NCBI GenBank assembly: GCA_000002445.1
Contig: CH464491.1
Coordinates: 5,024,001 to 5,088,000, forward strand
Length of the DNA: 64,000 nucleotides
Reading direction: 5' to 3'
DNA from: Trypanosoma brucei
Taxonomy: Eukaryota
In this document: positions 1-64,000 of the stretch, one piece after another
Layout of the letters: each line of letters starts with the position of its first letter
Position numbering within the stretch: the stretch's first letter is position 1
Made by a program: the position numbers and the translations under genes
The notes under the pieces: model-generated
Database searches by the model: none
Told to the model about the DNA's origin: nothing
Seen by the model: the letters and a program-made list of their open reading frames with translations, nothing else

Positions 1-1584
1 TACCACTTAGAATATTGTAGGAAATACCAGTTCTTGAATGCCATATGATTTGTAATCTTCTAATTCTTGCGTTTGAACTGTCCTGCTTCACCTGTACATG
101 AATGAATATGGAAAATAACTAAATACTTGCTTCTTTCTAATGACTTTGATAATTTGACGAAGTTTAAGAAATAGGTTTCCTGGCCACTTATTCACCACTT
201 TGAGACGAAATAAATCTATTATTAATGCCCTTCTTTCACTGCTCTAATAGTTTTCAGCTTTTGTTTGTCTGTCTAAATTTTTGTTCCTTTATGCACTTTG
301 TGCAAGGTTATATGAAACCATCACCTACTTGGTTTGTCATTGCATGTACCTTGGAGAAGTTAAATCTGGTGAGAGACAAACCTTAAGACGAGATTCTGGT
401 CTTTGTTAGCTTAGTTGTCAGTGTTAAATTGCTTGGTATCGATGACAGTATTTTAAGTACAAATAACGAATTCTTCAAATAGTTTTTGAGGGAATGTTGG
501 TAGTTTCGGTTTTGGGTAACTTCAATTTATACTACTTTTATATGACAGTGCCTATATTTCCACTTTATACAACCGCATGTTGTAACAATTTATTAACTAC
601 GTTAATTATCACATGTAAATTGTCACTTTATTTGGTTTTGTTTGTCTTATGTTCAACTTGTGTAAAGTTCAATCTTACCATATAAAACTATGGTCACCAT
701 GACAATTTAAAGCCTAAATTATGCTTCTGACAATTTCTTACATTCAACATCAACCTATATCGTTTTATATCTATTCTATATATACTTTCCAACCGCGACT
801 ACATCCCTGAAAATATTAAAAGTACTGCATGTTTTGATGCATATAAAACACTTAACACCTATGTGTTGCAGTGGCTTCTATTTTTTGTTAATTCTAAGGC
901 TTTAGTTTACTTGTGAAAAAAGTAACGCCTTTGGATATTAAATGTACACTTTTTGGATTTTCTTTGTTAAATCTTCGTTCATCTTTGCTTGACATTGTTT
1001 TAATCATGAAAGTTGGATACTGGAACCGCCTTTATTGTTGCTTTTGTTTTATTATTTTTCTCCCTTAGTCGTGTACAAGCAACAACTTATATATTGATTA
1101 TTTTTTATTGAAAGGTCTTAATATTTTGCAAGCATCACAATAAGGAATTAGAGGTCCATCTACAATACTTTTTTAACTTTATAGAGATCTTCCGTGGTTT
1201 CATATGCGGACTTTATTATTCTGGCCACGTCGGTCTTTACTGAGTGTGCCGTTAGCTGCATCTCTTTTTTCTGACTTCGCATGAGCTGCAGTAGCTGCAG
1301 CTTTTTTCACCATTGCGCTGTGCCGGTTTATGATAACTGCCTCCATATTCTTTCCTACAAAAGCTCCTTCTGCATTTCTACGTTTCGTATTGCTTGAAAT
1401 CTGTCCTTCCTTTTCATTTAAATTTATAACTATATTCCTCTCCTGCCATGCTAATTCGTTCTCACTCCCTTATTCTTATTACACCATTCCATTGCTTAAC
1501 GTGCTTCTATTTTGAGCTTTTAATTGGTTCTAACCACCAAACTTATCATAAAAGTTTTCGATACACACTCACATCCCACTCTTA

Positions 1585-1690
1585 TCATTATTATTAGCAT
1601 CACCATTACTATTGTTATCATCAGTCCGCTCATTATAATATTTGTATATACACACTCACAACACTCTTCTATTATTATTATTACTACTAT
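1585..1690 (-). repeat. VSG 70-bp repeat (one unit plus TAA-rich flank)
   Basis: Plus strand reads CATTATAATATTTGTATATACACACTCACAACACTCTTCTATTATTATTATTAC, the reverse complement of the T. brucei 70-bp repeat core GTGTTGTGAGTGTGTATATAC...TATAATAAG with (TAA)n. The same unit recurs about 17 times in the window at cassette boundaries. Confidence 0.85.
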
Positions 1691-1841
1691 ATCCTTAAGA
1701 AATATGCATCAAATAAATAATATTAACCAAAATCAAAAATGATAAATAGCATTTATTTTCAAAACACTATTACCCCATAATTTGCACACATAAAACACTG
1801 TCACACACATATTGCCAAAAATTTACAAATTTCATCAAAAA

Positions 1842-1856
1842 GTGTTAAAATATATA
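1842..1856 (-). promoter_or_regulatory. VSG 3'UTR 16-mer element (for the C-terminal fragment at 1990-2230)
   Basis: GTGTTAAAATATATA on the plus strand is the reverse complement of the conserved VSG 3'UTR 16-mer TGATATATTTTAACAC. Confidence 0.7.
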
Positions 1857-1989
1857 AAATATTAGGAGTTTTATCCAAATATCAAATTAAATAAATTATC
1901 TTATAATCGTTATAGTGCTATAAAATTCATAAAGACAACATCTATGAAAGCCAATTTTTTATTAAAAAGGAAACTGCCATTTCGGCTCT

Positions 1990-2230
1990 TTTCTCTTTCT
2001 TAGTCATATTCACCCTATTTGCCTTTTTTCCAGCCGCAATTCTTTTTATCATCCTTTGTTTTCGTCCTCACAAGCTTGTTGATTAGTGCCACGTTGGGTA
2101 CCCTTTTCTTTTCTTCCCATATTTTCCTTCTCCTTTTCCTGCTTTGTCTGCTTTTTCTGTTTCCTTTTTGCCTTCCTCACTCAATGTGCACTTTTCACCA
2201 TCTTTGCCATCTTTGTTAAAAACACGCCCC
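1990..2230 (-). pseudogene. VSG: VSG C-terminal-domain fragment (no N-terminal domain, premature stop)
   Basis: Minus-strand translation gives ...KDGKDGEKCTLSEEGKKETEKADKAGKGEGKYGKKRKGYPTWH and ...KNCGWKKGK*, which resembles the VSG CTD motif HCGWKGENS of the neighbouring gene. The CTCAATGTGCACTTTT block is shared with copies at 33950 and 58640. Confidence 0.55.
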
Positions 2231-2528
2231 TGGAAGTTTAGCGGCACTAGCTTTCGGATGCCAGCGGCAGATGAGGCAGTCGTTCCTTAACTACCAAATG
2301 TGATAATCTCCTGCTTTAAAATAACCCTATTTTTACATTATTTCCTTTTGAAAGCAAATTGTTTTGTGCAACGAAACTGCCACGCGCCAGCGCTTTTTAA
2401 AAAATTTTAAAGCCGTGCTCAGCGCAAAATTCAGAGCTGAAATTCACATAAACGAAAAAAATTTTCAAAATGTGATAGCGAGGTATAGACTAAGAATACA
2501 AAGACGAAGATTCTTGAAGTTTGAAGAA

Positions 2529-2541
2529 GGTTTAGGGTTTA
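2529..2541 (+). repeat. Telomere-like G-strand hexamer/heptamer remnant (GGTTTAGGGTTTA)
   Basis: Direct read. It lies about 70 bp from a C-strand remnant at 2610-2623 in the opposite orientation. Confidence 0.4.
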
Positions 2542-2609
2542 CGTAAAAAAGAGCCGCTGATTCATTAAAAAAGTGGCGAATTAAAAAAAATTAATTAAAA
2601 AATTAATAA

Positions 2610-2623
2610 CCCTAACCCTAACA
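2610..2623 (-). repeat. Interstitial telomeric repeat remnant (CCCTAA)2 on plus strand, TTAGGG on the gene strand
   Basis: Plus strand reads AACCCTAACCCTAACA. A second degenerate copy, CCTAACCCTAAA, is at 2795-2810. Confidence 0.6.
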
Positions 2624-2908
2624 CTTTTTAGCCTATTTTTCTTTCTTCCTTTTTTATTTCATTTTTAATAGAACTTTGAGAATCAATTACAAAATTCCCT
2701 AAAAGTTTTGATTCTTTTTAAAAATTTAAAAAAAAATAAAAAATAAAGAAGATCAAAAAAATAATCCAAAATTTGTGAAAACTCAATAATAAAAAACCTA
2801 ACCCTAAAAGTTCAAAACATTCAAAAATAAAAAAATGAGAAATTTTTTAGCTATCAGAAATTTTTTTTACAGAATCAGACAACCAAAAAAATTCTCGGTC
2901 GAATTTAG

Positions 2909-2942
2909 GTGTTAAAATATATCAGAAGTTTTCAAGTAGCAA
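2909..2942 (-). promoter_or_regulatory. VSG 3'UTR 16-mer (2909-2924) and 8-mer (2935-2942), with a C10 homopolymer at 2963-2972
   Basis: GTGTTAAAATATATCA and AGTAGCAA on the plus strand are the reverse complements of the conserved TGATATATTTTAACAC and TTGCTACT elements. On the gene strand the order is 8-mer, then 16-mer, as in VSG mRNAs. The G10 run (a C-tract on the gene strand) sits between the stop codon and the 8-mer. Confidence 0.85.
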
Positions 2943-2982
2943 AAATTTCTTTAAAAAATTGAGGGGGGGGGGTGAATTTGTT

Positions 2983-4422
2983 TTAAAAAAGCAAGGCCAC
3001 AAATGCGGCAGAAACCACGCTGAGGGCGAATTGCTTGTCTAGGAGAATAGAGGAATAACGGCATTTATAAGTTCCTTTATCAGATCCATCACTATTTTCT
3101 CCTTTCCAGCCACAGTGTTTTGTTCCACCCTGATTTGCTGCCTCGCACGCCGTCTGGTTTTGAAAGCTGCTGCACACAGGTTTGGAAGTATTATCCCCGC
3201 CTTTCTTTTCTTCTGTTTTTTCTTCTGAGTCTTTTTTCTTAGCTGGTTCGCCTTCTGCTATCTTAGCTTCCTTTTTCATGGAAGCAAGTTGCCTCGCCAA
3301 GGCCTCTGTTAGCTTCCCAATATCTGTTTCAGATTCGAGATGCAGACCTTCTGATGTTTTATCTTTGTTTATTTTAGGCTTAAGGTTGTTGATTTTTTTC
3401 CACAGTCGCTCCTCAAATTTGCTGCCGCCTTCACCATATGCCGCTTTTATGGAAGCATCGAGCAGACTTGGTGGCGTCGTCATCGTGTCTTCTGAGTTTT
3501 CCAGTCCTGGTAAGGATCTGACTAGTTGCCTTTTGAATAAGTCGCTTGTTGCTACGGCGTTGTAGTCGTTTGCTGTAGATGAGCAATGCTTCTGTTTGAA
3601 GTGATCTAGTAGTAGTTTGTTTGCGTCATTAGCATTGGTTATATTAGTTTTCAGGACGTCGCTGGCCACCGCATATTTTAGATCTGCATTGGCTCCATCG
3701 CCTGACCAGGCTGTTGCTTCGTTTGATTGTACCGCGCTGCCGATTTTGATTATCGAATTGAACGTGAGTTTGCCTGTGTCTTGGGTTATCCCTGTGCTTA
3801 CACAGTTAGTGTTGCCGCCGCCGTGCTTACAATTTATTGTTACTTCTGTTATTGGAGTCAGCTCGGGCAGTAACATGTTTTCGGATTCGTTCGTGGGGTC
3901 AAATTTTGTCCTTTCCTCGGTCAGCTGTACCTTTGCGCATTCGTCTGGCATGGCGGTGCCTGCTGTTTTTGTTGTTAGTGACGTCGCAGTGAACTGGCCT
4001 GCCCCCGTTCTCGCCGTTAACTCTGTTTTGCCTCCGGCCTGGCTGAGTTGTTCGATTAGTGTTATCGCTCGGGCCGCAGTTGTTAGTTTTGGCTCATGGT
4101 CGGCCAGTAATTTGCGGCCTGCCTGTGCCGCAGCTCGGCAGGTTTGAAATATTTCGCCTGTCGCAGCTAAAGCTGGTAACGATTTGCTCTTTAGATCATC
4201 GTCGCCGGCTGTGGCGGCAATCGTTAGTTTTAAAATCTGGTCTGTCATAAGCGCCAGATTAGCCTCTGCTCGTTCCTGTTCCTCTGTATAAAAAGCCAGG
4301 GCGTTGTGCAGCCGCATCGCGCACTCGCAGCCGCTGTCGCACTTCACCGCTTTTGACGCGCTTGTTTTGTAGGTTGTAATGCACAGTGCCGCTATCCAGC
4401 TTGCGGCAAGTGCGGCAGCCAT
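2983..4422 (-). CDS. VSG: Variant surface glycoprotein, intact 479-aa ORF (a-type N-terminal domain; C-terminal GPI signal ...SSILLDKQFALSVVSAAFVALLF)
   Basis: A single ORF with an N-terminal hydrophobic signal (MAAALAASWIAALCITT), a Cys-rich C-terminal domain (HCGWKGENSDGSDKGTYKCRYSS) and a hydrophobic GPI-addition tail. The 16-mer and 8-mer 3'UTR elements follow. Confidence 0.9.
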   Translation of the reverse strand: MAAALAASWIAALCITTYKTSASKAVKCDSGCECAMRLHNALAFYTEEQERAEANLALMTDQILKLTIAATAGDDDLKSKSLPALAATGEIFQTCRAAAQAGRKLLADHEPKLTTAARAITLIEQLSQAGGKTELTARTGAGQFTATSLTTKTAGTAMPDECAKVQLTEERTKFDPTNESENMLLPELTPITEVTINCKHGGGNTNCVSTGITQDTGKLTFNSIIKIGSAVQSNEATAWSGDGANADLKYAVASDVLKTNITNANDANKLLLDHFKQKHCSSTANDYNAVATSDLFKRQLVRSLPGLENSEDTMTTPPSLLDASIKAAYGEGGSKFEERLWKKINNLKPKINKDKTSEGLHLESETDIGKLTEALARQLASMKKEAKIAEGEPAKKKDSEEKTEEKKGGDNTSKPVCSSFQNQTACEAANQGGTKHCGWKGENSDGSDKGTYKCRYSSILLDKQFALSVVSAAFVALLF

Positions 4423-5313
4423 CTATATTAAAGCTTCTTGTGGTGTTGAGGTTGATGTTCTTATTGGGTTGGTCACCTGTGCTGCTGGAGGGAACTTTTC
4501 TGTTAGAAGCTTTCTTTTTGGGTGCAGTGAGAAATACGCCTCGTTTTTTAAAGAACAGACATATAAATCCAATTGGCTTGTCAGTACTACTTTTGTGTTT
4601 GGTTACGATTTGCATATATTTTATATGGTATCTATCCCGTTATTTTTTTCTTTCTCATGTTGTCTATTTGCCGGCACTAATCCATTACATTTTGTGTAAA
4701 TAACATAGTAAATTTCTTTGTTTCCACGGACGTGATTCTTGTGCCGCTTCTGTGGTGTCTGCTTGGCGTCTGGTGCAATGTTTGGCAGTTGTCCAAAGCT
4801 TTTTAGTCTCATCTAGGTTTCGATCTGGTCCTATTTTGATTGCGCCTCTCGTTTTGTTTAATTTATCAGTGATATCTGCTGATACCTGCACGTCCTTGCC
4901 GCGTGTCTTGCCTTTTGTATCTTCTATTGTTTTTATGACATCTGCGTCTGTGTTGTTGGTGCTGTAGTCTCCTATTTACCTTTAGTGGCACTGTTTTAAT
5001 TTCTCTTGCATTTGTTCTGCTGTGAAAGCTCTGCTTTTGTTTCTCTGTTTTGTCTGGGATTCAAATTTGAGGAAAGTTTGACAAAACCGCTTGTATGCCA
5101 GAACAACCCGTGAGGAATTCATCTAAGAGTTGTCTAGTTTCTTTTTTCTCCTGTGGTTGAAATCCTAAAGCCAATTACTCGTTAGAATTTACCTTTAAAC
5201 CAGTTGCATCTTGGGAGAAGTTAAAATTTGTCAGCTTCAAGCAACTTCCCTTCCTTAAATGCATCACTACAAATACTATCATAATAAAAATCTAACTTCT
5301 CCCCGGATACAGC

Positions 5314-6190
5314 CTAAGTTTGCAGTTTTCCTAGATTATGATTTATCAATTCCTTACTTTTATATTTTTTATACCAAGTCAAGTTGGTCATAGTTTCTTT
5401 TTCCCTTTCCTGCCGAGAGAACGCGTTTCCTGCTAGATGAAGTAATTCAGCTTCTCCAATGGCGCCACTGACGTGTATGGAAAAGAATCGATCCTCGTAA
5501 TCCAATCCAATCATTCCTCTTGGCAAAAGAAGTCTTTTTCCTACATTAGTCTCTCTGTACACACTCAAAAGAAGTAACGGCTTGTAAATGCTCTGTTCCG
5601 ACCACCATTCATCGGTCATTTTAAGTATTTCATTAAACGCTCTTTCAAACTTTCTGAATGCCCAAAATCTAGCTATTATACCACCTCCATTCAAGTATGC
5701 TTTTTGGTTTGCAGGCCACTTAATTAAGTGCGTTAGGTTCAGCTGCTCTTCCACAAAGTAAGAGGCTTTGCAAAACCATGTGCACCCCGCCATATGGTCT
5801 CTGTATTCTGAGTTCAAAAGTAAATCTAACTGTGGTGCATAACATTCAGCTGGCGACATGAATATAATTGGAGAAACTTGTTTCTCTTTGACAACATCGT
5901 CCTCGCTAAACTTCTCTTCATTTTCTGCATAATTTTGCATAAAATATTCCACCGCATTCTCATATATATCACGATCAGTAACAATAACATCAGACCCATC
6001 AAACAGTGATTACAATATCCTCATCACTTGCATTATTATTTTCTAAAAATTCCATAACCCATATAGGCCTTTTAACATGGCTATACAAACATCCTATTGC
6101 AATTGTAATAATGTCAATATGAGCCTACGCCGTCCTTGAGTTTCTTGCGTTTGAACTACAAACGCAAAGACTTTGGGTTTCTTAGCCTCA
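5314..6190 (-). pseudogene. Conserved array-associated non-VSG pseudogene (best guess ESAG3-like, a GRESAG family; truncated and frameshifted)
   Basis: 212-aa ORF 5314-5952 (MEYFMQNYAENEE...GIIARFWAFRKFERAF...WWSEQSIYKPLL...GAIGEAELLHLAG). Upstream continuation to about 6190 is broken by stops. A paralogous copy is at 29190-29960. It lies between a 70-bp repeat and a VSG, as ESAG3 pseudogenes typically do. The family name comes from memory, not from a search. Confidence 0.4.
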
Positions 6191-7011
6191 TTATTTGTTA
6201 TATGTGTTATATTATTTTATTCATCATTTTAAAGGAACACAGCGCTTATACATACTAAATGTTATATCAACAGGAATAGTAAAACTCTCAAGAGACCGAA
6301 TTCCATGACTTACTATACTTTTACAATTTGAGGTTATTATAGGAAAAATTAGAAAAGTTCAATAAATATGTTCAGTTGTAACATTATTGTATTTATTTAA
6401 GGAATAAGTGTTTACATAAATAATCAATTTCTTTATACTATTACTGTGTGACTTATGAAGGGTGAATTCTCAGAAAATACATCTTTTGCTTAAGCATGCA
6501 TCTACGGATTTGGTTTTAGTATATAGCTGTAGCTGTAGCTTTAGCTTAGACCGCACTCTACATGTGTGCCATAATTTCTTGCATTATTCACATTTTTTCT
6601 CTATGGAGTGTTGTAGAAAATGTTTTATTTAGTTGTACTACTGAGTTCCTAGATGCTAAGTCTTTTATTACATTCCTATGACAGCTACCTAGATGTTCGT
6701 TAAAGCCATGAAACCAGCATCAACGTGGCTTTGTGGAGTAATATAAGTGATTCTTTGAACAACATACCCACTCTATTTTTCTTGAACATCCGTTCCTGTT
6801 TTTCCCGCATCTTCCTTTCAACAATTTCCTCGTGTTCAATTACGCCCATCATTACATTATGCTCGAAGCTGCACCTGTACCATCTCCATCTCCCTCTGTC
6901 TTCTTCACTCAGCTACTGTTCACATTACTTACTTACTTTTGTTGAACCTTTGCACCTTCGCAACTGGTTTACTTGCTTCTACTTTACCTTTCCATTCCAT
7001 CTTCACCACCG

Positions 7012-7228
7012 CTATCATTATAATATTCGTATATACACACACTTACAACACTCTCCTATCATTATTATTATCATTATCATTATCATTAATATTATTATTA
7101 TTGCTCTTATTATAATATTTGTATATACACACTCACAACACTCTCCTATTATTATCATCATCATTATTATTACTGCTCTTATTATAATATACGTATATGC
7201 ACACTCACAACACTCTCTTAACATTGTG

Positions 7229-7260
<32 letters not shown>

Positions 7261-7320
7261 CATTTTTATTATTACTATTTTTATTATTACTGTTGTTATC
7301 ATTACTATTTTTATAAACAT
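7012..7320 (-). repeat. 70-bp repeat array (3-4 tandem units plus long TAA/TTA tract)
   Basis: Three consecutive copies of (C)TTATTATAATAT(T/A)(C/T)GTATATACACACTCACAACACTCTCC, then about 110 bp of ATT/ATC triplets. This is the longest 70-bp block in the window. Confidence 0.9.
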
Positions 7321-7589
7321 AACTTATATTAATAAAATGAACAAAATAAAGCACAGCATAAAATTAGAATGGCTCTCATTTTTCATACTCTGTTACAACA
7401 TTATGTTACATCCGTAGGCAACTTTTACACCAAAATTTTATATTCTTTAGATTTTCAGATACTCAAAAAATTTGCACTGATTTAAACATTTTCATCAAAA
7501 AGTGTTAACATATATCAGATAATAGTAATTCTCTCAAAGTAGAAAGTGTCATAAATTCCACTAATTGGAAAAAATTTATTAATATGCTG

Positions 7590-9157
7590 AAATGTTATCA
7601 AACTCACAAAAGCAGGAACAATCAGAGCCAATTTACCATTGACAAGAAAACTGGAATCTCTATACGCTGGGTCAACTTTTCCCTGTCCTTCAATATAGTC
7701 AATCCATCCACAAACAGCTTTTTTTTGCTGCCTTTGTTCTTGGAGCTTTCGCACATGTTTCGGGGTCCCGATAAAGGGAGTAAACGGAACCTGTTGGGGC
7801 CACTCCTTCCTTAAATTTTCATTTATCATCTGTTCAATTGCACGGGTCTTTGCATTTTTCTGCTGTTGTTATCGTTACACACGCCTTTTCGAATTCGGAA
7901 GTTTTTGGTTCGTCTGTTTCTTATCTGCTCCATCGAGTTGCTTCTCGTCCGCGGCTTTTGAGTCATTATTTGCCTGTTTGTAGCTTTCACTTCTTCCTTT
8001 TGGGCTGCTGTTTCCGCTTGAGCTAGGGCTGTCGCCATCAGGGCTGACAATGTGTTGTTGTCGGAGGTTAGCTGCGCCTCCTCGATCATTATTTGATCCA
8101 GTTCTGTTTCTGCTTTCCGTCCCTCTTGTGTTGCTGTTTTGAGTTTGGCAAGCCATTTTGGTGAAAGCGGTTTGCCGTTGTTTGCACCTGCAAACATACA
8201 AGCTCCTTTATTTTACGAATGGTCCCCGTCGCGCGCATGTCGCCGCTGCCGTCGATGGTTCCGAGTATGCCGACTTTGCTGGCACTCCCCTTGCCCTTGC
8301 TCATATCGTCTTCGAAGCCGCGGATTGCTGATTCTAGTAGGCTAACGGGGGTTTGACCCTGCTCGGCTTCGTTACCGGCTTAGCATTCGGCCGCTATCTT
8401 GTTATAGGATTTTGCGGCGTTTGTACCGACTTTGCTGAACGTTACGTGATCTTTCCCTGCGCCTTCGCACGCTTTGTTGGGCCGTGTCGTGCTGTCTGAT
8501 GCGCATATGCAAAGCATCGACGCTTCCAATTTCTTTGGCCCGGTGATTGCTGCTGTCGGTGTCGAGGGATTGCCGAAAGCCGTTGGTCTTGAGTTGTCCG
8601 AGCCGAATATTTTTGTTGTTGACGATGTCTTGCTGACCGCCGAACAGGGCCTGTTTTAGTGTTGCTTTCATTTGAGCAAAAACATCTTTTCCTTCTTTGG
8701 ATGCTAGTTCTTTTTCTTTTGTTTCTACCTGCCTTCCTGTTTTGTTCAGAGCTAGAGTTACGTACGATTTGCTTGTGAGTGCGGCAATCAGGTGCTTTTT
8801 AGCGTCGCCTTTGTGGACGTCTAAGAAAGCCTTGGCTTTTTCGCATGCGGCCTTTTTGTTTCCACCGCATGGATTTGATTCCTGTATTTGCTCTGCTTCT
8901 GCCGGTCGTTGTGCACTTGCTTCTGCCGTTGTGGTTTTTTCTACTGCGTCTCTGCTGTTTAGGAGTAGGTTTATAGTACTCGCCGCATCCATGATATTTT
9001 TGACGTCAGCCCAATTCGTATTTGGCTTTGGAGTGTACTTCAAGGCCTTTAACACCGCGCAGAAGTGGTGAAGGACATACCTGTGGCTACCGTCCGGTGG
9101 GGCTGCCCCGCTGACATACTGTAAGGTTATAGCCAACGCTAGTGCCGCGCGGTGCAT
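7590..9157 (-). pseudogene. VSG: VSG pseudogene (multiple frameshifts; stop codon after GPI signal lost)
   Basis: N-terminal ORF 8402-9157 (MHRAALALAITLQYVSGAAPP...). Middle fragments are 7826-8201. C-terminal ORF 7515-7829 contains ...KAVCGWIDYIEGQGKVDPAYRDSSFLVNGKLALIVPAFVSLITF and reads through into the 3'UTR. The 16-mer GTGTTAACATATATCA is at 7502-7517. Confidence 0.8.
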
Positions 9158-10719
9158 CTTGCCGATTGTATCCTTGTGTGACAGTCTTGGGATCCCTACT
9201 TTTGCCTAAGGTGCAGTTTCCTTGAAGAATCTAGTTCGCTCATGTTAGGCTTGTCAGTGTTATTTTCTTTTTGTGGCTGTGTCTTCGTTGCTGGTAAGCG
9301 TGTTAGTGTGCCTATCCGTACTGGCGGTTGATCAACGCTGTATTTGGATTGCATGTTGTGGTAAACACCATGCATCTTTTGTCGGAATTATGCTTTAAAA
9401 GTCGCTTCAGTTGACATGTAATTGTTGTTGTGTTATTGTTTAGTTTTAAGCACCGTTTGGCTCGTGTTTTTGGCGGGGGACAATGCGTTTTGGGTGCCTT
9501 TTACTCTCTGGCTAGAGTTGTTCTGTACATAAGGTGAATTCACTGTTTCCACACTGCTTCCAGCCAACTTCTTGTAAATGTTTCTGATTTATAGAGTGTA
9601 TTATCTTCGACTTTGTGCAACTTCTCGAGTTGTTGTGGCCATAATCACAGAAGTATCGTTTGTAAAATTGATTTCTGCCGCCGCTGACTTTTTGCTTTTT
9701 TTCTTTGGTGTATGTTTTTGCTGTCTTCCCTCCACCTGCACTATCCGAAACTGTTAGTACCTCTGATGTTTCTTTCAAATTGTTCTGTTTTTCTTTTTGT
9801 AAGCGCATAGGCTTTTTTCACTCCAAAAACTGAATAAGAGGTGTGAAAAAGTTATTATATAGAGCTTAAACTATATGCTCTTATCTACCACCGGTGTCTA
9901 GCGTTTGCTGCGCTCGCGTTCTAATGATCGGCTGCGGCGCTGTCGCGACGCGCAGTCTTTTGTTCTTGTGAGTAGTCCTTACTGCTTTTACTTTTCCAGT
10001 AAAAAATTGTTGTGGATAGGTTGGATTATCTGTATACCTTTGCTTTGTTGCTGGACATTGTATAGTTGTCGTTTTTTGTGCAAGCTGTTGTTTTCCTGTG
10101 TCTTGCTTTATTAAAAGAGGGATTTTACAGTTATTAAGGGGTAGGTCCTGCCTATTCCACTTTTTTTTACCTTGTATAAAATAATTTATTTATCCTAACT
10201 GCTGTAAAACTAAACCAAAACACTCATACGCGTTGTTTGAGCAACTGCCGCTTAAATGTAGCGCCACATATCAAAATCTAATGTCAGATTTAAAAAAGAT
10301 TCACTGTCATCTCCGCCATCCAATCTGTACATTTACATATGAAATGTGGTGCACAATTCCCCCTGAACCATTTTCTTCTGTGGAACCATCTATTGGCTGA
10401 AAGTCTGGCGTTCTATTCCTCATTTTTCCTCTTTTCTGCATGTGTTAATGTTTGCTTCCATCACTGTACCTGAGGTAGAGGCTGCATTTGACCTCTGCAA
10501 TGTGCTTAGTTTCTGCATCATTTACCACTCTATTGCCTCCTTGTGTATAATAGTGCAATTTTCATGTTTGTGTCAGAAACTGCATCTATTCTTCTTTCCT
10601 TTCGTTTTGTTTCATTGCGTTACATTTAATAATATTCTCCTCACTTACTTACTCTCATTTCAACATTTTCATAATATCAATGCACCACTTTCAGCAGTAC
10701 ATACAGCCTTTAGCATAAC

Positions 10720-10810
10720 TCTTATTATAATATTAGTATATACACACCTGAAACCCATCATTATCATTATTAATATCATAGTTATTATCATTGATTTATT
10801 ATTATAACCT
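10720..10810 (-). repeat. 70-bp repeat (one unit plus TAA-rich tract)
   Basis: CTTATTATAATATTAGTATATACACACCTGAAACCCATCATTATCATTATTAATATCA... Confidence 0.8.
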
Positions 10811-11068
10811 TAACTCCTAATATCCGGAAGGTAAGCTTGGTGAACGAAGCAAAAAACTGTCGAAATAGCACTTACTCTTCTTACCTTATATCCACCATAC
10901 TACTTTACACCCATATGTCACTATCATACAAATTTTACCACAATTTTTAAATATTTATCCAATTCTCAAAAGTATCACTAATTTGCACATTTTTTACAAA
11001 AATATTGATATATATCAAATTTTAGTAAATTTCAATAAATTCTCTCAAAATAAAAAATTTCATAATTT

Positions 11069-12562
11069 TCATAAATTTATAAAATCGAGCAAAAATGCAA
11101 GCAATAGAGGCACCTTGTGAATGACAAAAGAATTGCTTCCTGTGGTGTTTGTGGTTCCGGTTTTGCTATCTTTCTCTCCTCCCTCTACTTCCTTTTTGAC
11201 AAAATACGTATCCTTTACGCACTTTTTATTTTCTCCCTCGCCGGTGAGTTTGCAGCCATCTTTGCAATCGTCTCCTGTTTTTTTACTGCATTCTTTGTTT
11301 TCCTCTTGTATTCCCCCATTGGTAGAGCAGTCTTTTGCTGGTTCTGACGCGACTGTTCTATCCGCCTTAGCTTTTAGTTCGGGGATGGCGATTAATAGCG
11401 CGGTTGTTATTTCTGGTGGGTCTGTTAGTGTTTCGATCTTAACTTCTTTGGGTTTTCCGCCATCTATTTTTTTCACCTTTAGCTTATTCACTTGGTTGAC
11501 TCGTGCGGTCGAGGCGGCGTTATCGTCTTTGACTGCCTGTCCTATCAAGCTTCTGGCTGCTTGATCGGCCATAGTGTTAGTGACTTTGCCGAGCTTTATG
11601 AGTAAATCTTTGACTTCGGCTTTTATGGTGGTTGTTGTAAGGGCTTCTGATATTGCCTTTTCTGTTGTTTCTGGGCATGTGCTCTCGGGAAGTTTCATTA
11701 CTTTGCCGATGGCGGTGAAGAGCTTTTTGGCTGCCGTGGCGGAGTCGGGTGCTTGGTAGTCTGTGCCTAGTGCATTTGCCACTGCTATTGTTGCTGTCGC
11801 TCCTGAACCTGTGTGGGGTGATACTGTGATTAGGTCTGCGCCTACCGTGGCTGGGGTAGCGCTGCCGCTGTACTGCCATAGCGCCGTGTTGTCCGCGTTG
11901 GATCCCAGCATAAAGGCGCAGACGTTGTTTCCTGTGGCGTCTTGCAGTTGCGTCGGCCCAGAGTATTTCGCTAATCCTTTGTTAGTTATTTCGCTGCTGT
12001 CTAGGTTTAGCTTCGGTGCGTATTCGTCCGTTATCGTTGTCGGGCATCCGAATTCTGCTGGCGATGTTAGTTTCGTGGTTCTTGTATTGGCCTGTGTTAT
12101 GCACTTTCGCGCCGTGTCGCTCTTTGTGGTAGCTTGAAGTATCGCCACTAGCTCCGTTAGTCGGCCTGCCACGTGGGCACCGTTTGCTGCCGCCGTCACA
12201 CCCGCTGCTACGTTTCCTGCTGCTTTGGTTGTTGCATCTACTCGGCAGTTCTCTGCTGCTCGAGCCGCTGCTGTGAACAGAATTGTATCGTTTACAGTGG
12301 GTACCACTAGAGCAGCCAGAAGCAATTTGTTTCGGGCTTCGGCCGCCGCCTGCTCTTGCCTGTGTAGCTTCTGCAGGCGGCCGATTGCGACTGCCGCTGT
12401 ATCCTGTATTGCCATGGCCGTGCCGCATAGCTGTGTTATTTTGGCTTCGTTGAACCCGTTGGTTGATGGCTTTGCCAATCTTAAGATGGTCGTGAAGCAC
12501 AGTGTTAGAAGGGTCACTGTGTGCGCGGACAGACGCTGTTGCTCTCCCGAAAATGGAAGCAT
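11069..12562 (-). CDS. VSG: Variant surface glycoprotein, intact 497-aa ORF (C-terminal ...TTGSNSFVIHKVPLLLAFLL...)
   Basis: Single long ORF. It has a signal-like N-terminus (TVTLLTLCFTTILRLA) and a VSG CTD with a GSNSFVI...LLLAFLL GPI signal. The 3'UTR at 11004-11065 holds conserved motifs (CATAATTTTCATAAATTT, a degenerate 16-mer). Confidence 0.85.
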   Translation of the reverse strand: MLPFSGEQQRLSAHTVTLLTLCFTTILRLAKPSTNGFNEAKITQLCGTAMAIQDTAAVAIGRLQKLHRQEQAAAEARNKLLLAALVVPTVNDTILFTAAARAAENCRVDATTKAAGNVAAGVTAAANGAHVAGRLTELVAILQATTKSDTARKCITQANTRTTKLTSPAEFGCPTTITDEYAPKLNLDSSEITNKGLAKYSGPTQLQDATGNNVCAFMLGSNADNTALWQYSGSATPATVGADLITVSPHTGSGATATIAVANALGTDYQAPDSATAAKKLFTAIGKVMKLPESTCPETTEKAISEALTTTTIKAEVKDLLIKLGKVTNTMADQAARSLIGQAVKDDNAASTARVNQVNKLKVKKIDGGKPKEVKIETLTDPPEITTALLIAIPELKAKADRTVASEPAKDCSTNGGIQEENKECSKKTGDDCKDGCKLTGEGENKKCVKDTYFVKKEVEGGEKDSKTGTTNTTGSNSFVIHKVPLLLAFLLDFINL

Positions 12563-13971
12563 TTGAAGACGCGTCTACTCTGTGAATTTGATAATGGTTG
12601 AGTGGTACTTTTTTAAAAGTTGTGATAAAGGGTATTAAACGCCTCCGGCATTTCTTGGTAGATTTTGTGTTTAAAGTTTGTTTTGAGTTTTTCTCTGCCG
12701 CTTGTCTGTATGTTGTTCACTAGACGCTACAGCTAACTGGTTGAGTTTAGTTTTAAGTTTACTATAAGGGTTGTTGCTGTTGATTTTTGTTTCTGTTCCT
12801 TATTTCTTTGTTATAAATCCCACAAAATTCTTTGACATCGCTGGCTGACGCTCTTTTTATACTTGTGGTTTATTTTTTCCTTGTAATATTACGCCTAAAG
12901 TATTGAGGCGCTACTATGCACTGTTAAGATCTTGTTCTGTCACGTAAATTACCTTACAAAAACAACATATTCCGCCACCCACGACCATCCCCCCTATATT
13001 CTCCTCTACATTCTATGGAAAAGGTCCTTAATTTTATATATTTCCATTTCAAATCACTATAGTCAAATCTCTACATGACCATCTCCCTCATTACAAGTTT
13101 TTCAACTAATCAAATTGCTTTGCGTATTCATGTTTGACTGAAAAACAGTGTTTCCACTTATTTTTATTTCATCTATCATCTTCTTCATATCCAATCCCAC
13201 GTTTACTTGAATAATGAATACCCTTCTATTTCTAAAACATTTTAACACTTATAGGATCTATTCTTTTTCACCTGCCGTTAATCTTGTGCTGACACATCTA
13301 TGTTCATAATAATATAACTTTTCTGCTTTGTACGTATTCATAATTCTAACTCTAAATCCTTTGAAACCTGACTGATATTAGTTTGATTTCTTTTTAATGC
13401 CAACACTTTCGTGTCTGCGCGCAAATTTGCCGAATACCTAGCCTGCTTCATGCGATCCATCAACTGCGAATCTCCTTTAATTCTAATGTAAATTATTGGA
13501 GGCGTAAACTTCACCAATTTTTATTTGTATACTAATACAAAATTGAGGGTTTATCGGCGCTAACTATGTGTATCTCACAGATCTCATTTAAAGATTCATA
13601 CATCATATTTCTTATACATTTACTTCCTTTTCCAGTTTCCCTATAGGGAGCGGCTTCTGCTGTTTTATTTAATATTTATCTTTCTTCTTTATATTCTTCT
13701 GTTATTGCTTCTGCGTACGGCATAGCAACTATATTTGTCTTGTGCACTGCATTCTAATCCTCTCAAATTGTCCCCTTCTCTCTTTCTGCATGGAGATAGA
13801 CTTATTATGCTTCTGTTTAAACCTCCGTATATCATAATTTCATTCCTTCTTTCTGTCTTTCCGAGTGCCTTTAAATATTATCCCTATTGTCATTTATTTC
13901 CCTTACTCACTTACCTAGACTGTATCCTTGTCTTTGTTTTAAGTGCTTCTATTTTTTTCGTCCATTTAGTT

Positions 13972-14070
13972 ATCAATATTATCATTATTATAATATTCGT
14001 ATATATACACACTCACCACACTCTCCTATTATTATTATTATTATTATCATTATTAATATTATTCATAAAA
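13972..14070 (-). repeat. 70-bp repeat
   Basis: ATCATTATTATAATATTCGTATATATACACACTCACCACACTCTCCTATTATTATTATTATTATCATTATTAATATT. Confidence 0.9.
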
Positions 14071-14314
14071 TAGACGAATAAACCATATTATACTAGTATT
14101 CTTTTTCCATACCCTCTTACTCTACTACTTCACATTCAAAGACTACTTTTACACACATTTTATAAAAAAATCGTATTTAAAATATTTTGATCACTTCTCA
14201 ATTGTTTTTAAAAAGTGTTAAAATATTTAAAATATTATATGTAGATAGTAAATTCTTGAAAAACATTTATTTTCTTATATTTATAAAATTTGCAATAATA
14301 CTATTTAAAGCTAA

Positions 14315-15820
14315 TTATCGTAGAAAAAATGCAAGCACAAGAGGGGCCTTTTTAATGATAACAGAATTGCTTCCTGTGGTGTTTGTGTTTGTTTTTCCAT
14401 CATTTTCCGCTTTAACTCCCTCTACTTCCTTTTTGACAAAATCCGGATCCACTACGCACTTTTTATTGTCGACAACGCCGGTCAATTTACAACCATCTTT
14501 GCATTCAGCTCCTGTTCCTTTTTTTTCGCAAGTTTCATCTGTTTGCCCCGTTTTGTTTTTTTGCTTTTCTTGTCCTGCTTGAACTGCAGTAAGCCGGAGT
14601 GCTATGCCCTTGAAATAGCTGCTTACCAGGGCTAGGTCAGTGCCTGTTGCTATGCTGTCTAGAGTTCCTTTCGAATCTTGGGTTTCTTTTTTGTATTTCG
14701 TCTGTTTGTCGTAGAGGCCAGTGGTGTATCGCGATCCGAAGGTTGTAGCATCGCCGTAAGTACTTTTGATGAGTTGCTTGATTTGGTCGGCTTCTGTGCC
14801 TTCTGGCTGTGTACCTGCAGGGATTTCAGTTGTTAGAAGTTGCGCTGCAATGTACAAAAAGTCGCTGTCACCGAATAACGTTTCTGTCGTTGTCGACTCT
14901 AGCGCGATCTTTGGAGGTGGGACTGCCTCTCTTGCTTTGCACAGCAGGGCTGCTAGCTTGTCTGCCGTGGGCAGCTTGCTTGGTGGTTTCTCTTCTTCGG
15001 CGTCGCAGTTCTGCTTTGGCCGGTCAGTTTTTCTTGTCGGTAATAGCTTGCCTCCGTAGTGTGGTGCCGTTGCTTTTGCTACCATCGTGATTGCCTCCAG
15101 TGTGCCTTGTGTGGTAGTTGTCTGGCATTTGTTGTTGCTGTCTGAATTGAGGGCCGTTGACAGTTCCAGTTCCAGATCGTAGTTTCCCATTTCTATGTCT
15201 ATTTCCGCCTCGGTAGCTGCTTTTACCTTGGTCGCCGCCATCGCCGAGATGGTTTTTCTTTCCAGTGGCGAGTTGCTAAGTGTTGTTGGGTCGCACTGTG
15301 CGTCGCCGTGTTTTGCCCACGTTGTTTTAGCTTTGCATTTTGTGGTCGTTGCGTCTCTTGTGCTTTTTGAGACTTTGAACGACGTATAGGCTTGTGTGCG
15401 GCCTTGGAGATAACTTATGCGCTGGAGAATCCCCTCTCTGACGCCGCTTAATGTTTGTTTGTAGTTCACGCGTGCTTGCTTGGTTTTGTCTATTTTTAGC
15501 CTTCCGTGTAAAACCAGTGCCGCGTATGCATTTTGTTCTTTCAGCTGCGTCGCTTCTGCTGCTTTAAGTTGCCATATCTGCGTCAGTTTTTCTGCTTGGG
15601 AGACATCGCTATCGGTTGTCGAAAGCAGGGACTTGAAATCCTCTGCTACTTTGTGCAGATATTTGGCCTCGTGGCAGAGAGAGGCTATGGCATTTTCGGC
15701 TTCGTTTTCTGCCATCGCCTTTTGCATCGTCAGCATCGACAGAGTTAGCACCAGTACCTGCTCTATGTTGTTGGGCTGAATCATCTTACTTTGTGCTCTT
15801 TCTTCCCTTGCTTGCCGCAT
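14315..15820 (-). CDS. VSG: Variant surface glycoprotein, intact 501-aa ORF (likely true start at the internal Met MIQPNNIEQVLVLTLSMLTMQKAMA)
   Basis: Long ORF with a VSG CTD (...CEKKGTGAECKDGCKLTGVVDNKKCVVDPDFVKKEVEGVKAENDGKTNTNTTGSNSVIIKKAPLVLAFFLR). The 16-mer-like GTGTTAAAATATTTA is at 14215-14229. Confidence 0.85.
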   Translation of the reverse strand: MRQAREERAQSKMIQPNNIEQVLVLTLSMLTMQKAMAENEAENAIASLCHEAKYLHKVAEDFKSLLSTTDSDVSQAEKLTQIWQLKAAEATQLKEQNAYAALVLHGRLKIDKTKQARVNYKQTLSGVREGILQRISYLQGRTQAYTSFKVSKSTRDATTTKCKAKTTWAKHGDAQCDPTTLSNSPLERKTISAMAATKVKAATEAEIDIEMGNYDLELELSTALNSDSNNKCQTTTTQGTLEAITMVAKATAPHYGGKLLPTRKTDRPKQNCDAEEEKPPSKLPTADKLAALLCKAREAVPPPKIALESTTTETLFGDSDFLYIAAQLLTTEIPAGTQPEGTEADQIKQLIKSTYGDATTFGSRYTTGLYDKQTKYKKETQDSKGTLDSIATGTDLALVSSYFKGIALRLTAVQAGQEKQKNKTGQTDETCEKKGTGAECKDGCKLTGVVDNKKCVVDPDFVKKEVEGVKAENDGKTNTNTTGSNSVIIKKAPLVLAFFLR

Positions 15821-16911
15821 CGCTTATAATTGTTAGTTACTTTTGGGGCTGAGTGGTGAGTATTTTTTTCAATTATTCCAACACCATCGACAATTAGCTT
15901 GTTAACAAAGATGTGAAACTGAGGGTATAAAATATTTTTTCAGCTTTTGACCTCTTCCTGGCAGCATGTCAAATTGTCTATCTCAATAAGAACCAATCAT
16001 TTTGGATGATGTTTGGCTTGTGCTGTCATTTGGAAAGGAAAGCTATATTGACCGTCCATTGGTTGGGAGAGTTTTAGTGCTTGGAGTTTTCATTAAACTT
16101 AATGTAATATGCGCTCAATAAAAATCCAACCCACATTTACCCGTCGTCCATCAAATTTCAATGTACTGTCAAGCGGACGCACGGCTATATTTCTATACCG
16201 CATAGCGAAAAACTCTTTTTAATCAAAAACACTTACAATACTGATCTCTTTGTGCTTTTAATGCGGTTCAAATCCTTGTTTACGGATTAATCTGTTATAA
16301 AGACCTAACGCTGTCACTTTTTTATTAAGGATAAGCTTGGTCATTTCAAGTGTTTTCTAGTCTTACTGGTGTTCTTTTTCATCTAGTCGGTGTAAATCAC
16401 GGAATTTTCTGTACTCATTTGCTTTTAAGTTTCTTTATATTTCCCATAAGTTCAAAGAAAGTGTGCATTTATATTTGAATTATACGTTACGTGATAGCTG
16501 TAAGCGTCTGTCCGGCATAAAAATACATAGTTAGAAGAATGCCATTATTGATTCTTCCTATTTCATAGAGATTCTCCATTGGTTCATTGAAGCGGTCTCT
16601 TCACAGTTGTTACCCCTTCGCTTTCAGTCAGCGCAGCCTCTTGCACATATCGCTGCGTATAACTTACTAGATACATCTGACTCAATTTCTAGCATCCTCA
16701 TCTTCATAAACTCAGCTTGTATGTTCTTTTTTATAATACCATATTGATTATTTCTGCGCTTAGCAGTGCGTATAATCCTTTTTTTCTCCATTTTCTTCTA
16801 CAACAATTTTTCTTTTCTGTCCTTCTCATTTTTTCACGCTTACTTACCCACATTGCTTCCTTTCAGTTGTTTATATTTCTTCTTTTTTGTTTTCTAGTCG
16901 TTCGGAAGCAC

Positions 16912-17050
16912 CACCACTATTATTATATTATCGTACTCACAATTAAAACACTCTCATATTATTATTATTATCATCATTATTATTATTACTGCTCTTATTA
17001 TAATATTCGTATATAAACACTTACAACACTCTCCTATTATTTTTATTACA
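16912..17050 (-). repeat. 70-bp repeat (about 2 units)
   Basis: ...CACTCTCATATTATTATTATTATCATCATTATTATTATTACTGCTCTTATTATAATATTCGTATATAAACACTTACAACACTCTCCTATTAT. Confidence 0.85.
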
Positions 17051-17352
17051 ACCTCAGCTAATACACATAAAACACACAAAATAAGACAATATAATTCCAT
17101 GATAGCACTTATTTTGTATTATATTACCCATTTATTTGTATTCATAGGTTATTTTTATGCCAAATATTCTTATTTTCAAAATTTGCATATTTCACTTATT
17201 CTCTCAAAAAGTAAATTTCACTAAATTTAAAAAACATCCTTAGAATTTTAGAACCATTAAAATGCTATAAAACTCACAAAAGCAGAAGCCATAGTCAGAG
17301 CGAATTTCTTGGAAGGAAACTAGAATCTATACAATCTGTTATCCTCCCATTT

Positions 17353-18792
17353 TCATTTCGGACATTTGCAGTCATCCTTGTTCTTACTCTTGCGTATTTC
17401 TGTTGTTGCAGCTCCATCTCCTGCTCCTGTTCCTGCTGTGTTTGTCTGCTCTTCTCCCTCTTTAGGTTTGCAGTCTCCTTTTGTGTCACTTTCCCCTTTC
17501 CATTCGCATTTGCCTGCATTTTCGCATGTAGTTTTGTTGCTTTTGTGGAGGTCGCATTCTTGTTTTTTTGCGCTTGGCTTCGTTGAGGTCACTGTCGCCT
17601 GGTTTGTAGCAGCTTTTGCTTCCACAAGTGTTTTATGGAGGTTGGCGTGCAATTCTTGTGCATCGCTTTTGATCTCATTTACCTTTTCAGCTATTGCGTG
17701 TTGCTGGCTTGTGGTTGAAGTGGCTGCCGCTAGATCGTCCGCCAGTTCACGCAGCTGCCGTATCCATGGGATTGTGTCCAGTTTGTCTGTTGCTGTGTTG
17801 CCGACATCTGTGTATCCTACGCAGACTCCCTTGTTTTGGGATGCGTCGCAGTCAGTGTTTTCAAATGCGCCAAGGTAAGCTGCTGTGTCCTGCAGGTTAA
17901 ACGAAGCTTTGACTGCTGTTACCATATGCAGTATTGTTTGCGCGTGTAGCGGTGCTGCTGTTGGCTTTGGACACGTCTTAATCAGGTTGGCGAACATTGT
18001 TGGTGCGTTGGTGCCGTCGGCTGCCCATTCCGTGCCTACACTAGGGAAGTCGGTGCATGGTTTCGCCACCTGAGTTGCTATGTTTCCTTTTGCGCAAAGA
18101 CAAAGCAGAGCCGCCGCGATTGATGTCGCTTTGTTGTTCCGCAACGTTATCTCGGCAAGTTGCATCCAGGCTGGCTCTAGGTCCGCCTTTGAACGCTTTT
18201 TGGTTGTCGATTGTTCTATCGCTATTATTTTCGTCCCCGTAGATGGGCTGCTTTAGCCGTTTCAGAGCGTCGGTTGCTGTTTTCAATTTCTTGCTGTTTT
18301 CTAACAGGGTCCATCTATCCCTCAGCCGCTTTGCTTTCTTTGTTGCTTGGTATATTTTCTTGCTGGCGCGTGGTAGTTTGTGTTTCGGGAGGTCATTTAG
18401 GTTCCACTTTGCTGCCTCCTCCGTCACTTCTGGCTCCGCGTTTAGCTCCTTCGCCGCTTTGAGCCAATCCGCCCACAGAGTTGTAAAGTCGTTGTCGCTC
18501 CGGTGTGAGTCAGGCGACGTGTCTTGCCACTGAAGTGGTTCGGCTTGTTCTTTTTGAACTGCTGACGCCATGTGCTGTCCGCTAGGCTGAGGTTTAGCTT
18601 GATCATCTCGCTGTATATGGATGGTTGTGTCTGTTGGGTTGCTGGCAAGTCGAAGGTCGCCGCCGTCCACTGCACAATTGTGCAAAGCTTCCGAAATATC
18701 TCGATATTTGCGTAGTCATTGATTTGCGCGTCTGCTGGTGATATCGCCAACGTGACTGCTACTGCTACTGCCCAAACCTCAATTTGGTCCAT
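17353..18792 (-). pseudogene. VSG: VSG pseudogene (b-type N-terminal domain; frameshifted; lacks GPI signal and canonical 16-mer)
   Basis: ORFs 18442-18792 (MDQIEVWAVAVAVTLAISPADAQINDYANIEIFRKLCTIVQW...), 18041-18685 and 17353-18165 (ending ...KDDCKCPK*) are in three frames. Their N-termini resemble the b-type VSG at 62593-63982. No hydrophobic tail follows the last Cys cluster. Confidence 0.75.
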
Positions 18793-20585
18793 TAGTCGCT
18801 AACTATTTTTTCTTTTTAGCTGATTGTGGATCCGAAAAGAAAGTTTTATGGTAGACACAGTATTTGGTTTGCGGCTGTTGGTTGTGTCTCTATGCGTCTT
18901 TTTATCCTCTGAGGTGACAGTTTTGACTTGTTTGCTTGGTTAGTGGGCCGCTGGGTCTGCGGTTTGTTTTTCTTTCTTGTTATTCCACTACGTAACGTCA
19001 CGCTTATAGTTTTATACCGTTGACGTTATGCCTGTTATAGTTGATGTCATTATGGGGTTGCGGTGTGCAGATATCCCTGTACGTAATATCTATGTGGGTG
19101 AGCCAATAAGCTCCAAATATTGACTCTAAACCACGTCTTTTGCAATTACAATATTTCTTTTATATCTACCTCAATCTTTTCTATGTCGAATCTCGCCGCT
19201 TGCTTCCTAGTTTGATCTCACGGAACTATGGGATATGTTTTCTAGTCACAATTGGTCTGATTACAATTTTGGTAACGAGTTTGGTTGCTTTTTTCATCCA
19301 CTTATGTGTAGAGTGCGATTGCTTGCCAGTCCAATACACTGATGTTCTCCTTTTTACTAGGAGGTGATAGACCATAGAAGGAGCTAGCCTTGCAGTCAAT
19401 TGCACTGCAAAGGTTGCCTGCTGTTTTTTTGCGTGTGGGTGTATATTTGTTAGTTTCTGATAGTCAGGTTTCTGCTGAAATCCTTTTGATTTGGCACGTA
19501 TATTTGGCGTATGAGCAGTTGTTGAAAGGTTATAAATTTCATTCTATTTTTAAAAACTTAAGTTCCATGCATTTATAAAATTTCAACCCGTCTTCATCAC
19601 TCATCTATCGCATTTGCTTTCTATTACGTATATTCTTCCACTAAAACCACACATTCGTTCTATGAATTAGTACTTCCTGCGTAACTGAATTCTTGAATTT
19701 TAAATCCATCATCGGATTAAGAACAAGTCTCCGCAATATCAGTTATTCCACCTATTTATTTTTGATAAAAGCTAACACGGCACTGATGGTCCATCATCGA
19801 TGCGTATCATTTGTTATATACCGTTGAGTTGGCGTTGTATGCCACGTTTTGGGAGTGACATTTCGTTTTTTTTGCAAGCAAGCCTTTGTGGTCTGGCTCT
19901 AGCCTCACAGAGAAGTCTTTAGGTGATGTGTCGTGTCTTATACATATTGAATAGCTACTTCCACAGGCCAATATTACTATGTTTTTAAAGTTTTCCTACT
20001 AATATATCAATTTTTCGAAAATTACGTTTATGTTCCTTTCTTATATGCTCGTCTACCCACATCAGCTGCAAAAAAGACACATTAATTCTATGAAGTGACA
20101 CCCTCATCAGATAGCGGTTCATATCACGATTTGCAATCATAATAAAAACTACAGGGGTAAACCATGTGCAATGCTGCATCTATTAATTTTTGAGTGAAAT
20201 AAGAATCATTATTGTCTCCTGCCCCTCTTCTTAATAATGTACTATTTTCCTTTCTCCTGTTTTGTCGTTTCATTCATCTTTGTTATCTTCTTTTTTGTCT
20301 CCGGCTCCTGTTTTTCGAAACATATGGATAACTCGCTTGGTCTGTACACTAGATTCTTTCTTTACCTTGTTATTCACTCCATTATCTTGTCGTATATGAT
20401 AACACCCATTGTCATGTTTCTAACAAATGGTATACTTTAAATTCATATATCCCTCTCTGTCTTTTTTAATTTCCCCTTATAGTATTCCTTGTGCTCTTCC
20501 TCTCTCAATCAGTTACTCTCATTTCACTCTCATCATAATTTTAAGTGCCTCTTGTTTGGTTTTTCATTCGTCTGTTTCACCACTT

Positions 20586-20658
20586 ATCTTATTATTATAT
20601 TAGTATATACACACTCACAACACTCTCCTATTATTATCATCATCATTATTATTATTAA
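20586..20658 (-). repeat. 70-bp repeat
   Basis: CTTATTATTATATTAGTATATACACACTCACAACACTCTCCTATTATTATCATCATCATTATTATTATT. Confidence 0.9.
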
Positions 20659-20898
20659 AGAAAAAAATTTCTTAGTATCACTTACTTTCTATAGGGTATC
20701 ATTCTACTACTTTTTATCCATAAACCACAGTCATGCTAAAATTTTATATTTTTATATTTTCGAGTTTTTCAAAGATTTTAGAAAAGTGTTAAGTTATCTT
20801 TAAACCTTTTAAAATAGCAAATTTCTAAAAATATATTGAAATCCTTAAAATTATATCAAGTTAGTAAAGACGGAAGCAAATGAGAGAAATTTTCTTAT

Positions 20899-22617
20899 TT
20901 ACAATAAAACTAACATTTCAGCACGTTTCCTTTTCTGGTTCAGGCTCGCCATCCTTGCCCCTCTAAATGCACAATATTGTTTACCGTCTGTTTTGTTATT
21001 TTCACAATTAGTCTTATTTTTGTGTCTTGCACATCCAGTTGTAGTTGTTCCCTCTTTTGGTTTCTCTCCTTCTCCTACTGCGTTTTTTTGCTCTGCACCC
21101 TCTTTAGGTCTGCATGTTCTATCTGTTTCATTTTTTCCATCCCATTTGCAGTTATTTTTCGTGCAGGTTGTGTTTTTTGTGTGTTGTTTGCAGTCTACTT
21201 CTGTGTACTTCTTTGGTTTGGTTGCGGTGCTTGCTAAATTGTGTTTTTGTGATATTCCGAGCAACAATAAACTTGACATCTGTGTGTAGAGGGTTTGTAT
21301 GGTCGTTAGTGTGTTGAGTTCTTGGGCTGTTACAGTGCTTAAGGCTTCTAGTTTGGCTTCTGCTTGCTTTACCGCGCTTACCCAGATTATGCCACCATTT
21401 GATCCAAGAAGTGCCGTGTAGTCTATGCATATCCCTTTTCCGGCGCTGCTCATTGCGCCGCTTGAGTCGCATGCCGCTGCCGTCGATCCAAGGACGTGGT
21501 AGACAAGAAAATTTGAGCGCTTTAGCACTAACCCTGCTTGATCTGGGGCCGCTGCTGCTTTGTAGTTGGACCCCAGGTGTCAGAATATCGCTTCGCGGCT
21601 TGTAACCAAAGCTGCTGGCGTTTTTGGTCATGCAGTTGTGTCTGTTAGTTGCGAACACTTTGCTTTCACGACTTTCCAGAAGTTTGATACCTTTTTTGAT
21701 TTACCGTTGGTTTCTATTACTGCCGCGGCTGCGTTGCCTTGTGTCCCGCAGGGTGCCGTGGCTGCTGCGCTGTTTTTAGTCGCGCAAAGGCATATCATGT
21801 CTGTTGCCAGACTGTAGGCGGCCTGTTTTTTGGCGGGGTTGTCGGCCGCTGTGCACACAGCATCCCGATCATTGCCATCCCAGGGCATGTTGTCGTCAGT
21901 CATCTCGAAGGTAAACGCCTCTGCTGGGTTTAGCCTCGCCAGATCCACTGGTTTATTGTGTCTACCGTATAAAGCGCTGACCATGTACGCTCTTGCGTCT
22001 TTTGCCTCTGCTTCCCAGCGAGTTCTCTGGTCGATGCCTCGTTGCCTCACTTGCAGTGCTTCTTGTGTTAGTTGGTGGAATACGCTTTGTAATGCCTCCT
22101 TGGCGTGTTCGGGTACAGGTATAGTGAATGTTTTTTTTAGGTCGTCGTAAGGGGCTTGTCCACTTTTAAGCTTGGCATAGTCTGCTATCATCTTCGTGAT
22201 GACATCTGGTGGTATTGGTTTGAAATAATCTTTAACAGGAGAACTGTCTTCTATCAGTTTTGCCGCTGTAGGCGCTGGGTCGGTTGCCGCCAAGGCAGTG
22301 GCCATTTTCGCTTCTAGAACCGTCATGCTAAGTTGCAGAATTCGCTCAAAGGGCGCTTCCACTTCAGTGTTTATCTCTTTAACTGCTGTGCCAGCACCAA
22401 CATTTATTTGTGGTTTCTTTATCAGTTTGGTCAAAAGTTCGTAAAGCGCGCACATGTCCCTGAACTCCTTTGCGTTTTCATTGTCGCCTCTGGAGTGTAC
22501 TGTTGACGCCGAAACAAATGTGATTGCTAATTCTAAAAACATTTTTCTTGGCACAACTTTGAGACGTTTGATAATACGATGCATTGTCATGAACTGTGTT
22601 AGTTTAACGCCATTCAA
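20899..22617 (-). pseudogene. VSG: VSG pseudogene (frameshift between N-terminal ORF 21628-22617 and C-terminal ORF 20899-21528)
   Basis: N-terminal 329-aa ORF with a signal (MHRIIKRLKVVPRKMFLELAITFVSASTVHS). C-terminal 209-aa ORF has Cys-rich CTD motifs (CKQHTKNTTCTKNNCKWDGKNETDRTCRPKEG). The 16-mer-like GTGTTAAGTTATCTTTA is at 20786-20802. Confidence 0.8.
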
Positions 22618-24307
22618 GAAAAAGGTATTATTAGGGCTGGGTATGTCCTGAGAATAATTTGCTTATAAGAACATTTGTAAATTTTCATCATCTTTAATCC
22701 TCACATGTAAAAATCTCCTCCATTTCCTCTATTATTCTACGAATGTAAGAACGCCGGAGCACTTTGTGATTAATCCGTGCTTTCTAGTTTTAATTCTTAA
22801 TATATGGACTTTCCAACAGATTAAATAGCCCAATTACAACCAGGTATGATGTTATATCTACAAACTTTTGTTTAAAATGCGGCTATTCTTTTAAATATTT
22901 TTGTACTTCCCACCTTAAATCTTCAGTTCATTTGTGATCGGCAGTTCTAGCCGCGCTTACAATTCAGCTTTATATTTTATTTGATTTGTCTTCATTTGCT
23001 GCATGAACACTCCAAGCATTTTACGGATGTTGCTGCTGCCTTTTTTGGATACTTTTTATACTTGGAAGTTACATTCTAGCGTTTCTTCCATTTGCACTAT
23101 TTTTTTGGCTCTATGCTGATACTTATTTTGTTTTTTGGATAGTAATTTCACAGGAAGTTGTAAAGGGGTGGGGTACTCCTAGGAATTGCTGTACTTTACT
23201 TTTTTCTGTTTGTTATTATGGAATAGTTTCACCATTCTAAGTCACGTCAACTCTAATCTTATAAATCAGCCATTTAAGTTGTTTGATCATCCCTTTATAA
23301 CGTCTATTCTATAAAAAAACAAAAAAATCACTGCTATCTAATAACTTTTTCACGCTGTTTCCCTATAAGAAACGCTAAGACTCACTGTATCTACACCCTT
23401 TTCTGAAAGTAAAAAAATCTTTATTTCTTTTACTCCTTTGGTGTTTTGTGGCATTCTTCTACTTGTTGTGGTTCTTTCTAAATTTGCTTCTGACTTATAA
23501 ACTTTCAGCAAGGTTGGGTGCAGTCGTTGCCTGGTTTATTTACCTCTAATTTCACGTTTTTGTTCCTTTTGATACGAAACACATCTTTAGACGAAATTTA
23601 CAACATTTATCAATTGAATTTTTGTATTATTTTCCTGCATATCCATAATATCGCTTTGAGTAATAAAAACGCATTCTTTAGAGAATTCGTTGAAGAAAAT
23701 TGTAAATTATGCTTTTAGTCGTCTTCAAAATACACTATTTTTTTGGTTTAGTTGTAGCAGCTTCATTTGGGCTATGAATAACCTATCTCACTTTCTTTTT
23801 TATCCACTCATAATTATATTTAAGTACGATAACTCCCATCGTCGTGCTTGTGTATCAAACGTTCTACATTCAATTCTTATTCACTCTCTTTATCCGTCCT
23901 TTAGCATTTTCCCTAATATTTCACGTGCTGCTCCACTTACTCTCTTGTTTAGTTTTAATTCTCGCTTATTCACTTAGTCTCATTGAACAATCTCTATTTT
24001 TTTTAGTTCTTCTATTTTAATGGGAATTTAGTATGCACTATCTATCTTATAATATTAGCAATCGCTCACTCATAAAACTCAATTACCATTATTTTAATAA
24101 CCATAAGTAACTACCAATATTCATAAAATAAACAAAGAAAACAAATAGAAAATTAAAATAGCACTCGTTTTCAATACACTTTCACACTATTAATTTGGAC
24201 CAATAGGCCACGTACATACCAAAGTTTCAGATTTTCAATTCCTCAAATTAAAAAAAAATTACCAAAATTAACAATATTAACAAAATTAACAAAAGTGTTA
24301 AAATATA

Positions 24308-25974
24308 TCAAATATGAACAAATTTTCTGAAAATAGCAAATTTCATAAATTTCAGAAAATTTAGAAAAACTGCTAGCAAAAGAGGGGCCCTAATTACAGC
24401 AGAAATTATGACAGTTCTATCTTTAATTTTGCACTCACTTTTTTTCTTGTTCCAAGTGCATTTGTTTTTGTCACATTTATTCTCTTCAGTGGCTGAGCAT
24501 TCAGTTACAGTTTCCTTATCCCCGTCTTTCTTTTCTTCTGTTTTGTCTTCTGTGTTTATTTTGTCTTGTGTGTTTTTATTTGTTGAAGCGAATTTGTCTC
24601 TTTTCGTGACGGCTGTAAGCCTTTTTAGGGCGTCGTGCACTTCCGCCGCTGTGGTTATGCTGTCGATGTCTACCGGTTGAACTTTATTATCCTTGAAAAC
24701 ATTAACTTTTTTCTTTTCCACAAGATGCGTAAACTTTTTGGTGTGCGCTTCTGTATCTTTGCCATATGTCTCTTTTAGAAAGTTAACCAGGGCGGCGTTG
24801 TTAGGTGCCTTTATCGGGTCTGTTAGCTGTTGGAATCGGGGGAGGAATCTGCTTACAACTTTTTGGATGGTTCTGTCTTGCGATAGAGTCAGCCCATCTA
24901 AAGTCGGAAGCTCGTGTGCCTTTGGCGTGTGTTTCAAGGCTGTGCATATTATGTGTGCGTAGTATTTTTTGTGATCATCGGTTTTGGTTTCAGAGGCATT
25001 TGCTGTATCGCATTGTTTGCTTTTATCGCCTTATGTGTACATTTCTAGTTTTAAATGCAGGTCCGTCAGTTTTGAGAGCTGATTCCCTGTTTTTGTTAGT
25101 GTTGGATTGAGGTTAGTCATGTCGGCCTGTGTGCAGGCGGTTATTGCTGCGCTGAGGTGGTTGGCTTGTCTGTGCTGCCGGTGCAGCTGCCACTGAAGGT
25201 TAGTTTCAGAGTCGTGTCTGGCAGTGCTGTGTGCAGCTTGTCGGTTGTGAGGTACGGCAGTTTTAGTAGTTCGGCGGGTTTTGGTTCGTGGCTGTTTATT
25301 TTGCCGTCTTTGATTGACGTCGCCGGGTCGCAGTGAAGAGTGCTTTTTTCTGTCTGTGTTACTTGCGCCTGCACCGTGTGTGCCGGGCTTGACAAAAGTT
25401 TGGCTTTGCTCGCTGTGTTGATGGAGTGTTCGCTGTTAGCCAGTGCAATAGCCGCCGCCGCTGCATGTAGCTGTAGTTGGATCTCTTGAATTGCGCTGCT
25501 AACCGTGTTATTGGTCATTTGTTGCTGCGCTTCTTCGGCTTCTAATAGTTCTGCTGCTTTTGCCTCCAGTGCTGCGATCAGGAAACTTTCTGTTATGTCT
25601 GTTGCGGCGGCTGAGGCCAATCTGTACTTCAGCTTCGCATGCCGCAAGGCCTGCAGGTTTGCGTCGTTCTGGGACAGTTTGCGTTGGAGATTTTCTTTCA
25701 TTTTGTTGAGGTAAAATTCAAGGTGGCAAAGGTTCATCACGCTGCTTGCAGCCTGATCCTCCTTCGTAGCTGCCGCTGCTACGGCCTTCGCTGCTAGAAG
25801 AAGTAAAACCAAGTATATGTTCATGTTGCGCGCTGCAGACTTTTCTGTGGTACTTATATTCCGTGCAGACTGGTGCGTGTGGTGTTGCCTAGCGTTGACT
25901 GGGAGTGAAAAATCATTCAAATAAAGGAACAAAGAAAAGAGTTTTAGCCTATGCATCTTGTCGGTTCGCTGCAA
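24308..25974 (-). pseudogene. VSG: VSG pseudogene (frameshifted; likely start at MNIYLVLLLLAAKAVAAAA, about 25824)
   Basis: N-terminal ORF 25141-25974 and C-terminal ORF 24308-24937 (...CSATEENKCDKNKCTWNKKKSECKIKDRTVIISAVIRAPLLLAVFL) are separated by a roughly 200-bp out-of-frame gap. The 16-mer GTGTTAAAATATATCA is at 24295-24310. There is no 70-bp repeat between this gene and the preceding cassette. Confidence 0.75.
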
Positions 25975-26961
25975 GTGCGATTGCTTGTTTTAGGTTGCGC
26001 TTGTTTTGATTACATTGTTCCATTGTTATTTAAAATTATGAGGTTCAGTCTTTTGTTTGACATGATTCTCTGTCTGTATTCTGTATTGGAAAGCTGCTAC
26101 AGTAGCTTTTGTTCTGTTAATAGTTTTCACAAAGGCAGTCAGTTCATCTAAATAATCTCAATTTTTATATTTAACTGATACCATTCTATATCAACGTATA
26201 AAATATTTATCACTTATTGTCTTTGGCTGCTGGTAATGCAGTTCAGCTTCTGCTTGCTGGATTTATCTTCAATTACGGTGTAGGACCGGCAGCTCTGTCG
26301 TACATATTATCTTCAGTGTTCCTTGCACTGTTACCCTGGCTTATTAACCCTATCTATCGTTTATTGTGCGCCACCTGCATCACTGCCTGCTCTCTTCTGA
26401 CTTAGAGTTCCATGATACGTCTAATAAATGCCGTTTTGGTTTGTATTGTTATATGAATTGTGTATTCTTTCAACACAGTTAATTTCCCATGCGCGTAACA
26501 GTATGGAACTTCTGTAGTATCATCACACAAACTTTCAACTTCATATAAAGCTCCTCTGAAAGTAAATATTTGCGTTACCTTAGGAAATTTGCAGTTTTAT
26601 CCCCAGTTTTCCATCCATACGAAATCATGAGTTTTTCTCATTTAAAAATCCACATCCAATTAATGTTCTATTATTTCACACAAACATAGGAGTACGCTAC
26701 TACATCTTATGAGAAATAGATTTCGACTTACCTCAAACTTACCTAATCCCTTCCTCCTGTGCATTATGATCAACTCAGCATATCTCTAATTGAAACTGCG
26801 TATACTCCATTTACCTTTTTCCCATTTTCTGCTATTCCTTACTATTATTTTTCTAGTTCTATAAATCCAGATCGCTGACTTTCTCCAACTGTACACCTGC
26901 CATTGTTTCAACAGACTCTATTGCGACCGTGTATTTCCGCCGTTATTCACCATCGTTGCTT

Positions 26962-27032
26962 TCATAATATTAATATATACACACTCACAACATTATCCTA
27001 CCATTATTATTTATTTGTTTATTATTATTATA
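26962..27032 (-). repeat. 70-bp repeat
   Basis: CATAATATTAATATATACACACTCACAACATTATCCTACCATTATTATTTATTTGTTTATTATTATTA. Confidence 0.8.
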
Positions 27033-27299
27033 GTCTCAATTGACATCTATAAAATGAAGAAGAATAAACAAATTATTCTAAATTAGAATAGCACTTATTT
27101 TCACACCTTATAATCCTACTGCTTTTAATATTTGTGCCTAGACGTCACTTCCATAAAATTTCATATTAAAAAAATTGTACATTTTGCAAATGTTTAATAA
27201 TAGTGTTATAATATATTAAATTTTTTGTGTTACTTCTCTAAATAGCATATTTCATAAATTTTCATATAATTGAGGAAAAGTCCTTAGAATTTTGAAATG

Positions 27300-28899
27300 C
27301 ATATAATTCTACCAAATTCACAAAATCAGCAGCCATCAGAGCGAATTTCTTATTTACAAGGAAACTGGAATCCTGACATTTGCCTTCAATCCAACCACAA
27401 ACAGCTTTTTTATCTTTAGGAATATCACTTTTTACTGCAGCGCATTCCTCAGGGTTTTTTGCTTGACTACACTTATATGTTGTTTGTCTCCCCATTTCCT
27501 CCAGTTCCTGCTTGGGTTGCTTTTTGCGCTACGTGTGTTTCGTTCAATTTGCAGTGGGGGCCTTCATTGGCATCTTTGTTTTTCCACTCGCATTTTGGCT
27601 GCTGTTCTTTGCACTCAGTTGCTTAATTTATTATTTCGCACTGCGGTTTTGCTTGTTGTTCCTGCTTGTTTTGTCCTTTTTGTTTCTCATCTCCAGCTGG
27701 TGCCGTTAGTTTATGGATCTGTTGGCTAATTTTCACCTGCTGTCCTATGTTGTACGCTTCATTTTTAGTGCCTTGAGTTGTGCTGTCAGCGTCTCTAGTG
27801 TCTGCCTTGTGGCTTGTTGTATCTCTAGCTTGTCGGCCGCACTAAGTAACTTTTGCACCCACGGGATGTTTTTGGCCGCCGCTGCATTAGTTGGGCTATT
27901 TGTCACGTACATTACACAGATTCCTGAGCCGTCTGAGCCGCTGCATCCGGTTGCGGTGTATTTCCCGTAGTATGGTTTGCCCGCTTTTGGCTGGAGCTTG
28001 CTGGTGAACGTTGCGATTTCTAACCTTATTTCTTCTTCTGTTAGCGGGGCTGTGGCTGCATCTGTGTAGCACTTGCCCGCCAGATCTTTGATTGCCGCCT
28101 GTGCTCCGTTTAGGTTTGCTGAGTTTCCTTCGTTGTGTGTCGCCTGGTTTGTTACGCACACCTTGTCGCCTCCTCCATTGTCAGTTCCGTGGCTGGCGCA
28201 AAGGCAGAACAGGTAGGCTGCAACCGTCGTCGTTTTGCAACCGGCTGTATCGCTGCCGCACAAGTTGCTGCGGCTCGTTGCGCCACCATTTTCTGTTCCG
28301 ATATTGGCTTGTTTAATTTCGTCTGTTGCCGCCGCGGAAGCCCCATAAGCTGCGTCTGTTATCAGTTTTCTTATTTTATCTTTTGACAACTCAGAGGCTT
28401 CCTGGTGCTTGTGCTCTATTGCTTGCATGACCGCGTCCGCCCTTTCTGCTGTGGGTTGTAGTTGGGATAACCACAACAGCCTTGTCTGCGTGTCTGGTAC
28501 TTCCACACCGGCTTCCTTCAGTGTTTTTCCTTTTGGCTGCTCCTCCTCGAGCTCGTCTTCGGCTCCTGTCCAGTGCTGCCAGCGTTGTTTTCTCACTTCG
28601 TCTTCTTTGCCATTTTCGGGTTTGTAGGCTGGCCTTGCCTTGCTGTCGCCTGTTTTAGCAAACTACTTTCTCCATTCAAGGCTGGTTATTGACGAGTTTA
28701 ATTTCTGAATTTGCTTGTAGACACCGGCGGCTTCTGAGATGCCTGAAATCTCCGGTATCGGCCGGTTAGCTAGCGCTAGCACATGACAGAGATCCAGGAA
28801 AAGGTGCTCGTTATCTCCCGCCGTCGCCAGTGCTCCTGGAACTTGTGATTTTAGTATTACTAATACCACTGTTAGATTTAGTAGGCTTTTAATTGCCAT
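27300..28899 (-). pseudogene. VSG: VSG pseudogene (b-type N-terminus; 3 frames; stop after GPI signal lost)
   Basis: Three ORFs: 28663-28899 (MAIKSLLNLTVVLVILKSQVPGALATAGDNEHLFLDLCHV...), 27745-28596 (283 aa, CLCAS motif) and 27262-27495 (...KAVCGWIEGKCQDSSFLVNKKFALMAADFVNLVEL, reading through). The 16-mer-like GTGTTATAATATATTAAA is at 27204-27221. Confidence 0.8.
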
Positions 28900-29189
28900 A
28901 GTGGAACTAATATTTCTTGCGATGATGGATATTTTGGGAGTGAATGAAAAACAATTGTGTCACTGCCGCGGTTGTTTGGTGCCGCTTTGCATTTCCAAAG
29001 TTTCAGCTATTCGGTTAGTGATATTTGGCAGCTGTTAGTTTGTTGGCGTCGGTACGCTCTTCTTGACAACTTTCACAACTTCTTTGCTCTAAACAATTAA
29101 ACCTCTTTAAACGACACACCACAAATTTCCTGATATTGAAAATCCCATTTTCCTCCGCCCATCGCATAATTTTGAAGTTTCAACAAATC

Positions 29190-29960
29190 TCTTGTGTTAA
29201 ATTTACTTCGTTTGAACTCTCTATACCAAGTAAAAATTTTCAAAATCAGTCTTTCTTTTTTCCTCCCAGTCATCTGTTTGTCCTACAAAATGAATAAATG
29301 GAGCCTCTCCAATCACCCCACTATTGGGAATAAAAGAATCTCTCTTCATAATCCTATCCAATTATTCCCCTCCTCAAATAAAATATCTGTCTAAAAGCTT
29401 CTTCCTGAATTGCACTTCATATTAACAACGGTTTGTAAATACTCTGCTCTGACCACCACTCCCCACTTCCCTTTAGTAACTCTCCAAATGCATATTCAAA
29501 CCTTCTAAATGCCCAAACTCTGGCTATCAAACCATAGCCACTAAGATAAGGGTTCCCACTAGGAGGTGATTTCAGTAACGGCGGTAACTTCTTATCCTCC
29601 TCTTTTCTGTATACAACATTAAAAAAACAATAGAATCTCTTCACATGTTCTTTGTAAATATCCTCTTCACTTTCTGCTGTATGTTGTATAAAATATTCCA
29701 CAGCACTCTCATACTTATTTCCATCACTAACTATAACATCCGATCCGTCTTAATGAATTACAATACCCTCATCAGTTACATTCCGTTTCTCTGAAATATT
29801 CCATAACCCATCTAGGTCTTTTAACGTGACTATATAAACTTCCCGTCGCAATTGTAATAATTTCAATATTGATTAGTTTGGCACTCAATATGAGTCTACA
29901 CTATCCTTGAGTTGCATGAGTTTGAACTGCGACCACAAACACTCTAGGTTTTTTGTGCAC
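29190..29960 (-). pseudogene. Second copy of the conserved array-associated non-VSG pseudogene (ESAG3-like?), frameshifted
   Basis: ORF 29417-29701 (MEYFIQHTAESEE...GLIARVWAFRRFEYAF...WWSEQSIYKPLLI) is paralogous to 5314-5952. The downstream frame is shifted but still encodes ...SGVIGEAPFIHFVGQ, matching ...SGAIGEAELLHLAGN in copy 1. Upstream nucleotide similarity continues to about 29960. Confidence 0.4.
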
Positions 29961-30512
29961 ATTTTATGTTACATTTGTTTTTGTGTCTTCTTGAAGTGAT
30001 ACTGAGCCTGAACACACTAAATGTTAGAGGAACTGTAAAGTTTTCAATATACAAAACTTCATGTCCTAATTTGTTCTATAATTTTGAGAAGGTTATCAGA
30101 AAAACTTGAAAAATTTAGGAAAATGGGATATTCCATCCTAAGATATATTTCGATTTTCAACAAGTTTTGGATTTCAATTTTAAAGCATACCGATATGCAT
30201 ATATATCTAAAACGTAAACATTTATTAACTTAATTAGCATCTACCACTGTACCAAACCTAGACACTCCATTTAGCCTCTTCACTAGACTTCGTGGGTATC
30301 TTATTGTCCCCCTCATCATCTTTATTTGTATGTTGGTGACCATCGTTACGTTTGTATATTGAACTGTTTATATTCTATCTCCATTTAGCCTTTGTTTATC
30401 ACAATATTCCTCTTTTCATTTACCTTTTATTTCTCACTTCTATTCGTTGTAACACTACAACTGTTCTACGTGGTTCTGTATTGTTGTTAATTTAGTCTTC
30501 AAAAATCATATT

Positions 30513-30595
30513 TTTATAATATTAGTATACACATACGCACAACACTCTCCTATTATTATCATCATTATTATTATTACTATTATTACTGCTATTAT
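30513..30595 (-). repeat. 70-bp repeat
   Basis: TATAATATTAGTATACACATACGCACAACACTCTCCTATTATTATCATCATTATTATTATTACTATTATTACTGCTATTAT. Confidence 0.85.
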
Positions 30596-30889
30596 AACCC
30601 AAAATAATAACTATAAAGTAAAACTAAATAAATAAAAATAAAATAACCCTCATTTTTTATAGTCTATTACCATATCGCTTTATACACATAGACCACTATT
30701 ATAAATTTCAACATTTTTAATAATGTACAGAATAACCTTATTTTAATCAAGAAGCGTTAAAATGTATAAACTTTTTCTAAATTGTAAAAATTCTCTCAAA
30801 ATAAGCAGAGTTCTTAAAATTGAGCAAAATGATTTTGCCAATAAATCCTTAAAAGTATTATGCTAGAAGCAAACATGCAAGCAAAAGAG

Positions 30890-32280
30890 GGGCTTTGTGA
30901 ATCACAACGGAACTACTTCCTGTGGTGTTTGTAGTTCCTGTTTTACTATCTTGATTTGCTCCATCTACTTGTTTGGGTGTGTAAGTTGGATCCGCTACGC
31001 ACCTCTTTTCGCTTTTTTCACTGATTTCTTTGCAGCCATCTTTGCAGCTAGTTCCAACCCCTTTCTCCTTGCAAGTCTAGTTGTTAGTGGTTTCTGGTTT
31101 CGCCGCTGTATCTTTTCCGTCTGTGCCTGCAATGACTTCCTGTTTCTCCGAGAGCTGTACATTCGGGACGGCATACGCTGATTTCGCTCTTTCTATTAGC
31201 TTTTCCATTGTCGCTGTCTGCTGACTTTCCCTCGCTGCTAGCGTTTGTATCTCCTCCATTGTTTTTAGTGCTTCTATTAGCTTGGCCACCCACGGTATTG
31301 CGTTTAGGCCACTTCCGCTGACTCCTGGTGTTGTTGCTGCCGTGTAAATAACGCATAGGTTTGTCGTGGTTCCATCACATGTTGTTGGTTCCTTGCCGAG
31401 GTGCCTTACTAGTGCGTTGGCTTTTGCTTACCCCCTGATTTTGCTTTTAATTTTCGCTATTAGTTCCGCTAGCATCCGAGCATTTACAGTGGCCGGTTTT
31501 TTTTGGGGGCATTCGCTGGTAACTAGGCCTACATGGGTTAGCACGTTGGCTCCCCAGTCGCAAGCGAGGTTGTTGTTTTTGCAGTCTATTGTGTTACCCC
31601 AGGCATCGCCGCAGCAAAGGCAGAGCATGTCGCCTACTGCGCTTTTTCCGCCTTTGTCGCCGCAGCCGGATGCATAGACTGAGGTTTCTGCTACTGTTTT
31701 GCTTGGTGATGGTGAGCAGTCTGTTTGGCCGCCGTATAGCGCTTAGCAGATCAAGTTTTTGACTTTTATCGGCTTCTGTGTTGGCAGTTCAGTTTTGGCA
31801 GTGGTGTAGCCGGTTTGAATTTGCTTTTTTCTGCGTAGCGTCCTGTTTAGGGCTGCTGCGGCTAGGGCCCTCTGCCATCCTTTTGGTGGCGGCGCGTTTT
31901 CGTCTATCCATACCTTGCCATGTATTTTTCTTGTAGGCTTGCTGATATATTTCCTGCCAGTTTCTGAAATTATGTTCCCAGTGCGTCTGGAATGGCTCTT
32001 TCTTCGTGGTTTGTTTGCGCCTCTCCAAGTTGTCGGTTTGTGGGTCGCCTGCGAAGAGCTTTTGCCATTTGTCATCGGCTGCCGTCATGTTCATTGCTTT
32101 GATGTTCGTGATCTCTGTATTGTTTAGATCAGGAATGTCGGGTATTTGTGGGTCGACGTCTTTCAGCCGGAATACGTCACAAAGTAGCTGTAGGTCTTCG
32201 ATTTTTTCGCGAGTAAGAGCTGCATGTGCCCTGGTCACGGTGGCTACCAGCGTTTTTAGCAGTACTGCCTGCTGATTCAT
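30890..32280 (-). pseudogene. VSG: VSG pseudogene (b-type; fragmented into at least 4 ORFs)
   Basis: N-terminal ORF 31789-32280 (MNQQAVLLKTLVATVTRAHA...) and middle ORF 31428-31628 (MLCLCCGDAWGNTIDC...). The 3' end at 30890-31080 is nucleotide-similar to the CTD and GPI-signal region of the intact VSG at 11069-11300 (AATTGCTTCCTGTGGTGTTTGT...). The 16-mer-like GCGTTAAAATGTATAAA is at 30754-30770. Confidence 0.75.
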
Positions 32281-33370
32281 TTCTTGTTTCAGTGCGTCCT
32301 GTCCTAATCCCTTGTCGGTTGAAATCGGAGAAAGTTATGACGGTTTGGATTCTTTTTTTTCCAAGACGCTATCGCCTACCAGCTGTTTTGAAGGCTTGAC
32401 ACATTTGCAGAGGTTGGTGTTATTTTTGTCGTTTTTGGTTTGTTTTCTTATTTTTATGAGTTTCCGTGGTTGTGATCGGTTTTTTCCACTTGTTTTTCTA
32501 GGAAAACTGGTTGCTTGGAGTTTCAGCGGCTAGAGGCTTGCTAACGTGGAGCCGGAACATAGTTTCCTCGTCGCTTCTGTTTTTTATAATGGACTGTCAG
32601 TTGTGCGTTGGCGGCCGCTTCTATTTAAATTACTCGTTTGTTAAAGAGCGTAAGTATTCCGTCGCTGCACCAATAAGGAATTGGAGTAGTGTCGCCATAG
32701 ATTCTCTTCACTTCATAAATCCGCTCCAACAGTTAAAATATGTTCTGTTTTAAAGAGTTTCTACCTTTTTACTTTTCTTTTCCTCTCTACAGTAATCCGT
32801 TTCTACTCAACGTTTTAAAAAACTCCTCCAGGTAACATTGAAGTGTTTCCTACATCTGTTTACCGTTATTAATATATATATATATATATCATTAACATAA
32901 GACTTCGATATTGTTTCACACTTACACAACCCTACCCATTCTTGTGCTGTATTCTCTTCACAGCTAAATATTAGGATCAGTTATTAGCAAAAAAGTACAG
33001 TCGTCACCAAATCAGCTGCTTCACGTATCCACATTTGAAGAAAATACATACCAAAATTTCCTTCTGTATCATCTCCCTCTCTGCCATGCTGCGCAGCCAC
33101 GTATCCTTTCTTTTTTTCTTCTAGTCCTGTTTCTGCTTGCAAAGCAGTTACTCAAGATGTCCTGTAAACCGTACTCTGTAACCTAAAAATTGGCCACCAT
33201 CTTCCCCTTGTGTATCATGATGCTCCTCATCATGTTTATTATTTAAATGCGCATCTTCCACCTCCCTTTCCCTACATTCCTTACTGTCATACTTGCTCAG
33301 CTTCTCCTTTTGAACTATTGTCATTCTTTTAAATGCTTCTATTTTTCCCGCCGGTTTTATCTCAATCACC

Positions 33371-33460
33371 ACAATATTATAATATTTGTATATACTCACT
33401 CACAACACACTCCTATTATTGTCATTATTATTGCTACTATCATTATCCTTATAATTACAG
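33371..33460 (-). repeat. 70-bp repeat
   Basis: CAATATTATAATATTTGTATATACTCACTCACAACACACTCCTATTATTGTCATTATTATTGCTACTATCATTATCC. Confidence 0.85.
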
Positions 33461-33779
33461 CTACGACTCTAACTTGATATCCATAAAAAATGGGAAATGA
33501 ACTAAATTAATATATTACTTATTTTAATATACAATTACCCTCCTACATTCCACAGACAGTCCTCTATAATACAAATGTTTTACAAGTTCTTATTTTTTAA
33601 AAATTTTAATGAATTACACGTTTTGCAAGTTAGAAGTTAAAAAGTGTTAATATATATAACAAATTTTATAAAACTTCAAAAAATTATCTCAGAACAAAAA
33701 AATCATAAATTTAATAAAATTGAGCAAATATCCTTCGAATGATCGAATGCTACCAAACTTACAAAAGCAACAGGCATCA

Positions 33780-33960
33780 GAGCTAATTTCTTATTGAAAA
33801 TAAAACTGGAATCCTTGCAGTCTTTTTCATACTATTAACAGTTGCTGCCCTTTTCACAAGCTTGTCGATTAGTGTCATGTCTGGAACACTTATCTTTCTT
33901 CTCATCTTCCCCTCCTTCTTTCGCTTCTTCTTTTTATACTTTTTTTATGCCATCCTCACT
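33780..33960 (-). pseudogene. VSG: VSG C-terminal-domain fragment (module copy 2)
   Basis: It shares the CTCACTCAATGTGCACTTTTT block and upstream flank with the fragments at 1990-2230 and 58440-58700. GTGTTAATATATATA (16-mer-like) is at 33644-33658. Confidence 0.5.
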
Positions 33961-34247
33961 CAATGTGCACTTTTTATCGTCGTTTCCTTTGGGATTGAAA
34001 ATGCGCCCATGACAGTTGAGCGGCTTTAGACGTCTGCTGTCAGGGGCAGATCTGGAAGTCATTCCTTAACTGCTGATCGTAATAATCTCCTAGTTCCGAA
34101 TATCTCTCTTTTTAGATTATTTTTCATTTAAAAGCTATTCGTTTCGCGCAGCTACACTGGCATGCGTCAGCGTAAAAAAAGCCGAATGCACCGCAAAGAA
34201 AAACCTGGCAAATTATAAAAAAGCCAAAAAAAGTAAATTAAAACCCG

Positions 34248-34288
34248 AAACCTAACCCCCTAACCCTAACCCTAACCCCAACCCTTTT
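34248..34288 (-). repeat. Interstitial telomeric repeat remnant, about 6 degenerate CCCTAA units on plus strand
   Basis: CCCGAAACCTAACCCCCTAACCCTAACCCTAACCCCAACCC. A weaker CCTAACACTAAAACCTA is at 34389-34406. Confidence 0.7.
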
Positions 34289-34570
34289 TTTCTCTTTTGT
34301 CGGTCCTATTTCTGTTCGGGCAGATTGTTCAAAAACTTAATTAAATTCGTTACCTCGGCCCAAAACAAAAATTAATTAAAAATAAAAAACCTAACACTAA
34401 AACCTACAAAAATCAACAGGAAAAAGGAGAAAAAATTTAGCAATCATCAAAAAAATTTGGTAGGCTCAGGTAGCCAATATATATATATATGTATATAACG
34501 ATTTCTCGGAGATTTTAAAGGGGTTAAAATATATCAAATAGCAAAGTTCGTTTAAAAATAGGGGAATTTT

Positions 34571-36086
34571 TTAAAACAGCAAGGCCATAAAAGCAGAAAA
34601 CACGTGAGGAACAGAAACTCTCAAATTTCTAGAAAACGATTTTTCATCTTTCTTTTTGTTTTCAGCTTTTGGAAAGCATTTAGGGTCTTTTTTATCATCA
34701 AAATCACAGCCTTTTTTATCTTTGCAGGGTTTCACTTGTTTTATGCTTTTTGCATTCATCTGCTGATTTGGCTGGTTCTGTTAATTTGTCTGTGTTTGTG
34801 GGACATGAGGGACTTTCTTGTTTTTTCTTCTTGACTTCTTGTTCGTTAATGAAACGGCGAACAGTGTAACATGTTGCTGCATCTGCGAGTTCTTTGGGGT
34901 TGGTTATTGTTTTCAGTTGTCTGTCGCCATTGCCGCCTACGGCGGCTTTTGGTGGTGTCATGTCGTCAAGCGACTTTCCTACAGCGTTTTTAATTTCGTC
35001 TCCATTTTCACCGATGACTTCCTTTAGTAAGTTATCCACTTTGGTTTTCGTGGCATCGGCGTACTTGGCGCCTTCGCCGTCTATGGCTTTCGCTAATTGT
35101 TCTTTCAGCCTCGGCGCCATTATCAGTGCTTTTATATCCAATGTTGCCGACAGTGTGCCTATCGCTGCTGCAGCGTCTTCTAGCTTGGCTATAGCTGCTG
35201 CTGCTGCTGCAATAGTTTTTTTGTTGGGGATCGCGGTAGCTTCCGAGCTGTCGGAGTATTTGCTGTCGCTTGCGTCAGTTTTACGTGTAAGCGTTATTGT
35301 TGCTTTGTCAAAAATCTTGCCGCCCTTTAAGGCTAGCACTGTGCTTGCGCCGTTGCTGCAGCCGTTGTTGGCTCCGTATTTCTGCCCGTTCGTCCCTGCG
35401 GCTGCGCAAAGTGTGAGCTCTGCGTCTGCTGCTGGTGGCGGCATATCTCTCGCTTTCAGCCCAATCAACACCAACTTATTTGTGCCTTGTTCATTTTGTG
35501 CGTGGCTACCTGTATGGTCTTCGTTCGTCCCGTCGGCTTTTTTGCATGTGCCGTGTCGGTTTGGTGTCAGCTTGGGTTTTGCCTGAAGATTCGTGCCGTT
35601 CGCGTACGTGCTTACTGCTGTGACAAAGTTTGTGGATTCTATTTGCGTGTTGCTGAGCTCTGCAACCGCTAGCATTTGTCGTTCTAGTTGTGCTGCTGCT
35701 GTTGTTCCTGCGTTTATAACGGCTGCTTTTCTTTTTACTGAGTTTAATACTTCACCAGCTGATTTTAAAAGAGACACCGCTAACAGCTTGGCTGTCAGTG
35801 CCTTCGCCCCTGTCTCTGTGCTCGTTACGGCGGGCAATTTTGTTGCTTTTGCGGTTGCCTTTTCCGCGTTATCAATTGCTGTGCTGATCAAGGCTTGGGC
35901 ATTGGCTGCAATATCTCCCAAATAGTATGCTGCGTGGCACGAGGTTGTTACTGCTGGTCTTTTGCGGTGTAATGCGGTAGCTACAGGCATTGCTGTTAAA
36001 GCAAAGATTAGTATTAACGCTTGCGGGGTTCGTTCTATCTTTACTATGGTGTCGGCCTTGCCATATTGGACGTTACTGCTGGTCAT
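34571..36086 (-). pseudogene. VSG: VSG pseudogene with a single frameshift near its 3' end (paralog of the intact VSG at 55190-56644)
   Basis: 456-aa ORF 34716-36086 ends ...SADECKKHKTSETLQR*. The following 62-aa frame, 34571-34759, continues ...KGCDFDDKKDPKCFPKAENKKKDEKSFSRNLRVSVPHVFSAFMALLF. The intact VSG at 55190 has the same CTD uninterrupted (SADECKKHTTEQACKGEKGCDFDEKKDPKCFPNKK...). GGGTTAAAATATATCA is at 34521-34536. Confidence 0.8.
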
Positions 36087-37659
36087 TGCTCTTTGCTATA
36101 CAAACTACAGAAAGTCAAAGTTGGCTTTTAAGAAGTATACAACAAGAGTACACCGCTGTTTTTAGCGTAGAATGCATAAGAAATTCGGATCATAATTAGA
36201 AGCTTAGCCTAGTGCTTGCTTTTATTAATTTCGGATACAACCTTGCTACGCAGTTGTTGCTGGATACACCATAGTTTCTGCGTCTGCTACAGTTTTACAC
36301 GACTTGTAAAACTGCTTTAATTGTCTATAAGAATGTTGTTACTGCACAATAATCAGGTTTTCTGTGAATAAAAAGGGTATCTATTGCCTGTTACCCTGCT
36401 TGTTTTGTTGATATACTAAGATCTGAATGCATGTGTTTATTTTTAACCTGCCTACTGTGAGTGAATCAACGGCCTGAAAGTATTATGTCTCTATTAATCA
36501 GCTCAGGTACTGTCTGTTCTATTCTTTGTTCCCCAGCTTTATTTAACATTTAGCGTATATGAATGCATCTGTATCACTGTTCGTCCCTTTTCAGCGAGCT
36601 CCGCCGCTGCCGCCAAAGTAGCCTCGAAAAACACTTCTTGTGTTATGGGGCGCCATCCTGTGTCTCCTTCTTCCGCTAGAGTTGATTTATGCGTAGTGGT
36701 CATAACTTTATTAGTACGAGTATGCCGCTGCAAGTTAATCCAGCTGCCTCTGTCAGTTACATTTTCCCTATTAATTTCTATTTTTAACGTTTCCGACACA
36801 GAAAGCCGTAAATAGAATTAAATGCTGATGGTAAATAGCACCACTTCACTTCTTTTTTTCCTCTACGGTGAATTGAATTTCACTCTTATATGTAAAATCA
36901 TTTATAATATCCAACGTATATCGATTAATTTTACTTTTCATACATTTAATGTGCTTGACTATAAAAAAACGAACAAGCTGCTTCTATCTGATAAATTTCC
37001 CATTCCTGTATGTTTAGGGGGAGTTGATGCTTACTGTTTCTACACTATCTTGTAATATAGTGACACTTTTACAGTTTTTTTCGTTTTATTTTTGAACGTG
37101 TTCTTTCTCTTTCTGCTCCTATCTAAATTTGGTGCTGCTTTTGGAACTTTTGCAAGTTTTTTTCGGTCATCAGCTGTCTGTTTTCTCAAAGCATTGCCAG
37201 TTGCACTAATTTTTGTACTAGACCTACTTTTAGACATATTAGCCACCCTTAACCGGCTATAATCACCGTATCACATTGCTCTTCATCTATCATGGTGGCT
37301 ATATGGAAATAATTCAATCTTCAAATGGTTTGTTGTAGCATACAGGTAATGGTAGGGTTAGGCACCTTCCAGTTGCATTGGTTCATTATGTTAGTTATAA
37401 CGACCCAATTTGGCTATGCGGTCTCCCTGTCACTATATGTTTATCTCACTACATAATCTCCTTGTAAATAATGGTATCCATCGTCATATTTGTGTTTAAA
37501 ACTGCACAAATTTCCTCTCTATATTCATCCTTTTATCTTTCTGCGTTTTATGTGCTAACATTTCTCCCGCTCTTCCTCTTACTTACTATCCAACTAACTC
37601 ACTTACCCCACGGTGACCTCGGCATTGGTTTGAATACTTTCATTTTTGACTTCCAGTCG

Positions 37660-37735
37660 ATTATTATTATTACTCCTCTTATTATAATATTTGTATATAC
37701 ACACTTACAAAAAACAATTTTAATTATCATTGTTT
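37660..37735 (-). repeat. 70-bp repeat
   Basis: GATTATTATTATTACTCCTCTTATTATAATATTTGTATATACACACTTACAAAAAACAATTTTAATTATCATTG. Confidence 0.8.
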
Positions 37736-38033
37736 TTGTCAATAATGTTTACTCTTACTATTATAACCCCTTTGTATCCAACTGAAATCCATGAAATAAA
37801 CAAATAAGCTAATTAGAATAGCATCTATTTTCCATACTCTATCACTATACTATTTGAAAACCATATGTCACTTTCATACATTCTTTAAATTTTTTATATT
37901 TTTTAATTTTTCTTAAATAATCATATTTACTTATCTTTTTTACAAACCTGTTAAAATATTCTTATAAAAGAGCGTCTTTTCATAGATTTTATAAAATTGA
38001 ACAAAAAACTCTTAACAATAATTCTTAAAAGTG

Positions 38034-39458
38034 TTATGCTAGAAGCAAAAATGCAAGCCAAAGAGGCGCCTTGTTAACGACAAAAGAATTGCTTCCGGTG
38101 GTGTTTGTGTTTGTCGTTTTCCCATCTTTCCCTTCTTGGCAATCGTTTTCTCGCTTAGATTTCACCTCCTTTTTCAACTCACACTTTTTGTCTTTTTCGT
38201 TAAAAGTGCAGTCTTTATCCTTTAAGCTTTCACAGGCTTTTTGATCACCCCCTGCTTCATTGCAAACTTTTTTTGCCGGCTCTTGTGTTGCTTTGTCTGC
38301 TTGTTGGCTTAGAGCTTTTGTGGGTTGTGGCGGTTGAGTAACTTCGACCGTCGCTTGCAAGTATGTTCTCAACGCTGCTGTTTTTAAGTTTGTGACCTCC
38401 GCTGCAATACGAGCATTTTTGAGTGAGTTTTTGTGTGCTGCTTCCAGTCTGCTTATTGCCGCTGTGAACTTGCTGAGCCACGGTATTTGCAGCTTGCCGG
38501 TTGCATCTAACGCCTTATACAGCACGCAGTCTCCGTTGGCGGCGCCGTTGCATTGTGTCTCGTCGCCTTTGCCTAGCATTATTTTGCCTGCTGTCGTGGC
38601 GCCCGCTTTGTGTTTTAGTGCCGCCGTGAAAGTCGCTGCTGCTGCCTTTATGTCTGCTGCCGTCGTTTTTGTGTGTGGTATTAATGGGCATTTTTTTGCT
38701 AAGGCCGCCGCCGCCGTTGCCGACGCACTGGCCGTGCTGTAGGTAATGCCGCTTAGTGCTGTCCCGGTGCATGCTGGTGATGACCCTCCGCTCGCGGAAC
38801 ACAGGCATAGGAAATCGCTCATGAACGACCTGCCCGCCTCGCTGTTGCTGGGATCGTTGCCGCCGCAAGCTGTCGCTGCCGTGCCGTACGTCTTGCTTCC
38901 GGCCTTATCCTCGCCGGCTTTATCGCCGAAAAGAATGTCGTTAAAGTCGGCTTGTGCCTCTGCCTGGGTGGTTGGTTCGACTAAACCTTTTTCAAGTGCC
39001 TTAGCTTTTTCTAGACTGCAATTGATTAGCTTGTTTGCTGTTGTCCGCATGGGGCTGTTTGGTAGTCGAAGTATTTTGATGCTGTCTATTTCCAAGTTGC
39101 CAGCAGAGATGAGGTGCTTGGCTTTCTGCCATTTAGGCCTGTTTTCTTTGTACTGCTGTGGTTTATCGCCGTCACTTGAATCATCTTCAAACTTTTGGTC
39201 GTACATGCTGTCTTCTGCTGTAGAAAGGTTAAGTTCGATCAGCTGTTGTATCGCGCGCGTCACCTCTTCCTTGTCTTTTTGCTCTGGAAGATCTGCTTCT
39301 GCAGTTAGGATCTGACGGATGCCGCACATCATATTGAACGCTTGTGCGTTATCGTTAGCTGCTCCTTTGCAGCTGCCGGCAAGGAGTGTTATTGCTACCG
39401 CAATCTTAACTTCGGCTACCGATAGCCTTGGTGAGCTTTGAAAATTTTGTTTCTTCAT
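38034..39458 (-). CDS. VSG: Variant surface glycoprotein, intact 474-aa ORF (C-terminal ...TTGSNSFVVNKAPLWLAFLLLA)
   Basis: Single ORF with an N-terminal signal (...VAEVKIAVAITLLAGSCKGAAND), FLCLCSASG-type motifs and a CTD Cys cluster (CNEAGGDQKACESLKDKDCTFNEKDKKCELKK). Confidence 0.85.
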   Translation of the reverse strand: MKKQNFQSSPRLSVAEVKIAVAITLLAGSCKGAANDNAQAFNMMCGIRQILTAEADLPEQKDKEEVTRAIQQLIELNLSTAEDSMYDQKFEDDSSDGDKPQQYKENRPKWQKAKHLISAGNLEIDSIKILRLPNSPMRTTANKLINCSLEKAKALEKGLVEPTTQAEAQADFNDILFGDKAGEDKAGSKTYGTAATACGGNDPSNSEAGRSFMSDFLCLCSASGGSSPACTGTALSGITYSTASASATAAAALAKKCPLIPHTKTTAADIKAAAATFTAALKHKAGATTAGKIMLGKGDETQCNGAANGDCVLYKALDATGKLQIPWLSKFTAAISRLEAAHKNSLKNARIAAEVTNLKTAALRTYLQATVEVTQPPQPTKALSQQADKATQEPAKKVCNEAGGDQKACESLKDKDCTFNEKDKKCELKKEVKSKRENDCQEGKDGKTTNTNTTGSNSFVVNKAPLWLAFLLLA

Positions 39459-41004
39459 CGCTTTCTTTGTTGACTATCTAAGTTTTATTGCTCCTTAAAT
39501 ACAAATAATTTGTCAGTTTCTGCTTGGGCCGCTGTTTGAATGTGCCGTTCCGCAGTGGCGGTGAGGGAACTTTTCCTAGTAAATGGCGAAAGTCTTTTAC
39601 ACTGGCTGATTTTTGTATGGAAGGGTAAAGGCAGAAAGCTACTTTGTCATGTATGCGCTAGATGTTCTGTCCGACTGCATAAAATGCAGCTTGCACTTTA
39701 TTTTGGGGTCGTAAAGTTGTGGCATAACCTTCAACCGCTTCCTTACTATATCTAAATCTAAAATGGTTATTAGTTAGGTGTCAGTCCGGCTTCACTTTGC
39801 TCCAGTGGCGTGTGTTATTGGTGCCGTCTGTTTGTCTTTTTGCCTGTTCCTGCTTAGTGAAGGTTGTTTCAATCGCTTTAGCAGCAGGCCGGTATTTTTT
39901 TGTTGTATTTTCGTGTAATACAAGGTGATATATCAGAACTTTAGTTGCTCTGACCGATTTTGCTGTAAATGTGTCTGTTTTTTTGGTGGTGTATTATTGT
40001 CTTTTTTGTACTTGGTTTCGATGAACAGATCGGAATAATAGCTATTGCAATTGTCGATGTGTTGTTTAGCACTCATTGAACTTCTTTATAATTTGAGTAA
40101 AGCAATCGAAGCGCCAGCGCCTTTTTGCCACAAGTTGTCCGCACTTGACATCGCTTGACGATGCTTAATTCGTTGCAGATTGTAAAGTCGTTTATGACAC
40201 GTGACTTGTTTTTGTCTTGTCTTATTGGTAGAGCCCTCTGTATAGGAGTAATCTTGTGCATTCCGTTGTAACGGGAGCCGATTTTTGGTCATTGCATTGG
40301 TGCCGCCGCCTTATGTTTCTCAGCGCCCTTGAACATCCTATCTGGTGCTGACTGTCGCAAGCAATTAAAAAAAGTACAAGCAAAAAAAGCTCGTGGGCCG
40401 CTTACTGGCTACTTCCCTTTTAAAGGCCCCCAACAATATATAATTCATTCCGCAAGACGTTTTTGATTGAATTTCTGATTTAATATTCGGATAGTGTGCC
40501 ATAATAGAAACGGCAATCAACACGACTGCCGTGACTTCATCTATTTTTCAAGTGATACACAAAAATTTATTTACTTCTTTTCTATTTTCCTCTACATCGC
40601 GGTGTGTTATAACGTATTATGTTGTTTGATCATGTACTATTTATTATGCTTCACCCGTGCTGCTTATTTCATGACAAAAACGTACCGATTGTATTTTTCC
40701 TGTGAAATGGACTCTTTTTATTCCTCATTTCTGGTTGCAGCATGTCCTTTTGTATAACAATACAAACTATCTTATTTATGCATGAAACTTGCGCATATTT
40801 CATCAGTCATCCTTTTTCATGACTTTGTACCCTTCAAAAATATTCTCTATGCTCTCTTTCACTCACACTCACTCTCTTGAACACATCTCACTTACTTACT
40901 CTAATTTCACCGTTGACATTGTTGTATAGTTTCTATTTAGGCCTTGAATTTAGTCATCACAGCTCTTTTGTAAAATTTTTGCATACATAGTGCCGAGATA
41001 ATCC

Positions 41005-41056
<52 letters not shown>
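41005..41056. repeat. Pure (ATT)17 = (TAA)n microsatellite at the position where a 70-bp repeat is expected
   Basis: ATTATTATT... for about 51 bp with no adjacent GTATATACACACTCACAACAC core. It lies about 1.55 kb upstream of the intact VSG at 38034-39458, the spacing at which other cassettes have their 70-bp repeat. Confidence 0.85.
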
Positions 41057-41322
41057 TTGACCATACCTAATATTGGTTGAGAATAAAATACATGAAATTA
41101 TAATATTTCATGATTTCTCTCGCTTTTCTTACCATATCACTTTACTGATTTGTGACCATAGACTGCTATCATGTACATTTTACTAACATTTTCACATTTC
41201 TCTTATTTTTTAATTTTAATGAATTTTACTAATTATCACATTTTAATCAAAAAGCGTTAAAATACATAAAAATCTTTTCAAAGTATTAAAGTCTAATAAA
41301 TTTGAGAAAAAAGAGGGGATAA

Positions 41323-42862
41323 TTAAAACAGCAAGGCCACAAAAGCAGCAGTCATACTCAGAGTCAATTTGTTATTGAGGAGAAAACTTGAATCCTTGTA
41401 CTCGCCTTCAATCCAACTACAAACCGCTTTTTCACTTGGTTTTACGTCCTTGTTTTCCGGTTCAAATTCTTTTTTAGTGTGCTTGGTACACCTATTTGAA
41501 TCAGTTTTGCCATTTTCCCCTGCTTGGTTTTTTGCCCCTTTTTCTGCTTTTTGTTTGGATTCCTTATCCAATTTTCACTTCCTTTTTCCGCGTTCTTCAA
41601 CAATCAGTTTGCATGGCTTTTCGCACTTGTGTAACCCTTTTGCTTCACAAGTTGAGTCTGTTTCGTTTATTTTTGTGGTCTGTTGGTTTGATTTGTTTTC
41701 TAAATTTGTGGTCTGTAGTTTTAACTTTTGTATATTTCGGTTCTTGTAGTAAGCCAAGACTTTCTGCAATGTTTCTAGACTACTGATGCTACTTAGCGCT
41801 ATTTCCTTCCCTTCATCGGCGTCAGGGTCTTGGACTTGCTCTTTCGTTTTACTGCTGTCGTATTTTTCGGACATGACTGTGCTACCTCAAAGCATTGCTT
41901 CTATTTTTCGTTTAACAGCGGGTTCAGGAGTTCGCGAACCGTTCTTCTTCAAAACTATTGACCTGTAGAGAGATACGAAAGTTTGGTCGTCTTTCAGTTT
42001 AAGTCCGTCTTTGAACTCATACTTTTGGGGTTGCTTATTTGTGGCCAAGTATTCCTGACGAGCTGCATGAAGTAGAGGCTCTGCATCTGCTTTGGTCCTT
42101 ATTTTGGTTGTTCCCTTCATTTTCATGCCTGTGCCGTCAAGATAGAAAATAACCGCCGAAACCTTTGGTGTTACGCCAATAGTGTGTCCGGTGTTTGCAT
42201 TTAGCATATAGTTCGTGGCTTTCGCTTTTGTTAGAGCTCAGACGCTACTTCCACCGGTTGCCTCAACATCAGCATCGTCGCTTTTGATCGCGCCCTGATA
42301 GCCGGCTGCATCAAAGCCTGTAACTGTCGGTTCAGCTGCTGTTAGCCCGGTCGTTTCGAGCACACATCCAGGCGCGTCGGTTGAGAGGTCTGTATTGTGT
42401 CTTCTGAACACATTGGTCCCGGTTTGCCTCGAGGAGAGAGTGTGTAGTGTCGCTGGCGATCTGGCTCGTTTATGTCACGAATTATGCTATCGCCGCTTGC
42501 GCTCTCGCCGCATCCCGGATCGCTGTTAGCTGTATTGCCTTCGGCTGTCCCAGAGAGGTCCTCCAAGGCAGTTTCCCCCGCTGAGTGTAATACGCTAGGA
42601 GCGCCTTCTCCTCCGGGGTCTGTGAGCCGTCACCATTTTTTTCTATTATTATTTTTGCTTTGTATAACTGCTTTAGCTCATCGTGCGCAGTTGTCGCGTC
42701 ACCTTTTACAATTGCGGATGCTTTTTGTTGTATCTTGTCGAGTTCTGCCGCCAACTGGCATGCACCGGTCCATGCAGTATATTTGATGCCGCCGCCAGGT
42801 GTACAAGACATGCTTTTGGCCGCGAGTAGCGTAACAAATAACGGCAGTGGAGTGGTTTGCAT
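41323..42862 (-). pseudogene. VSG: VSG pseudogene (at least 4 frames, internal stops)
   Basis: N-terminal ORF 42482-42862 (MQTTPLPLFVTLLAAKSMSCTPGGG...). C-terminal ORF 41323-41571 ends ...KAVCSWIEGEYKDSSFLLNNKLTLSMTAAFVALLF. The 16-mer-like GCGTTAAAATACATAAA is at 41254-41270. Confidence 0.8.
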
Positions 42863-44082
42863 GATGTAAATGCTTCGCTGTAGCTTGAAGCTTAGCTTTG
42901 TTTCTTGCTACTTTTTGTGTCTCCGGTGAGTGGTTGTGTCCGCAAAGTTTGATGTAAATTCTAAATTAAATATAAAATGTCCAGGTCGGGTAATATTCTT
43001 GTGAGTGTTTGCACAAAAACACCTAGTTCGCTTTATGAAATCATACTTATAAATCAAACCCATATTTTTCTTGTCAATTGTATCTACGGGAGTGTAATTC
43101 CAGTCCTGCGAATTCTCGAGATACCCAACAGATTTCTAAGCCTGACAATTAAAATCTTACGGTTGTTAATTGCTTTTATTTGATGGAAGCTTTGTATCGC
43201 ATGTCGGAGTGACAAACAGGAAGCCCTAGCGTTTCTCCAGGACACAAATGAGTTTTTTCTGCTTCTCCATCCCGTGTGACCGTATTTCATCGACGCTTAA
43301 GAATTAAAAAATTGGGTTCGGAAAGAGGTTTTTTTCTCTGCTTTTCTTTATTAATTCTTGCCGTTGGTTTTTACACAACGACAACTCTTAAGGTCTGATC
43401 ATTATGCCAATAAAAAATCGGTGGGCATCATTAAAAACTTTTGTCATCTCATATAAAGCTCTTCTAACGGAAAGTACGCGATTTACTTTAAGCAGTTTCC
43501 ACGTACTAATTTATATATATATATTTTTACGGTAATTCAATAGTAGTCTCAGTCTTCAAATCCTCATCCAAATAAAACGTCATATTGTCTTTCTAAAATG
43601 TTACTATTATTAATGTTCCTAATGAGAACAAGAATTTACTATTATTTCATACTCAATTTTTTAAATTCGCATCTCCTTTCTCTTCTTCACATATAAAAAA
43701 TGGAATATACAATCAAATTAATAAATATAGTTGCTGCCATCTCTGGTGTATTACCTATAACTTTTGATTTAATTCGTCAGAATCGTTTTGTGTATAGCTC
43801 TATGCCTTCTCGTATTCTGTAATTTTTTTGTTGGCACTTTTCTTTCATCTATTGCTTCTTCTGCATGATACGTGACGAATTCATTTGTTGTTTCCACTGG
43901 ACTGTACCACTCTCCAATTTTCCATGCAATCATCTCCATGAGTGTAATAATGACCATTGCCATATTTGTATTTGAAGATGCGCATTTTCATCTCCCTTCA
44001 TCACACTCCCACTTTACTCAAACAACTTCCATTGTCGTGAGTGCTTCTATTTTTCTTTTTCATTTGCCTATAACCAATGCTC

Positions 44083-44130
44083 TCATAATAATTTTGGTAT
44101 ATACACAGCCACAACATATCATTATCCTTA
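44083..44130 (-). repeat. 70-bp repeat (single degenerate unit)
   Basis: CTCATAATAATTTTGGTATATACACAGCCACAACATATCATTATCC. Confidence 0.65.
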
Positions 44131-44432
44131 CCGTTATTTTTTAACAATTATTATAGCCCTAACATGTATAAGTAGAATAACTAAAATAAATTAAATAAAT
44201 AAAATGAGAACTGTGCTCCTCCTTCAAACCATTTCACCACACTACTTTACACAATTTCCACTATCATACACACTTTACAAAAAGTTTTAAGATTTAAAAA
44301 CTTTTCATATTTTTATCAATTTTCGTAACCGTACATTTTCGTCAAAAAGTATAATAATACGTCACATTTTATCAAATTTTTATATTTTCATAAATTTCAT
44401 GAAATTGTGCAAAAATCCTCGAAATTCTAAAA

Positions 44433-46011
44433 TTATACCATACTCATAAAATTATCAGTCATCAGAGAAAATTTTTTATTGGCGAGAAAACTGGAATCAC
44501 GGCATTTATAAGTTCTTTTATCAGACCCATTACTATTTTCCCCCTTCCATCCACAGTGTTTTGTTACACCCTGATTTGCTCCCTCACAAGCCGTCTGGTT
44601 TAGAAGGGTGCTGCATCCAGGTTTGCCAGTATTATTCCCGTTTTTCTTTTTTCCTGTTAGTTCTGTTGCTTCTTTTGATGCTGCTTGTTTGCTTTCTTCA
44701 CTCAATGTGCACTTTTTTCCTTCTTTTGTTTTTTAATAATGGGAGCCTGGAGTTCCGCCACACTTTTCTTGTTATTCTATTGCGTTGCAAACTTCTTCCG
44801 GTTTATGGGTTGCGTTGTTGTCTTGACAGTGTTGCTATTGAATTGTTAGCTTTAGAGCTTCTTGCCTCTTTGCTTGAAGACACCTGCACGTCGCTTCGGT
44901 GAAGTTTTCATCGCTGTTAATCTCTTCTGCGATTTCGCTTTTTACCGTCGCTCCATCGCTGTATATTAGTTTCGTTTTTTGTAACTTAGCCCACAATTTT
45001 TGATGTGAATTGAGCTTGTTCGTTACCGAAAAGTTTATCGCGCGTTGTGGTTACGGCTTTGTCGGATTTTTCTTCTTTTGGTTTATTCGCTTGAGTTTCT
45101 AACGTTTTGGCTATCACCTCCAGCAGCAGATCTTCGGTCTTTCAGCTGTCATAATTGCTCTCTGTTGGTGTTTTCTGAGGCGTTGCCGCTGTGTGGAATT
45201 TGTCATAGGCTTTCCGTGCTGCCTGGTGGCTTTTAATGTTTTCTGCGGTTTGGTCGCATGCTGCTGCTGTTAGTGGCTAGACGTTTGGGGTTATCCCGTC
45301 TACTTTTAATGCTCCGCCGCCCCAATAAGCTTGATCAGGTCCGCCAGTTGTTGCCTCTTACCCTCCGCTGCTTGAGATTTTGGTGAGCTGGCAGGTGTTT
45401 CTAGTGCTTTCCGATGCTCCACTGCCTCCTGCTAGTGCCGTGTGTTTGCTGTAGTCTTATTTCGAGTGCGCAAAGCCTGGTACAGGATCTATCTGCATCG
45501 CTGCAACGCAGACTGCATCTTCGGTTGCTATCTTGTTGTTGCCGTTTCTTCCTGATCGCGCTTGGAGGAAATATTCGGTTCCTGGAATGCTTGACACCGC
45601 TTGGTTGAATACACTGGTGGTTTCGTCTAACCTACCGTCTGTGTAACCTAGAGCCGCAGCGGCTACGGATGCTTTTGGGGAAAGATTTTCCAGTGCCGCA
45701 AGGCTTTCCTTCATTTTTGTGTGCATGTAGCCGGCGAAGAGCGTTAGCGCCGGGGCATCGTCCTTTTTCGCTACATATGCTGCCTCCTCTGACTTTAAAC
45801 TTAGCGTTTTTAGATTGACAATTTCCGGTATTAAATGCTTTTGTCTCGCGGTCGTGCTTTCTGCTGCTTTTTTGTTGTGCTTTATGAGTGTGCACAGCTT
45901 TGTCGCTGCCGCGTGACCGACTGCGTTACTTTTTGCGGCGTCTGACCCCGTTGTGACCACGAAACTTAAAGCCGACATCACCTTTAATAAAGTAATCATT
46001 CTAATGTCCAT
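44433..46011 (-). pseudogene. VSG: VSG pseudogene (N- and C-terminal ORFs intact, about 750-bp middle without an open frame)
   Basis: N-terminal ORF 45457-46011 (MDIRMITLLKVMSALSFVVTTGSDAAKSNAVGHAAATKLCTLIK...). C-terminal ORF 44433-44705 contains ...GVTKHCGWKGENSNGSDKRTYKCRDSSFLANKKFSLMTDNFMSMV, the same CTD type as the gene at 2983-4422. Confidence 0.75.
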
Positions 46012-47715
46012 CTGCTTCGTTTTTGTTTAGGGTCTGCTTGCCTTTACTTTTTGACTCACCGCACGGAATGTACTAGATGTATCTGAGTCCTGAGAGTAAT
46101 GAATTACACCAGTTAAAACGTAAATTATTGACAAATTCAAATAATACTATATAGAAATTCTTCCTGCAGCTTTGCAACTCGTTCCGTGTGATTTACTCGG
46201 GATTTTATACAGCACACCTGAAATTTAAAGTGTTGTAGCTGACTTTGTCAGAGTTGATGACGGATACATAGTCTAGAGCCAACCGTCAACTCTTTCTCCC
46301 TCTGCCAAAAGGTTTCTACCTTCACCCACTCGTCTTGTATTTACTGCGGTTGAATTACATGCACATACACATGTATGTCTGTTTTCTTGTACCAACATTT
46401 GGGCCAAAATACTTCATTTTGATTTTCTACTCTTTTTTGCTTTCCTGACCCTTCTGGAAAGCAATTCAGCCCCATCACCTTCCATCGATGGAACAGAGCT
46501 TGCACAAATCGCGCTGTGCACTCAGACATAGGTATGTAAAGTTTCGTTGTTTTTCTGCCAGATGCGGTGCCAATCGTTAGGTTTGCAGCGCTCTTGAGCT
46601 ATTGCAGCCTACTGCTTCGCTGGTGAATCGGCCTCGAACATTAATGTTTGCTTGTCTGTTCGCTTGGCTATGTATGGCTCATTTAGTGAGCCTCGCCCGG
46701 ATTCAGCGCTTATAACTTCTCTTATAAGGCCGAGTGGTTTTACAATGCAATCCAAACGCTTCTGTCAGCTCCATTTTCTTCTTTCATTACTGTCTTTCAT
46801 TACAGTTGACTATACGGAAATTCGTGGAGGTGATTAAGTGTTGCAGGAAATGGATGATCGTTACAAGTTTCTGACTGCTAGGCTAGATTCGCTTTCATTA
46901 TTCTAAGTCACTTCAACTTTACTATACTATATCTGCTATTTAAGCACCATTTTCACGCCTTCACAAGTGTGATCCCATAAAACAGCGAAAACATTCGCTA
47001 TATCTAACAACATCGCCGATTCCTCTGCATGTAAGTGTCACTAAGGGTTAATGTTTATACACTCCTTTGTGATGCTACAACGAACCCTTTTTTGCTTTCT
47101 CATTTGCCATTTGGATACACTATTTCTTTGTTTAATGTTATCCTTCCTAACTTTGGTGCTAACCTTCGATGGCGTCGCATGTTTTGTTCCAATCATCAAG
47201 TGCTTATCTTTCCTTTTTTGGTGGAACCCTTTATTCACATAAAATGCGCAGTTTCAAATCAATTTTATCTCCTTTTGTAGCTTGGTTTTTCTTTTAAGAT
47301 TTACGTTTATTTATGATAGGACGCTGAAAAGAAATAATGCTTTTTTTGACGGTTCTTGATAACATATGGACAATGATGGCCTTGGGTGCCTTAGACTTAA
47401 ACTTTCTCTTTGTTTTAGTGTCAGTGTTAGCTACCTTATTTGCTTTGTGCACTTCTCACTTTCTCTACATTACTATCCCCTCTACAATCTCCTTTTGTAA
47501 AATGATGCCCATAGTCAATTTTATGATTTAAACTGCGCATATTACATCTTAGCACTCTTCTCCTTTCTTTCTTCCCTCCTTTTTACCTTCCCATTAGTAA
47601 TATTTCTCTTTTTCTCACACACTTTACTCACTTACTCACACTTCACCATTGTCATTGTTTTAAATGCTTCTATTTTTGTCATTCATTCAACCGCTACCAC
47701 CATTTTATCATGATG

Positions 47716-47760
47716 TTGGTATGCACTTACCGCGATCATTATTATTATTATCATCATAAC
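47716..47760 (-). repeat. Degenerate 70-bp repeat remnant (TAA-rich only)
   Basis: ACTTACCGCGATCATTATTATTATTATCATCATAACCC. It is preceded by the conserved flank AAATGCTTCTATTTTTGTC seen next to other 70-bp repeats. Confidence 0.5.
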
Positions 47761-48039
47761 CCTAAAATTAAAAATAGAAAAATAAAATGAGCTAAGTATA
47801 CAAAAAGTAGAAATTTAATACCTTAAAACCTTATTACTTTACAGTTATACACTGCATTCATGCCAAAGTTTATACTTTTTTATTTTCAAAATTTGTACAT
47901 TTCGAAAAGTTTTACAAAAGTGTTAATGTATCTCAAATTCTGGAAAACTCTTCCAAAACAGCAAAATCTCACAAATTTTATAAAATTTAATAAAAAGCTT
48001 CTACCAATAATTCTTAAAAGTGTTATGCTATAAGCAAAA

Positions 48040-49491
48040 GAGGCTCCTTAATTACAAAAGAATTACTCGCTGTTGTAGACGAATTCTCTTTTGGAAAGCA
48101 TCTTTCTACCTCCGTTTTTTCTCATCAAAATCGCAACCTTTTTCATCTTTGCAGGGTTTCTCTGTACTATGCTTTTTTCATTCGTCTGCTGATTTGGGTG
48201 ACTATGGTGCCTTGTTTGTTTTGGAGGGACATGAGGAACTGGCTTGGTTTTTCTTTTTTTTTTTCCTCCTCCTCAATATACCTTCTTACTGTATAATATG
48301 CTTCTGCTGCTGCTAGGTCATCCACTGATGTTTATCTGTTGAAGCTGTGTGTCACCGCTAACTCCTGTAGCTGCTTTGGTTGGTTTGAATTCCCGCGTCG
48401 GCTTTGCCATTTTTGCCTCGACTTTTCTTGATATACTCCATACTCTTGTGTTGGTAGCTTGTATGCTTCTTCTTTGCCCTTGCCTGTGGTGTGCGTCGCT
48501 TTTTCTTCTCTTAAAGCCATTGTAATAGCTACCGTAGGCGACCCTGTTGTAAGTAGCTCTTTTAACTTCGGTCCTTGTCGTGTATAAGTTAGATCGCTCA
48601 TTGCTATTTCCATTGCCTTCACTTCCTTGTTTAGTTTTGTTAGTTTTATTTTCGTGGGAAGCTCGATGTGTCATATTCGCTGGTACTGCCTACATCTCTT
48701 TTCAATGTGCTGACTTTTCGCGTTAACAGCCCACCGCCTCTGAAGCTTATGCTTGTGCTGCCTTCTTCATTTCGGCAGCTTGCTGTCAGGAAGGCTGCTG
48801 CTCGGTCCGTCTCGCAGATCGTTAGATCGTCGGTTAGCTTGGTGCCTGCTGGTTTTACCTTTATAGTGTTGATCGGTAGTCGGCTTGGTTTGGCCGCTGC
48901 TGCACTTAATTCCTTCTGCGACTTTCTAGTGCCTTCTCCGGTTGGGCACTCGCCTTTTGTCGGTGCTGACAGTTCCACTGTGAGGTGCCTACTTGTTGAA
49001 CCGAGAAAAGTGTTCGCTATCGCACCGTCTTTGTTCGGCAGTTTTAGCTTTTAAAGTTCTGCCAATAGGCCGTGTGTTCCAGTTAGTTCTTCGACTTCGC
49101 TGATCCCTGTGACTATTGCATCGTAGTTTGCTTTAGCTTTATTGAGAGCTTCTGTTGCTGCTGCCGTCAGTTTGATCGCCAACAACGTTGCCCCTACCTG
49201 CGAGTTTGTTGCTTGTGCGGCTATTGCCACTCGCAGCCGAGCCGCTTCAAGCAAGTCTGCTTGGGCCTTGTCTATCTGGTTTTTAAGTTTTAGTTCAGCA
49301 TTTTTAGCTAGGGCATTAAGATAATCCGCTGCCGCGCAGGGATCCTCCTCCTTGTGCATGGCGTCTTGGATGGTCGACGTAGCTTGGGAAAAAACAGTTG
49401 CCGCTAGCGCAGCTGCGAAAATGGTCGCCTGCATCATTGTCTGTGTCTTTGGAAATTCTTTGGCCCTGTCTGAAGACTGACGTGTTGCCAC
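48040..49491 (-). pseudogene. VSG: VSG pseudogene (multiple frameshifts)
   Basis: N-terminal ORF 49051-49491 (MATRQSSDRAKEFPKTQTMMQATIFAAALAATVFS...). The 3' end at 48040-48250 is nucleotide-similar to the CTD and GPI region of the intact VSG at 55200-55400 (TTCATCTTTGCAGGGTTTC... versus TTCACCTTTGCAGGCTTGC...). The 16-mer-like GTGTTAATGTATCTCA is at 47920-47935. Confidence 0.75.
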
Positions 49492-51137
49492 CGTATTCGG
49501 GTTTTCAAGGTTTTTGGTTGACTAGTGGAGTCCTTTGCAGTAAGTTTGAGGGCGTGTCTATGTGGCTTCGGTTTATACAGTGTGTCTTATCAAGAAAAAG
49601 GGATGGTTCTGTTGACTTTTACAGAGCTCCTGTGTATTAGTTCCGAAGTGGTTGCTATACAGCCAGAAATTCCCTCGAAGTTTACATTGTCTGCGCTTTA
49701 TGTCTGCTTCAAAAATACCGATCACTTGTAGATGATAGTATGATTTTCTTGTATTGTGGCCACTATTAGCTTCTCCGTGGCGTTGGTGAAAACGGTTGTG
49801 CGCCCCGTGCCCACTGCAACTACTTCTACTTCGTTCTTTGGAGAAACTTTCGTTTTTCTTTAAAAATAGTTTCAAATCTATTGCTGATACTGCATCTCCA
49901 TCCACTACTCCTATGCCATTAATCACTGTTTAAATCGGGCACGGCTCTGGTGTGATCGGTATAACCGAGAACTCCGTTATGCACTTGCCCGCGGCGGCAC
50001 TGACGCCGCAGTTGGCTATTATTGTCATGTGTTTGCCTAAACCTTCACATCGTTGATTTTTGCGGCTAGTAAAACTAAGAGGTGTCCTTTACTGGTTGCC
50101 ATAGGCGTTAATTCCGCCCCAGGGTTTGTGTGTTGCTGGTAAGATAAGATTAGAATTTATTCATGCGCTGGATTGCCACTGTTAGGAAAAGCTGATGTTA
50201 TCGGCGGTAGTTGCTCGCTTTGGCTTAGAATGCCGGTAGCTAATGATGACCCGCATCGACATAAAGGGTTCGCACAACCTTATGGACCTGGTACCTGTTG
50301 AGGTGTATTTTTTGAGTACTTTGTCAATTAATTTGGTTTTGTAGCATGTCTTGGTTATAGTTGACTTTTCAGTGCATTCCGTGCTTCTTTCAGCGACAGC
50401 TATTGTTAAGACGGATACTACTGTCGTTGCGCTTAGGTTTTCGAGAGTTTTGGAATCTGAAATAGTTTTACATATTGTGCGCGTCCTATGGCACTTGAAC
50501 AATTCTTTTTGGGTTGTAGGAGCTGTGCTTAGTTTTAATTCATCACGGTTTCCAAGCGGCGCCATAGAAGCTTAATTGTTTTTTATTGCTTCTGACGGCA
50601 CTCTCCATGTGCGATGAGTTTACTCCTTAGGCGATATCCACGGTAAAAGATTTAAAAGTTTTTGAGGCCATAGAGGCGGTCTTTGCCTGCTTTTTTATTG
50701 GGGGCCCATTGCTTCGGTTGTCTATTGGATAGCTTCTTACGGGCTTGATTCCTCTTCTTGATGTTCTATCGCTGCTGCTGTGAATTCGCTTATAGGTATT
50801 AAGTTTCGTCTGGCTAAACTCATATAGTTGGGACTTCTGCAGTTTAGTCATTGTTTTATTCTCGGCATTGGTTGTCACGGCCGAGTATTGTTTAGGGAGG
50901 GTTTTGGTACCGTACAATTGTTATTTTTTACTTTTTTCAGTGATATGTGGCGATTACGAAGTGAGAGTGCTGCAGAAACGCATCTGAATAATAGCTGTGA
51001 ACAAATACAGTCACTTAAGCCGTGGATATCAATTTCTTAATTACAAACCATGTTATACCATATTTATATCTAAAAAGTTAAACCTTATGTTCACTAATAC
51101 CTTCTAAAGTCATCTAATTTAGATGTTTTCGCTTTAT

Positions 51138-51362
51138 TCAAAATAACAAAGCAACATATGGCCTGTTCACGAGCACGACTTGGCTTTCACTTATGCTTGT
51201 GATCACATTGGTTTTTTCTATGTTGAATTTAAGTTTTAGTAACTTGTGTATGTGAAGTTCCTTCTTCACTTTTTTTTCAAGTCGGTCCATTGGTTTCTCA
51301 TCAGCGACAACTTTTATGTGTATTTTTTCTATTGAAATTGTGTCAGCGGCTGTCTGTAACAC
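51138..51362 (-). pseudogene. Possible orphan VSG GPI-signal fragment
   Basis: 74-aa ORF ending ...NVITSISESQVVLVNRPYVALLF, the characteristic VSG C-terminal ...ALLF tail. No recognisable CTD, 16-mer or 70-bp repeat is adjacent. It lies inside an unusually long (about 2.6 kb) inter-VSG spacer. Confidence 0.3.
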
Positions 51363-52092
51363 TGACAGTGCAGTGTGAGGCCTTACTTATAAATTCTCTA
51401 TACTTTATAAAGATCATAATGAACTTTCTGCGTTCTTATTCTTTTTTTGTTGAACACAGAAATCTATCGATACTCCTCAGTAAAAAAGTTTCCTCCAATA
51501 ATATTATATTTTTTCTTACGAATGTTGTTTGTATTACTATGTCTGATAAAAAGAAACTATTGAGGCCCCCTTACTCTTACACAATTACTTATTTCTGGTC
51601 CTACTTCTTCACAGATGGACATTAGGATCCGCAATTAGATTAAAAACACAGTCTCCACTATCTCTGTAGTTCTATTTATTCATTTCCGAGCGAAATATGG
51701 TACACAATATTCTCATCACGAGGTATTATTTTCATCATATCTGTGCTTTTCTGTAGCTCAACCCGTTGTTTCAATCTGTTTTTTATTTCCCCCTATTTAT
51801 TCTTCGTTATCTATTTTTTGCGGATAATGTAGAGACAGTATTAAACGTAAAAACTAAATTACGTCACTTCTTCATATAACTCTCTATCATCTACTCATCT
51901 ATTATGCTTCCAATCCTCTTTTTTTTGCACCAGAAACTGAAAATATTCTATCTTCTCCATTTTTATCTGCGTTTCCCTTTAATAATATTTCTCAAGCTAC
52001 CTAACTCCATCACTTACTTCCATTTTATTCTTGTCATTTTGAAGTGCTTCTATTCTACCTAAAAATTTAGTCTTTGACACAACACCACTAAC

Positions 52093-52135
52093 TATAGTAG
52101 TATATACACACATGCACAACACTATCCTACCGTTG
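52093..52135 (-). repeat. 70-bp repeat (single degenerate unit)
   Basis: CTATAGTAGTATATACACACATGCACAACACTATCCTACCGTT. Confidence 0.6.
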
Positions 52136-52439
52136 TTGCCATGATTCGTTGCGATTATTAACATTATAACCCAACTAGTATCCAAAAAAAACAAATGAAC
52201 CAAATTAGAATAGCACTCATTTGCGATATCTTGTCACCCTATGACTTTACGAACATAGGCCACTTTAATATCAAATTATGCAGTCGTAAAAAGTTATCAA
52301 AAGTCGTACAAAAGTGTTATAATATATCAAAATATAGCAGTATTTAGAAAATTATCACAAAAAAGCACCATGAATTTCATAAAGTTGAGCAAGAATCCTT
52401 AAAAAATTACAATAAAAAAACGCTAAAATGCTAACAAAC

Positions 52440-53925
52440 TCACAAATATAGCAGTAATCAAAGCCAATTTCTTATTGACAAGAAAACTTGAATCTTTGCA
52501 CTTTTTTCCATCTCATTTGCAATCAGTAGCTTTCTCGCATTCTTTTTGTTCTTTGCCTGTACAAGTTGAGGTAGTTTTCTCATCTCTATCATCTTTTTTG
52601 TCTGTTTTTGTTTCAGGTTCTGGAAAGCGTTTTTCACAATCTGGTTTGTCTTTATCAAATTTACATCCCGCTTTTTTGCAGGGTCCTTTGTCTTTGTGTT
52701 CCTTGCATTGATCGTCACTTTTTGTTTCACTGTTGGAGTCAGCGCTTTTCGTTGAGTCTTTTTCTTGTTCTAACTTTTGGATAGTATTTTTGGCTGCTGC
52801 ATCGTAGATAGCTATCGTTTTTTGTAATTCTTCTGCGTTGTCTATGTCTCCAATTGTCGTATTTTTTCCGAGGGTCTGTTTGCTATCCACTACGGGTTCC
52901 TTCTTAATCTTTTCCTACAGGTTGTCTAAGTTTTTGTCTGATGCTTTTAAAGTAGTGCTAACTGTTTGCTCTGCTTTTTCCTCGTGGGCGCCTGGTTTGT
53001 TTTTCTTTTCTGTTGCTGCTAGGAGTTGTTTAATTGCCGTTTTAGCTTCGCCGCTGTTTACTGCTTGTTTGAGGATGCTTACCTCGTCCGCTTGGGCAGA
53101 TTGTTTATGGCCAGATTTCATTGCTTTGACGTCTAAGAACGCTGTTTTTGTTAGTGTGTCCGCTTGGCGGTTGTGCGAGGCTGTATCGATAGCTGTAAAG
53201 CCGTTTCTGTGTACCTCATCTGCTGTTGAAAAGTCGAAGATGCCGTCTAGTAGCTTTTTTCTGGATGTAGCGGCTGTCTATGCACTGTGATCGTTTCCGC
53301 TGTGTGTGAACACGCAAAGGTTTCCTGTTGATTCTACGCCGTTGTCGCCTACAATGTTTTTTAGCTTAGCGTAGCCTTTAGGGATAACTAGGCCGTCGCC
53401 TATCGCAGGTGCTGATGCGGTGATCTGTTGGGGTTTACCACTGCAACCGTGTGCTTGCGCTTGGCTCGCTGCGTCGCCATAGTCATTGCTGTTCCCCAAG
53501 CAATACTTGCTGTTTTTAGATGCTTTACCGAAGATTGTTATCGTTGCGTCGATTTGCCCAACAAGCTCTTGTGTTGACGTCAGAGCTTGAACTGCTGTCG
53601 TGTAGTAACCTTCGCGGTTGCTACGCGTGTTTGCTGCAATTTTAATATGGCAGCCGCTAGTTCTGACATTTTTAAACTATCTGCTGTACTGGCTGTCTTT
53701 TCGGCGTAAAGCATTGCTTTTAATCCAGTTGTTATCATCTTATCTTCCTCTTCCTGACTGCGTGTCAGAGCTGTTAGCGCCATGCTCGGCAGTTATCTCA
53801 GTTCTGCTTCTGTTTCACATACCGGTTTCCATGTTTCCTCCTTCATGGCATTATGTGTTGGTGTTGAACCCCTGCTTAGAAACAGTGTCGTTGCTGCTAG
53901 AATCGCAGCTAGAAGAAACATTTTA
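52440..53925 (-). pseudogene. VSG: VSG pseudogene (at least 5 frames)
   Basis: CTD ORF 52513-52890 (...CKEHKDKGPCKKAGCKFDKDKPDCEKRFPEPETK...). The N-terminus at about 53925 is MFLLAAILAATTLFLSRGSTP, readable on the minus strand. A GPI-tail-like ...KSAKIQVFLSIRNWL lies in another frame. The 16-mer GTGTTATAATATATCA is at 52315-52330. Confidence 0.75.
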
Positions 53926-54879
53926 AGGTGCTAGTCTTGTTGGCTGTCCTCCTGGAGTGCAAAATAAGAGAAAAAACATCTTTCCGTATCGAGAGTTCAT
54001 TTGGTTGTCTATGGTTTGCTTCTGACGGTTCGCAGCCATTACCTGCGTTTGTGCACTGCCTACCCAAGTCATTTGGCATCTACCAAAATTGAAGTTGGAT
54101 TGCTTTGTTTTCTTTGGACTAAAGCAGTGGTTAGCTTGTGCTCTGTGCAGCAAATTAGATCTTAGGTGCCGGTTCCCGGAGAAGAAAGAAACTTTGATAC
54201 TTTACTTGATTATTACCGTTGTGGCCGGCGACCTTTGTTTGGATGGGCTGTGTTACGATTACAGCCATTTCTTCATACTGGTTTTCACCCACTGTTTAAG
54301 GAGCTTCACTGTGATCGTTACCACGGCCTCCGGTATTGTCCAAATTTCAAGACTTCTCCCCTGTAGCCACTGCTTCACAGATCATATAAGGGTTTAAAAA
54401 GCCTTTATTTGGCCTTACCAACAGCTTCAGCGTCTGTACTTTCTGCTGCACGCTAGGTTCCGCCATCAAATTAAATAAAAAGTGGTGCCTATCATTAAAA
54501 TACCATCTATCCAGTTTTTAGTGAAATGTAGAAAATCATTTGCACTTCTTGATACATTGCACCCCACCCTCCACACTGTGGTGTCTCTTATTCTTCCATT
54601 CTATTCTGCATTTTCTCCTCTCTTTTCCTCCTTTTCTTCTTCTATAGCTACTTATGCTGCAGTGGATAATGAAGAAAAATTATTTAGCTTGTAGTATAGA
54701 CTCTTTCTCTCCTTCACTGTTCCATCAAGCGTCTCTTTATGTATGATCATGTCCATAGCAATGCATGACTTTGAAACTGCGTATCTTCTGTGTCATTATT
54801 TCTTTGTTTCTCTTTGAGGTTTATAATTTGAAAATATTTCTTTTACACACATTTTCTCAATCACTATACCACTATTTTC

Positions 54880-54960
54880 GTCACTATTAAAAATATTATT
54901 ACTATTACTATCTTACTATTGATATTATCATCATTATCATTACTATCACTATTATAACCG
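54880..54960 (-). repeat. Degenerate TAA-rich 70-bp repeat remnant
   Basis: ATTATTACTATTACTATCTTACTATTGATATTATCATCATTATCATTACTATCACTATTATAACC. No GTATATACACAC core. Confidence 0.45.
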
Positions 54961-55189
54961 TAACTAATATCCATAAATAAACAAATAATGATAAATTAGA
55001 AAATTACCCATCTTTCATACCCTATTACCACAATACTTTATACAGAAATTTAATATTTTATGGGGGTTTAAAACTTGCAAAGGCTTTATTAAAAGAGTGA
55101 AAATTTATCTAATTTAAAAGTTCAGCTAATTCTGGCAAAAATGCAGATTTTTATATGTTTTATAACTTTGAGCAACAATCCTAAATTTT

Positions 55190-56644
55190 TTATGCTAGAA
55201 GCAAAACTGCAAGCAAAGGAAGAGCGTTGATTACAATAGATCTTCTCCCTGTTGAGGTTGTAGACACTTTTTTATTTGGAAAGCATTTCGGGTCTTTTTT
55301 CTCATCAAAATCGCAACCTTTTTCACCTTTGCAGGCTTGCTCCGTTGTATGCTTTTTGCATTCGTCTGCTGATTTTTTCGGTTCTTCTAGTTTGCCTGTT
55401 TTGGTTGGGCAAGAGGGGTTTTCTTGGTTTTTCTTTTTTTGCTCTTCCTCGTCGATAAAATTTTTGATAGTGTAATACGTCGCTGCTTTTGACAGCTCCT
55501 CAGGGGCGTTTATTGAATCAAGTTTTTTAGCGCCGTCTGAGCCTGCTGCTTTACTTGGCTGAAAGGTGTTCAGTAATTGGGTTATTTGTGTTTTGATTGA
55601 GTTTCTTTCTTTGCCGAAAAGTTCTTCGGTTGTGTGTTTAACTTTTTCCTTTAAATTTGGTTGCTCGGCTGTCGCTTCGTGGCCTCCCAAAGCTTTGGCT
55701 ATTGCGTGCCCTGCGGAAGCGGCATCAAAGGCGCTTTCAATGGTAGCAGGTGGTGTTATCGTGCCGAGTTGTGTTGCAGCGTGAACCATTTCAAGTACCA
55801 GCGCAAGTTCTGCTTTTATTGTCGCTTTATTGGGCGTCGTCGCATCGTCGCCGATTTCGTTGTAGGCAAGCGGGGCCGAGTCGCCTGTTGTGTGGGCAAC
55901 TGCTACCGTTGCCGTGAATACTTGCCCTCCTTTGAATCCTATGTTAGTTGCCTGGGTTGAAGTGCAGCTTGCCGTGTTTGGTGCGCCGCTGCTGACCGAG
56001 TTGCTGCCGCATATTGTTAGGTAGGTGCCGAGCGCGCTTCCTGGTGGTGTTGGTGTCACTGTCACTATCGTTATGGCGTTTTTGTGGTCTGCATTATGAT
56101 CGTCGGTGCTCGAGTCCTTTTCCCTGCTGTCGTCCTGTCCGACACAATGAGCTTTAAGAGCCGCGTCCAGCTTGGGCTTGAGTTGGCCTTTTGTCGCTGT
56201 CGCCGTGCTTGTCGTGGCTGTGGCCATATTTAGATCTTGTAGGTGCAGCTGTGAGAGTCTGCTGATTGCTTCCTGGCTCCCTGCGAGCCGGCTCAGCGCT
56301 TCGATGCCTTTTAATAACGCTGGGGTATTTGCGGCTAGCTTATCGTTTGCTTCTGCGGCTTTTTGAATATAAATTGAGCGCAGATAAGCTGCTGCCCAGC
56401 CCGCGTTTGTGTTAACACCGTTGGCGATGACGTCAGGCTTAGAAGCTGTAGTCAGCATCGTCTTGACAGCTTCTTGTGTGGATGTGATTTTGGTCCTTGC
56501 GGAGTCCGCCATCTGCCGCAGCTGCGTTGCTACGTCGCATGCGCTTTTAGCCTTTTTTGTTGGTGTTTTTACAGCTGAAGTTGTTACAACTGGTAGGCAA
56601 AGGGCTATGCTTACGAAAGTCAATGCCTTGAAGTTTGCCAACAT
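55190..56644 (-). CDS. VSG: Variant surface glycoprotein, intact 484-aa ORF
   Basis: N-terminal signal MLANFKALTFVSIALCLPVVTTSA. CTD ...SADECKKHTTEQACKGEKGCDFDEKKDPKCFPNKKVSTTSTGRRSIVINALPLLAVLLLA. It is a paralog of the frameshifted gene at 34571-36086. Confidence 0.85.
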   Translation of the reverse strand: MLANFKALTFVSIALCLPVVTTSAVKTPTKKAKSACDVATQLRQMADSARTKITSTQEAVKTMLTTASKPDVIANGVNTNAGWAAAYLRSIYIQKAAEANDKLAANTPALLKGIEALSRLAGSQEAISRLSQLHLQDLNMATATTSTATATKGQLKPKLDAALKAHCVGQDDSREKDSSTDDHNADHKNAITIVTVTPTPPGSALGTYLTICGSNSVSSGAPNTASCTSTQATNIGFKGGQVFTATVAVAHTTGDSAPLAYNEIGDDATTPNKATIKAELALVLEMVHAATQLGTITPPATIESAFDAASAGHAIAKALGGHEATAEQPNLKEKVKHTTEELFGKERNSIKTQITQLLNTFQPSKAAGSDGAKKLDSINAPEELSKAATYYTIKNFIDEEEQKKKNQENPSCPTKTGKLEEPKKSADECKKHTTEQACKGEKGCDFDEKKDPKCFPNKKVSTTSTGRRSIVINALPLLAVLLLA

Positions 56645-58017
56645 CTTGTCGTCTTGTAGAAGCTTGTGGATTAGAAGTTGGTCAAATGTAAACTTGGGAG
56701 CTTACAGCTTTTGTTTAAAAGAAAGTAGTGACTTTCACACATAATATCCTTCAACAAGTTTTTGTTATATATTGTTAAATTATAAAAAAGCTCGATTTCA
56801 CCATAAAACTCCATAGTAATTATGACAAAAGTTCACCTGCTTTTACGAATAGATTGCATTTTTTAATTATAATTTATGTTGTTTTATAACTATAGCTACA
56901 GCATATATTCTTTATTTGTGAAATTGGTACATAGTGTCCTGAAAATAGGAAACCTATTTATCTCCATGAGGACTCAAAGACAATGTTTTTCTATTTATTT
57001 TATCTAGCGCTATTTTTTTTATATGCCGACGTAATAACATGGCAAGGCCGTCTCTTGTCACGAACGCGAATATTATTTTTGTTTAGGGTTAGCTTTTGTT
57101 TTCCTTAATGTCTTCTTCTCTGAAGACTTGGTAATTTCGACCGCTGAGGGCGGATTTTTTCGCAGTATTTAATTTTTAATTGGCGCCGTTAGATGTGTAT
57201 AAGTGACTTATTTTACATGGATTAGTCGCCCCATCAAGAATATTAACGTCTGCACATTATACCATAATGCAATTTAAGGAGTACTATTGTTTATTCTCTC
57301 AGCTTCATAAAAATCCTCCAGTGGCTCATATACGCACTTTTTAAAGACGTTTTCGCGTCTAATTCTTCATATTTTGTCACTTTAATCAATTAGTAGTCCT
57401 ATTTTTAAAAATATTCTCCCAATAATATTATATTAGTGGGCATATATATGAATTAACGCCTATTAATGTATCTAATAAAAGGGAAACTTTGGCAGTACAT
57501 TACACTTACTCATTCCTTCCGTCCTCTTTATTCTTCACATCTAATATTAAGATCCTCTATCATATAACAAAAAACAGTCATCAATTTCTCTTCAATAACA
57601 TCTATACATTTTTGAGTATTATACGGAGAACAGACTTCTACATTATAATTTCATTCTGTGCTTCTCTGTACCGTGCGTCTATTTGCTTCACTCTATATTT
57701 ACTTTTCTTCTTCTCCGACAGCTGCTTCAATCCATACGGATTACATACCGACTCCCTTGCGCATGTGTACTTTACTTCGGATCACCCCTACTGTTCCTTC
57801 ATCACATTCTAGTTTACAAAGATTACCAGCTTTATATCAGTGGACAAAACTATGCACATTTTATCACCACCCAATTATTTCTCTTTTGGAGTTGTCCTTT
57901 AATAATATTACTCGAGCTCTCGCCCTCCAACTTCTTTACTCACTTAATACAACTGCACACACTTCAATATCTTACGTGCTACTATTTTTCGTTGCCTATC
58001 TTGGCTTCAGAAGAACT

Positions 58018-58082
58018 CTTAACATAATATTTGTATATACACACTCTCACAAAACTCTTCTATTATTATTACTATTATCATC
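58018..58082 (-). repeat. 70-bp repeat
   Basis: CTTAACATAATATTTGTATATACACACTCTCACAAAACTCTTCTATTATTATTACTATTATCA. Confidence 0.85.
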
Positions 58083-58439
58083 TTTAATATGTATTACAGC
58101 AAAAAATGAATTAAAAGAGTAAATAAGTGTAACCCTAATTTTTTATACACTATGATAATAGTATCGTGAAGGTGTTGGACACAGTAAAACACTTTCATAC
58201 ATTACATATTTTTTAAAAATTTCATTCTTTCAATATTTAAGAAATTTTGCAAAGTTTCATCAAAAACGTGTTGCAATATATCCAATGTTAGCAAATTTAG
58301 TAAATTCTCAAAAAATGTCCAAGTTTCATAAGGTTTATTCGTTTTATAAAATAAAACAAATATCCTTATAATAATAAAATGCTATAAAATGTACAAAAGC
58401 AGCAGCCATACTTAGAGCCGATTTCTTATTGACGAGAAA

Positions 58440-58700
58440 CTGGAAGAGTGGAATTTGAAACTTTTATCACCTCAACTTGCATCATCTCCTTTCCAGCCAC
58501 AAAATTTGTTTTTTCCTACTGGTTTGGGACTGTATGCCGCCTCACATTCCGTATGTGCATTAGGATCAGCACATGTCTTTCCATTCTTATTTTTCCCATC
58601 ATTCCCTCCTTCTTAGTTTGCTTCTTTTTCTACTTTCTTCTTGATTTCCTCACTCAACGTGCACTTTTTGCAGTCGTCGATTTTCGGTTTGAAAACGGAC
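58440..58700 (-). pseudogene. VSG: VSG C-terminal-domain fragment (module copy 3)
   Basis: It shares CCTCACTCAACGTGCACTTTTTGCAG and the following GTTGAGCGGCTT flank with copies at 2200 and 33950. The 16-mer-like GTGTTGCAATATATCCA is at 58268-58284. Confidence 0.5.
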
Positions 58701-59002
58701 CTCTAGCAGTTGAGCGGCTTCAGCTGTTGGGTTCCAGCGACAGATTGTGTAGCCGCTCTTTGATTTCTAATTTTGATAATTGGCCATCCCCCAAATGTTA
58801 GTATTTTTTCCTTATTTCCCCTTTAAAAACAAATCGTTTCGCGCGGCGAAACTGCCACCCGCCAGCGTATACCGAAAGATTTAGGCCGCTCGCAGCCCAA
58901 AACTCAGAATTTAAATTCATAAAAGCTCAAAAAGTTAAATCGAAACAAGCTGCTAGTGATGTAGATTCGGCTAATTTAAACAAGGATGTTTGCTGCGTGA
59001 AT

Positions 59003-59016
59003 AAGGGTTAGGGTTG
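59003..59016 (+). repeat. Telomere-like G-strand remnant (AAGGGTTAGGGTTG)
   Basis: Direct read. It lies about 100 bp from the C-strand array at 59117-59181, in the opposite orientation. Confidence 0.55.
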
Positions 59017-59116
59017 TCATAAAAAAAAAGATCCGCTTCATCATTAAAATTTAAAAAAACTAAAGTCACAACGCTTCACTGCTAGTAAAAAAACTTACTA
59101 GTAAGAGGAGAAATAA

Positions 59117-59181
59117 CTCTAACCCTAACCTTCCTAACCTCCCTAACCCTCCATACCTCTCCCTACCTACCGCCTACCCTC
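59117..59181 (-). repeat. Interstitial telomeric repeat remnant, about 9 degenerate CCCTAA-like units on plus strand
   Basis: CTCTAACCCTAACCTTCCTAACCTCCCTAACCCTCCATACCTCTCCCTACCTACCGCCTACCCTC. Confidence 0.7.
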
Positions 59182-59349
59182 TTTTTTGGTTTGTTAGACA
59201 AAAAACAACAAGAAAATAAAAGAAATTTTTTAACTATCAAAAACAAAATTTTACACGCACAGACGGCCAAAAAAAAATATTCCCGGGAAAATTACGTGTT
59301 AAAATATATAAAAATCTCAGAAAGAAAAAAAGAGGGGGAAAAATTTGTT

Positions 59350-60876
59350 TTAAAAAAGCAAGGCCACATATGCGGCAGAAACCATCATGGCGAATTGTTT
59401 GTTTCCTAGAATAGAGGAATCTTTGCATTTATCCTCAATCCATCCACAATAAGCTTTTTCACCAGGTTTTTTGTCCCTCATTCTCCTTTTCACAGTTTGC
59501 TTTATCTTTATGTTTTGTACACCTCTCTGAAGCAGTATTTGTTTCTTTTTTTGAGCTTGTGCTACAGGAACGCCGGTTGCTGTCGCTTTTTTTGGCATCA
59601 AATTTACATTTTTTGGTTTGTTCGGTTTCTGTTGTATTATAACTGCATATAGGATTTGCGTTACATGCAGCAACTTCTGTTAGTTTGCTTCAAGTTTCTT
59701 CTGCTTTTTTACGCCTAAGAACCCTCTGAAAGTTCCTTGTGGTAATCTGGAGCTTTTTTGTTTGCTTTTTTGTTTAAAATTTGTAGTTTCTTTTCTTCCT
59801 TGCGAGCTAGTTGCTGATAGTCTAGCTGCATGGTTAGCTGTAGGTCTATTTGGCCACGTGTCGGAGCTAGTGCTTTGTCCCCTTTAAGAGCTTTTACGAA
59901 GCCACTGTCGCTGCCGTTGGCTGGTATTTTGAAAAGCTCGGTTGCTATTTTCTTTATGTCGTTTTCTTCTTTGGCGGGCTTGTATTGGTAGAAAGAGTTT
60001 ATTGTGTCTTTGAGCTTTCTACCTACTGCGTCCGGTTTCAATAGCTTCTCTAGTCCGTCGGCGTCGAGCGTTTGCGCTGTATCGGTCGCAGACAAGTAAT
60101 TATGTGTTGCTGTGTAAGACGATGCTATCGGCTTGAGTATATCCGTCTCCGTTGCTGCTTTTTCGATGTTGTTTGTTGCAAAGCCCCCGGTGTTTGCTAT
60201 TTCTATTAAACCTTCCAGCAGCAGCATGTTGCCGGTATCCTTTTTGTAAGCCGTTAGGACAGCTGCGGTTAAAGCACAGCTGTTTGCTGTTGCTCCCGTC
60301 AGGGCGGTCGAAGCTGAGAACACTTGAATTGCCGCCTCTTGTAAGTTTGTGGCGTCGGGGATTTCGGCTGTTAAGTCAGTGGCTTTGCAGCCATTGCTAG
60401 CCGCTTCGTTTGACTCCGTATTTGGCTGTGTGCGTGCTGAAATACAGAAGCCGTTAGATGGGTTTGTGCGCTGCGCATTCTTGAACAAGAGCATTAGTTC
60501 GTCTATTCTGCCACTTGCGTAAGAGACTTGGCCTGCAGCCTTTACGGCTGCTGTCATTTTTGAAGTGGGTTCAGTTAGGTGTCGGTCGCCTTCGCCTTGC
60601 AGGTAGGCTGCCAGTATCAGAGGTTGCGTTGCCCATCCCGGTGATTTCACTGCACATGCAGTTAGCCTTGCTGTAGCAGCGTTGATTACTTTCAGATAGC
60701 TAGCTGTGTTTGACAGCTTTAGCCGCGTTCCGAGCTGCGGCTTTTTTTGCTTTAGCAGAGAAATCGCAAGTTTTCTGTGCAGCGGCACTGCTTAGTGCAT
60801 CACCTGCACTGGCTGAGCCCTCGTGTGCGTTAATGTACACTAGTCAAAATAGTGTAAGGCCTGTTCTAATCATGTT
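59350..60876 (-). pseudogene. VSG: VSG pseudogene (frameshift between NTD ORF 59715-60788 and CTD ORF 59350-59673; stop in signal peptide)
   Basis: CTD ends ...KAYCGWIEDKCKDSSILGNKQFAMMVSAAYVALLF. The NTD is 357 aa. An upstream Met at about 60874 is followed by a stop (MIRTGLTLF*). The 16-mer GTGTTAAAATATATA is at 59297-59311. Confidence 0.75.
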
Positions 60877-62162
60877 ACTCCCTTTGGAGGTAGTGATTCA
60901 AATTAGATTTAAAGTCTGGGTTGAATATCGTTGGGTTTAGCTGGCCATATTCGTTTCACAGAAGTTACACTACTTTTCCCTTTCTCTTAATGTATGGTAC
61001 ACTTAAATGCTGTTATTTCCGGTTTTTTAAGACCTAGTTTTGAATGGAAGGCTTATACATAGGCCTTGCTGGCCTTCTTCTATTTATACAGAGCCACGAG
61101 CTATTGCAACATCTATTTCAGTAGCCTTCCAATATTACCTCTAAAGCCGAAATCCTCAACAGAAAATTGTGATCACCTCTTTTTGTGCTTTATCTCTTAA
61201 ATTGTGCTTTGAAAATTTTAAACTAAGCCTTTCTGTTAATTGTCTCAACGACAGCTTTGTTCGATTGGAAAGGTTTGTACGCAGCCGCAAGCCAGTCGGC
61301 CGCCTTCAGGTGGCCTTTCACCTACACGCAGCTTAGTAAAAGAATATGTACTTTTAATACTAATTCCATTATATTTCTATATCTATTGCGTATATTCTGC
61401 CAACGGCAAGTCCAAACGTTTTGTCCAAGTACGAAAACCTCACACATCACTATGGCTCAAAATCCAAATATTATGTTATGTTATGGCGTTTATTTTATGT
61501 CAGTCCTGCTTTGCACACCTGTTAAATTACCAGCTAACGATGCTTTTTTTTTCCGCATTCAATTGTTCTTCTGCCTCTTCTTTTATTCATTTTCCGTCTA
61601 ATAGGTGACATTGAGTCTAAAATACGGAACTTGTTTCCAAAAAGTTACGCTTTCATTTCTTCTCTTTTTTAAATATGATACATTGCTTTCGCATCAGCGA
61701 CACCTCTTGTGTCAATTATTCACACCTTAAAACTCTTGGTATCTTTTTAGTATACCCATACAGAAAAAGAGAGATATTTACATTCATTTTTTCCACTACA
61801 AAACTCCTTCCATTTGTTCATATAGGTGTTTCCATTTCTATCTGCGGTTCGCCTTACTGGAGTATTGACTAGAACCGCCCTTTTTACTAATTCGCCGTGT
61901 ATTGTTGTCTTTACGTCTGCTGCAGCCGGGAAAACAAGTCTTGGCATTGTGGCTGCCTATATTTTTTGTTCGATAGTTTCTTCTTTGTCTTTCTCTTTGA
62001 CGTCACGCATAATCTTTTACTCTAAATTTTCTTTTATAATAATATTTCTCATTATTCGTGTTCCTTCCTTTTCATTCATTTTAACACTCTCTATTTTTAA
62101 TTTAAACCTACCAATTGTGTTAAATTCCTTAATTGAGGACTTTAAGTTGTCCTTTATAACCA

Positions 62163-62222
62163 CCATTATTATTATATTCGTATATACACACACTCAAAAT
62201 ACTCTCCTCTCATTATTACTAT
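62163..62222 (-). repeat. 70-bp repeat
   Basis: CCATTATTATTATATTCGTATATACACACACTCAAAATACTCTCCTCTCATTATTACTATT. Confidence 0.85.
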
Positions 62223-62592
62223 TTCTATTACAATTTTAATTTCAACTAATAACTATACAGTAAACAAAATTAACAAATCTACAATAGAACTTTTTATACC
62301 ATATCACCCTTCTGCTTTACACCCATAGGACACTTTCATACACACTCTTTCAAATTTTATATTTAAACATTTTCGTTAAAAAGTGTTAAAATATATCAAA
62401 TTTTAGCAATTTTAGGAAAATCTCTCACAAAGAAAATATTAATTATTTTTATAAGTTTCATAAAATCAAGCAAAAATTCTTAGAATGCTTAAAATACTAT
62501 CAAGCCCATAAATACAGCGGCCATACTCAGAGCCAATTTCTTATTTACAAGAAAAGTGAAATTCTTGCAAGTTTCATCTTTCCATTAACAGC

Positions 62593-63982
62593 TTATGTCA
62601 GCATCGCATTTAGTTTTATCATTTCTAAGTTTTTCCCATTCAGTTTTAGTTTCTGCTTCATTTTCTGCTGTTTTCTTTGTTTTGGTTTCTTTTTCTGTTT
62701 TAATTTTCTATATTTAACCTCTTCTGCGCTTGCATTATAGTCGCAGTTAGCCTTCGTGCATTTGTCTTTGCTGGCGTGGTGAGCTTCGCATGTTTTGCTG
62801 TATCGTTCCGGTCCTATTGCTGAGTCGGCCGCTTGCCGACTATCTTTTACTTTCCTTCTGTGCATGATGCTGTTTACAGACGCTCTGATTGCTGACAGCT
62901 CGGTTTCTAGCTGGGCTTTTATTATCTTGGCCTGTCGCGTCGCTTCTTCGCTTTGCCTTATAGTTTTAATCGCATTATTTACCTTCTTTACCCATGGTAG
63001 AGTGTCGAACACCGTCGTGCTCTTCGCGCTGTCACCAGTGAACTTTACACATTGTCCGTTGGCTTGGCCCCCGTCGCATCTGTTTTGACAACATGCCCCT
63101 AGGTACGTCGCACCGGGTTCGCTTTTGACTGTTGCGTGGATCCGAGCCATTGCCGCTGCTAGCACACCAGCCGGAATTGGCTGTGGCAGCTTTGTGCGTG
63201 CAGTGCCTTTTCAGAAGTTTCCACTGAGTATCTGCAACGGCCTTGCCGCTGGTTCAGTCTGTTAGTGCGGTCTGCGGGTTTACGCAGGCCCTAGTTAGGC
63301 TGGCGGAACCGCTGCATACGCATATTGCGGTTGCAACTACGGTGTTGGTTTGTAGCGCTTCTGGGGTGTTTGTGGACGCTGTCTCCGGGTCCCCTGCCGC
63401 TGCAACTAAGAATGCTTTGTCGGCTTCTATGGTTCCCCCGCATGCGACTGCAGTACCGAAAGCTGCCGTTCGTATGTTAGTGGTTAGTGCTTTTGTGTTG
63501 GCACTCTGCTCCTTGTCATACAGCGCAGTTAGTTCTTTTTGTAGTACCACCGCCCTTGTTGCTCCGCCCTGAATCGTGTGCCACAGTTCTTCCTTCTGCT
63601 CTTCTGTTAATGTGTCAGCGGCAGCTTCTTTCATTGTTAACAGCGTAGTTTTCTCAACCTCCGTGTCTTTCGCTGCCTTCAGCCAAAGTGGCCACCTTTC
63701 CGCCCATCCGGATATTTTGTTTAGGTCAGCCGGTATTGTTTCTTCCCATGAATCCGGTGGCGTCTTTTTTTTGAATATTCCCCGCCATTCTGCGTCATAT
63801 AGTGTCATGTTTATCTGCTGTACTTTTTTGGTTACTGGGTTCTCTTTTGTTGCTTCTGATCCTAGCTTTATCGCTGAATCCGCCACGCTTACTATTGTGC
63901 ATAGGTCGTTGAACAGGGCTGCATTCTCTCCCGCTGCAACGTTTGCTTCGTTTCTAGGTAAGGCTAGCAGTAACGTTATCAC
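62593..63982 (-). pseudogene. VSG: VSG pseudogene (b-type; single frameshift between 63165 and 63254)
   Basis: N-terminal 242-aa ORF (MITLLLALPRNEANVAAGENAALFNDLCTIVSVADS...). C-terminal 190-aa ORF has a VSG-like Cys pattern (CCQNRCDGGQANGQC...CEAHHASKDKCTKANC). The 16-mer GTGTTAAAATATATCA is at 62383-62398. Confidence 0.8.
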
Positions 63983-64000
63983 CAGTAGTGCTATGATATG

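What the first reader, a model, noticed from the sequence alone, without database searches (positions are those of the whole stretch)
1842..2982. About 1.1-kb composite module with interstitial telomere repeats, present three times, each immediately 3' of an ...ALLF-type VSG
The three regions 1842-2982, 33644-34570 and 58268-59349 share the same ordered blocks when aligned by eye. In gene orientation these are: VSG 3'UTR of the upstream full-length gene; degenerate TTAGGG repeats; an A-rich spacer (AAAAAAGAGCCGCTGATTCATTAAAAAA versus AAAAAAGATCCGCTTCATCATTAAAATTT); a conserved GC-rich core (CGCTGGCG(C/G)GTGGCAGTTTC on the gene strand); roughly 150 bp of conserved flank; a roughly 200-bp VSG C-terminal-domain fragment with no N-terminal domain; and a second 3'UTR with a 16-mer. 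In T. brucei, telomere repeats normally follow only telomere-adjacent VSGs (expression-site or minichromosomal). A conserved internal copy of VSG-3'UTR plus TTAGGG suggests the unit arose from a formerly telomeric VSG end. It would then have been captured internally by telomere healing, fusion or gene conversion, and propagated by segmental duplication within the array. I do not recognise the GC-rich core from memory. It could be a recombination junction or a small functional non-coding element.
Basis: partly seen in the sequence, partly recalled or inferred. Interest (0 to 1): 0.7.

Follow-up and report, generated by a model that had tools for sequence, protein, structure and literature searches.

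The report
Fossil telomere-type flank behind array VSGs
Three old, diverged copies of a roughly 1-kb non-coding unit sit behind silent surface-antigen (VSG) genes of Trypanosoma brucei; each carries short telomere-like repeats and a broken VSG tail, and is most likely a decaying recombination scar from a former chromosome-end VSG, not a working element.

Summary
The window is a Trypanosoma brucei VSG array, with all genes on the minus strand. The three regions are homologous from the last 35-85 nt of the upstream VSG (…ALLF tail) through to a second 3'UTR. BLAST E-values are 1e-24 to 1e-43 at 67-72% identity.

Copy B has lost the spacer and inverted block, and its core is degraded.

A separate T. 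b. equiperdum assembly carries copy A at about 96% identity, hexamers included, so it is not an assembly artefact. That locus also has a second, stacked module with a different junction.

The upstream VSG bodies are unrelated, so the unit spread as a 3'-end unit and not by whole-cassette duplication. The fragments carry stops and frameshifts, and the module diverges at about the intergenic rate. The GC core is not specially conserved and shows no RNA family or structure signal.

Best reading: a neutral relic of a telomere-proximal VSG 3' flank. Telomeric origin fits orientation, spacing and literature, but no telomeric reference sequence could be reached to test it directly.

The parts
2983..4422 (-). 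VSG A. Intact 479-aa ORF ending …VVSAAFVALLF*. Only its last ~85 nt (2983-3068) belong to the repeated unit.
   Evidence: PF10659 C-terminal domain; closest relatives are T. brucei VSGs; the A-C BLAST hit reaches 3068
2909..2982 (-). VSG A 3'UTR with a C-run and the canonical 16-mer (TGATATATTTTAACAC, 2909-2924)
   Evidence: one of the three best three-way conserved windows
2602..2908 (-). Module A T-rich tract. It holds a module-specific box (2837-2860) and TTAGGG-like blocks at 2794-2811, 2697-2702 and 2602-2628.
2540..2601 (-). Module A AT-rich spacer.
2528..2539 (+). Module A short inverted telomere-like block (GGTTTAGGGTTTA on the + strand, i.e. CCCTAA in gene orientation)
   Evidence: TTAGGG at 2532 on +; homologous position in C and in the second equiperdum module
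2393..2527 (-). Module A ~130-bp unique segment before the core. Non-coding.
2373..2392 (-). Module A GC-rich core CGCTGGCGCGTGGCAGTTTC
   Evidence: not specially conserved; no structure signal
2226..2372 (-). Module A flank of unknown origin. Stops in all frames; no Pfam hit.
1910..2225 (-). Module A orphan VSG C-terminal-domain fragment. Matches PF10659 positions 16-103, carries in-frame stops and frameshifts, and ends …FMNFIAL*.
1842..1909 (-). Module A second 3'UTR with a 16-mer-like element (1842-1856, 1 mismatch). The next cassette's 70-bp repeat follows (17-mer at 1635).
34571..36086 (-). VSG B pseudogene. The ORF 34716-36086 is followed by a frameshifted C-terminal domain ending …VFSAFMALLF* (34571-34597).
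34240..34570 (-). Module B: 3'UTR (16-mer 34521-34535), a (TA)n run, a T-rich tract and the longest hexamer tract (34240-34288, ~7 units)
34006..34239 (-). Module B remnant of the spacer region, degraded core (34153-34172) and flank. The A-rich spacer, the inverted block and ~180 bp are deleted.
33644..34005 (-). Module B orphan C-terminal-domain fragment (33745-34005, PF10659 positions 16-104, in-frame stops) plus a second 3'UTR with a 16-mer-like element (33644-33658)
59350..60788 (-). VSG C pseudogene. The ORF 59715-60788 is followed by frameshifts, and the tail reads …MVSAAYVALLF* (59350-59376).
59117..59349 (-). Module C: 3'UTR (16-mer-like 59296-59310), module box (59220-59243) and a degenerate hexamer tract (about 59117-59182)
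58998..59116 (-). Module C AT-rich spacer (59017-59116) and inverted telomere-like block (58998-59016; TAAGGGTTAGGG on the + strand)
58700..58997 (-). Module C pre-core segment, GC-rich core (58848-58867) and flank
58268..58699 (-). Module C orphan C-terminal-domain fragment (about 58377-58699, PF10659 positions 16-103, in-frame stop and frameshift) plus a second 3'UTR with a 16-mer-like element (58268-58282)

Best explanation
**What it is.** The module is a decaying, non-functional recombination scar. It is the 3' flank of a VSG that once lay next to a telomere, now fixed inside a silent array and joined to the leftover C-terminal end of the VSG it displaced.

**Shown**
- A, B and C descend from one ancestral unit. 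That unit ran: VSG GPI-signal tail, 3'UTR, T-rich region, sense-oriented TTAGGG-like repeats, AT-rich spacer, short inverted CCCTAA, about 300 bp of unique DNA, then a C-terminal-domain fragment cut at one shared point, then its own 3'UTR.
- The unit is old, with 30-40% divergence between copies.
- It is now attached to unrelated VSG bodies.
- It carries stops and frameshifts, and it evolves at about the intergenic rate.

**Inferred: how it arose**
- A break in an array VSG (or a break-induced replication event) was repaired by copying from a telomeric donor. Copying started at upstream homology and ran through the donor VSG into its telomere-proximal flank.
This left that domain orphaned.

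**Inferred: how it spread**
- The unit is bracketed by two VSG 3' ends. Gene conversion or unequal exchange between VSG 3' ends then moved, stacked or deleted it.
- This also explains why it travels with the …ALLF tail.
For: **Single origin of A, B and C**
- Pairwise homology from the VSG tail to the second 3'UTR.
- The same truncation point in Pfam PF10659 in all three fragments: position 26, or 16 when 10 more codons are included.
- The core and flank are found nowhere else in the window or in L001.

**Spread as a 3'-end unit**
- VSG A, B and C show no similarity outside the tail.
- The strongest three-way conservation is in the ALLF tail and stop, the 16-mer, and KCTLSEE.
- An identical 70-bp-repeat 17-mer lies 200-270 bp after each module.

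**Telomere-type flank**
- The hexamers are in the VSG sense orientation and start 170-360 nt after the stop. Real expression sites show 200-1590 nt (PMC2567434).
- TTAGGG-like repeats 3' of telomere-proximal VSGs are described (PMC3708902, citing Aline & Stuart 1989).
- T-rich and G/T-rich sequence downstream of expression-site VSGs is noted in PMC10686619.

**Real and recurrent**
- T. b. equiperdum locus L001 carries module A at 96% identity, tracts included.
- L001 also has a second, stacked module whose 5' half resembles C. Its post-spacer DNA and its truncation point (PF10659 position 7) are different.
- A third equiperdum contig (L011) has an ALLF VSG with the module-type flank after the 16-mer.

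**Neutral decay**
- In-frame stops and frameshifts in every fragment.
- Window-to-equiperdum identity is 96% in the module, 94.5% in upstream intergenic DNA and 89% in the VSG CDS.

**Repair background**
- T. brucei lacks non-homologous end joining and uses gene conversion or break-induced replication at VSGs (PMC12137147).
Against: - No bona fide telomeric VSG flank (expression site, metacyclic site or minichromosome) could be fetched. Homology of the T-rich box, spacer, core or flank to real chromosome ends is therefore untested.
- The TTAGGG-like tracts are short (2-7 units). In principle they could have arisen by telomerase action at an internal break, with no transfer from a telomere.
- The origin of the ~300 bp between the inverted block and the C-terminal-domain fragment is unknown.
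- The repair route (synthesis-dependent annealing or break-induced replication with template switching) is inferred only from the architecture.
- Neutrality rests on one pairwise comparison. The module is, if anything, slightly better conserved than the neighbouring intergenic DNA (3.7% vs 5.5% mismatches).
- The census is small: about 85 kb from two genomes.
Confidence: 0.6

Rival explanations
1. Relic of a head-to-head telomere-telomere fusion. A VSG-bearing chromosome end (VSG to TTAGGG) fused to another end whose terminal sequence was the core and flank plus an outward-facing, truncated VSG cassette. Most repeats were later lost, and the joint became internal.
For: - In gene orientation, A, C and the second equiperdum module all have (TTAGGG)n, then a 60-110-bp spacer, then (CCCTAA)1.5-2 at homologous positions.
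- That is the strand arrangement expected of fused ends.
- By my rough estimate (not a tool result), an 11-of-12 match on that strand within about 1 kb is unlikely by chance, about 0.01-0.02.
Against: - The inverted block is only 9-14 nt. It is embedded in a conserved non-telomeric block (…AGCGGCTCTTTTTTACGTAAACCCTAAACC…).
- A 60-110-bp AT-rich spacer lies between the two arms, which a simple fusion does not predict.
- Two other isolated + strand telomere-like 13-mers occur elsewhere in the window (37345, 57081), so short matches on that strand are not unique to modules.
- Copy B lacks the block.
Confidence: 0.15
2. Functional 3' element. The telomere-like flank gives an array VSG downstream homology to expression-site telomere-proximal DNA (or a telomere seed). 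The gene could then be copied whole, with its own C-terminal domain and 3'UTR, or a break could be healed next to it. The orphan C-terminal-domain fragment would serve as a spare 3' donor.
For: - The architecture is kept in at least four or five separate copies across two genomes, despite 30-40% divergence.
- The module is slightly more conserved than the neighbouring intergenic DNA.
- Template homology decides repair outcome at the active VSG (PMC12137147).
- RAP1 binds telomeric and G/T-rich DNA downstream of VSGs (PMC10686619).
Against: - Two of the three upstream VSGs are pseudogenes, and all fragments carry stops.
- The tracts are degenerate and short.
- Copy B has lost a third of the unit without replacement.
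- The difference in conservation is small and rests on one pair.
- No binding or expression data could be examined.
Confidence: 0.12
3. The GC-rich core and flank encode a small non-coding RNA or a protein-binding site, and the telomere repeats are incidental.
For: The core matches 19 of 20 positions between A and C, and 20 of 20 between the window and equiperdum.
Against: - No Rfam family at the gathering threshold, or at E up to 1. No tRNA.
- The consensus folds are weak, with a covariation term of about 0 on both strands.
- The core is degraded in B (14-15 of 20) and is not among the top conserved windows.
- Translations have no Pfam match.
- The exact 21-mer occurs by chance in four unrelated bacterial contig groups.
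Confidence: 0.04
4. Assembly artefact or chance similarity of low-complexity DNA.
For: Telomere-containing reads are known to be of lower quality in nanopore data (PMC11739655). The region is AT-rich and T-rich.
Against: - Independent T. b. equiperdum assembly GCA_003543875.1 has the same module with the same tracts.
- BLAST E-values are 1e-24 to 1e-43 with the low-complexity filter off but over mixed-composition sequence. nhmmer scores are 224-380 bits.
- Shuffles give 0.13-0.33 expected tracts against 4-7 observed.
Confidence: 0.02

Closest known systems
Telomere-proximal 3' flank of expression-site and minichromosomal VSGs ('TTAGGG-like repeats 3' of telomere-proximal VSGs', Aline & Stuart 1989 as cited in PMC3708902; VSG-to-telomere distance 200-1590 nt in PMC2567434)
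   Same: - It lies directly after the VSG 3'UTR.
- It is T-rich and G/T-rich.
- Degenerate TTAGGG units are in the VSG sense orientation, starting 170-360 nt after the stop.
   Different: - It is not at a chromosome end. The tracts are only 2-7 units, and are followed by unique DNA, an orphan C-terminal-domain fragment and further VSG cassettes.
- Sequence homology to a real telomeric flank was not testable here.
VSG gene fragments encoding only the C-terminal domain in the silent archive (a class recalled from the TREU927 genome analyses, from my own knowledge; C-terminal-domain similarity and 3' donation are discussed in PMC3708902)
   Same: - PF10659 match without any N-terminal domain.
- Its own 3'UTR with a 16-mer-like element.
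- Pseudogenic.
   Different: Here the fragment is a fixed part of a larger composite unit. It has a shared truncation point and is preceded by telomere-like repeats instead of a 70-bp repeat.
Interstitial telomeric sequences in other genomes, e.g. telomere-like repeats beside internal SICAvar/pir islands in Plasmodium knowlesi (PMC9131526) and the head-to-head fusion site on human chromosome 2 (own knowledge)
   Same: - Short, degenerate telomere repeats inside chromosomes.
- They lie next to variant-antigen genes that are subtelomeric in relatives.
- A and C show a head-to-head strand arrangement.
   Different: - A different organism and gene family.
- The arrays here are still subtelomeric.
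- The inverted arm is only 9-14 nt and is separated from the main tract by a spacer.
[quoted passage not shown]
   Same: The same kind of imprecise recombination product: one VSG unit copied into another, leaving a truncated remnant.
   Different: Those cases were described in telomeric expression sites. This one is in a silent array and carries the telomere-type flank with it.

Membership tests
Telomere-proximal VSG 3' flank | Lies immediately 3' of a VSG 3'UTR, with TTAGGG-like units on the VSG sense strand | tested here: met
   all gene-strand tracts lie 170-360 nt after the stops of VSG A, B and C
Telomere-proximal VSG 3' flank | Distance from VSG to the repeats falls within the range seen at real expression sites (200-1590 nt, PMC2567434) | tested here: met
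   A ~175 and ~355 nt; B ~283 nt; C ~170 nt. This is at or just below the lower end of the range.
Telomere-proximal VSG 3' flank | Runs into a long perfect (TTAGGG)n tract at a chromosome end | tested here: not met
   The tracts are at most ~7 units, and are followed by unique DNA and more VSG cassettes
Telomere-proximal VSG 3' flank | Sequence homology to flanks of known telomeric VSGs (expression sites, minichromosomes) | not testable with these tools
   No T. brucei telomeric sequence was reachable. VSG2 and VSG21 were put into a profile search but were not returned. Look-ups of TREU927 proteins found nothing.
Interstitial telomeric sequence, fusion type | Head-to-head (TTAGGG)n(CCCTAA)n arrangement | tested here: inconclusive
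   An inverted 9-14-nt block is present in A, C and the second equiperdum module, but it lies across a 60-110-bp spacer and is absent in B
VSG C-terminal-domain-only gene fragment | Match to the VSG C-terminal domain (PF10659) with no N-terminal domain upstream | tested here: met
   Fragments A, B and C score 45-60 bits over PF10659 positions 16/26-104. The upstream 300+ bp has no VSG or Pfam similarity.
VSG C-terminal-domain-only gene fragment | Own 3'UTR with the conserved 16-mer | tested here: met
   16-mer-like elements at 1842, 33644 and 58268, with 1-2 mismatches
Structured non-coding RNA (for the GC-rich core) | Match to a known RNA family, or a conserved secondary structure with compensatory changes | tested here: not met
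   No Rfam hits. RNAalifold gives -11 and -8.6 kcal/mol with a covariation term of ~0.
Recent segmental duplication of whole VSG cassettes | Homology extends through the adjacent VSG body and upstream region between copies | tested here: not met
   No BLASTN or BLASTP similarity between VSG A, B and C outside the tail. Only the window-to-equiperdum pair shares at least 7 kb.

The most novel reading that the evidence does not exclude
The modules are footprints of sequence flowing from telomeric sites, including expression sites, back into the silent archive. They may still act as telomere-mimic 3' homology, or as TRF/RAP1-bound sites, that bias which array VSGs are copied intact into an expression site. 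If so, a sizeable class of …ALLF array VSGs would form a distinct, telomere-derived tier of the repertoire with its own activation behaviour.
Probability: 0.12. Interest if true: 0.7.

Novelty: new member of a known kind. Interest (0 to 1): 0.35.

Why it matters
If the telomeric origin holds, these units record that VSG sequences move from chromosome ends back into the internal archive, not only from archive to expression site. Whether antigen genes assembled or used at telomeres are ever stored again is an open point in trypanosome antigenic variation.

A genome-wide census of such scars would give a direct, sequence-based way to count and date those events. The census would cover copy number, tail type, orientation and junctions.

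The units also matter practically. Short internal TTAGGG tracts and orphan C-terminal ends can mislead the classing of VSGs as 'telomeric', and can mislead read mapping near VSG 3' ends.

As it stands, the evidence points to a neutral relic, so the immediate biological weight is modest.

Tried and rejected
1. **Exact-protein look-ups.** Three intact window VSGs and the TREU927 protein identical to window 38037-39458 found no contig. The source chromosome and its position relative to the telomere could not be recovered.
2. **Search with the ALLF C-terminal domain alone.** It returned nothing because of the word-index limit, and one of the three searches was lost.
3. **Multiplexed profile search.** The profile held nine VSGs, including VSG2 (my recalled sequence, verified 476/476 against PDB 7p56) and part of VSG21. 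It was meant to reach real telomeric loci. The profile worked locally, but the database search returned only relatives of the first sequence plus one TREU927 VSG. No telomeric reference flank was obtained.
4. **Metagenome scan for the GC core.** It gave 9 contigs in 4 unrelated GC-rich bacterial groups with no flanking similarity, i.e. chance matches. One carries an unrelated cobalamin riboswitch.
5. **RNA tests.** Rfam, tRNA and consensus-fold tests of the core were all negative.
6. **Six-frame translations.** Translations of the spacer, core and flank against Pfam gave nothing.
7. **Inverted-repeat scan of the modules.** It found only low-complexity A/T arms.
8. **Hybrid-tail idea for VSG B.** I first thought its ALLF tail was a hybrid joined to a foreign C-terminal domain. 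The equiperdum VSG in L011 shows this C-terminal-domain class ends in ALLF naturally, so the idea was dropped.
9. **Literature searches.** Searches for interstitial, degenerate or telomere-like repeats in T. brucei VSG arrays found no description. Aline & Stuart 1989 is not in the library, and my attempt to open the Marcello & Barry 2007 VSG-archive paper under the PMC number I recalled (PMC1950903) found nothing held, so prior description cannot be excluded.
Full report
**Setting**

The window is a Trypanosoma brucei VSG array. All long ORFs that look like VSGs are on the minus strand. The 479-aa ORF at 2983-4422 is 78-86% identical to named T. brucei and T. b. equiperdum VSGs. The ORF at 38037-39458 is 100% identical to an annotated TREU927 VSG. 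I use 'gene orientation' for the minus strand.

Yes.
- TTAGGGTTAGGG with at most one mismatch occurs 7 times, against 0.13 expected.
- Tracts matching a hexamer array at 14 or more of 18 positions on the gene strand occur 4 times, against 0.33 expected. All are inside A, B or C.
- The regions align well beyond a generic 3'UTR: A-B 72% over 329 bp (E = 1e-43), A-C 67% over 478 bp (E = 4e-30), B-C 69% over 280 bp (E = 1e-24).
- A profile built from the spacer-to-flank segment finds only the modules in the window and in the related locus.
- The quoted A-rich strings and the GC-rich core are at the stated places in A and C.

**Anatomy**

In gene orientation each unit runs as follows.
1. The last 35-85 nt of the VSG ORF, ending …ALLF*.
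2. The 3'UTR with the 16-mer.
3. A T-rich stretch with a module-specific box (TTTCTGATAGCTAAAAAATTTCTC). The box is found only in A and C in the window, and in variant form in B and in the equiperdum copies.
4. TTAGGG-like units: three small blocks in A, about 7 units in B, and about 11 very degenerate units in C.
5. An AT-rich spacer of 60-110 bp.
6. A short inverted telomere-like block (AAACCCTAAACC in A, AACCCTAACCCTTA in C).
7. About 130 bp of unique DNA.
8. The GC-rich core.
9. About 150 bp of flank.
10. A VSG C-terminal-domain fragment.
11. A second 3'UTR with a 16-mer-like element.
12. After 200-270 bp, the same 17-mer of the next cassette's 70-bp repeat.

Copy B has lost items 5 and 6 and most of item 7, and its core matches only 14-15 of 20 positions.

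**One origin for A, B and C**

The three fragments match Pfam PF10659 from the same profile position to the end: position 26, or 16 when ten more codons are included. They therefore share a single ancestral junction. Three independent healing events do not fit.

All three fragments contain in-frame stops or frameshifts. Only VSG A is intact; VSG B and VSG C are frameshifted pseudogenes.

**How the unit relates to its VSG**

The bodies of VSG A, B and C show no detectable similarity to each other at the protein or DNA level. Homology starts only in the GPI-signal tail. The three best three-way conserved 20-nt windows are the ALLF tail plus stop, the 16-mer, and the KCTLSEE region of the fragment. 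The GC core is not among them.

The '…ALLF' link is therefore real: 3 of 4 ALLF ends in the window have the module, against none of about 12 other VSG ends. It arises because the tail is part of the unit. The unit is bracketed by two VSG 3' ends, which offers an obvious route for exchange between 3' ends to insert, stack or delete it.

**Independent evidence from another genome**

- One hit to VSG A lies on a 2.37-Mb T. b. equiperdum scaffold. At least 7 kb there aligns to window 9000-2134 at about 92%.
- That stretch includes module A, with the same hexamer blocks, spacer, inverted block and an identical core. This removes the assembly-artefact reading.
- Identity is 96% over the non-coding module, 94.5% over the upstream intergenic region and 89% over the VSG CDS. 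The module therefore behaves about like neutral DNA. At 92-96% this locus may be a diverged subtelomeric counterpart or a paralogue, so I do not claim strict orthology.
- The alignment breaks inside the C-terminal-domain fragment (window 2134 / L001 12126). In equiperdum the fragment continues into a different C-terminal domain ending …FVALLF. That is followed by a second module whose tail, UTR, hexamer region and spacer plus inverted block are most like copy C.
- The DNA after the spacer in that second module is unrelated, and its terminal fragment starts at PF10659 position 7. The same architecture has therefore arisen or been rebuilt at least twice, and modules can be stacked by recombination within C-terminal-domain sequence.
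- A short contig from an older T. equiperdum assembly has another ALLF VSG with the module-type flank after the 16-mer. The contig ends before any tract.

**The GC-rich core**

- It has no match in Rfam at either threshold, and no tRNA is present.
- Consensus folds on both strands are weak, with no covariation.
- Translations of the spacer-core-flank region have no Pfam match.
- An exact-match scan of metagenomes found the 21-mer in four unrelated groups of GC-rich bacterial contigs with no flanking similarity. That is about what chance predicts for a collection of that size.

I see no evidence that the core is more than part of a moderately conserved non-coding stretch.

**What it most likely is**

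Several lines fit the flank of a telomere-proximal VSG.
- The hexamers are in the VSG sense orientation, 170-360 nt after the stop.
- In Lister 427 expression sites the VSG-to-telomere distance is 200-1590 nt (PMC2567434).
- TTAGGG-like repeats 3' of telomere-proximal VSGs are an accepted marker (PMC3708902, citing Aline & Stuart 1989).
- T-rich and G/T-rich DNA downstream of expression-site VSGs is noted in PMC10686619.

The orphan C-terminal domain immediately downstream is what is expected if a copy of a telomeric VSG plus its flank was laid into an array gene and joined back without proper downstream homology. T. brucei has no non-homologous end joining and repairs VSG breaks by gene conversion or break-induced replication (PMC12137147). 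Imprecise 'cassette into cassette' products are already described at expression sites (PMC2567434).

I therefore favour an old recombination scar of telomeric origin that has since decayed and been shuffled among VSG 3' ends (confidence about 0.6). The repair route is inferred, not shown.

**Rivals**

- **Head-to-head telomere fusion relic.** The inverted block suggests it, but the block is very short, sits in a conserved non-telomeric context and is separated from the main tract by a spacer. Two further isolated telomere-like 13-mers on that strand occur elsewhere in the window.
- **Functional telomere-mimic homology or seed.** This cannot be excluded. It is weakened by the pseudogene status of two hosts, by stop-ridden fragments and by the large deletion in B.
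- **Artefact or chance.** Excluded.

**Limits**

- No bona fide telomeric T. brucei sequence could be reached, so the key homology test remains undone.
- The classical paper on telomeric VSG flanks is not in the library, and my look-up of the VSG-archive analysis under the PMC number I recalled found nothing held. The TREU927 genome paper was not looked up.
- My searches found no description of such internal modules, but prior mention elsewhere is possible.
- The sample is about 85 kb from two genomes.

**Verdict**

The components are all known kinds of sequence: a telomeric-type VSG flank, an interstitial telomere repeat and a C-terminal-domain fragment. Their fixed combination inside an array is a new member of that kind, not a new mechanism. 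Interest is modest (0.35). It would rise if a genome-wide census showed many independent junctions, or if binding or activation data showed the modules still matter.

Noticed in passing
window 2983-4422 (VSG A) vs protein P0005: An EATRO1125 VSG (1125.4312, 499 aa) is 100% identical to VSG A over 46% of its length, while other relatives are 71-86% identical. This suggests a mosaic or segmentally converted relationship between strains.
   Followed up: no
window 41323-41349 and downstream to 41020: A fourth …AAFVALLF* VSG end (a pseudogene with many stops) has a different 3'UTR after the tail. It runs straight into an (ATT)n / 70-bp-repeat region with no module.
   Followed up: yes
window 37345-37362 and 57081-57098 (+ strand): Two isolated telomere-like 13-mers (GGTAGGGTTAGGC, GTTTAGGGTTAGC) lie in the regions upstream of VSG B and of the VSG at 55190-56644. 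Including the one in module C, the + strand has 3 tracts against 0.41 expected.
   Followed up: partly
window 34476-34500: A (TA)n microsatellite is inserted between the 16-mer and the T-rich tract of module B only.
   Followed up: no
window 18361-18380 (+ strand): A 17-of-20 match to the GC core lies on the opposite strand, inside a VSG-like ORF. It is probably chance.
   Followed up: no
L001 12126-13450: The T. b. equiperdum locus has a stacked second telomere-like module and a second orphan C-terminal-domain fragment where the window has only ~430 bp. The breakpoint lies inside the C-terminal-domain fragment.
   Followed up: yes
L001 (CM010675.1 2,288,743-2,310,008, reversed, of 2,365,359 bp): The equiperdum VSGs here are on the record's minus strand, about 55-76 kb from its right end. 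If that end is the telomere, the genes and their sense-oriented TTAGGG tracts point away from it. The tracts then could not be an in-situ healed end of that arm.
   Followed up: no
window 1635, 33379, 58024: The identical 17-mer ATAATATTTGTATATAC (part of the 70-bp repeat, reverse strand) follows each module at a similar distance.
   Followed up: partly
L006 3736-3951: One of the chance metagenome hits carries a cobalamin riboswitch. It is unrelated to the finding.
   Followed up: no

What the first reader, a model, noticed from the sequence alone, without database searches (positions are those of the whole stretch)
7012..7320. Expanded 70-bp repeat block (3-4 units plus roughly 110-bp triplet tract) upstream of the best-preserved VSG
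Most cassettes here carry a single unit, as is typical for array VSGs. The block at 7012-7320 has three well-conserved tandem units plus a long (ATT/ATC)n tail. Between it and the intact VSG (2983-4422) sits an ESAG3-like pseudogene. That gives the arrangement 70-bp repeats, ESAG-like pseudogene, VSG, 3'UTR, telomere repeats. This resembles the terminal part of an expression-site or metacyclic-type telomeric locus more than a generic array cassette. It is consistent with the telomere-derived origin proposed for the module at 1842-2982.
Basis: inference. Interest (0 to 1): 0.5.

Follow-up and report, generated by a model that had tools for sequence, protein, structure and literature searches.

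The report
Three-unit 70-bp repeat before VSG
This is an ordinary recombination "handle" (three copies of the trypanosome 70-bp repeat) in front of a silent surface-antigen gene inside a gene array; it is slightly longer than its neighbours and is not good evidence for a former expression site.

Summary
Window 7008-7314 (minus strand) carries three well-conserved Trypanosoma brucei 70-bp repeat units plus an ~85-bp degenerate (TAA)n tail. It is the only three-unit block among about 16 repeat sites in this 64-kb VSG array. A full-length but disabled ESAG3 homologue (5224-6306) lies between the block and an intact-looking VSG (2983-4422). Only 2-3 TTAGGG hexamers follow the VSG.

The "expression-site terminus" reading is weakly supported, because the features assort independently:
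- A second cassette (27.2-30.6 kb) has 70-bp, ESAG3 pseudogene, VSG with one unit and no telomere tract.
- Two other cassettes carry the same telomere-like 3' module with single units and no ESAG3.
- A homologous 11-kb segment in T. b. equiperdum (90-92% identity) keeps the ESAG3 pseudogene, the VSG and both TTAGGG relics but has only one unit.
- ESAG3 pseudogenes are known to be scattered through subtelomeres.
- The array continues on both sides of the cassette.

Most likely this is a normal array cassette whose 5' homology arm has a labile unit count. Three units (~300 bp) would plausibly make it a better gene-conversion donor than one-unit neighbours; that is inference. BLASTN against real expression-site termini could not be run. 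Interest is low.

The parts
7230..7314 (-). Degenerate (TAA/TGA)n triplet tract at the distal (5') edge of the repeat block. It includes a pure (TAA)11 at about 7230-7262.
   Evidence: TRF 7229-7314, period 3, 28.7 copies, 78% match; sequence read. The distal ~65 nt are shared with the T. equiperdum homologue; the pure (TAA)n run is longer here.
7172..7219 (-). 70-bp repeat unit A (distal): AAGAGAGTGTTGTGAGTGTGCATATACGTATATTATAATAAGAGCAGT
   Evidence: Core match with 1-2 mismatches; nhmmer E 1.8e-15; 90% identical to unit B.
7147..7171 (-). Triplet spacer (TAA/TGA)n between units A and B
7100..7146 (-). 70-bp repeat unit B (middle), with a perfect core
   Evidence: Core with 0 mismatches; nhmmer E 2.3e-16. 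Together with its spacer it is 97% identical over 68 nt to the single unit at 20587-20654.
7057..7099 (-). Triplet spacer (TAA/TGA)n between units B and C
   Evidence: TRF 7057-7102, period 12/6.
7008..7056 (-). 70-bp repeat unit C (proximal), joining unique sequence (…ATAATGATAGCGGTGGTGAAG)
   Evidence: E 4.2e-15. Its 3' junction matches the single unit of the T. equiperdum homologue.
5224..6306 (-). ESAG3-family pseudogene. It is full length relative to the 368-aa ESAG3, with several in-frame stops and a frameshifted stretch around 6120-5990.
   Evidence: tblastn aa 1-368, 51% identity, E 2e-114. The longest ORF (5314-5952) is 57% identical to the expression-site ESAG3 cluster and 70% to a T. 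b. gambiense array fragment.
4423..5223 (-). Unique spacer between the ESAG3 pseudogene and the VSG start codon (equivalent of a co-transposed region)
   Evidence: No match elsewhere in the window; conserved in the T. equiperdum segment.
2983..4422 (-). Intact-looking VSG, 479 aa: signal peptide, 4-Cys C-terminal domain, GPI signal …SSILLDKQFALSVVSAAFVALLF
   Evidence: ORF; Pfam PF10659, E 1.5e-13; 80% full-length identity to VSG 1125.395 and 78% to Lister 427 VSG-1121.
2909..2924 (-). Conserved VSG 3'UTR 16-mer TGATATATTTTAACAC, the usual 3' homology for cassette conversion
   Evidence: Exact match; sequence.
2796..2807 (-). Telomere-like relic TTAGGGTTAGGT
   Evidence: conserved in T. equiperdum.
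2607..2622 (-). Telomere-like relic (TTAGGG) x2.7. An inverted AAACCCTAAACC lies about 70 nt further on, at 2529-2540.
   Evidence: conserved in T. equiperdum as GGTAGGGTTAGGGTTA.
1842..2300 (-). VSG C-terminal-domain fragment with its own 3'UTR 16-mer (1842-1857). It is part of a 3' module that recurs three times in the window.
   Evidence: Similarity to the T. equiperdum segment breaks inside it, at about 2134.
7502..7517 (-). 3'UTR 16-mer (1 mismatch) of the upstream B-type VSG pseudogene. It marks the end of the preceding cassette about 180 nt before the repeat block.
   Evidence: the 8402-9157 ORF hits Pfam VSG_B.

Best explanation
The block is the 5' recombination arm (70-bp repeats) of a normal silent VSG cassette inside a T. 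brucei-group subtelomeric VSG array. The cassette belongs to a recurrent subtype in which an ESAG3 pseudogene sits between the repeats and the VSG.

Mechanism (established knowledge plus inference). After a break in the active expression site, resected 70-bp repeat DNA invades the cassette's 70-bp units. Synthesis then copies the ESAG3 pseudogene and the VSG. The event resolves in the VSG C-terminal or 3'UTR homology, which includes the 16-mer.

The number of units at such sites is evolutionarily labile, through unequal exchange, slippage or conversion among 70-bp repeats. Here it is three, against one at the homologous site in T. b. equiperdum. Three units plus triplet tracts give about 300 bp of homology instead of about 60-100 bp. 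That should raise this intact VSG's chance of being used as a donor relative to one-unit neighbours.

The short TTAGGG tracts downstream are old interstitial relics belonging to a separately recurring 3' module. They are not evidence that this cassette was recently telomeric.
For: Shown:
- The window is a one-strand VSG array: Pfam A-type, B-type and C-terminal hits across it, with a 3-4 kb cassette periodicity.
- There are three bona fide units, 13 core matches in the window against 0.02 expected. They are in the same orientation as the VSG and 2.6 kb upstream of it. Other cassettes have spacings of 1.1-1.6 kb, and the excess equals the 1.08-kb ESAG3 pseudogene.
- The same 70-bp, ESAG3 pseudogene, VSG order occurs at 30.6-27.2 kb in the window and in T. 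b. gambiense L001, where two units at 8483-8641 precede an ESAG3 pseudogene at 9501-10552.
- T. b. equiperdum L002 is collinear with window 13000-2134 at 90-92% identity. It has the ESAG3 pseudogene, the VSG and both TTAGGG relics, but a single unit.
- The three units are no more alike (82-90%) than they are to units at other cassettes (up to 90%; unit B plus its spacer is 97% identical to the 20.6-kb unit).
- The telomere-like 3' module recurs three times at 67-72% identity.

From the literature:
- 70-bp repeats mark the 5' conversion boundary and promote access to archival VSGs. A synthetic dimer works where a monomer does not (PMC4858185; PMC6893398).
- T. brucei recombination is length dependent, with a minimal efficient segment of about 100 bp above about 150 bp (PMC1904282).
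- ESAG3 pseudogenes are spread through subtelomeres (PMC6152948).
Against: - The direction of the unit-number change (expansion here or loss in T. equiperdum) is unknown. At 90-92% identity the T. equiperdum segment may be a paralogue rather than the strict orthologue.
- No functional data exist for this locus.
- In Cas9 break experiments only telomere-adjacent VSGs were activated by break-induced replication, and array genes were used mainly by segmental conversion (PMC12137147). A three-unit arm on an internal array gene may therefore make little practical difference.
- The dimer-versus-monomer experiment concerned the recipient expression site, not the donor.
- No comparison with real expression-site sequences could be made.
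Confidence: 0.85

Rival explanations
1. One reading: the segment 2560-7320 is a relic of the terminal part of a bloodstream or metacyclic expression site (70-bp tract, ESAG pseudogene, VSG, telomere). It became internal when further cassettes were added distal to a former chromosome end.
For: - The order of parts matches the atypical BES7 and BES15 layout (PMC2567434).
- The TTAGGG relics lie 175 and 360 nt after the VSG stop, close to or within the published 200-1590 nt VSG-to-telomere distance.
- The ~0.3-kb repeat block falls at the low end of the published 0.2-7.1 kb expression-site range.
- Interstitial TTAGGG tracts just after a VSG 3'UTR are hard to explain without some past telomeric episode.
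Against: - The three hallmark features occur separately in other cassettes of the same window.
- The homologous T. equiperdum segment has the relics and the ESAG3 pseudogene but one unit, so the larger block is not part of the same inherited package.
- The ESAG3 pseudogene is only 51-57% identical to expression-site ESAG3s, which themselves cluster at 90% or more. It is closer (70% aa, 78% nt) to an array copy in T. b. gambiense.
- The gene upstream of the block is a VSG pseudogene, not ESAG1.
- In the T. equiperdum and T. b. gambiense records the homologous genes lie 55-76 kb and 48-68 kb from the nearer contig end and point away from it.
Confidence: 0.1
2. Origin variant: the two extra units were acquired by exchange or conversion with a longer 70-bp tract elsewhere (an expression site, a minichromosome or another cassette), not by local slippage. 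On this view the block records past recombination at this cassette's 5' boundary.
For: - Units A, B and C are 82-90% alike, no closer to each other than to units at other cassettes.
- Unit B plus its spacer is 97% identical to the unit at 20587-20654.
- Units A and B end in the 'internal' junction AAGAGCAGT/AAT typical of tandem tracts, whereas unit C carries the unique-sequence junction shared with T. equiperdum.
Against: The units are short and strongly conserved family-wide, so identity values have little resolving power. No donor tract is available for comparison. Old local duplications followed by drift would look the same.
Confidence: 0.25
3. The unit-number difference is an assembly artefact: either an over-expanded repeat in the window's assembly or a collapsed repeat in the T. 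equiperdum assembly.
For: AT-rich tandem repeats are error prone in assemblies. The sequencing technology of both assemblies is unknown to me.
Against: The three units differ from each other at several positions and have different spacer lengths (25 and 43 nt), so they are easily resolved by ordinary reads. The block is only about 300 bp.
Confidence: 0.03

Closest known systems
T. brucei 70-bp repeats upstream of silent array VSGs (short tracts), as described by Hovel-Miner et al. 2016 (PMC4858185) and in reviews (PMC6893398)
   Same: Conserved GT-rich core plus (TAA/TGA)n tract; head-to-tail units; same orientation as the VSG; located upstream of it in a subtelomeric array; short tract.
   Different: Three strong units where neighbouring sites have one, or one plus a weak second. 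The block is 2.6 kb rather than 1.1-1.6 kb from the VSG start, because an ESAG3 pseudogene intervenes.
Terminal segment of Lister 427 bloodstream expression sites BES7 and BES15 (ESAG3 pseudogene 3' of the 70-bp repeats; Hertz-Fowler et al. 2008, PMC2567434)
   Same: The order 70-bp repeats, ESAG3 pseudogene, VSG.
   Different: There is no telomere, only 2-3 hexamers followed by further cassettes. No ESAG1 or other ESAGs lie upstream. The repeat tract is at the bottom of the expression-site size range. Sequence similarity could not be tested. Such expression sites could equally have acquired their pseudogene by copying an array cassette of this subtype.
ESAG3 / Fam53 subtelomeric pseudogene copies (PMC6152948)
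   Same: Full-length homology to the 368-aa ESAG3, disabled by stops and a frameshift, located in a VSG array.
   Different: Divergent: 51-57% aa identity to expression-site ESAG3s. A second, different copy in the window is 62-65% identical to them.
Metacyclic expression sites (promoter 1-2 kb from a telomeric VSG; PMC8034637)
   Same: Short 70-bp tract and a single VSG. That metacyclic sites carry only short or no 70-bp tracts is from my own recollection, not from a source read here.
   Different: Not telomeric. No promoter could be tested. An ESAG3 pseudogene fills the interval where a promoter would be expected.

Membership tests
T. brucei 70-bp repeat | Conserved GT-rich core sequence (GGAGAGTGTTGTGAGTGTGTATATAC…AATATTATAATAAGAGCAG) | tested here: met
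   Three cores with 0-3 mismatches; 13 in the window against 0.02 expected; nhmmer E about 1e-15 for each.
T. brucei 70-bp repeat | Adjoining (TAA/TGA)n triplet tract, with units head-to-tail at a period of about 70-77 bp | tested here: met
   TRF period 72. Spacings are 72 and 90 bp (core-end measure; 92 by start-to-start); the longer one is due to a 43-nt triplet spacer.
T. brucei 70-bp repeat | Lies upstream of a VSG in the same orientation | tested here: met
   Block at 7314-7008, VSG at 4422-2983, both on the minus strand.
T. brucei 70-bp repeat | Serves as the 5' boundary of duplicative VSG conversion | not testable with these tools
   Needs switching experiments; literature only.
Bloodstream expression-site terminus | 70-bp tract of 0.2-7.1 kb (PMC2567434) | tested here: inconclusive
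   About 0.3 kb, at the very bottom of the range.
Bloodstream expression-site terminus | VSG followed within 0.2-1.6 kb by the telomere repeat array at the chromosome end | tested here: not met
   Only TTAGGG x2 and x2.7. A VSG C-terminal fragment, another 70-bp site (1538-1680) and more sequence follow.
Bloodstream expression-site terminus | ESAG1/ESAG11/ESAG2 immediately upstream of the 70-bp tract | tested here: not met
   Upstream is a B-type VSG pseudogene with its own 3'UTR 16-mer at 7502-7517.
Bloodstream expression-site terminus | Extended nucleotide similarity to sequenced expression-site termini | not testable with these tools
   No trypanosome expression-site DNA is in any searchable collection. 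The expression-site ESAG3 proteins have no contigs on record.
Metacyclic expression site | Pol I promoter 1-2 kb upstream of a telomeric VSG | not tested
   No promoter consensus could be obtained. The telomeric position is not met.
ESAG3 (Fam53) | Homology over the whole 368-aa protein | tested here: met
   aa 1-368, 51% identity, E 2e-114. Cluster names confirm ESAG3.
ESAG3 (Fam53) | Intact reading frame | tested here: not met
   Several in-frame stops and a frameshifted stretch, hence a pseudogene.
VSG | Full-length ORF with signal peptide, N-terminal domain, C-terminal domain and GPI signal | tested here: met
   479 aa; PF10659 E 1.5e-13; 80% identity over 469 aa to a VSGnome entry. The N-terminal domain is not recognised by the Pfam A or B models.

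The most novel reading that the evidence does not exclude
The number of 70-bp units at array cassettes could be a heritable, strain-variable dial that sets how early an intact array VSG is activated. Cassettes of this subtype (multi-unit arm, co-transposed ESAG3 pseudogene, intact VSG) could also be the donors that created the odd BES7/BES15 architecture with an ESAG3 pseudogene downstream of the 70-bp repeats.
Probability: 0.12. Interest if true: 0.4.

Novelty: already known. Interest (0 to 1): 0.1.

Why it matters
It matters little beyond annotation. It documents one intact array VSG with a longer-than-usual 5' homology arm, and it shows that unit number differs between homologous segments in two T. 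brucei-group genomes. If unit number does affect donor choice, loci like this are natural test cases for what sets the order of VSG activation. The idea is not new, and nothing here shows an effect.

Tried and rejected
- Exact-sequence look-ups of three intact window VSGs (2983-4422, 11069-12562, 38034-39458) found no contig on record. The source assembly and its chromosomal position could not be identified. The only hint is 100% identity of VSG aa 13-230 to EATRO1125 VSG 1125.4312.
The DNA collections hold phages, plasmids, E. coli, prokaryotic genomes and metagenomes, and the expression-site ESAG3 proteins carry no contigs.
- Marcello & Barry 2007, the reference census of 70-bp repeats per array VSG, is not held. 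The census here rests on the window plus two loci only.
- No metacyclic promoter consensus could be obtained to scan 4423-7000.
- The ORFs across the block (6725-7417 plus strand, 230 aa; 7018-7320 minus strand, 100 aa) were considered as genes and rejected. They are Ile-rich translations of the triplet repeats.
- Recent local tandem duplication was considered as the origin of the three units. It is not favoured, because the units are no more alike than they are to units elsewhere.

Full report
**Context.** The window is a one-strand (minus) subtelomeric VSG array of the Trypanosoma brucei group. GC-rich blocks of about 1.5 kb recur every 3-4 kb. They encode A-type, B-type and C-terminal VSG domains. 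Each is followed by the conserved 3'UTR 16-mer TGATATATTTTAACAC (11 matches, all on the minus strand) and preceded by a 70-bp repeat site. The closest proteins are T. brucei VSGs and ESAG3.

**The observation.** Read on the minus strand, 7314-7008 has this structure:
- a degenerate triplet tract of about 85 nt, with a pure (TAA)11 core
- a 10-nt linker
- unit A (7219-7172)
- a 25-nt (TAA/TGA)n spacer
- unit B (7146-7100)
- a 43-nt spacer
- unit C (7056-7008), which joins unique sequence

TRF gives a 72-bp period with 2.7 copies, and an (ATT)n tract at 7229-7314. The 18-nt core pattern has 13 matches in the window against 0.02 expected. A profile built from the window's units finds three strong hits only here. 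The sites at 1538-1680 and 16909-17045 have one strong plus one weak unit, and all other sites have one unit or a fragment. Adding two related loci (about 42 kb more) yields only one further two-unit site. The block is therefore real and is the largest of about 25 sites examined. There are three units, not four, and the tail is about 85 bp, not 110 bp.

**What lies between the block and the VSG.** tblastn with a 368-aa expression-site ESAG3 (P0001; its 90% cluster holds the Lister 427 expression-site ESAG3s) aligns over aa 1-368 to 6306-5224. Identity is 51% and E is 2e-114. The alignment contains several stops and a frameshifted stretch. The longest ORF is 57% identical to expression-site ESAG3. 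It is 70% identical to a T. b. gambiense fragment annotated 'hypothetical protein, unlikely'. This is a divergent, dead ESAG3-family copy.

The VSG at 4422-2983 is a 479-aa ORF with a signal peptide, a four-cysteine C-terminal domain and a GPI signal. It is 80% identical over 469 aa to EATRO1125 VSG 1125.395. It is not the only intact-looking gene: ORFs of 456-501 aa are at 11069, 14315, 34716, 38034 and 55190. Four of them hit Pfam VSG N-terminal domain models; 14315-15820 hit none.

**Downstream of the VSG.** After the 3'UTR 16-mer (2924-2909) come TTAGGGTTAGGT (2807-2796) and GTTAGGGTTAGGGTTA (2622-2607). An inverted AAACCCTAAACC follows at 2540-2529. Next is a conserved stretch running into a VSG C-terminal fragment with its own 16-mer (1857-1842), and then the next 70-bp site at 1680-1538. 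These are two- to three-hexamer relics, not a telomere, and the array continues.

**Do the features form one inherited 'expression-site terminus'?** The evidence says they assort independently.
1. A second ESAG3 pseudogene (30062-29076) sits directly after a single 70-bp unit (30561-30508) and before a B-type VSG pseudogene (about 28960-27745). No TTAGGG tract follows it.
2. The module VSG 3' end / TTAGGG-like tract / conserved ~450 bp / C-terminal fragment recurs at 34600-33630 and 59370-58270, at 67-72% identity. There it lies behind VSGs whose 70-bp sites are single or partial and that have no ESAG3.
3. T. b. equiperdum chromosome CM010675.1 (L002) is collinear with window 13000-2134 at 90-92% identity. 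It keeps the ESAG3 pseudogene, the VSG and both TTAGGG relics. Its repeat site has one unit and a short triplet run. The window has about 190 nt more. Collinearity ends inside the C-terminal fragment at about 2134, a typical VSG recombination zone.
4. T. b. gambiense L001 has two 70-bp units, an ESAG3 pseudogene and then VSG pseudogene fragments.

The 70-bp, ESAG3 pseudogene, VSG order is therefore a recurrent array-cassette subtype. The telomere-like 3' module is a separate, old, recurrent element. The unit count varies on its own.

**Literature.** ESAG3 is located both in expression sites and throughout subtelomeric loci, mostly as pseudogenes (PMC6152948). [quoted passage not shown] BES7 and BES15 are exceptions, with an ESAG3 pseudogene there. 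70-bp tracts span 0.2-7.1 kb and the VSG-to-telomere distance is 200-1590 nt (PMC2567434). Metacyclic sites have a promoter 1-2 kb from a telomeric VSG (PMC8034637). The layout here resembles two atypical expression sites. It fails the defining telomeric and upstream-ESAG features: the upstream neighbour is a B-type VSG pseudogene. Expression sites with a downstream ESAG3 pseudogene could equally have arisen by copying an array cassette of this subtype; that is inference.

[quoted passage not shown] In the active site a synthetic dimer partly restores function where a monomer does not, and orientation matters (PMC4858185; PMC6893398). T. brucei recombination efficiency depends on substrate length, with a minimal efficient segment of about 100 bp above about 150 bp and an inefficient short-substrate route below that (PMC1904282). 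A one-unit arm (about 60-100 bp) lies near or below that threshold, and this arm (about 300 bp) lies above it. I infer that it should be a somewhat better donor arm, and that conversion from it would co-transpose the ESAG3 pseudogene.

Two caveats apply. The dimer experiment concerned the recipient site. In Cas9-break experiments only telomere-adjacent VSGs were activated by break-induced replication, while array genes contributed by segmental conversion (PMC12137147).

**Origin of the extra units.** Units A, B and C are 82-90% identical to each other. They are no closer to each other than to units at other cassettes. Unit B with its spacer is 97% identical to the unit at 20587-20654. Unit C carries the unique-sequence junction shared with T. 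equiperdum. This does not look like a very recent local duplication. Unequal exchange or conversion among 70-bp repeats is plausible, but the units are too short and too conserved to decide. Because the T. equiperdum segment is 8-10% divergent it may be a paralogue, so the direction of change is open.

**Verdict.** The decisive comparison with expression-site DNA could not be run. The finding is of a known kind and of low interest.

Noticed in passing
window 1830-3068, 33630-34600, 58270-59432 (minus strand): A roughly 1-kb 3' module recurs three times at 67-72% identity. It consists of a VSG 3' end with the 16-mer, short TTAGGG-like tracts (x2-5), a conserved ~450-bp stretch (…CGCTGGCGCGTGGCAGTTTCG…), and then a VSG C-terminal-domain fragment with its own 3'UTR. 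In copies 1 and 3 an inverted CCCTAA-like tract lies 70-100 nt after the TTAGGG tract (2529-2540; 59002-59013), a head-to-head arrangement. It may be a footprint of how arrays grew from former chromosome ends.
   Followed up: partly
window 29076-30062 (minus strand): A second ESAG3 pseudogene, 62-65% aa identical to expression-site ESAG3, with an internal deletion of about 34 aa and several stops. It lies directly between a single 70-bp unit (30508-30561) and a B-type VSG pseudogene. It is only about 68% nt identical to the copy at 5224-6306.
   Followed up: partly
window 2983-4422 (minus strand): VSG aa 13-230 are 100% identical to EATRO1125 'VSG 1125.4312' (499 aa), which then diverges completely. 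Either a mosaic paralogue exists or that short-read VSGnome entry is chimeric. It suggests the window comes from an EATRO1125-like strain.
   Followed up: partly
window about 2134 / L002 about 12126: Collinearity with the T. b. equiperdum segment (90-92% over 11 kb) stops abruptly inside the VSG C-terminal fragment. The T. equiperdum copy continues with a different C-terminal end, another 16-mer and another degenerate TTAGGG-like tract.
   Followed up: partly
window 41005-41056: A perfect (TAT)17 tract with only a degenerate 70-bp core beside it (about 40962-41004) lies 1.6 kb upstream of the intact B-type VSG at 38034-39458. This repeat site has kept the triplet part but largely lost the core.
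   Followed up: no
L001 10001-10564 (T. b. gambiense FN554968.1): The gene annotated 'hypothetical protein, unlikely' (CBH11491.1) is the C-terminal two-thirds of an ESAG3 pseudogene (tblastn aa 1-354 over 9501-10552). It sits after two 70-bp units, in a region flanked by ISG65 and ESAG1 homologues.
   Followed up: partly
window 6725-7417 (+) and 7018-7320 (-): Long ORFs (230 and 100 aa) run through the repeat block. They are isoleucine-rich translations of the triplet repeats and should not be annotated as genes.
   Followed up: yes
window 14315-15820 (minus strand): A 501-aa intact ORF in a VSG cassette position gives no Pfam VSG hit at E<=0.01. The N-terminal domain of the 2983-4422 VSG is also missed by both Pfam N-terminal models. 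These are probably divergent VSG N-terminal domains outside the models' reach.
   Followed up: no

What the first reader, a model, noticed from the sequence alone, without database searches (positions are those of the whole stretch)
34236..34410. Longest interstitial (CCCTAA)n tract sits 3' of a freshly frameshifted VSG
Module copy 2 carries about 6 tandem degenerate CCCTAA units (34248-34288) plus a weaker CCTAACACTAAAACCTA further on, but no obvious inverted G-strand partner, unlike copies 1 and 3. The adjacent VSG (34571-36086) differs from its intact paralog at 55190-56644 by what looks like a single frameshift in the CTD. Interstitial telomeric sequences are fragile and recombinogenic in other eukaryotes. 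In trypanosomes they would be candidate sites for base J and telomere-protein binding inside a silent array.
Basis: partly seen in the sequence, partly recalled or inferred. Interest (0 to 1): 0.5.

Follow-up and report, generated by a model that had tools for sequence, protein, structure and literature searches.

The report
Fossil telomere repeats in VSG array
A real but decayed 47-base stretch of telomere repeats lies just downstream of a silent trypanosome coat-protein (VSG) pseudogene; it belongs to an old, repeated flank module rather than being tied to that gene's frameshift, and it is most likely a scar of past chromosome-end recombination.

Summary
The window is a Trypanosoma brucei brucei TREU927 subtelomeric VSG array, with all genes on the minus strand. 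The tract at 34242-34288 is real. It has about 7 CCCTAA-like units, 3 of them perfect. It is the best telomere-like match in the 64 kb (score 61, against 28 or less in 40 shuffles) and the only canonical G-quadruplex motif.

On the VSG-sense strand it reads TTAGGG and starts 283 nt after the VSG stop. That is the polarity and spacing of a VSG at a true telomere.

The tract is not unique. It belongs to a roughly 0.9-kb module that occurs three times in the window. Each copy runs VSG 3'UTR, telomere-like block(s), conserved spacer, then an orphan VSG C-terminal domain with its own 3'UTR. Copy 1 is 96% identical in T. b. equiperdum.

The VSG carries a single +1 frameshift in its C-terminal domain. 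The frameshift is neither fresh nor a sequencing error: EATRO1125 VSGs end in the same out-of-frame tail. The supposed intact paralog at 55190-56644 is only 30% identical.

Best reading: an inherited subtelomeric interstitial telomeric sequence, a recombination scar, adjacent to a pseudogene by coincidence. Base J binding, telomere-protein binding and fragility remain untested.

The parts
34242..34288 (-). Distal telomere-like tract. It reads (TTAGGG)-like on the VSG-sense strand, with about 7 units, 3 of them perfect (34258-34275). 34264-34284 is a G-quadruplex motif.
34389..34405 (-). Proximal short telomere-like block (TAGGTTTTAGTGTTAGG on the sense strand). It is homologous to 2796-2810 in module 1.
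34521..34536 (-). Conserved VSG 3'UTR 16-mer (TGATATATTTTAACCC, 1 mismatch).
34571..36086 (-). Full-length A-type VSG pseudogene. The ORF runs 36086 to 34716, and the C-terminal domain and GPI signal continue in another frame to TAA at 34571-34573.
34731..34745 (-). Zone holding the +1 frameshift (CAAGTGAAACCC here, CAGA-GAGACCC in intact relatives). There is no long homopolymer. The premature stop is at 34716-34718.
34030..34172 (-). Module-specific conserved non-coding segment ('X') between the tract and the orphan C-terminal domain. It is about 70% identical to 2250-2392 and 58725-58869.
33745..34029 (-). Orphan VSG C-terminal domain with no N-terminal domain and with internal stops. It ends in a GPI-signal-like ...CKDSSFIFNKKLALMPVAFVSLVAF.
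   Evidence: (PF10659, E=3.3e-16, profile positions 16-104 of 104)
33644..33659 (-). 16-mer-like 3'UTR element belonging to the orphan C-terminal domain (2 mismatches).
33314..33457 (-). 70-bp repeats that open the next VSG cassette.
2607..2625 (-). Module 1 distal telomere-like tract. Module 1 also has a proximal block at 2796-2810, an inverted partner at 2529-2540 and an orphan C-terminal domain at 1916-2250.
59115..59185 (-). Module 3 telomere-like tract, longer but more degenerate. Module 3 also has an inverted partner at 59002-59016 and an orphan C-terminal domain at 58439-58783.

Best explanation
The tract is a decayed subtelomeric interstitial telomeric sequence that is inherited as part of a repeated VSG 3'-flank module. 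In VSG-sense order the module runs: VSG stop; 3'UTR 16-mer; a short telomere-like block at about +170 nt; a longer (TTAGGG)n-like tract at about +290 nt; a short inverted CCCTAA partner (lost from this copy by a roughly 130-nt deletion); a conserved spacer X; an orphan VSG C-terminal domain with its own 3'UTR; then the 70-bp repeats of the next cassette.

Shown here: the tract is real and far beyond chance; its G-strand runs 5'-to-3' away from the VSG at a distance typical of VSGs at true telomeres; three diverged paralogous copies exist in the window; one copy is conserved in another subspecies; and homology between copies is much stronger distal to the tract than proximal to it.

Inferred: a VSG cassette that once ended in telomere repeats became internal when its end was joined to, or recombined with, DNA beginning inside another VSG's C-terminal region. 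The resulting module was then duplicated, and the VSG bodies upstream were replaced by gene conversion.

The tract now has no demonstrated function. Its position beside a frameshifted VSG is coincidental.
For: - Identity of the locus: exact protein matches to T. b. brucei TREU927 VSGs on a 5.26-Mb record.
- Reality of the tract: score 61 against 28 or less in shuffles. All three significant tracts in the window have the same orientation, G-strand on the VSG-sense strand.
- Distance from the VSG stop is 283 nt. Expression-site VSGs lie 200-1590 nt from the telomeric repeats (PMC2567434).
- Three modules share the same architecture.
- The three orphan C-terminal domains match Pfam PF10659 with E-values from 1e-11 to 1e-16. 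They are the only C-terminal-domain pairs less than 1 kb apart among about 20 in the window.
- Module 1 is 96% identical in the T. b. equiperdum IVM-t1 long-read assembly, including both telomere-like blocks and the inverted partner.
- In T. b. equiperdum the orphan C-terminal domain is followed by a second telomere-like tract and a second orphan C-terminal domain, so the unit iterates.
- Homology between modules has z=46-77 distal to the tract and z=6-9 between the VSG stop and the tract.
- The level of decay (3 substitutions plus one 2-nt indel in 47 nt) fits an old tract shared by copies that are about 70% identical.
Against: - No true telomere-adjacent VSG flank could be fetched for comparison, so telomeric ancestry rests on polarity, spacing and motif alone.
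- The three modules are paralogs. Their shared architecture therefore reflects one ancestral event, not three independent ones.
- The short inverted partner scores within the chance range for the window (19-24 against a shuffle maximum of 28). A head-to-head fusion origin cannot be separated from a simple junction.
- Conservation across subspecies is no higher in the tract than in its flanks. It argues neither for nor against function.
- The orthologous copy of module 2 itself could not be retrieved from another strain.
Confidence: 0.7

Rival explanations
1. Recombination anchor. The tract serves, or served, as the homology used when a chromosome end with a short telomere invades an internal telomere-like tract and copies everything distal to it. 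Yeast Y' elements, separated by internal TG1-3 tracts, are amplified in this way. Such events would build and reshuffle VSG arrays. Alternatively the tract could offer 3' (micro)homology with the expression-site telomere during VSG gene conversion.
For: - Homology between modules changes sharply at the tract: weak proximal (z 6-9), strong distal (z 46-77).
- The unit is iterated in T. b. equiperdum as VSG, tract, orphan C-terminal domain, tract, orphan C-terminal domain.
- A TTAGGGTTA-like 9-mer also sits just upstream of the 70-bp repeats in 5-6 ordinary cassettes, where about 0.4 would be expected.
- T. brucei break repair relies on homology and microhomology (title of PMC2377438, listed).
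Against: - The same pattern arises if VSG gene conversions simply overwrite the proximal side.
- Only about 20 nt of perfect repeat remain, which is little homology.
- For this VSG, a 3' boundary at the tract would carry the defective C-terminal domain along.
- No independent recombination events at tracts were observed. The strain-specific breakpoint found here lies inside the orphan C-terminal domain (window about 2134), not in the tract.
Confidence: 0.15
2. Chromatin or fragility element. The tract nucleates base J and/or binds TbTRF/TbRAP1, or forms a G-quadruplex that stalls forks. This would be a functional or fragile site inside the silent array.
For: - It is the only canonical G4 motif in 64 kb.
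- Ten GGGTTA repeats suffice as a de novo J entry site on a Leishmania plasmid, and J entry sites lie near G4-forming sequences (PMC4344527).
- Shelterin proteins occupy some short interstitial telomeric sequences in human cells, and such sequences can be fragile (PMC6410037).
Against: - Only 3 perfect and about 4 degenerate units are present, fewer than the 10 tested.
- No J-IP, ChIP or R-loop data could be consulted.
- Module 1's tract and flanks are equally conserved (96%) between subspecies, so there is no sign of selective constraint or of instability.
Confidence: 0.1
3. Recent, locus-specific insertion of telomere repeats by telomerase during repair of a double-strand break. This is the 'short ITS' mechanism described in vertebrates, and here it might be linked to the damage that frameshifted the VSG.
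For: The core has three perfect hexamers, and the tract lies in an AT-rich intergenic region.
Against: - Homologous tracts occupy the same position in two paralogous modules that are only about 70% identical, and in T. b. equiperdum.
- No empty-site copy exists in the window.
- The frameshift is shared with EATRO1125 VSGs and lies about 450 nt away from the tract.
Confidence: 0.03
4. Artefact: an assembly misjoin with a telomeric clone, or a chance low-complexity match.
For: Subtelomeric arrays are difficult to assemble.
Against: - The score lies far above all shuffles.
- The tract is only 47 nt and degenerate at both edges, and the array continues for about 34 kb and 30 kb on either side.
- The same architecture recurs three times.
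- Module 1 is reproduced in an independent assembly of another subspecies.
Confidence: 0.02

Closest known systems
Subtelomeric interstitial telomeric sequences (degenerate TTAGGG-like islands at the boundaries of human subtelomeric blocks; TG1-3 tracts between yeast X and Y' and between tandem Y' elements)
   Same: A short, degenerate tract of the organism's own telomere repeat, internal to a subtelomere. It lies at a boundary between differently related sequence blocks, its orientation matches the original chromosome end, and its unit can be iterated in tandem (classification from PMC6410037).
   Different: Here the flanking blocks are VSG cassettes and orphan VSG C-terminal domains. No protein-binding or replication-origin data exist for it. 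The tract is only 47 nt.
Telomere-proximal VSG in a bloodstream expression site or minichromosome (VSG, 3'UTR, 0.2-1.6 kb, TTAGGG repeats)
   Same: The same order and polarity, with a VSG-to-repeat distance of 283 nt that falls inside the reported 200-1590 nt range (PMC2567434).
   Different: The repeat tract has about 7 degenerate units rather than kilobases. It is followed by more array rather than by a chromosome end.
Fusion-type interstitial telomeric sequences (head-to-head (TTAGGG)n-(CCCTAA)n, for example human 2q13)
   Same: Modules 1 and 3, and the second unit in T. b. equiperdum, carry a short inverted CCCTAA partner 66-100 nt beyond the G-tract.
   Different: The partner is only 10-15 nt, is separated by a spacer, scores within chance, and is absent from the copy under study. 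The DNA beyond it is not an inverted VSG flank.
VSG gene fragments / orphan C-terminal domains and full-length VSG pseudogenes of the T. brucei silent archive
   Same: The adjacent gene is a full-length pseudogene with one frameshift, and the module contains a fragment consisting only of a C-terminal domain. Most array VSGs are pseudogenes (749/804; PMC4155160).
   Different: The consistent pairing of an orphan C-terminal domain with a preceding telomere-like tract did not appear in the papers I could search.

Membership tests
Interstitial telomeric sequence, subtelomeric type | Tandem copies of the organism's telomere repeat (TTAGGG/CCCTAA), beyond chance | tested here: met
   About 7 units, 3 of them perfect. 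Wraparound score 61 against a maximum of 28 in 40 shuffles. The 12-mer search found 14 matches against 2.95 expected.
Interstitial telomeric sequence, subtelomeric type | Internal position, not a chromosome end | tested here: met
   VSG array sequence continues for about 34 kb below and 30 kb above the tract within the window.
Interstitial telomeric sequence, subtelomeric type | Lies in subtelomeric repeated DNA, at a boundary between sequence blocks, and is degenerate | tested here: met
   TREU927 VSG array. Three paralogous modules. Homology z=6-9 proximal and z=46-77 distal to the tract.
Interstitial telomeric sequence, subtelomeric type | Occupied by telomere-binding proteins or modified like telomeric DNA (TbTRF, TbRAP1, base J) | not testable with these tools
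   No ChIP or J-IP data were accessible. The only indirect evidence is that (GGGTTA)10 suffices for J entry in Leishmania (PMC4344527).
Short ITS inserted by telomerase at a repaired break | Precise insertion into otherwise contiguous sequence, shown by an empty-site ortholog or paralog | tested here: not met
   All paralogous modules, and the T. b. equiperdum copy of module 1, carry a tract at the same position. No empty site was found.
Fusion ITS (head-to-head telomere fusion) | Adjacent (TTAGGG)n and (CCCTAA)n arrays in head-to-head orientation, flanked by two inverted subtelomeres | tested here: not met
   There is no inverted partner at this copy. In copies 1 and 3 the partner is 10-15 nt, 66-100 nt away, and scores 19-24, within the shuffle range. 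The distal flank is a forward-oriented orphan C-terminal domain.
True telomere 3' of a telomeric VSG | G-strand runs 5'-to-3' downstream of the VSG, 0.2-1.6 kb from it | tested here: met
   It reads TTAGGG on the VSG-sense strand, 283 nt after the stop. The reference range comes from PMC2567434.
True telomere 3' of a telomeric VSG | Long repeat array running to the physical chromosome end | tested here: not met
   The tract is 47 nt and is followed by an orphan C-terminal domain, 70-bp repeats and further VSG cassettes.
Full-length VSG pseudogene of the silent archive | VSG N-terminal and C-terminal domains present, but the reading frame is broken | tested here: met
   PF00913 A-type domain, E=7e-6, above the cut-off. 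The C-terminal domain and GPI signal are restored in another frame. A +1 indel lies within 34731-34745.
Recent ('fresh') inactivation relative to an intact paralog in the window | Near-identity to an intact copy apart from the frameshift | tested here: not met
   30% amino-acid identity to 55190-56644. The same out-of-frame tail is present in EATRO1125 VSGs P0008 and P0009.

The most novel reading that the evidence does not exclude
Telomere-like tracts 3' of array VSGs are the junctions, and possibly still the working homology, through which chromosome ends capture distal array segments. This would be telomere-to-internal-tract break-induced replication, as in yeast Y' amplification. VSG arrays would then have been assembled from ex-telomeric cassettes. 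The best-preserved tracts, such as this one (the only G4 motif in 64 kb), would additionally act as base J or TbTRF entry points, or as fragile sites, inside silent arrays.
Probability: 0.15. Interest if true: 0.6.

Novelty: new member of a known kind. Interest (0 to 1): 0.3.

Why it matters
If the module reading holds genome-wide, short telomere-like tracts paired with orphan C-terminal domains would be physical footprints of how telomeric VSG cassettes became internal. That would show how the silent archive grew and is reshuffled, which bears on how mosaic and 3'-donated VSGs arise. The tracts would also give defined, uniquely flanked internal sites for asking two open questions: whether a handful of TTAGGG units is enough to recruit base J, TbTRF or TbRAP1, and whether they are enough to cause fragility in T. 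brucei. As it stands, this single tract is an ordinary decayed relic. Its adjacency to a frameshifted VSG carries no special meaning.

Tried and rejected
Retrieving the orthologous tract from another strain:
- Exact-protein look-ups for the window VSGs at 38034-39458, 34716-36086 and 55190-56644 found nothing on record.
- The closest relative with DNA (P0012, T. equiperdum OVI) sits on a 3.4-kb contig with only 189 nt downstream of the gene.
- The T. equiperdum OVI contig L002 is colinear with the window only over 8.2-15.8 kb.
- VSG 38034-39458 has no ortholog elsewhere.
- L003 (T. b. equiperdum IVM-t1) covers window 2.1-14.0 kb, so it tests module 1 but not module 2. The region about 20 kb further along that chromosome could not be fetched, because the look-up accepts only window proteins or proteins from homology searches.

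Literature:
- Five searches on interstitial or telomere-like repeats in T. brucei arrays found no description (one search likewise).
- Marcello & Barry 2007 is not held.

Other negative results:
- Rfam: no RNA family in the window.
- No larger palindrome surrounds the tract.
- No long segmental duplication links the three modules beyond about 0.3-0.9 kb.
- No strong telomere-like tract occurs in L001, L002 or L004, so most cassettes lack one.

Rejected ideas:
- Sequencing error as the cause of the frameshift.
- The 'paralog' reading of 55190-56644.
- Recent telomerase insertion.
- Assembly artefact.

Full report
**What the window is.** Four intact ORFs in the window were checked against public proteins. 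Three are exact matches to annotated VSGs of Trypanosoma brucei brucei TREU927 on a 5.26-Mb record (XP_829782, XP_829784, XP_829785). Pfam confirms A-type and B-type VSG domains and VSG C-terminal domains. All long ORFs and all roughly 20 VSG C-terminal-domain matches lie on the minus strand. The window is therefore a head-to-tail silent subtelomeric VSG array. It shows the usual landmarks: 70-bp repeats upstream of each gene and the conserved 16-mer in each 3'UTR.

**The observation.** The plus strand at 34242-34288 reads AAACCCGAAACCTAACCCCCTAACCCTAACCCTAACCCCAACCC.
- That is about seven CCCTAA-like units. Three are perfect and tandem, at 34258-34275.
- In a wraparound alignment to (CCCTAA)n it scores 61, the best in the window. 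The next best are 59115-59180 (46) and 2607-2625 (33).
- The maxima of 40 shuffles that preserved local composition were 18-28.
- All three significant tracts are C-strand on plus, so all are G-strand on the VSG-sense strand.
- G-strand matches on plus, which include the 'inverted partners' at 2529-2540 and 59002-59016, score 19-24. That is inside the chance range.
- This copy has no inverted partner. A three-way alignment shows that it lacks about 130 nt present in the other two copies.
- The tract is also the only canonical G-quadruplex motif on either strand of the 64 kb.

The sequence-level observation is therefore sound.

**The neighbouring VSG.** The ORF runs from 36086 to 34716 (456 aa, PF00913). 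It ends ...KSADECKKHKTSETLQR*. One frame over, the sequence continues KPCKDKKGCDFDDKKDPKCFPKAENKKKDEKSFSRNLRVSVPHVFSAFMALLF* and reaches TAA at 34571-34573. That is a normal C-terminal domain with a GPI signal.
- Alignment with two intact C-terminal regions places a single extra base within 34731-34745 (CAAGTGAAACCC against CAGA-GAGACCC). It is not in a long homopolymer.
At the DNA level it aligns over just 242 bp of the C-terminal region, at 75%.
- The frameshift is neither new nor an error. Two VSGs from a different strain, EATRO1125, end in the same out-of-frame tail. These are VSG 1125.2959 (94% identical over 265 residues) and VSG 1125.4781 (65% identical overall, but with the last 111 residues identical).
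- A defective 3' end has evidently been passed around by segmental conversion.
- Most array VSGs are pseudogenes (749 of 804; PMC4155160). A tract next to one is therefore the default expectation.

**What the tract belongs to.** Reading in the VSG-sense direction from the stop codon, the order is:
- the 3'UTR 16-mer (34536-34521);
- a short telomere-like block (34405-34389);
- the main tract (34288-34242), which starts 283 nt after the stop;
- a conserved non-coding segment X (34172-34030);
- an orphan VSG C-terminal domain (34029-33745), which matches PF10659 at E=3e-16 over profile positions 16-104 of 104, has internal stops and has no N-terminal domain upstream;
- that domain's own 16-mer-like element (33659-33644);
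- the 70-bp repeats of the next cassette (33457-33314).

The same architecture recurs at 1916-2990 and 58439-59360. Among about 20 C-terminal-domain matches in the window, the only pairs less than 1 kb apart are these three VSG/orphan pairs. The copies are about 70% identical in X and the orphan domain, so the module is old. The VSGs upstream of the three copies are unrelated. Homology between copies is far stronger distal to the tract (local-alignment z=46-77) than between the VSG stop and the tract (z=6-9). The tract thus marks a boundary between differently related DNA.

**Evidence from another genome.** A VSG 86% identical to the module-1 VSG lies on a 2.37-Mb contig of T. b. equiperdum IVM-t1.
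- That locus (L003) is colinear with window 14047 down to 2134 at 90-94% identity.
- Module 1 is 96% identical across about 860 nt. This includes both telomere-like blocks and the inverted partner.
- Homology ends inside the orphan C-terminal domain.
- In T. b. equiperdum that orphan domain is followed by a second telomere-like tract (L003 12513-12621, score 46). After it come a spacer, an inverted partner resembling those of the window modules, and a second orphan C-terminal domain before the 70-bp repeats.

These tracts are therefore reproducible and heritable, the unit can iterate, and they are not conspicuously unstable. Two other T. equiperdum loci carrying five C-terminal domains have no strong tract. 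Only a minority of cassettes carry one.

**Most likely explanation.** The polarity (G-strand running away from the VSG) and the distance (283 nt) match a VSG at a real chromosome end. The distance between VSG and telomeric repeats in 17 expression-site clones was 200-1590 nt (PMC2567434). I therefore read the tract as a fossil of telomere repeats. They became internal when a telomere-proximal VSG cassette was joined to, or recombined with, DNA that begins inside another VSG's C-terminal region. The module was later duplicated, and its upstream VSG bodies were overwritten by conversion. The tract has 3 substitutions and one 2-nt indel in 47 nt, which fits that age.

The anatomy, statistics, paralogy and cross-subspecies conservation are shown directly. 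The telomeric origin and the order of events are inference. No true telomere-adjacent flank could be retrieved for direct comparison.

**Rivals.**
- A recombination-anchor role, analogous to yeast Y' elements separated by internal TG1-3 tracts, is attractive. It fits the homology boundary at the tract, the iterated unit in T. b. equiperdum, and a side observation. That observation is a TTAGGGTTA-like 9-mer sitting 0-50 nt upstream of the 70-bp repeats in 5-6 ordinary cassettes, where about 0.4 would be expected. However, the one strain-specific breakpoint I could see lies in the orphan C-terminal domain, not in a tract.
Ten GGGTTA repeats are a sufficient base J entry site on a Leishmania plasmid, and such sites lie near G4-forming DNA (PMC4344527). 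Shelterin proteins bind some short interstitial tracts in human cells (PMC6410037). Here, though, only 3 perfect units remain and no occupancy data were available.
- Recent telomerase insertion and assembly artefact are both disfavoured by the paralogous and orthologous copies.

**Comparison with known kinds.** This is a subtelomeric interstitial telomeric sequence in the sense used for yeast and human subtelomeres. It meets the sequence, position and boundary criteria. Protein occupancy is untestable here. It fails the tests for a telomerase-inserted short ITS, since no empty site exists. It fails the tests for a fusion ITS, since this copy has no head-to-head array. It also fails the test for a true telomere.

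I found no paper in the searchable library that describes such tracts, or their pairing with orphan C-terminal domains, in T. brucei arrays. That library omits key subscription papers, for example Marcello & Barry 2007, so I do not claim novelty beyond 'new member of a known kind'.

**Verdict.**
- The tract is real and is the best-preserved telomere-like sequence in the window.
- It is an inherited relic within a repeated VSG 3'-flank module.
- The link to a 'freshly frameshifted' VSG is not supported.
- Interest is modest. It would rise if a genome-wide survey showed that such tracts systematically mark cassette junctions, or if they recruit base J or telomere proteins.

Noticed in passing
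window 10805-10813, 30595-30603, 30644-30652, 44154-44162, 47757-47765, 54955-54963, 58130-58138 (minus strand): A TTAGGGTTA-like 9-mer (at most 1 mismatch, VSG-sense orientation) lies 0-50 nt upstream of the 70-bp repeat tract in 5-6 of about 16 ordinary cassettes. About 0.4 would be expected by a rough Poisson estimate (P about 3e-6). It may be a vestigial telomere unit at cassette junctions, or part of an extended 70-bp-repeat consensus.
   Followed up: partly
window 1916-2250, 33745-34029, 58439-58783 (minus strand): Three orphan VSG C-terminal domains (PF10659, with no N-terminal domain and with internal stops). Each has its own 3'UTR 16-mer-like element, and each lies directly after a telomere-like tract and a conserved spacer.
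   Followed up: yes
L003 (T. b. equiperdum CM010675.1) 11260-13700; window about 2134: T. b. equiperdum carries module 1 at 96% identity, then a second telomere-like tract (12513-12621) and a second orphan C-terminal domain (about 13150-13475) that TREU927 lacks. Homology between the two genomes breaks inside the first orphan C-terminal domain.
   Followed up: partly
window 34716-35050 (minus strand); proteins P0008, P0009: EATRO1125 VSG 1125.4781 is only 65% identical overall. Its last 111 residues are nevertheless identical to the window VSG, including the out-of-frame tail SETLQR*. A defective 3' end appears to have spread between different VSGs by segmental conversion.
   Followed up: partly
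window 34264-34284 (minus strand): The telomere-like tract is the only canonical G-quadruplex motif (four runs of three or more G with loops of 1-7 nt) on either strand of the whole 64-kb window.
   Followed up: yes
window 55190-55330 (minus strand): The 'atypical' VSG at 55190-56644 shares the hinge and the start of the C-terminal domain with the 34571 gene. It then has a 15-nt gap and a divergent hydrophobic tail (...RRSIVINALPLLAVLLLA) in place of the usual GPI-signal ending. A related C-terminal region lies at 48032-48271 (74% identity).
   Followed up: no
L002 (T. equiperdum OVI CZPT02001630.1) 3686-8527, against window about 14033-14044: About 4.8 kb is present in the T. equiperdum OVI contig but absent from TREU927, between otherwise colinear array segments that are 91-93% identical.
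   Followed up: no

What the first reader, a model, noticed from the sequence alone, without database searches (positions are those of the whole stretch)
59003..59181. Head-to-head telomere-repeat remnants (G-strand then C-strand on the same strand) in module copy 3
The plus strand carries AAGGGTTAGGGTTG at 59003-59016, then a roughly 100-bp A-rich conserved spacer, then about 9 degenerate CCCTAA units at 59117-59181. The two telomeric blocks are therefore inverted relative to each other. Copy 1 has the same arrangement (GGTTTAGGGTTTA at 2529-2541; CCCTAACCCTAA at 2610-2623). A simple captured telomere would give one orientation only. Inverted blocks are what a telomere-telomere fusion junction or a fold-back, palindromic repair intermediate would leave. 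Yet the flanking VSG pieces are in the same orientation, so the history is more complex than a simple chromosome-end fusion.
Basis: seen in the sequence. Interest (0 to 1): 0.6.

Follow-up and report, generated by a model that had tools for sequence, protein, structure and literature searches.

The report
Relic telomeric VSG flank inside array
The oppositely oriented telomere-like blocks are real, but they are inherited parts of an old, repeatedly copied piece of DNA that normally lies between a trypanosome surface-coat (VSG) gene and the chromosome end, not the scar of a chromosome-end fusion at this spot.

Summary
The window is a Trypanosoma brucei VSG array with its genes on the minus strand. 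All 10 near-perfect telomere 12-mers in 64 kb lie in three roughly 1-kb modules (0.16 expected).

Read on the VSG sense strand, each module runs: VSG 3' end, 16-mer UTR element, degenerate TTAGGG tract, AT-rich spacer, a 12-13-nt inverted CCCTAACCCT block, about 310 bp of module-specific sequence (X), a VSG C-terminal fragment, a second UTR, and 70-bp repeats.

The TTAGGG-like tract is the known mark of telomere-proximal VSGs. The inverted block is the conserved 3' end of an AT-rich unit that also occurs in two T. equiperdum assemblies, in one of them in tandem 3' of a VSG at a contig end. It is never longer than two hexamers. Copy 2 lost it by a roughly 150-bp deletion. Beyond the telomere units there is no palindrome or fold-back.

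Copy 1 is 95-97% identical in an independent assembly, so this is not an assembly artefact.

Verdict: a fossil telomeric VSG flank that became internal and was duplicated with the array. In-situ fusion is not supported. Interest is modest.

The parts
59349..60873 (-). A-type VSG pseudogene (frameshifted) whose 3' end opens module copy 3
   Evidence: Pfam Trypan_glycop on ORF 59715-60788. The three-frame translation shows the N-terminus and the C-terminal domain in a different frame from the middle, ending ...QFAMMVSAAYVALLF* with the stop at 59349-59351.
59296..59311 (-). VSG 3'UTR 16-mer element (TTATATATTTTAACAC, 1 mismatch)
59117..59181 (-). Degenerate TTAGGG-like tract. It reads as G-strand on the VSG sense strand, which is the natural polarity 3' of a telomere-proximal VSG.
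   Evidence: It aligns with the TTAGGG tracts of L001 and L004. The literature reports TTAGGG-like repeats 3' of telomere-proximal VSGs (PMC3708902).
59017..59116 (-). AT-rich spacer. The part next to the inverted block (about 59017-59068) belongs to the conserved unit. 59081-59102 is a hairpin private to copy 3.
   Evidence: Alignment A2. The nhmmer hit spans 58995-59066.
59003..59016 (+). Inverted telomere block AAGGGTTAGGGTTG. On the VSG sense strand it reads CAACCCTAACCCTT and forms the 3' end of the conserved unit.
58690..59002 (-). Module-specific sequence X. The first ~95 nt are homologous to the post-block sequence of a second T. equiperdum unit. It contains the conserved CGCTGGCG(G/C)GTGGCAGTTTCGC and a 7-bp/3-nt hairpin at 58836-58852.
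   Evidence: Within 113 kb sampled it is found only in module copies.
58340..58689 (-). 5'-truncated, degenerate VSG C-terminal-domain fragment (…KKCTLSEE…FLVNKKSALSMAAAFV…)
   Evidence: Translations. tblastn homology to full-length VSGs starts only at the C-terminal domain.
58268..58283 (-). Second, degenerate 16-mer UTR element, belonging to the C-terminal fragment
   Evidence: repeat family D10.
58018..58097 (-). 70-bp repeat that opens the next VSG cassette (VSG 55190-56644)
   Evidence: Repeat family D1; Pfam.
2068..3068 (-). Module copy 1. It holds the 16-mer at 2909-2924, TTAGGG-like blocks at 2794-2808 and 2606-2625, the inverted block at 2529-2541, X, the C-terminal fragment and a second 16-mer at 1842-1857.
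   Evidence: It is 95-97% identical to T. b. equiperdum L001 11331-12027.
33854..34600 (-). Module copy 2. It holds the 16-mer at 34521-34536 and TTAGGG-like blocks at 34387-34401 and 34242-34286. The inverted block and about 150 bp are deleted between TTTTTTTACG and CTGACGC.

Best explanation
The region is a fossil of the DNA that normally lies between a telomere-proximal VSG gene and the telomere. It is now stranded inside a subtelomeric VSG array.

On the VSG sense (minus) strand the order is:
- VSG 3' end
- 16-mer UTR element
- about 110 bp of conserved flank (about 115-290 bp in copies 1 and 2)
- degenerate TTAGGG tract
- an AT-rich unit that ends in ...GCAGCGGCTCTTTTTTTTATGCGGAC-CCTAACCCT-TATTC

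The 'inverted telomere block' is the last 12-13 nt of that unit. It came in with the flank and was not created here.

The flank became internal when it was joined to, or copied onto, sequence X plus a 5'-truncated VSG C-terminal fragment, followed by a normal array of 70-bp repeats and VSGs in the same polarity. This step is inferred, and would be a telomere-capture or break-induced-replication type event.

The resulting ~1-kb composite was then duplicated with the array. There are 3 copies in 64 kb at 67-72% identity, and different VSG N-terminal regions lie upstream. Copy 2 later lost the inverted block by a ~150-bp deletion.

Shown: the anatomy, the homology among copies and across subspecies, the unit structure, and the absence of a palindrome. 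Inferred: the capture step and the order of events. The ultimate origin of the inverted dodecamer inside the unit predates all sampled copies and is unresolved.
For: - Organism and layout: Pfam VSG domains on minus-strand ORFs; 70-bp repeats; the closest proteins are T. brucei or T. equiperdum VSGs.
- Telomere 12-mers occur only in the three modules: 10 hits against 0.16 expected. Only 3 of 15 minus-strand 16-mer sites are followed by such tracts.
- The three copies align over about 1 kb, from the VSG 3' end to the C-terminal fragment.
- Independent assembly: in T. b. equiperdum CM010675.1, locus L001 11331-12027 is 95-97% identical to copy 1 and has the same order, including AAACCCTAAACC.
- A second, divergent unit follows in L001: degenerate TTAGGG, AT spacer, then GCGGACACTAACCCTTATTCGC.
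- In L004 (T. equiperdum OVI) a VSG is followed by a TTAGGG-like tract and repeated units carrying ATGCGGACCCTAACCCTCC twice. Then come (TTAGGG)5, the same spacer, and the end of the contig.
- Alignment A2 gives the unit consensus.
- Hall et al. [quoted passage not shown]
- In bloodstream expression sites the VSG-to-telomere distance is 200-1590 nt (PMC2567434), which is compatible with such a flank.
Against: - No true chromosome end could be read. L004 stops inside the repeats and contains runs of N, so 'telomere-proximal' is inferred for it.
- Only about 113 kb of trypanosome DNA from three genomes was sampled.
- The primary description (Aline & Stuart 1989) could not be read, so it is unknown whether the inverted motif is part of the published organisation.
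- The capture junction (X to C-terminal fragment) is the same in all three window copies. It therefore documents one event at most, and X could simply be more flank.
- In L001 the VSG points away from the nearer contig end, so the relic is not in its original orientation relative to that end.
Confidence: 0.7

Rival explanations
1. In-situ head-to-head event. Either two telomeres fused at this locus, or a break was healed by telomerase on both ends and the ends rejoined. This left a TTAGGG tract facing a CCCTAA tract.
For: - The two blocks are in opposite orientation and far closer together than chance allows.
- A break, heal and rejoin history would keep the flanks collinear, as observed (inference).
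Against: - The inverted arm is 12-13 nt and at most 2 hexamers in all instances.
- A homologous non-telomeric spacer of 68-100 bp separates the arms.
- The block has conserved sequence on both sides and recurs in other VSG flanks in other genomes, including in tandem.
- The event would need to have happened identically several times.
Confidence: 0.07
2. Ancient fusion or fold-back fixed in a repeat unit. An old head-to-head or fold-back repair event at an ancestral telomere created the TTAGGG-spacer-CCCTAACCCT arrangement once. It then became a subtelomeric repeat unit and spread. This concerns only the ultimate origin of the motif and is compatible with the best explanation.
For: - CCCTAACCCT, an exact 10-mer, is conserved in c3, L004b and L004c and is near-exact in c1, L001a and L001b, inside an otherwise AT-rich unit.
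- Each unit pairs it with an upstream TTAGGG tract.
Against: - No residual symmetry exists outside the telomere units.
- Folding is no better than for shuffles.
- A short inversion, a template switch, or selection for a protein-binding site would leave the same picture.
Confidence: 0.2
3. Functional element. The internal telomere-like tracts and the inverted motif are kept because they act. They could be duplex TTAGGG-binding (TRF/RAP1) or base-J sites that help silencing. They could also provide extended 3' homology with expression-site flanks, so that these array VSGs are copied more easily.
For: - The module is conserved at 95-97% between the window and T. b. equiperdum.
- The motif is retained in diverged units.
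- Modules provide about 300-500 bp of telomere-type flank that other array cassettes lack.
Against: - 95-97% is no more than expected for orthologous neutral DNA between these very close subspecies.
- Copies within the window have drifted to 67-72%.
- Copy 2 lost the motif, and L004a and L004d have it missing or degenerate.
- No functional data were available.
Confidence: 0.12
4. Chance match or assembly chimera.
For: The G-type block is short. On its own, copy 1's block scores at the chance level in a Smith-Waterman scan.
Against: - The shuffle statistics argue against chance.
- The block sits at a homologous position in two window copies and in an independent assembly of another subspecies.
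- The combined motif GCGG..TTTTT..ACCCTAA.CCTT has zero expectation by chance.
Confidence: 0.02

Closest known systems
TTAGGG-like repeats and conserved organisation 3' of telomere-proximal T. brucei VSG genes (Aline & Stuart 1989, as cited in PMC3708902)
   Same: - Position immediately 3' of a VSG, after the 16-mer UTR element.
- G-strand polarity on the VSG sense strand.
- Degenerate hexamers.
- A conserved flank (…TTCCCGG…GATAGCTAAAAAATTTCT…) shared with the T. equiperdum VSG flanks sampled here.
   Different: - Here the flank is internal. It is followed by X, a C-terminal fragment, 70-bp repeats and more VSGs rather than by the telomere.
- I could not read the 1989 paper, so I cannot say whether the inverted CCCTAACCCT motif or the AT-rich unit is described there.
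Head-to-head interstitial telomere fusion sites, such as human 2q13 (from general knowledge, not tested here)
   Same: TTAGGG-type and CCCTAA-type sequence on one strand, facing each other, at an internal site.
   Different: - Fusion sites have two multi-unit arrays that abut directly, flanked by two inverted subtelomeres.
- Here one arm is at most 2 units.
- The arms are separated by conserved non-telomeric DNA.
- The flanking genes are collinear.
- The arrangement is a repeated unit.
Degenerate internal telomere tracts at boundaries of subtelomeric blocks, such as yeast X/Y' junctions and human subtelomeric duplicon boundaries (from general knowledge)
   Same: - Short degenerate telomere tracts in the native polarity mark places where a former chromosome end was extended by captured subtelomeric sequence.
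- They are propagated by segmental duplication.
   Different: - Those tracts are normally in a single orientation.
- Here the block also carries a VSG-specific flank unit with an inverted dodecamer and joins to a truncated VSG C-terminal domain.

Membership tests
Telomere-telomere (head-to-head) fusion junction | Two multi-unit telomere arrays in opposite orientation | tested here: not met
   The VSG-side tract has about 9 degenerate units. The inverted arm is 12-13 nt and never more than 2 hexamers in c1, c3, L001a, L001b, L004b and L004c.
Telomere-telomere (head-to-head) fusion junction | The arrays abut, or nearly so, at the junction | tested here: not met
   A 68-bp (c1) to 100-bp (c3) spacer separates them. 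The spacer is homologous between copies and with T. equiperdum units.
Telomere-telomere (head-to-head) fusion junction | The flanks are two subtelomeres in mutually inverted orientation | tested here: not met
   The VSG and the downstream VSG C-terminal fragment, UTR elements and 70-bp repeats are all on the minus strand.
Fold-back / palindromic repair product | Extended inverted duplication around a short centre | tested here: not met
   The only non-low-complexity inverted pairs are the telomere units themselves, at 10-12 nt. DNA folding gives z = +0.28 and -0.51 against shuffles.
3' flank of telomere-proximal VSG (TTAGGG-like repeat organisation) | TTAGGG-like degenerate repeats 3' of the VSG UTR, G-strand on the VSG sense strand | tested here: met
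   The feature is stated in PMC3708902.
3' flank of telomere-proximal VSG (TTAGGG-like repeat organisation) | Sequence homology to flanks of other VSGs that lead into telomere-type repeats | tested here: met
   L004 6374-6636 and 7347-7494, and L001 12400-12876, align with c3 58907-59286 at 62-66% over 160-290 nt, with E from 1e-6 to 8e-14. Alignment A2 supports this.
3' flank of telomere-proximal VSG (TTAGGG-like repeat organisation) | Lies next to the actual telomere | tested here: not met
   In the window each module is followed by further cassettes: 70-bp repeats at 58018-58097, 33371-33450 and 1540-1706, then VSGs. It is therefore a relic, not a current chromosome end.
Interstitial telomeric sequence bound by telomere proteins | Occupancy by TRF/RAP1 or base J | not testable with these tools
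   This needs ChIP-seq or J-mapping data.

The most novel reading that the evidence does not exclude
The unit of TTAGGG tract, AT-rich spacer and inverted CCCTAACCCT may be a previously undescribed, conserved building block of the T. brucei VSG-telomere junction. If so, its internal copies are datable fossils showing that VSG arrays grew by repeated capture of eroded VSG telomeres. They may still act as telomere-mimicking 3' homology or protein-binding sites that bias which array VSGs are copied during switching.
Probability: 0.15. Interest if true: 0.55.

Novelty: new member of a known kind. Interest (0 to 1): 0.3.

Why it matters
It shows that some cassettes in a silent VSG array still carry the flank of a telomeric VSG: 3 of about 15 VSG 3' ends in this window. 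These are physical records of traffic between chromosome ends and internal arrays, which is how the antigen archive is thought to be built.

It also gives a concrete sequence signature for counting such relics genome-wide: the 73-nt unit ending in CCCTAACCCT, together with X.

It does not reveal a new kind of chromosome rearrangement. A specialist would probably regard the TTAGGG-like tract as expected and the inverted dodecamer as a minor curiosity.

Tried and rejected
- Chance was rejected by shuffle statistics.
- A palindrome or fold-back was rejected by inverted-repeat search and DNA folding.
- An RNA gene in X or the spacer: no Rfam match at E <= 1.
- Homology of X to VSG coding sequence: tblastn finds full-length VSG similarity only from the C-terminal domain onward. 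X is therefore not obviously VSG-coding.
- Further copies of the unit: an nhmmer profile found none beyond the sequences it was built from in 113 kb.
- Other telomere-like tracts in the window: weak hits at 10761-10816, 25061, 37321 and 57041 are at the chance level or lie in 70-bp repeats or coding sequence.
- Exact-protein look-ups of window VSGs found no record, so the source assembly and the ortholog of copy 3 could not be fetched. Look-ups of a Lister 427 expression-site VSG and a T. evansi VSG also failed.
- One protein search with an 85-aa C-terminal domain returned nothing.
- Ten literature searches found no paper describing inverted telomere motifs or interstitial telomere tracts in T. 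brucei VSG arrays.
- Marcello & Barry 2007 and Aline & Stuart 1989 are not held in the library.

Full report
**Context**

The window is a Trypanosoma brucei-type silent VSG array read from its antisense side.
- Ten long minus-strand ORFs were scanned. Eight match the Pfam families for VSG A-type, B-type or C-terminal domains.
- Seventeen copies of the 70-bp repeat lie between the genes (family D1).
- The VSG 3'UTR 16-mer TGATATATTTTAACAC occurs 15 times on the minus strand with up to 3 mismatches. Across both strands, 1.65 such hits are expected.
- The closest proteins are T. brucei (EATRO1125, Lister 427) and T. equiperdum VSGs at 78-90% identity.

Everything below is described on the VSG sense (minus) strand unless stated otherwise.

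**The observation**

- AAGGGTTAGGGTTG lies at 59003-59016 on the plus strand.
- About nine degenerate CCCTAA-like units lie at 59117-59181. TRF calls this tract with period 9/18 rather than 6.
- Copy 1 has GGTTTAGGGTTTA at 2529-2541 and CCCTAACCCTAA at 2610-2621.

The telomere 12-mer AGGGTTAGGGTT with up to 1 mismatch occurs 10 times in the window against 0.16 expected, and no shuffle reached 10. All ten hits fall in three places: around 2.5-2.8 kb, 34.26 kb and 59.0-59.13 kb. The only plus-strand G-type hits are 2528 and 59004, each 68-100 bp from a tract of the opposite orientation. From the expectation, about 0.001 such hits would fall that close by chance.

Three qualifications apply.
- The two inverted blocks are homologous, so they count as one event rather than two.
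- Copy 2 has no inverted block.
- Only the ~45 nt of spacer next to the block is conserved.

**Anatomy**

The three places are copies of one ~1-kb module: c1 at 2068-3068, c2 at 33854 to about 34600, and c3 at 58584-59432. They are 67-72% identical to each other, and homology stops at those limits. On the sense strand the order in c3 is:
1. The last ~100 nt of a VSG, here a frameshifted A-type pseudogene at 59349-60873.
2. The 16-mer (59296-59311).
3. About 110 nt of conserved flank, including GATAGTTAAAAAATTTCT.
4. The degenerate TTAGGG tract (59181-59117).
5. An AT-rich spacer.
6. CAACCCTAACCCTT (59016-59003).
7. About 310 nt of module-specific sequence, which I call X (59002 to about 58690).
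8. A 5'-truncated, degenerate VSG C-terminal-domain fragment (about 58689-58340).
9. A second, degenerate 16-mer (58268-58283).
10. A 70-bp repeat (58097-58018), followed by the next VSG (56644-55190).

The TTAGGG-like tract has the polarity expected 3' of a telomeric VSG. Only 3 of the 15 VSG 3' ends in the window have this type of flank. Two others that I read, at 24295 and 62383, show no telomere-like sequence downstream, and the one at 62383 reaches its 70-bp repeat within about 150 nt.

**Is there a palindrome?**

There is not. Inverted-repeat searches of all three modules return only A/T low-complexity pairs and the 10-12-nt telomere units themselves. Folded as single-stranded DNA, 58995-59190 and 2520-2632 are no more stable than shuffles, with z = +0.28 and -0.51. 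No Rfam family matches.

**Related loci**

Exact-protein look-ups for window VSGs found nothing, but three homologous VSGs led to T. equiperdum contigs.

*L001* is T. b. equiperdum chromosome CM010675.1 (2.37 Mb), a stretch about 55-77 kb from one contig end.
- It carries a copy (11331-12027) that is 95-97% identical to window c1. The order is the same, including AAACCCTAAACC at 11718-11729. The arrangement is therefore not an assembly artefact.
- Directly after that copy's C-terminal fragment and UTR comes a second, much more divergent unit. It consists of a degenerate TTAGGG tract (12520-12625), an AT-rich spacer, and then GCGGCTATTTTGTCATGCGGACACTAACCCTTATTCGC.
- Homology of this second unit to c3 runs from the UTR through to about 95 nt beyond the inverted block (63-66% over 166-291 nt, E from 2e-7 to 8e-14).

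*L004* is a 7.5-kb T. equiperdum OVI contig. After its VSG and 16-mer it reads, in order:
- A TTAGGG-like tract (6512-6570).
- AT-rich DNA with the recurring motif TTTTAGTGATGCAGCGGCTC.
- TTATGCGGACCCTAACCCTCCTCCCC at about 6805.
- CCCTAACCCTCCTCC again at about 7015.
- (TTAGGG)5 at 7347-7379.
- The same spacer again (TAATTCGCCATTTTTT...GCAGTGGCTCTTTTTTTTT...), followed by the end of the contig.

Within L004 the segments 6510-6629 and 7347-7469 align with each other, and the terminal unit aligns with c1, c2 and c3.

**What the inverted block is**

Aligning eight instances (A2) gives this unit: (TTAGGG)n, T/A-rich sequence, TAATTCGCCAyTTTTTT, TTTTAGTGATGCAGCGGCTCTTTTTTTTATGCGGAC-CCTAACCCT-TATTC.

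The state of the inverted motif in each instance is:

| Instance | Motif |
|---|---|
| c3 | CAACCCTAACCCTT |
| c1, L001a | AAACCCTAAACCTT |
| L001b | ACACTAACCCTT |
| L004b, L004c | GACCCTAACCCTCC |
| L004d | degenerate |
| L004a | absent |
| c2 | absent |

In c2 the sequence jumps from ...TTTTTTTACG straight to CTGACGCATGCCAG. That corresponds to a ~150-bp deletion relative to c1 and c3. Independent units outside this module carry the block directly after ATGCGGA, so the deletion reading is preferred over an insertion in c1 and c3.

The block is never longer than two hexamers. It always lies distal to a TTAGGG tract and always has the same orientation relative to the VSG. A profile of the unit found no further copies in the 113 kb available.

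**Interpretation**

The plus-strand CCCTAA tract is the known 'TTAGGG-like repeat' that occurs 3' of telomere-proximal VSGs. This is stated by Hall et al. 2013 (PMC3708902), citing Aline & Stuart 1989. In Lister 427 expression sites, 200-1590 nt separate the VSG from the telomere (PMC2567434), which leaves room for such units.

The inverted dodecamer is an inherited component of that flank. The module is therefore best read as a telomeric VSG 3' flank that became internal and was then duplicated with the array.

How it became internal is inferred, not shown. An eroded VSG telomere may have been extended by joining to, or copying from, a site in another array that begins in X and a truncated C-terminal domain and continues with 70-bp repeats and VSGs in the same polarity. 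The junction is identical in c1, c2 and c3, so this happened once at most for these copies. Parts of X resemble motifs in the T. equiperdum flanks: TTCACGCAGC..CATC.T...TTAAATT, TGTGAATTTCAG and GCGACGCA-like. X may therefore itself be mostly flank.

A fusion or fold-back formed at this locus is not supported, for four reasons:
- The inverted arm is too short.
- The arms do not abut.
- The spacer and both flanks of the block are conserved in unrelated VSG flanks in other genomes.
- There is no further symmetry.

An ancient head-to-head or fold-back event as the ultimate source of the motif inside the unit cannot be excluded or tested with the data available. A functional role, such as telomere-protein binding or extended 3' homology for gene conversion, is possible but has no direct support. 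The copies within the window have drifted to 67-72% identity, and one lost the motif.

**Limits**

- No true chromosome end could be read.
- L004 contains runs of N and ends inside the repeats.
- The 1989 primary paper and Marcello & Barry 2007 are not held.
- Ten full-text searches found no description of inverted or interstitial telomere motifs in T. brucei arrays. That is weak evidence of novelty, since much of the older literature is not in the library.

**Verdict**

The feature is a relic of a known kind of sequence in an internal position, with a small and possibly undescribed conserved inverted motif. Interest is 0.3.

Noticed in passing
window 1842-1857, 33644-33659, 58268-58283 versus 2909, 34521, 59296: Every telomere-type module is followed by a truncated VSG C-terminal fragment with its own second 16-mer UTR element. 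These three cassettes therefore carry two 3' ends in tandem. The other 9 of the 15 minus-strand 16-mer sites belong to neither kind, and the two of them that I read have a plain array-type flank.
   Followed up: partly
L001 (CM010675.1 2288743-2310008, reversed): The T. b. equiperdum ortholog of copy 1 lies about 55-77 kb from a contig end, and its VSG points away from that end. If that end is the telomere, the relic TTAGGG tract points towards the centromere, and it is the short inverted block that has the 'correct' polarity.
   Followed up: no
window 59081-59102: Copy 3 alone has an insert in the spacer that contains a hairpin: GCTAGTAA, then AAAAAC, then TTACTAGT. It accounts for most of the extra spacer length compared with copy 1.
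   Followed up: partly
window 58836-58852: There is a perfect 7-bp stem with a 3-nt loop (GTTTCGC GCG GCGAAAC) inside the most conserved part of X (CGCTGGCG.GTGGCAGTTTCGC). It is imperfect in copy 1 and lost in copy 2, so it is probably not a conserved structure.
   Followed up: partly
window 34477-34497: Copy 2 has a (TA)n microsatellite inserted between the 16-mer and the telomere-like tracts. Copies 1 and 3 lack it.
   Followed up: no
window 2983-4422 (-): This intact 479-aa VSG is 100% identical over 46% of its length to EATRO1125 VSG 1125.4312 but only 78-86% identical to its other relatives. This suggests a mosaic or segmental-conversion relationship. Only its C-terminal domain matches a Pfam family.
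   Followed up: no
window, whole: There is strong strand asymmetry: T is 37% and A is 23% on the plus strand. This is consistent with all VSG cassettes being on the minus strand. Between 39.5 and 55 kb there are no ORFs of 200 aa or more, although 16-mers, a 70-bp repeat at about 41 kb (none detected from there to 55 kb) and C-terminal-domain pieces are present, so this stretch is mostly VSG pseudogenes.
   Followed up: no
window 6725-7417 (+) and 34894-35586 (+): These long plus-strand ORFs overlap the 70-bp/TAA-repeat region or lie antisense to a VSG. They are almost certainly not genes.
   Followed up: no
L004 6805-6850 and 7014-7060: In the T. equiperdum OVI flank the inverted CCCTAACCCT is followed by long C-rich runs (CCTCCTCCCCCCCCCCCC...CCCCACGCAC). 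The window copies lack these. Part of this region is masked by N, so the assembly there is uncertain.
   Followed up: no
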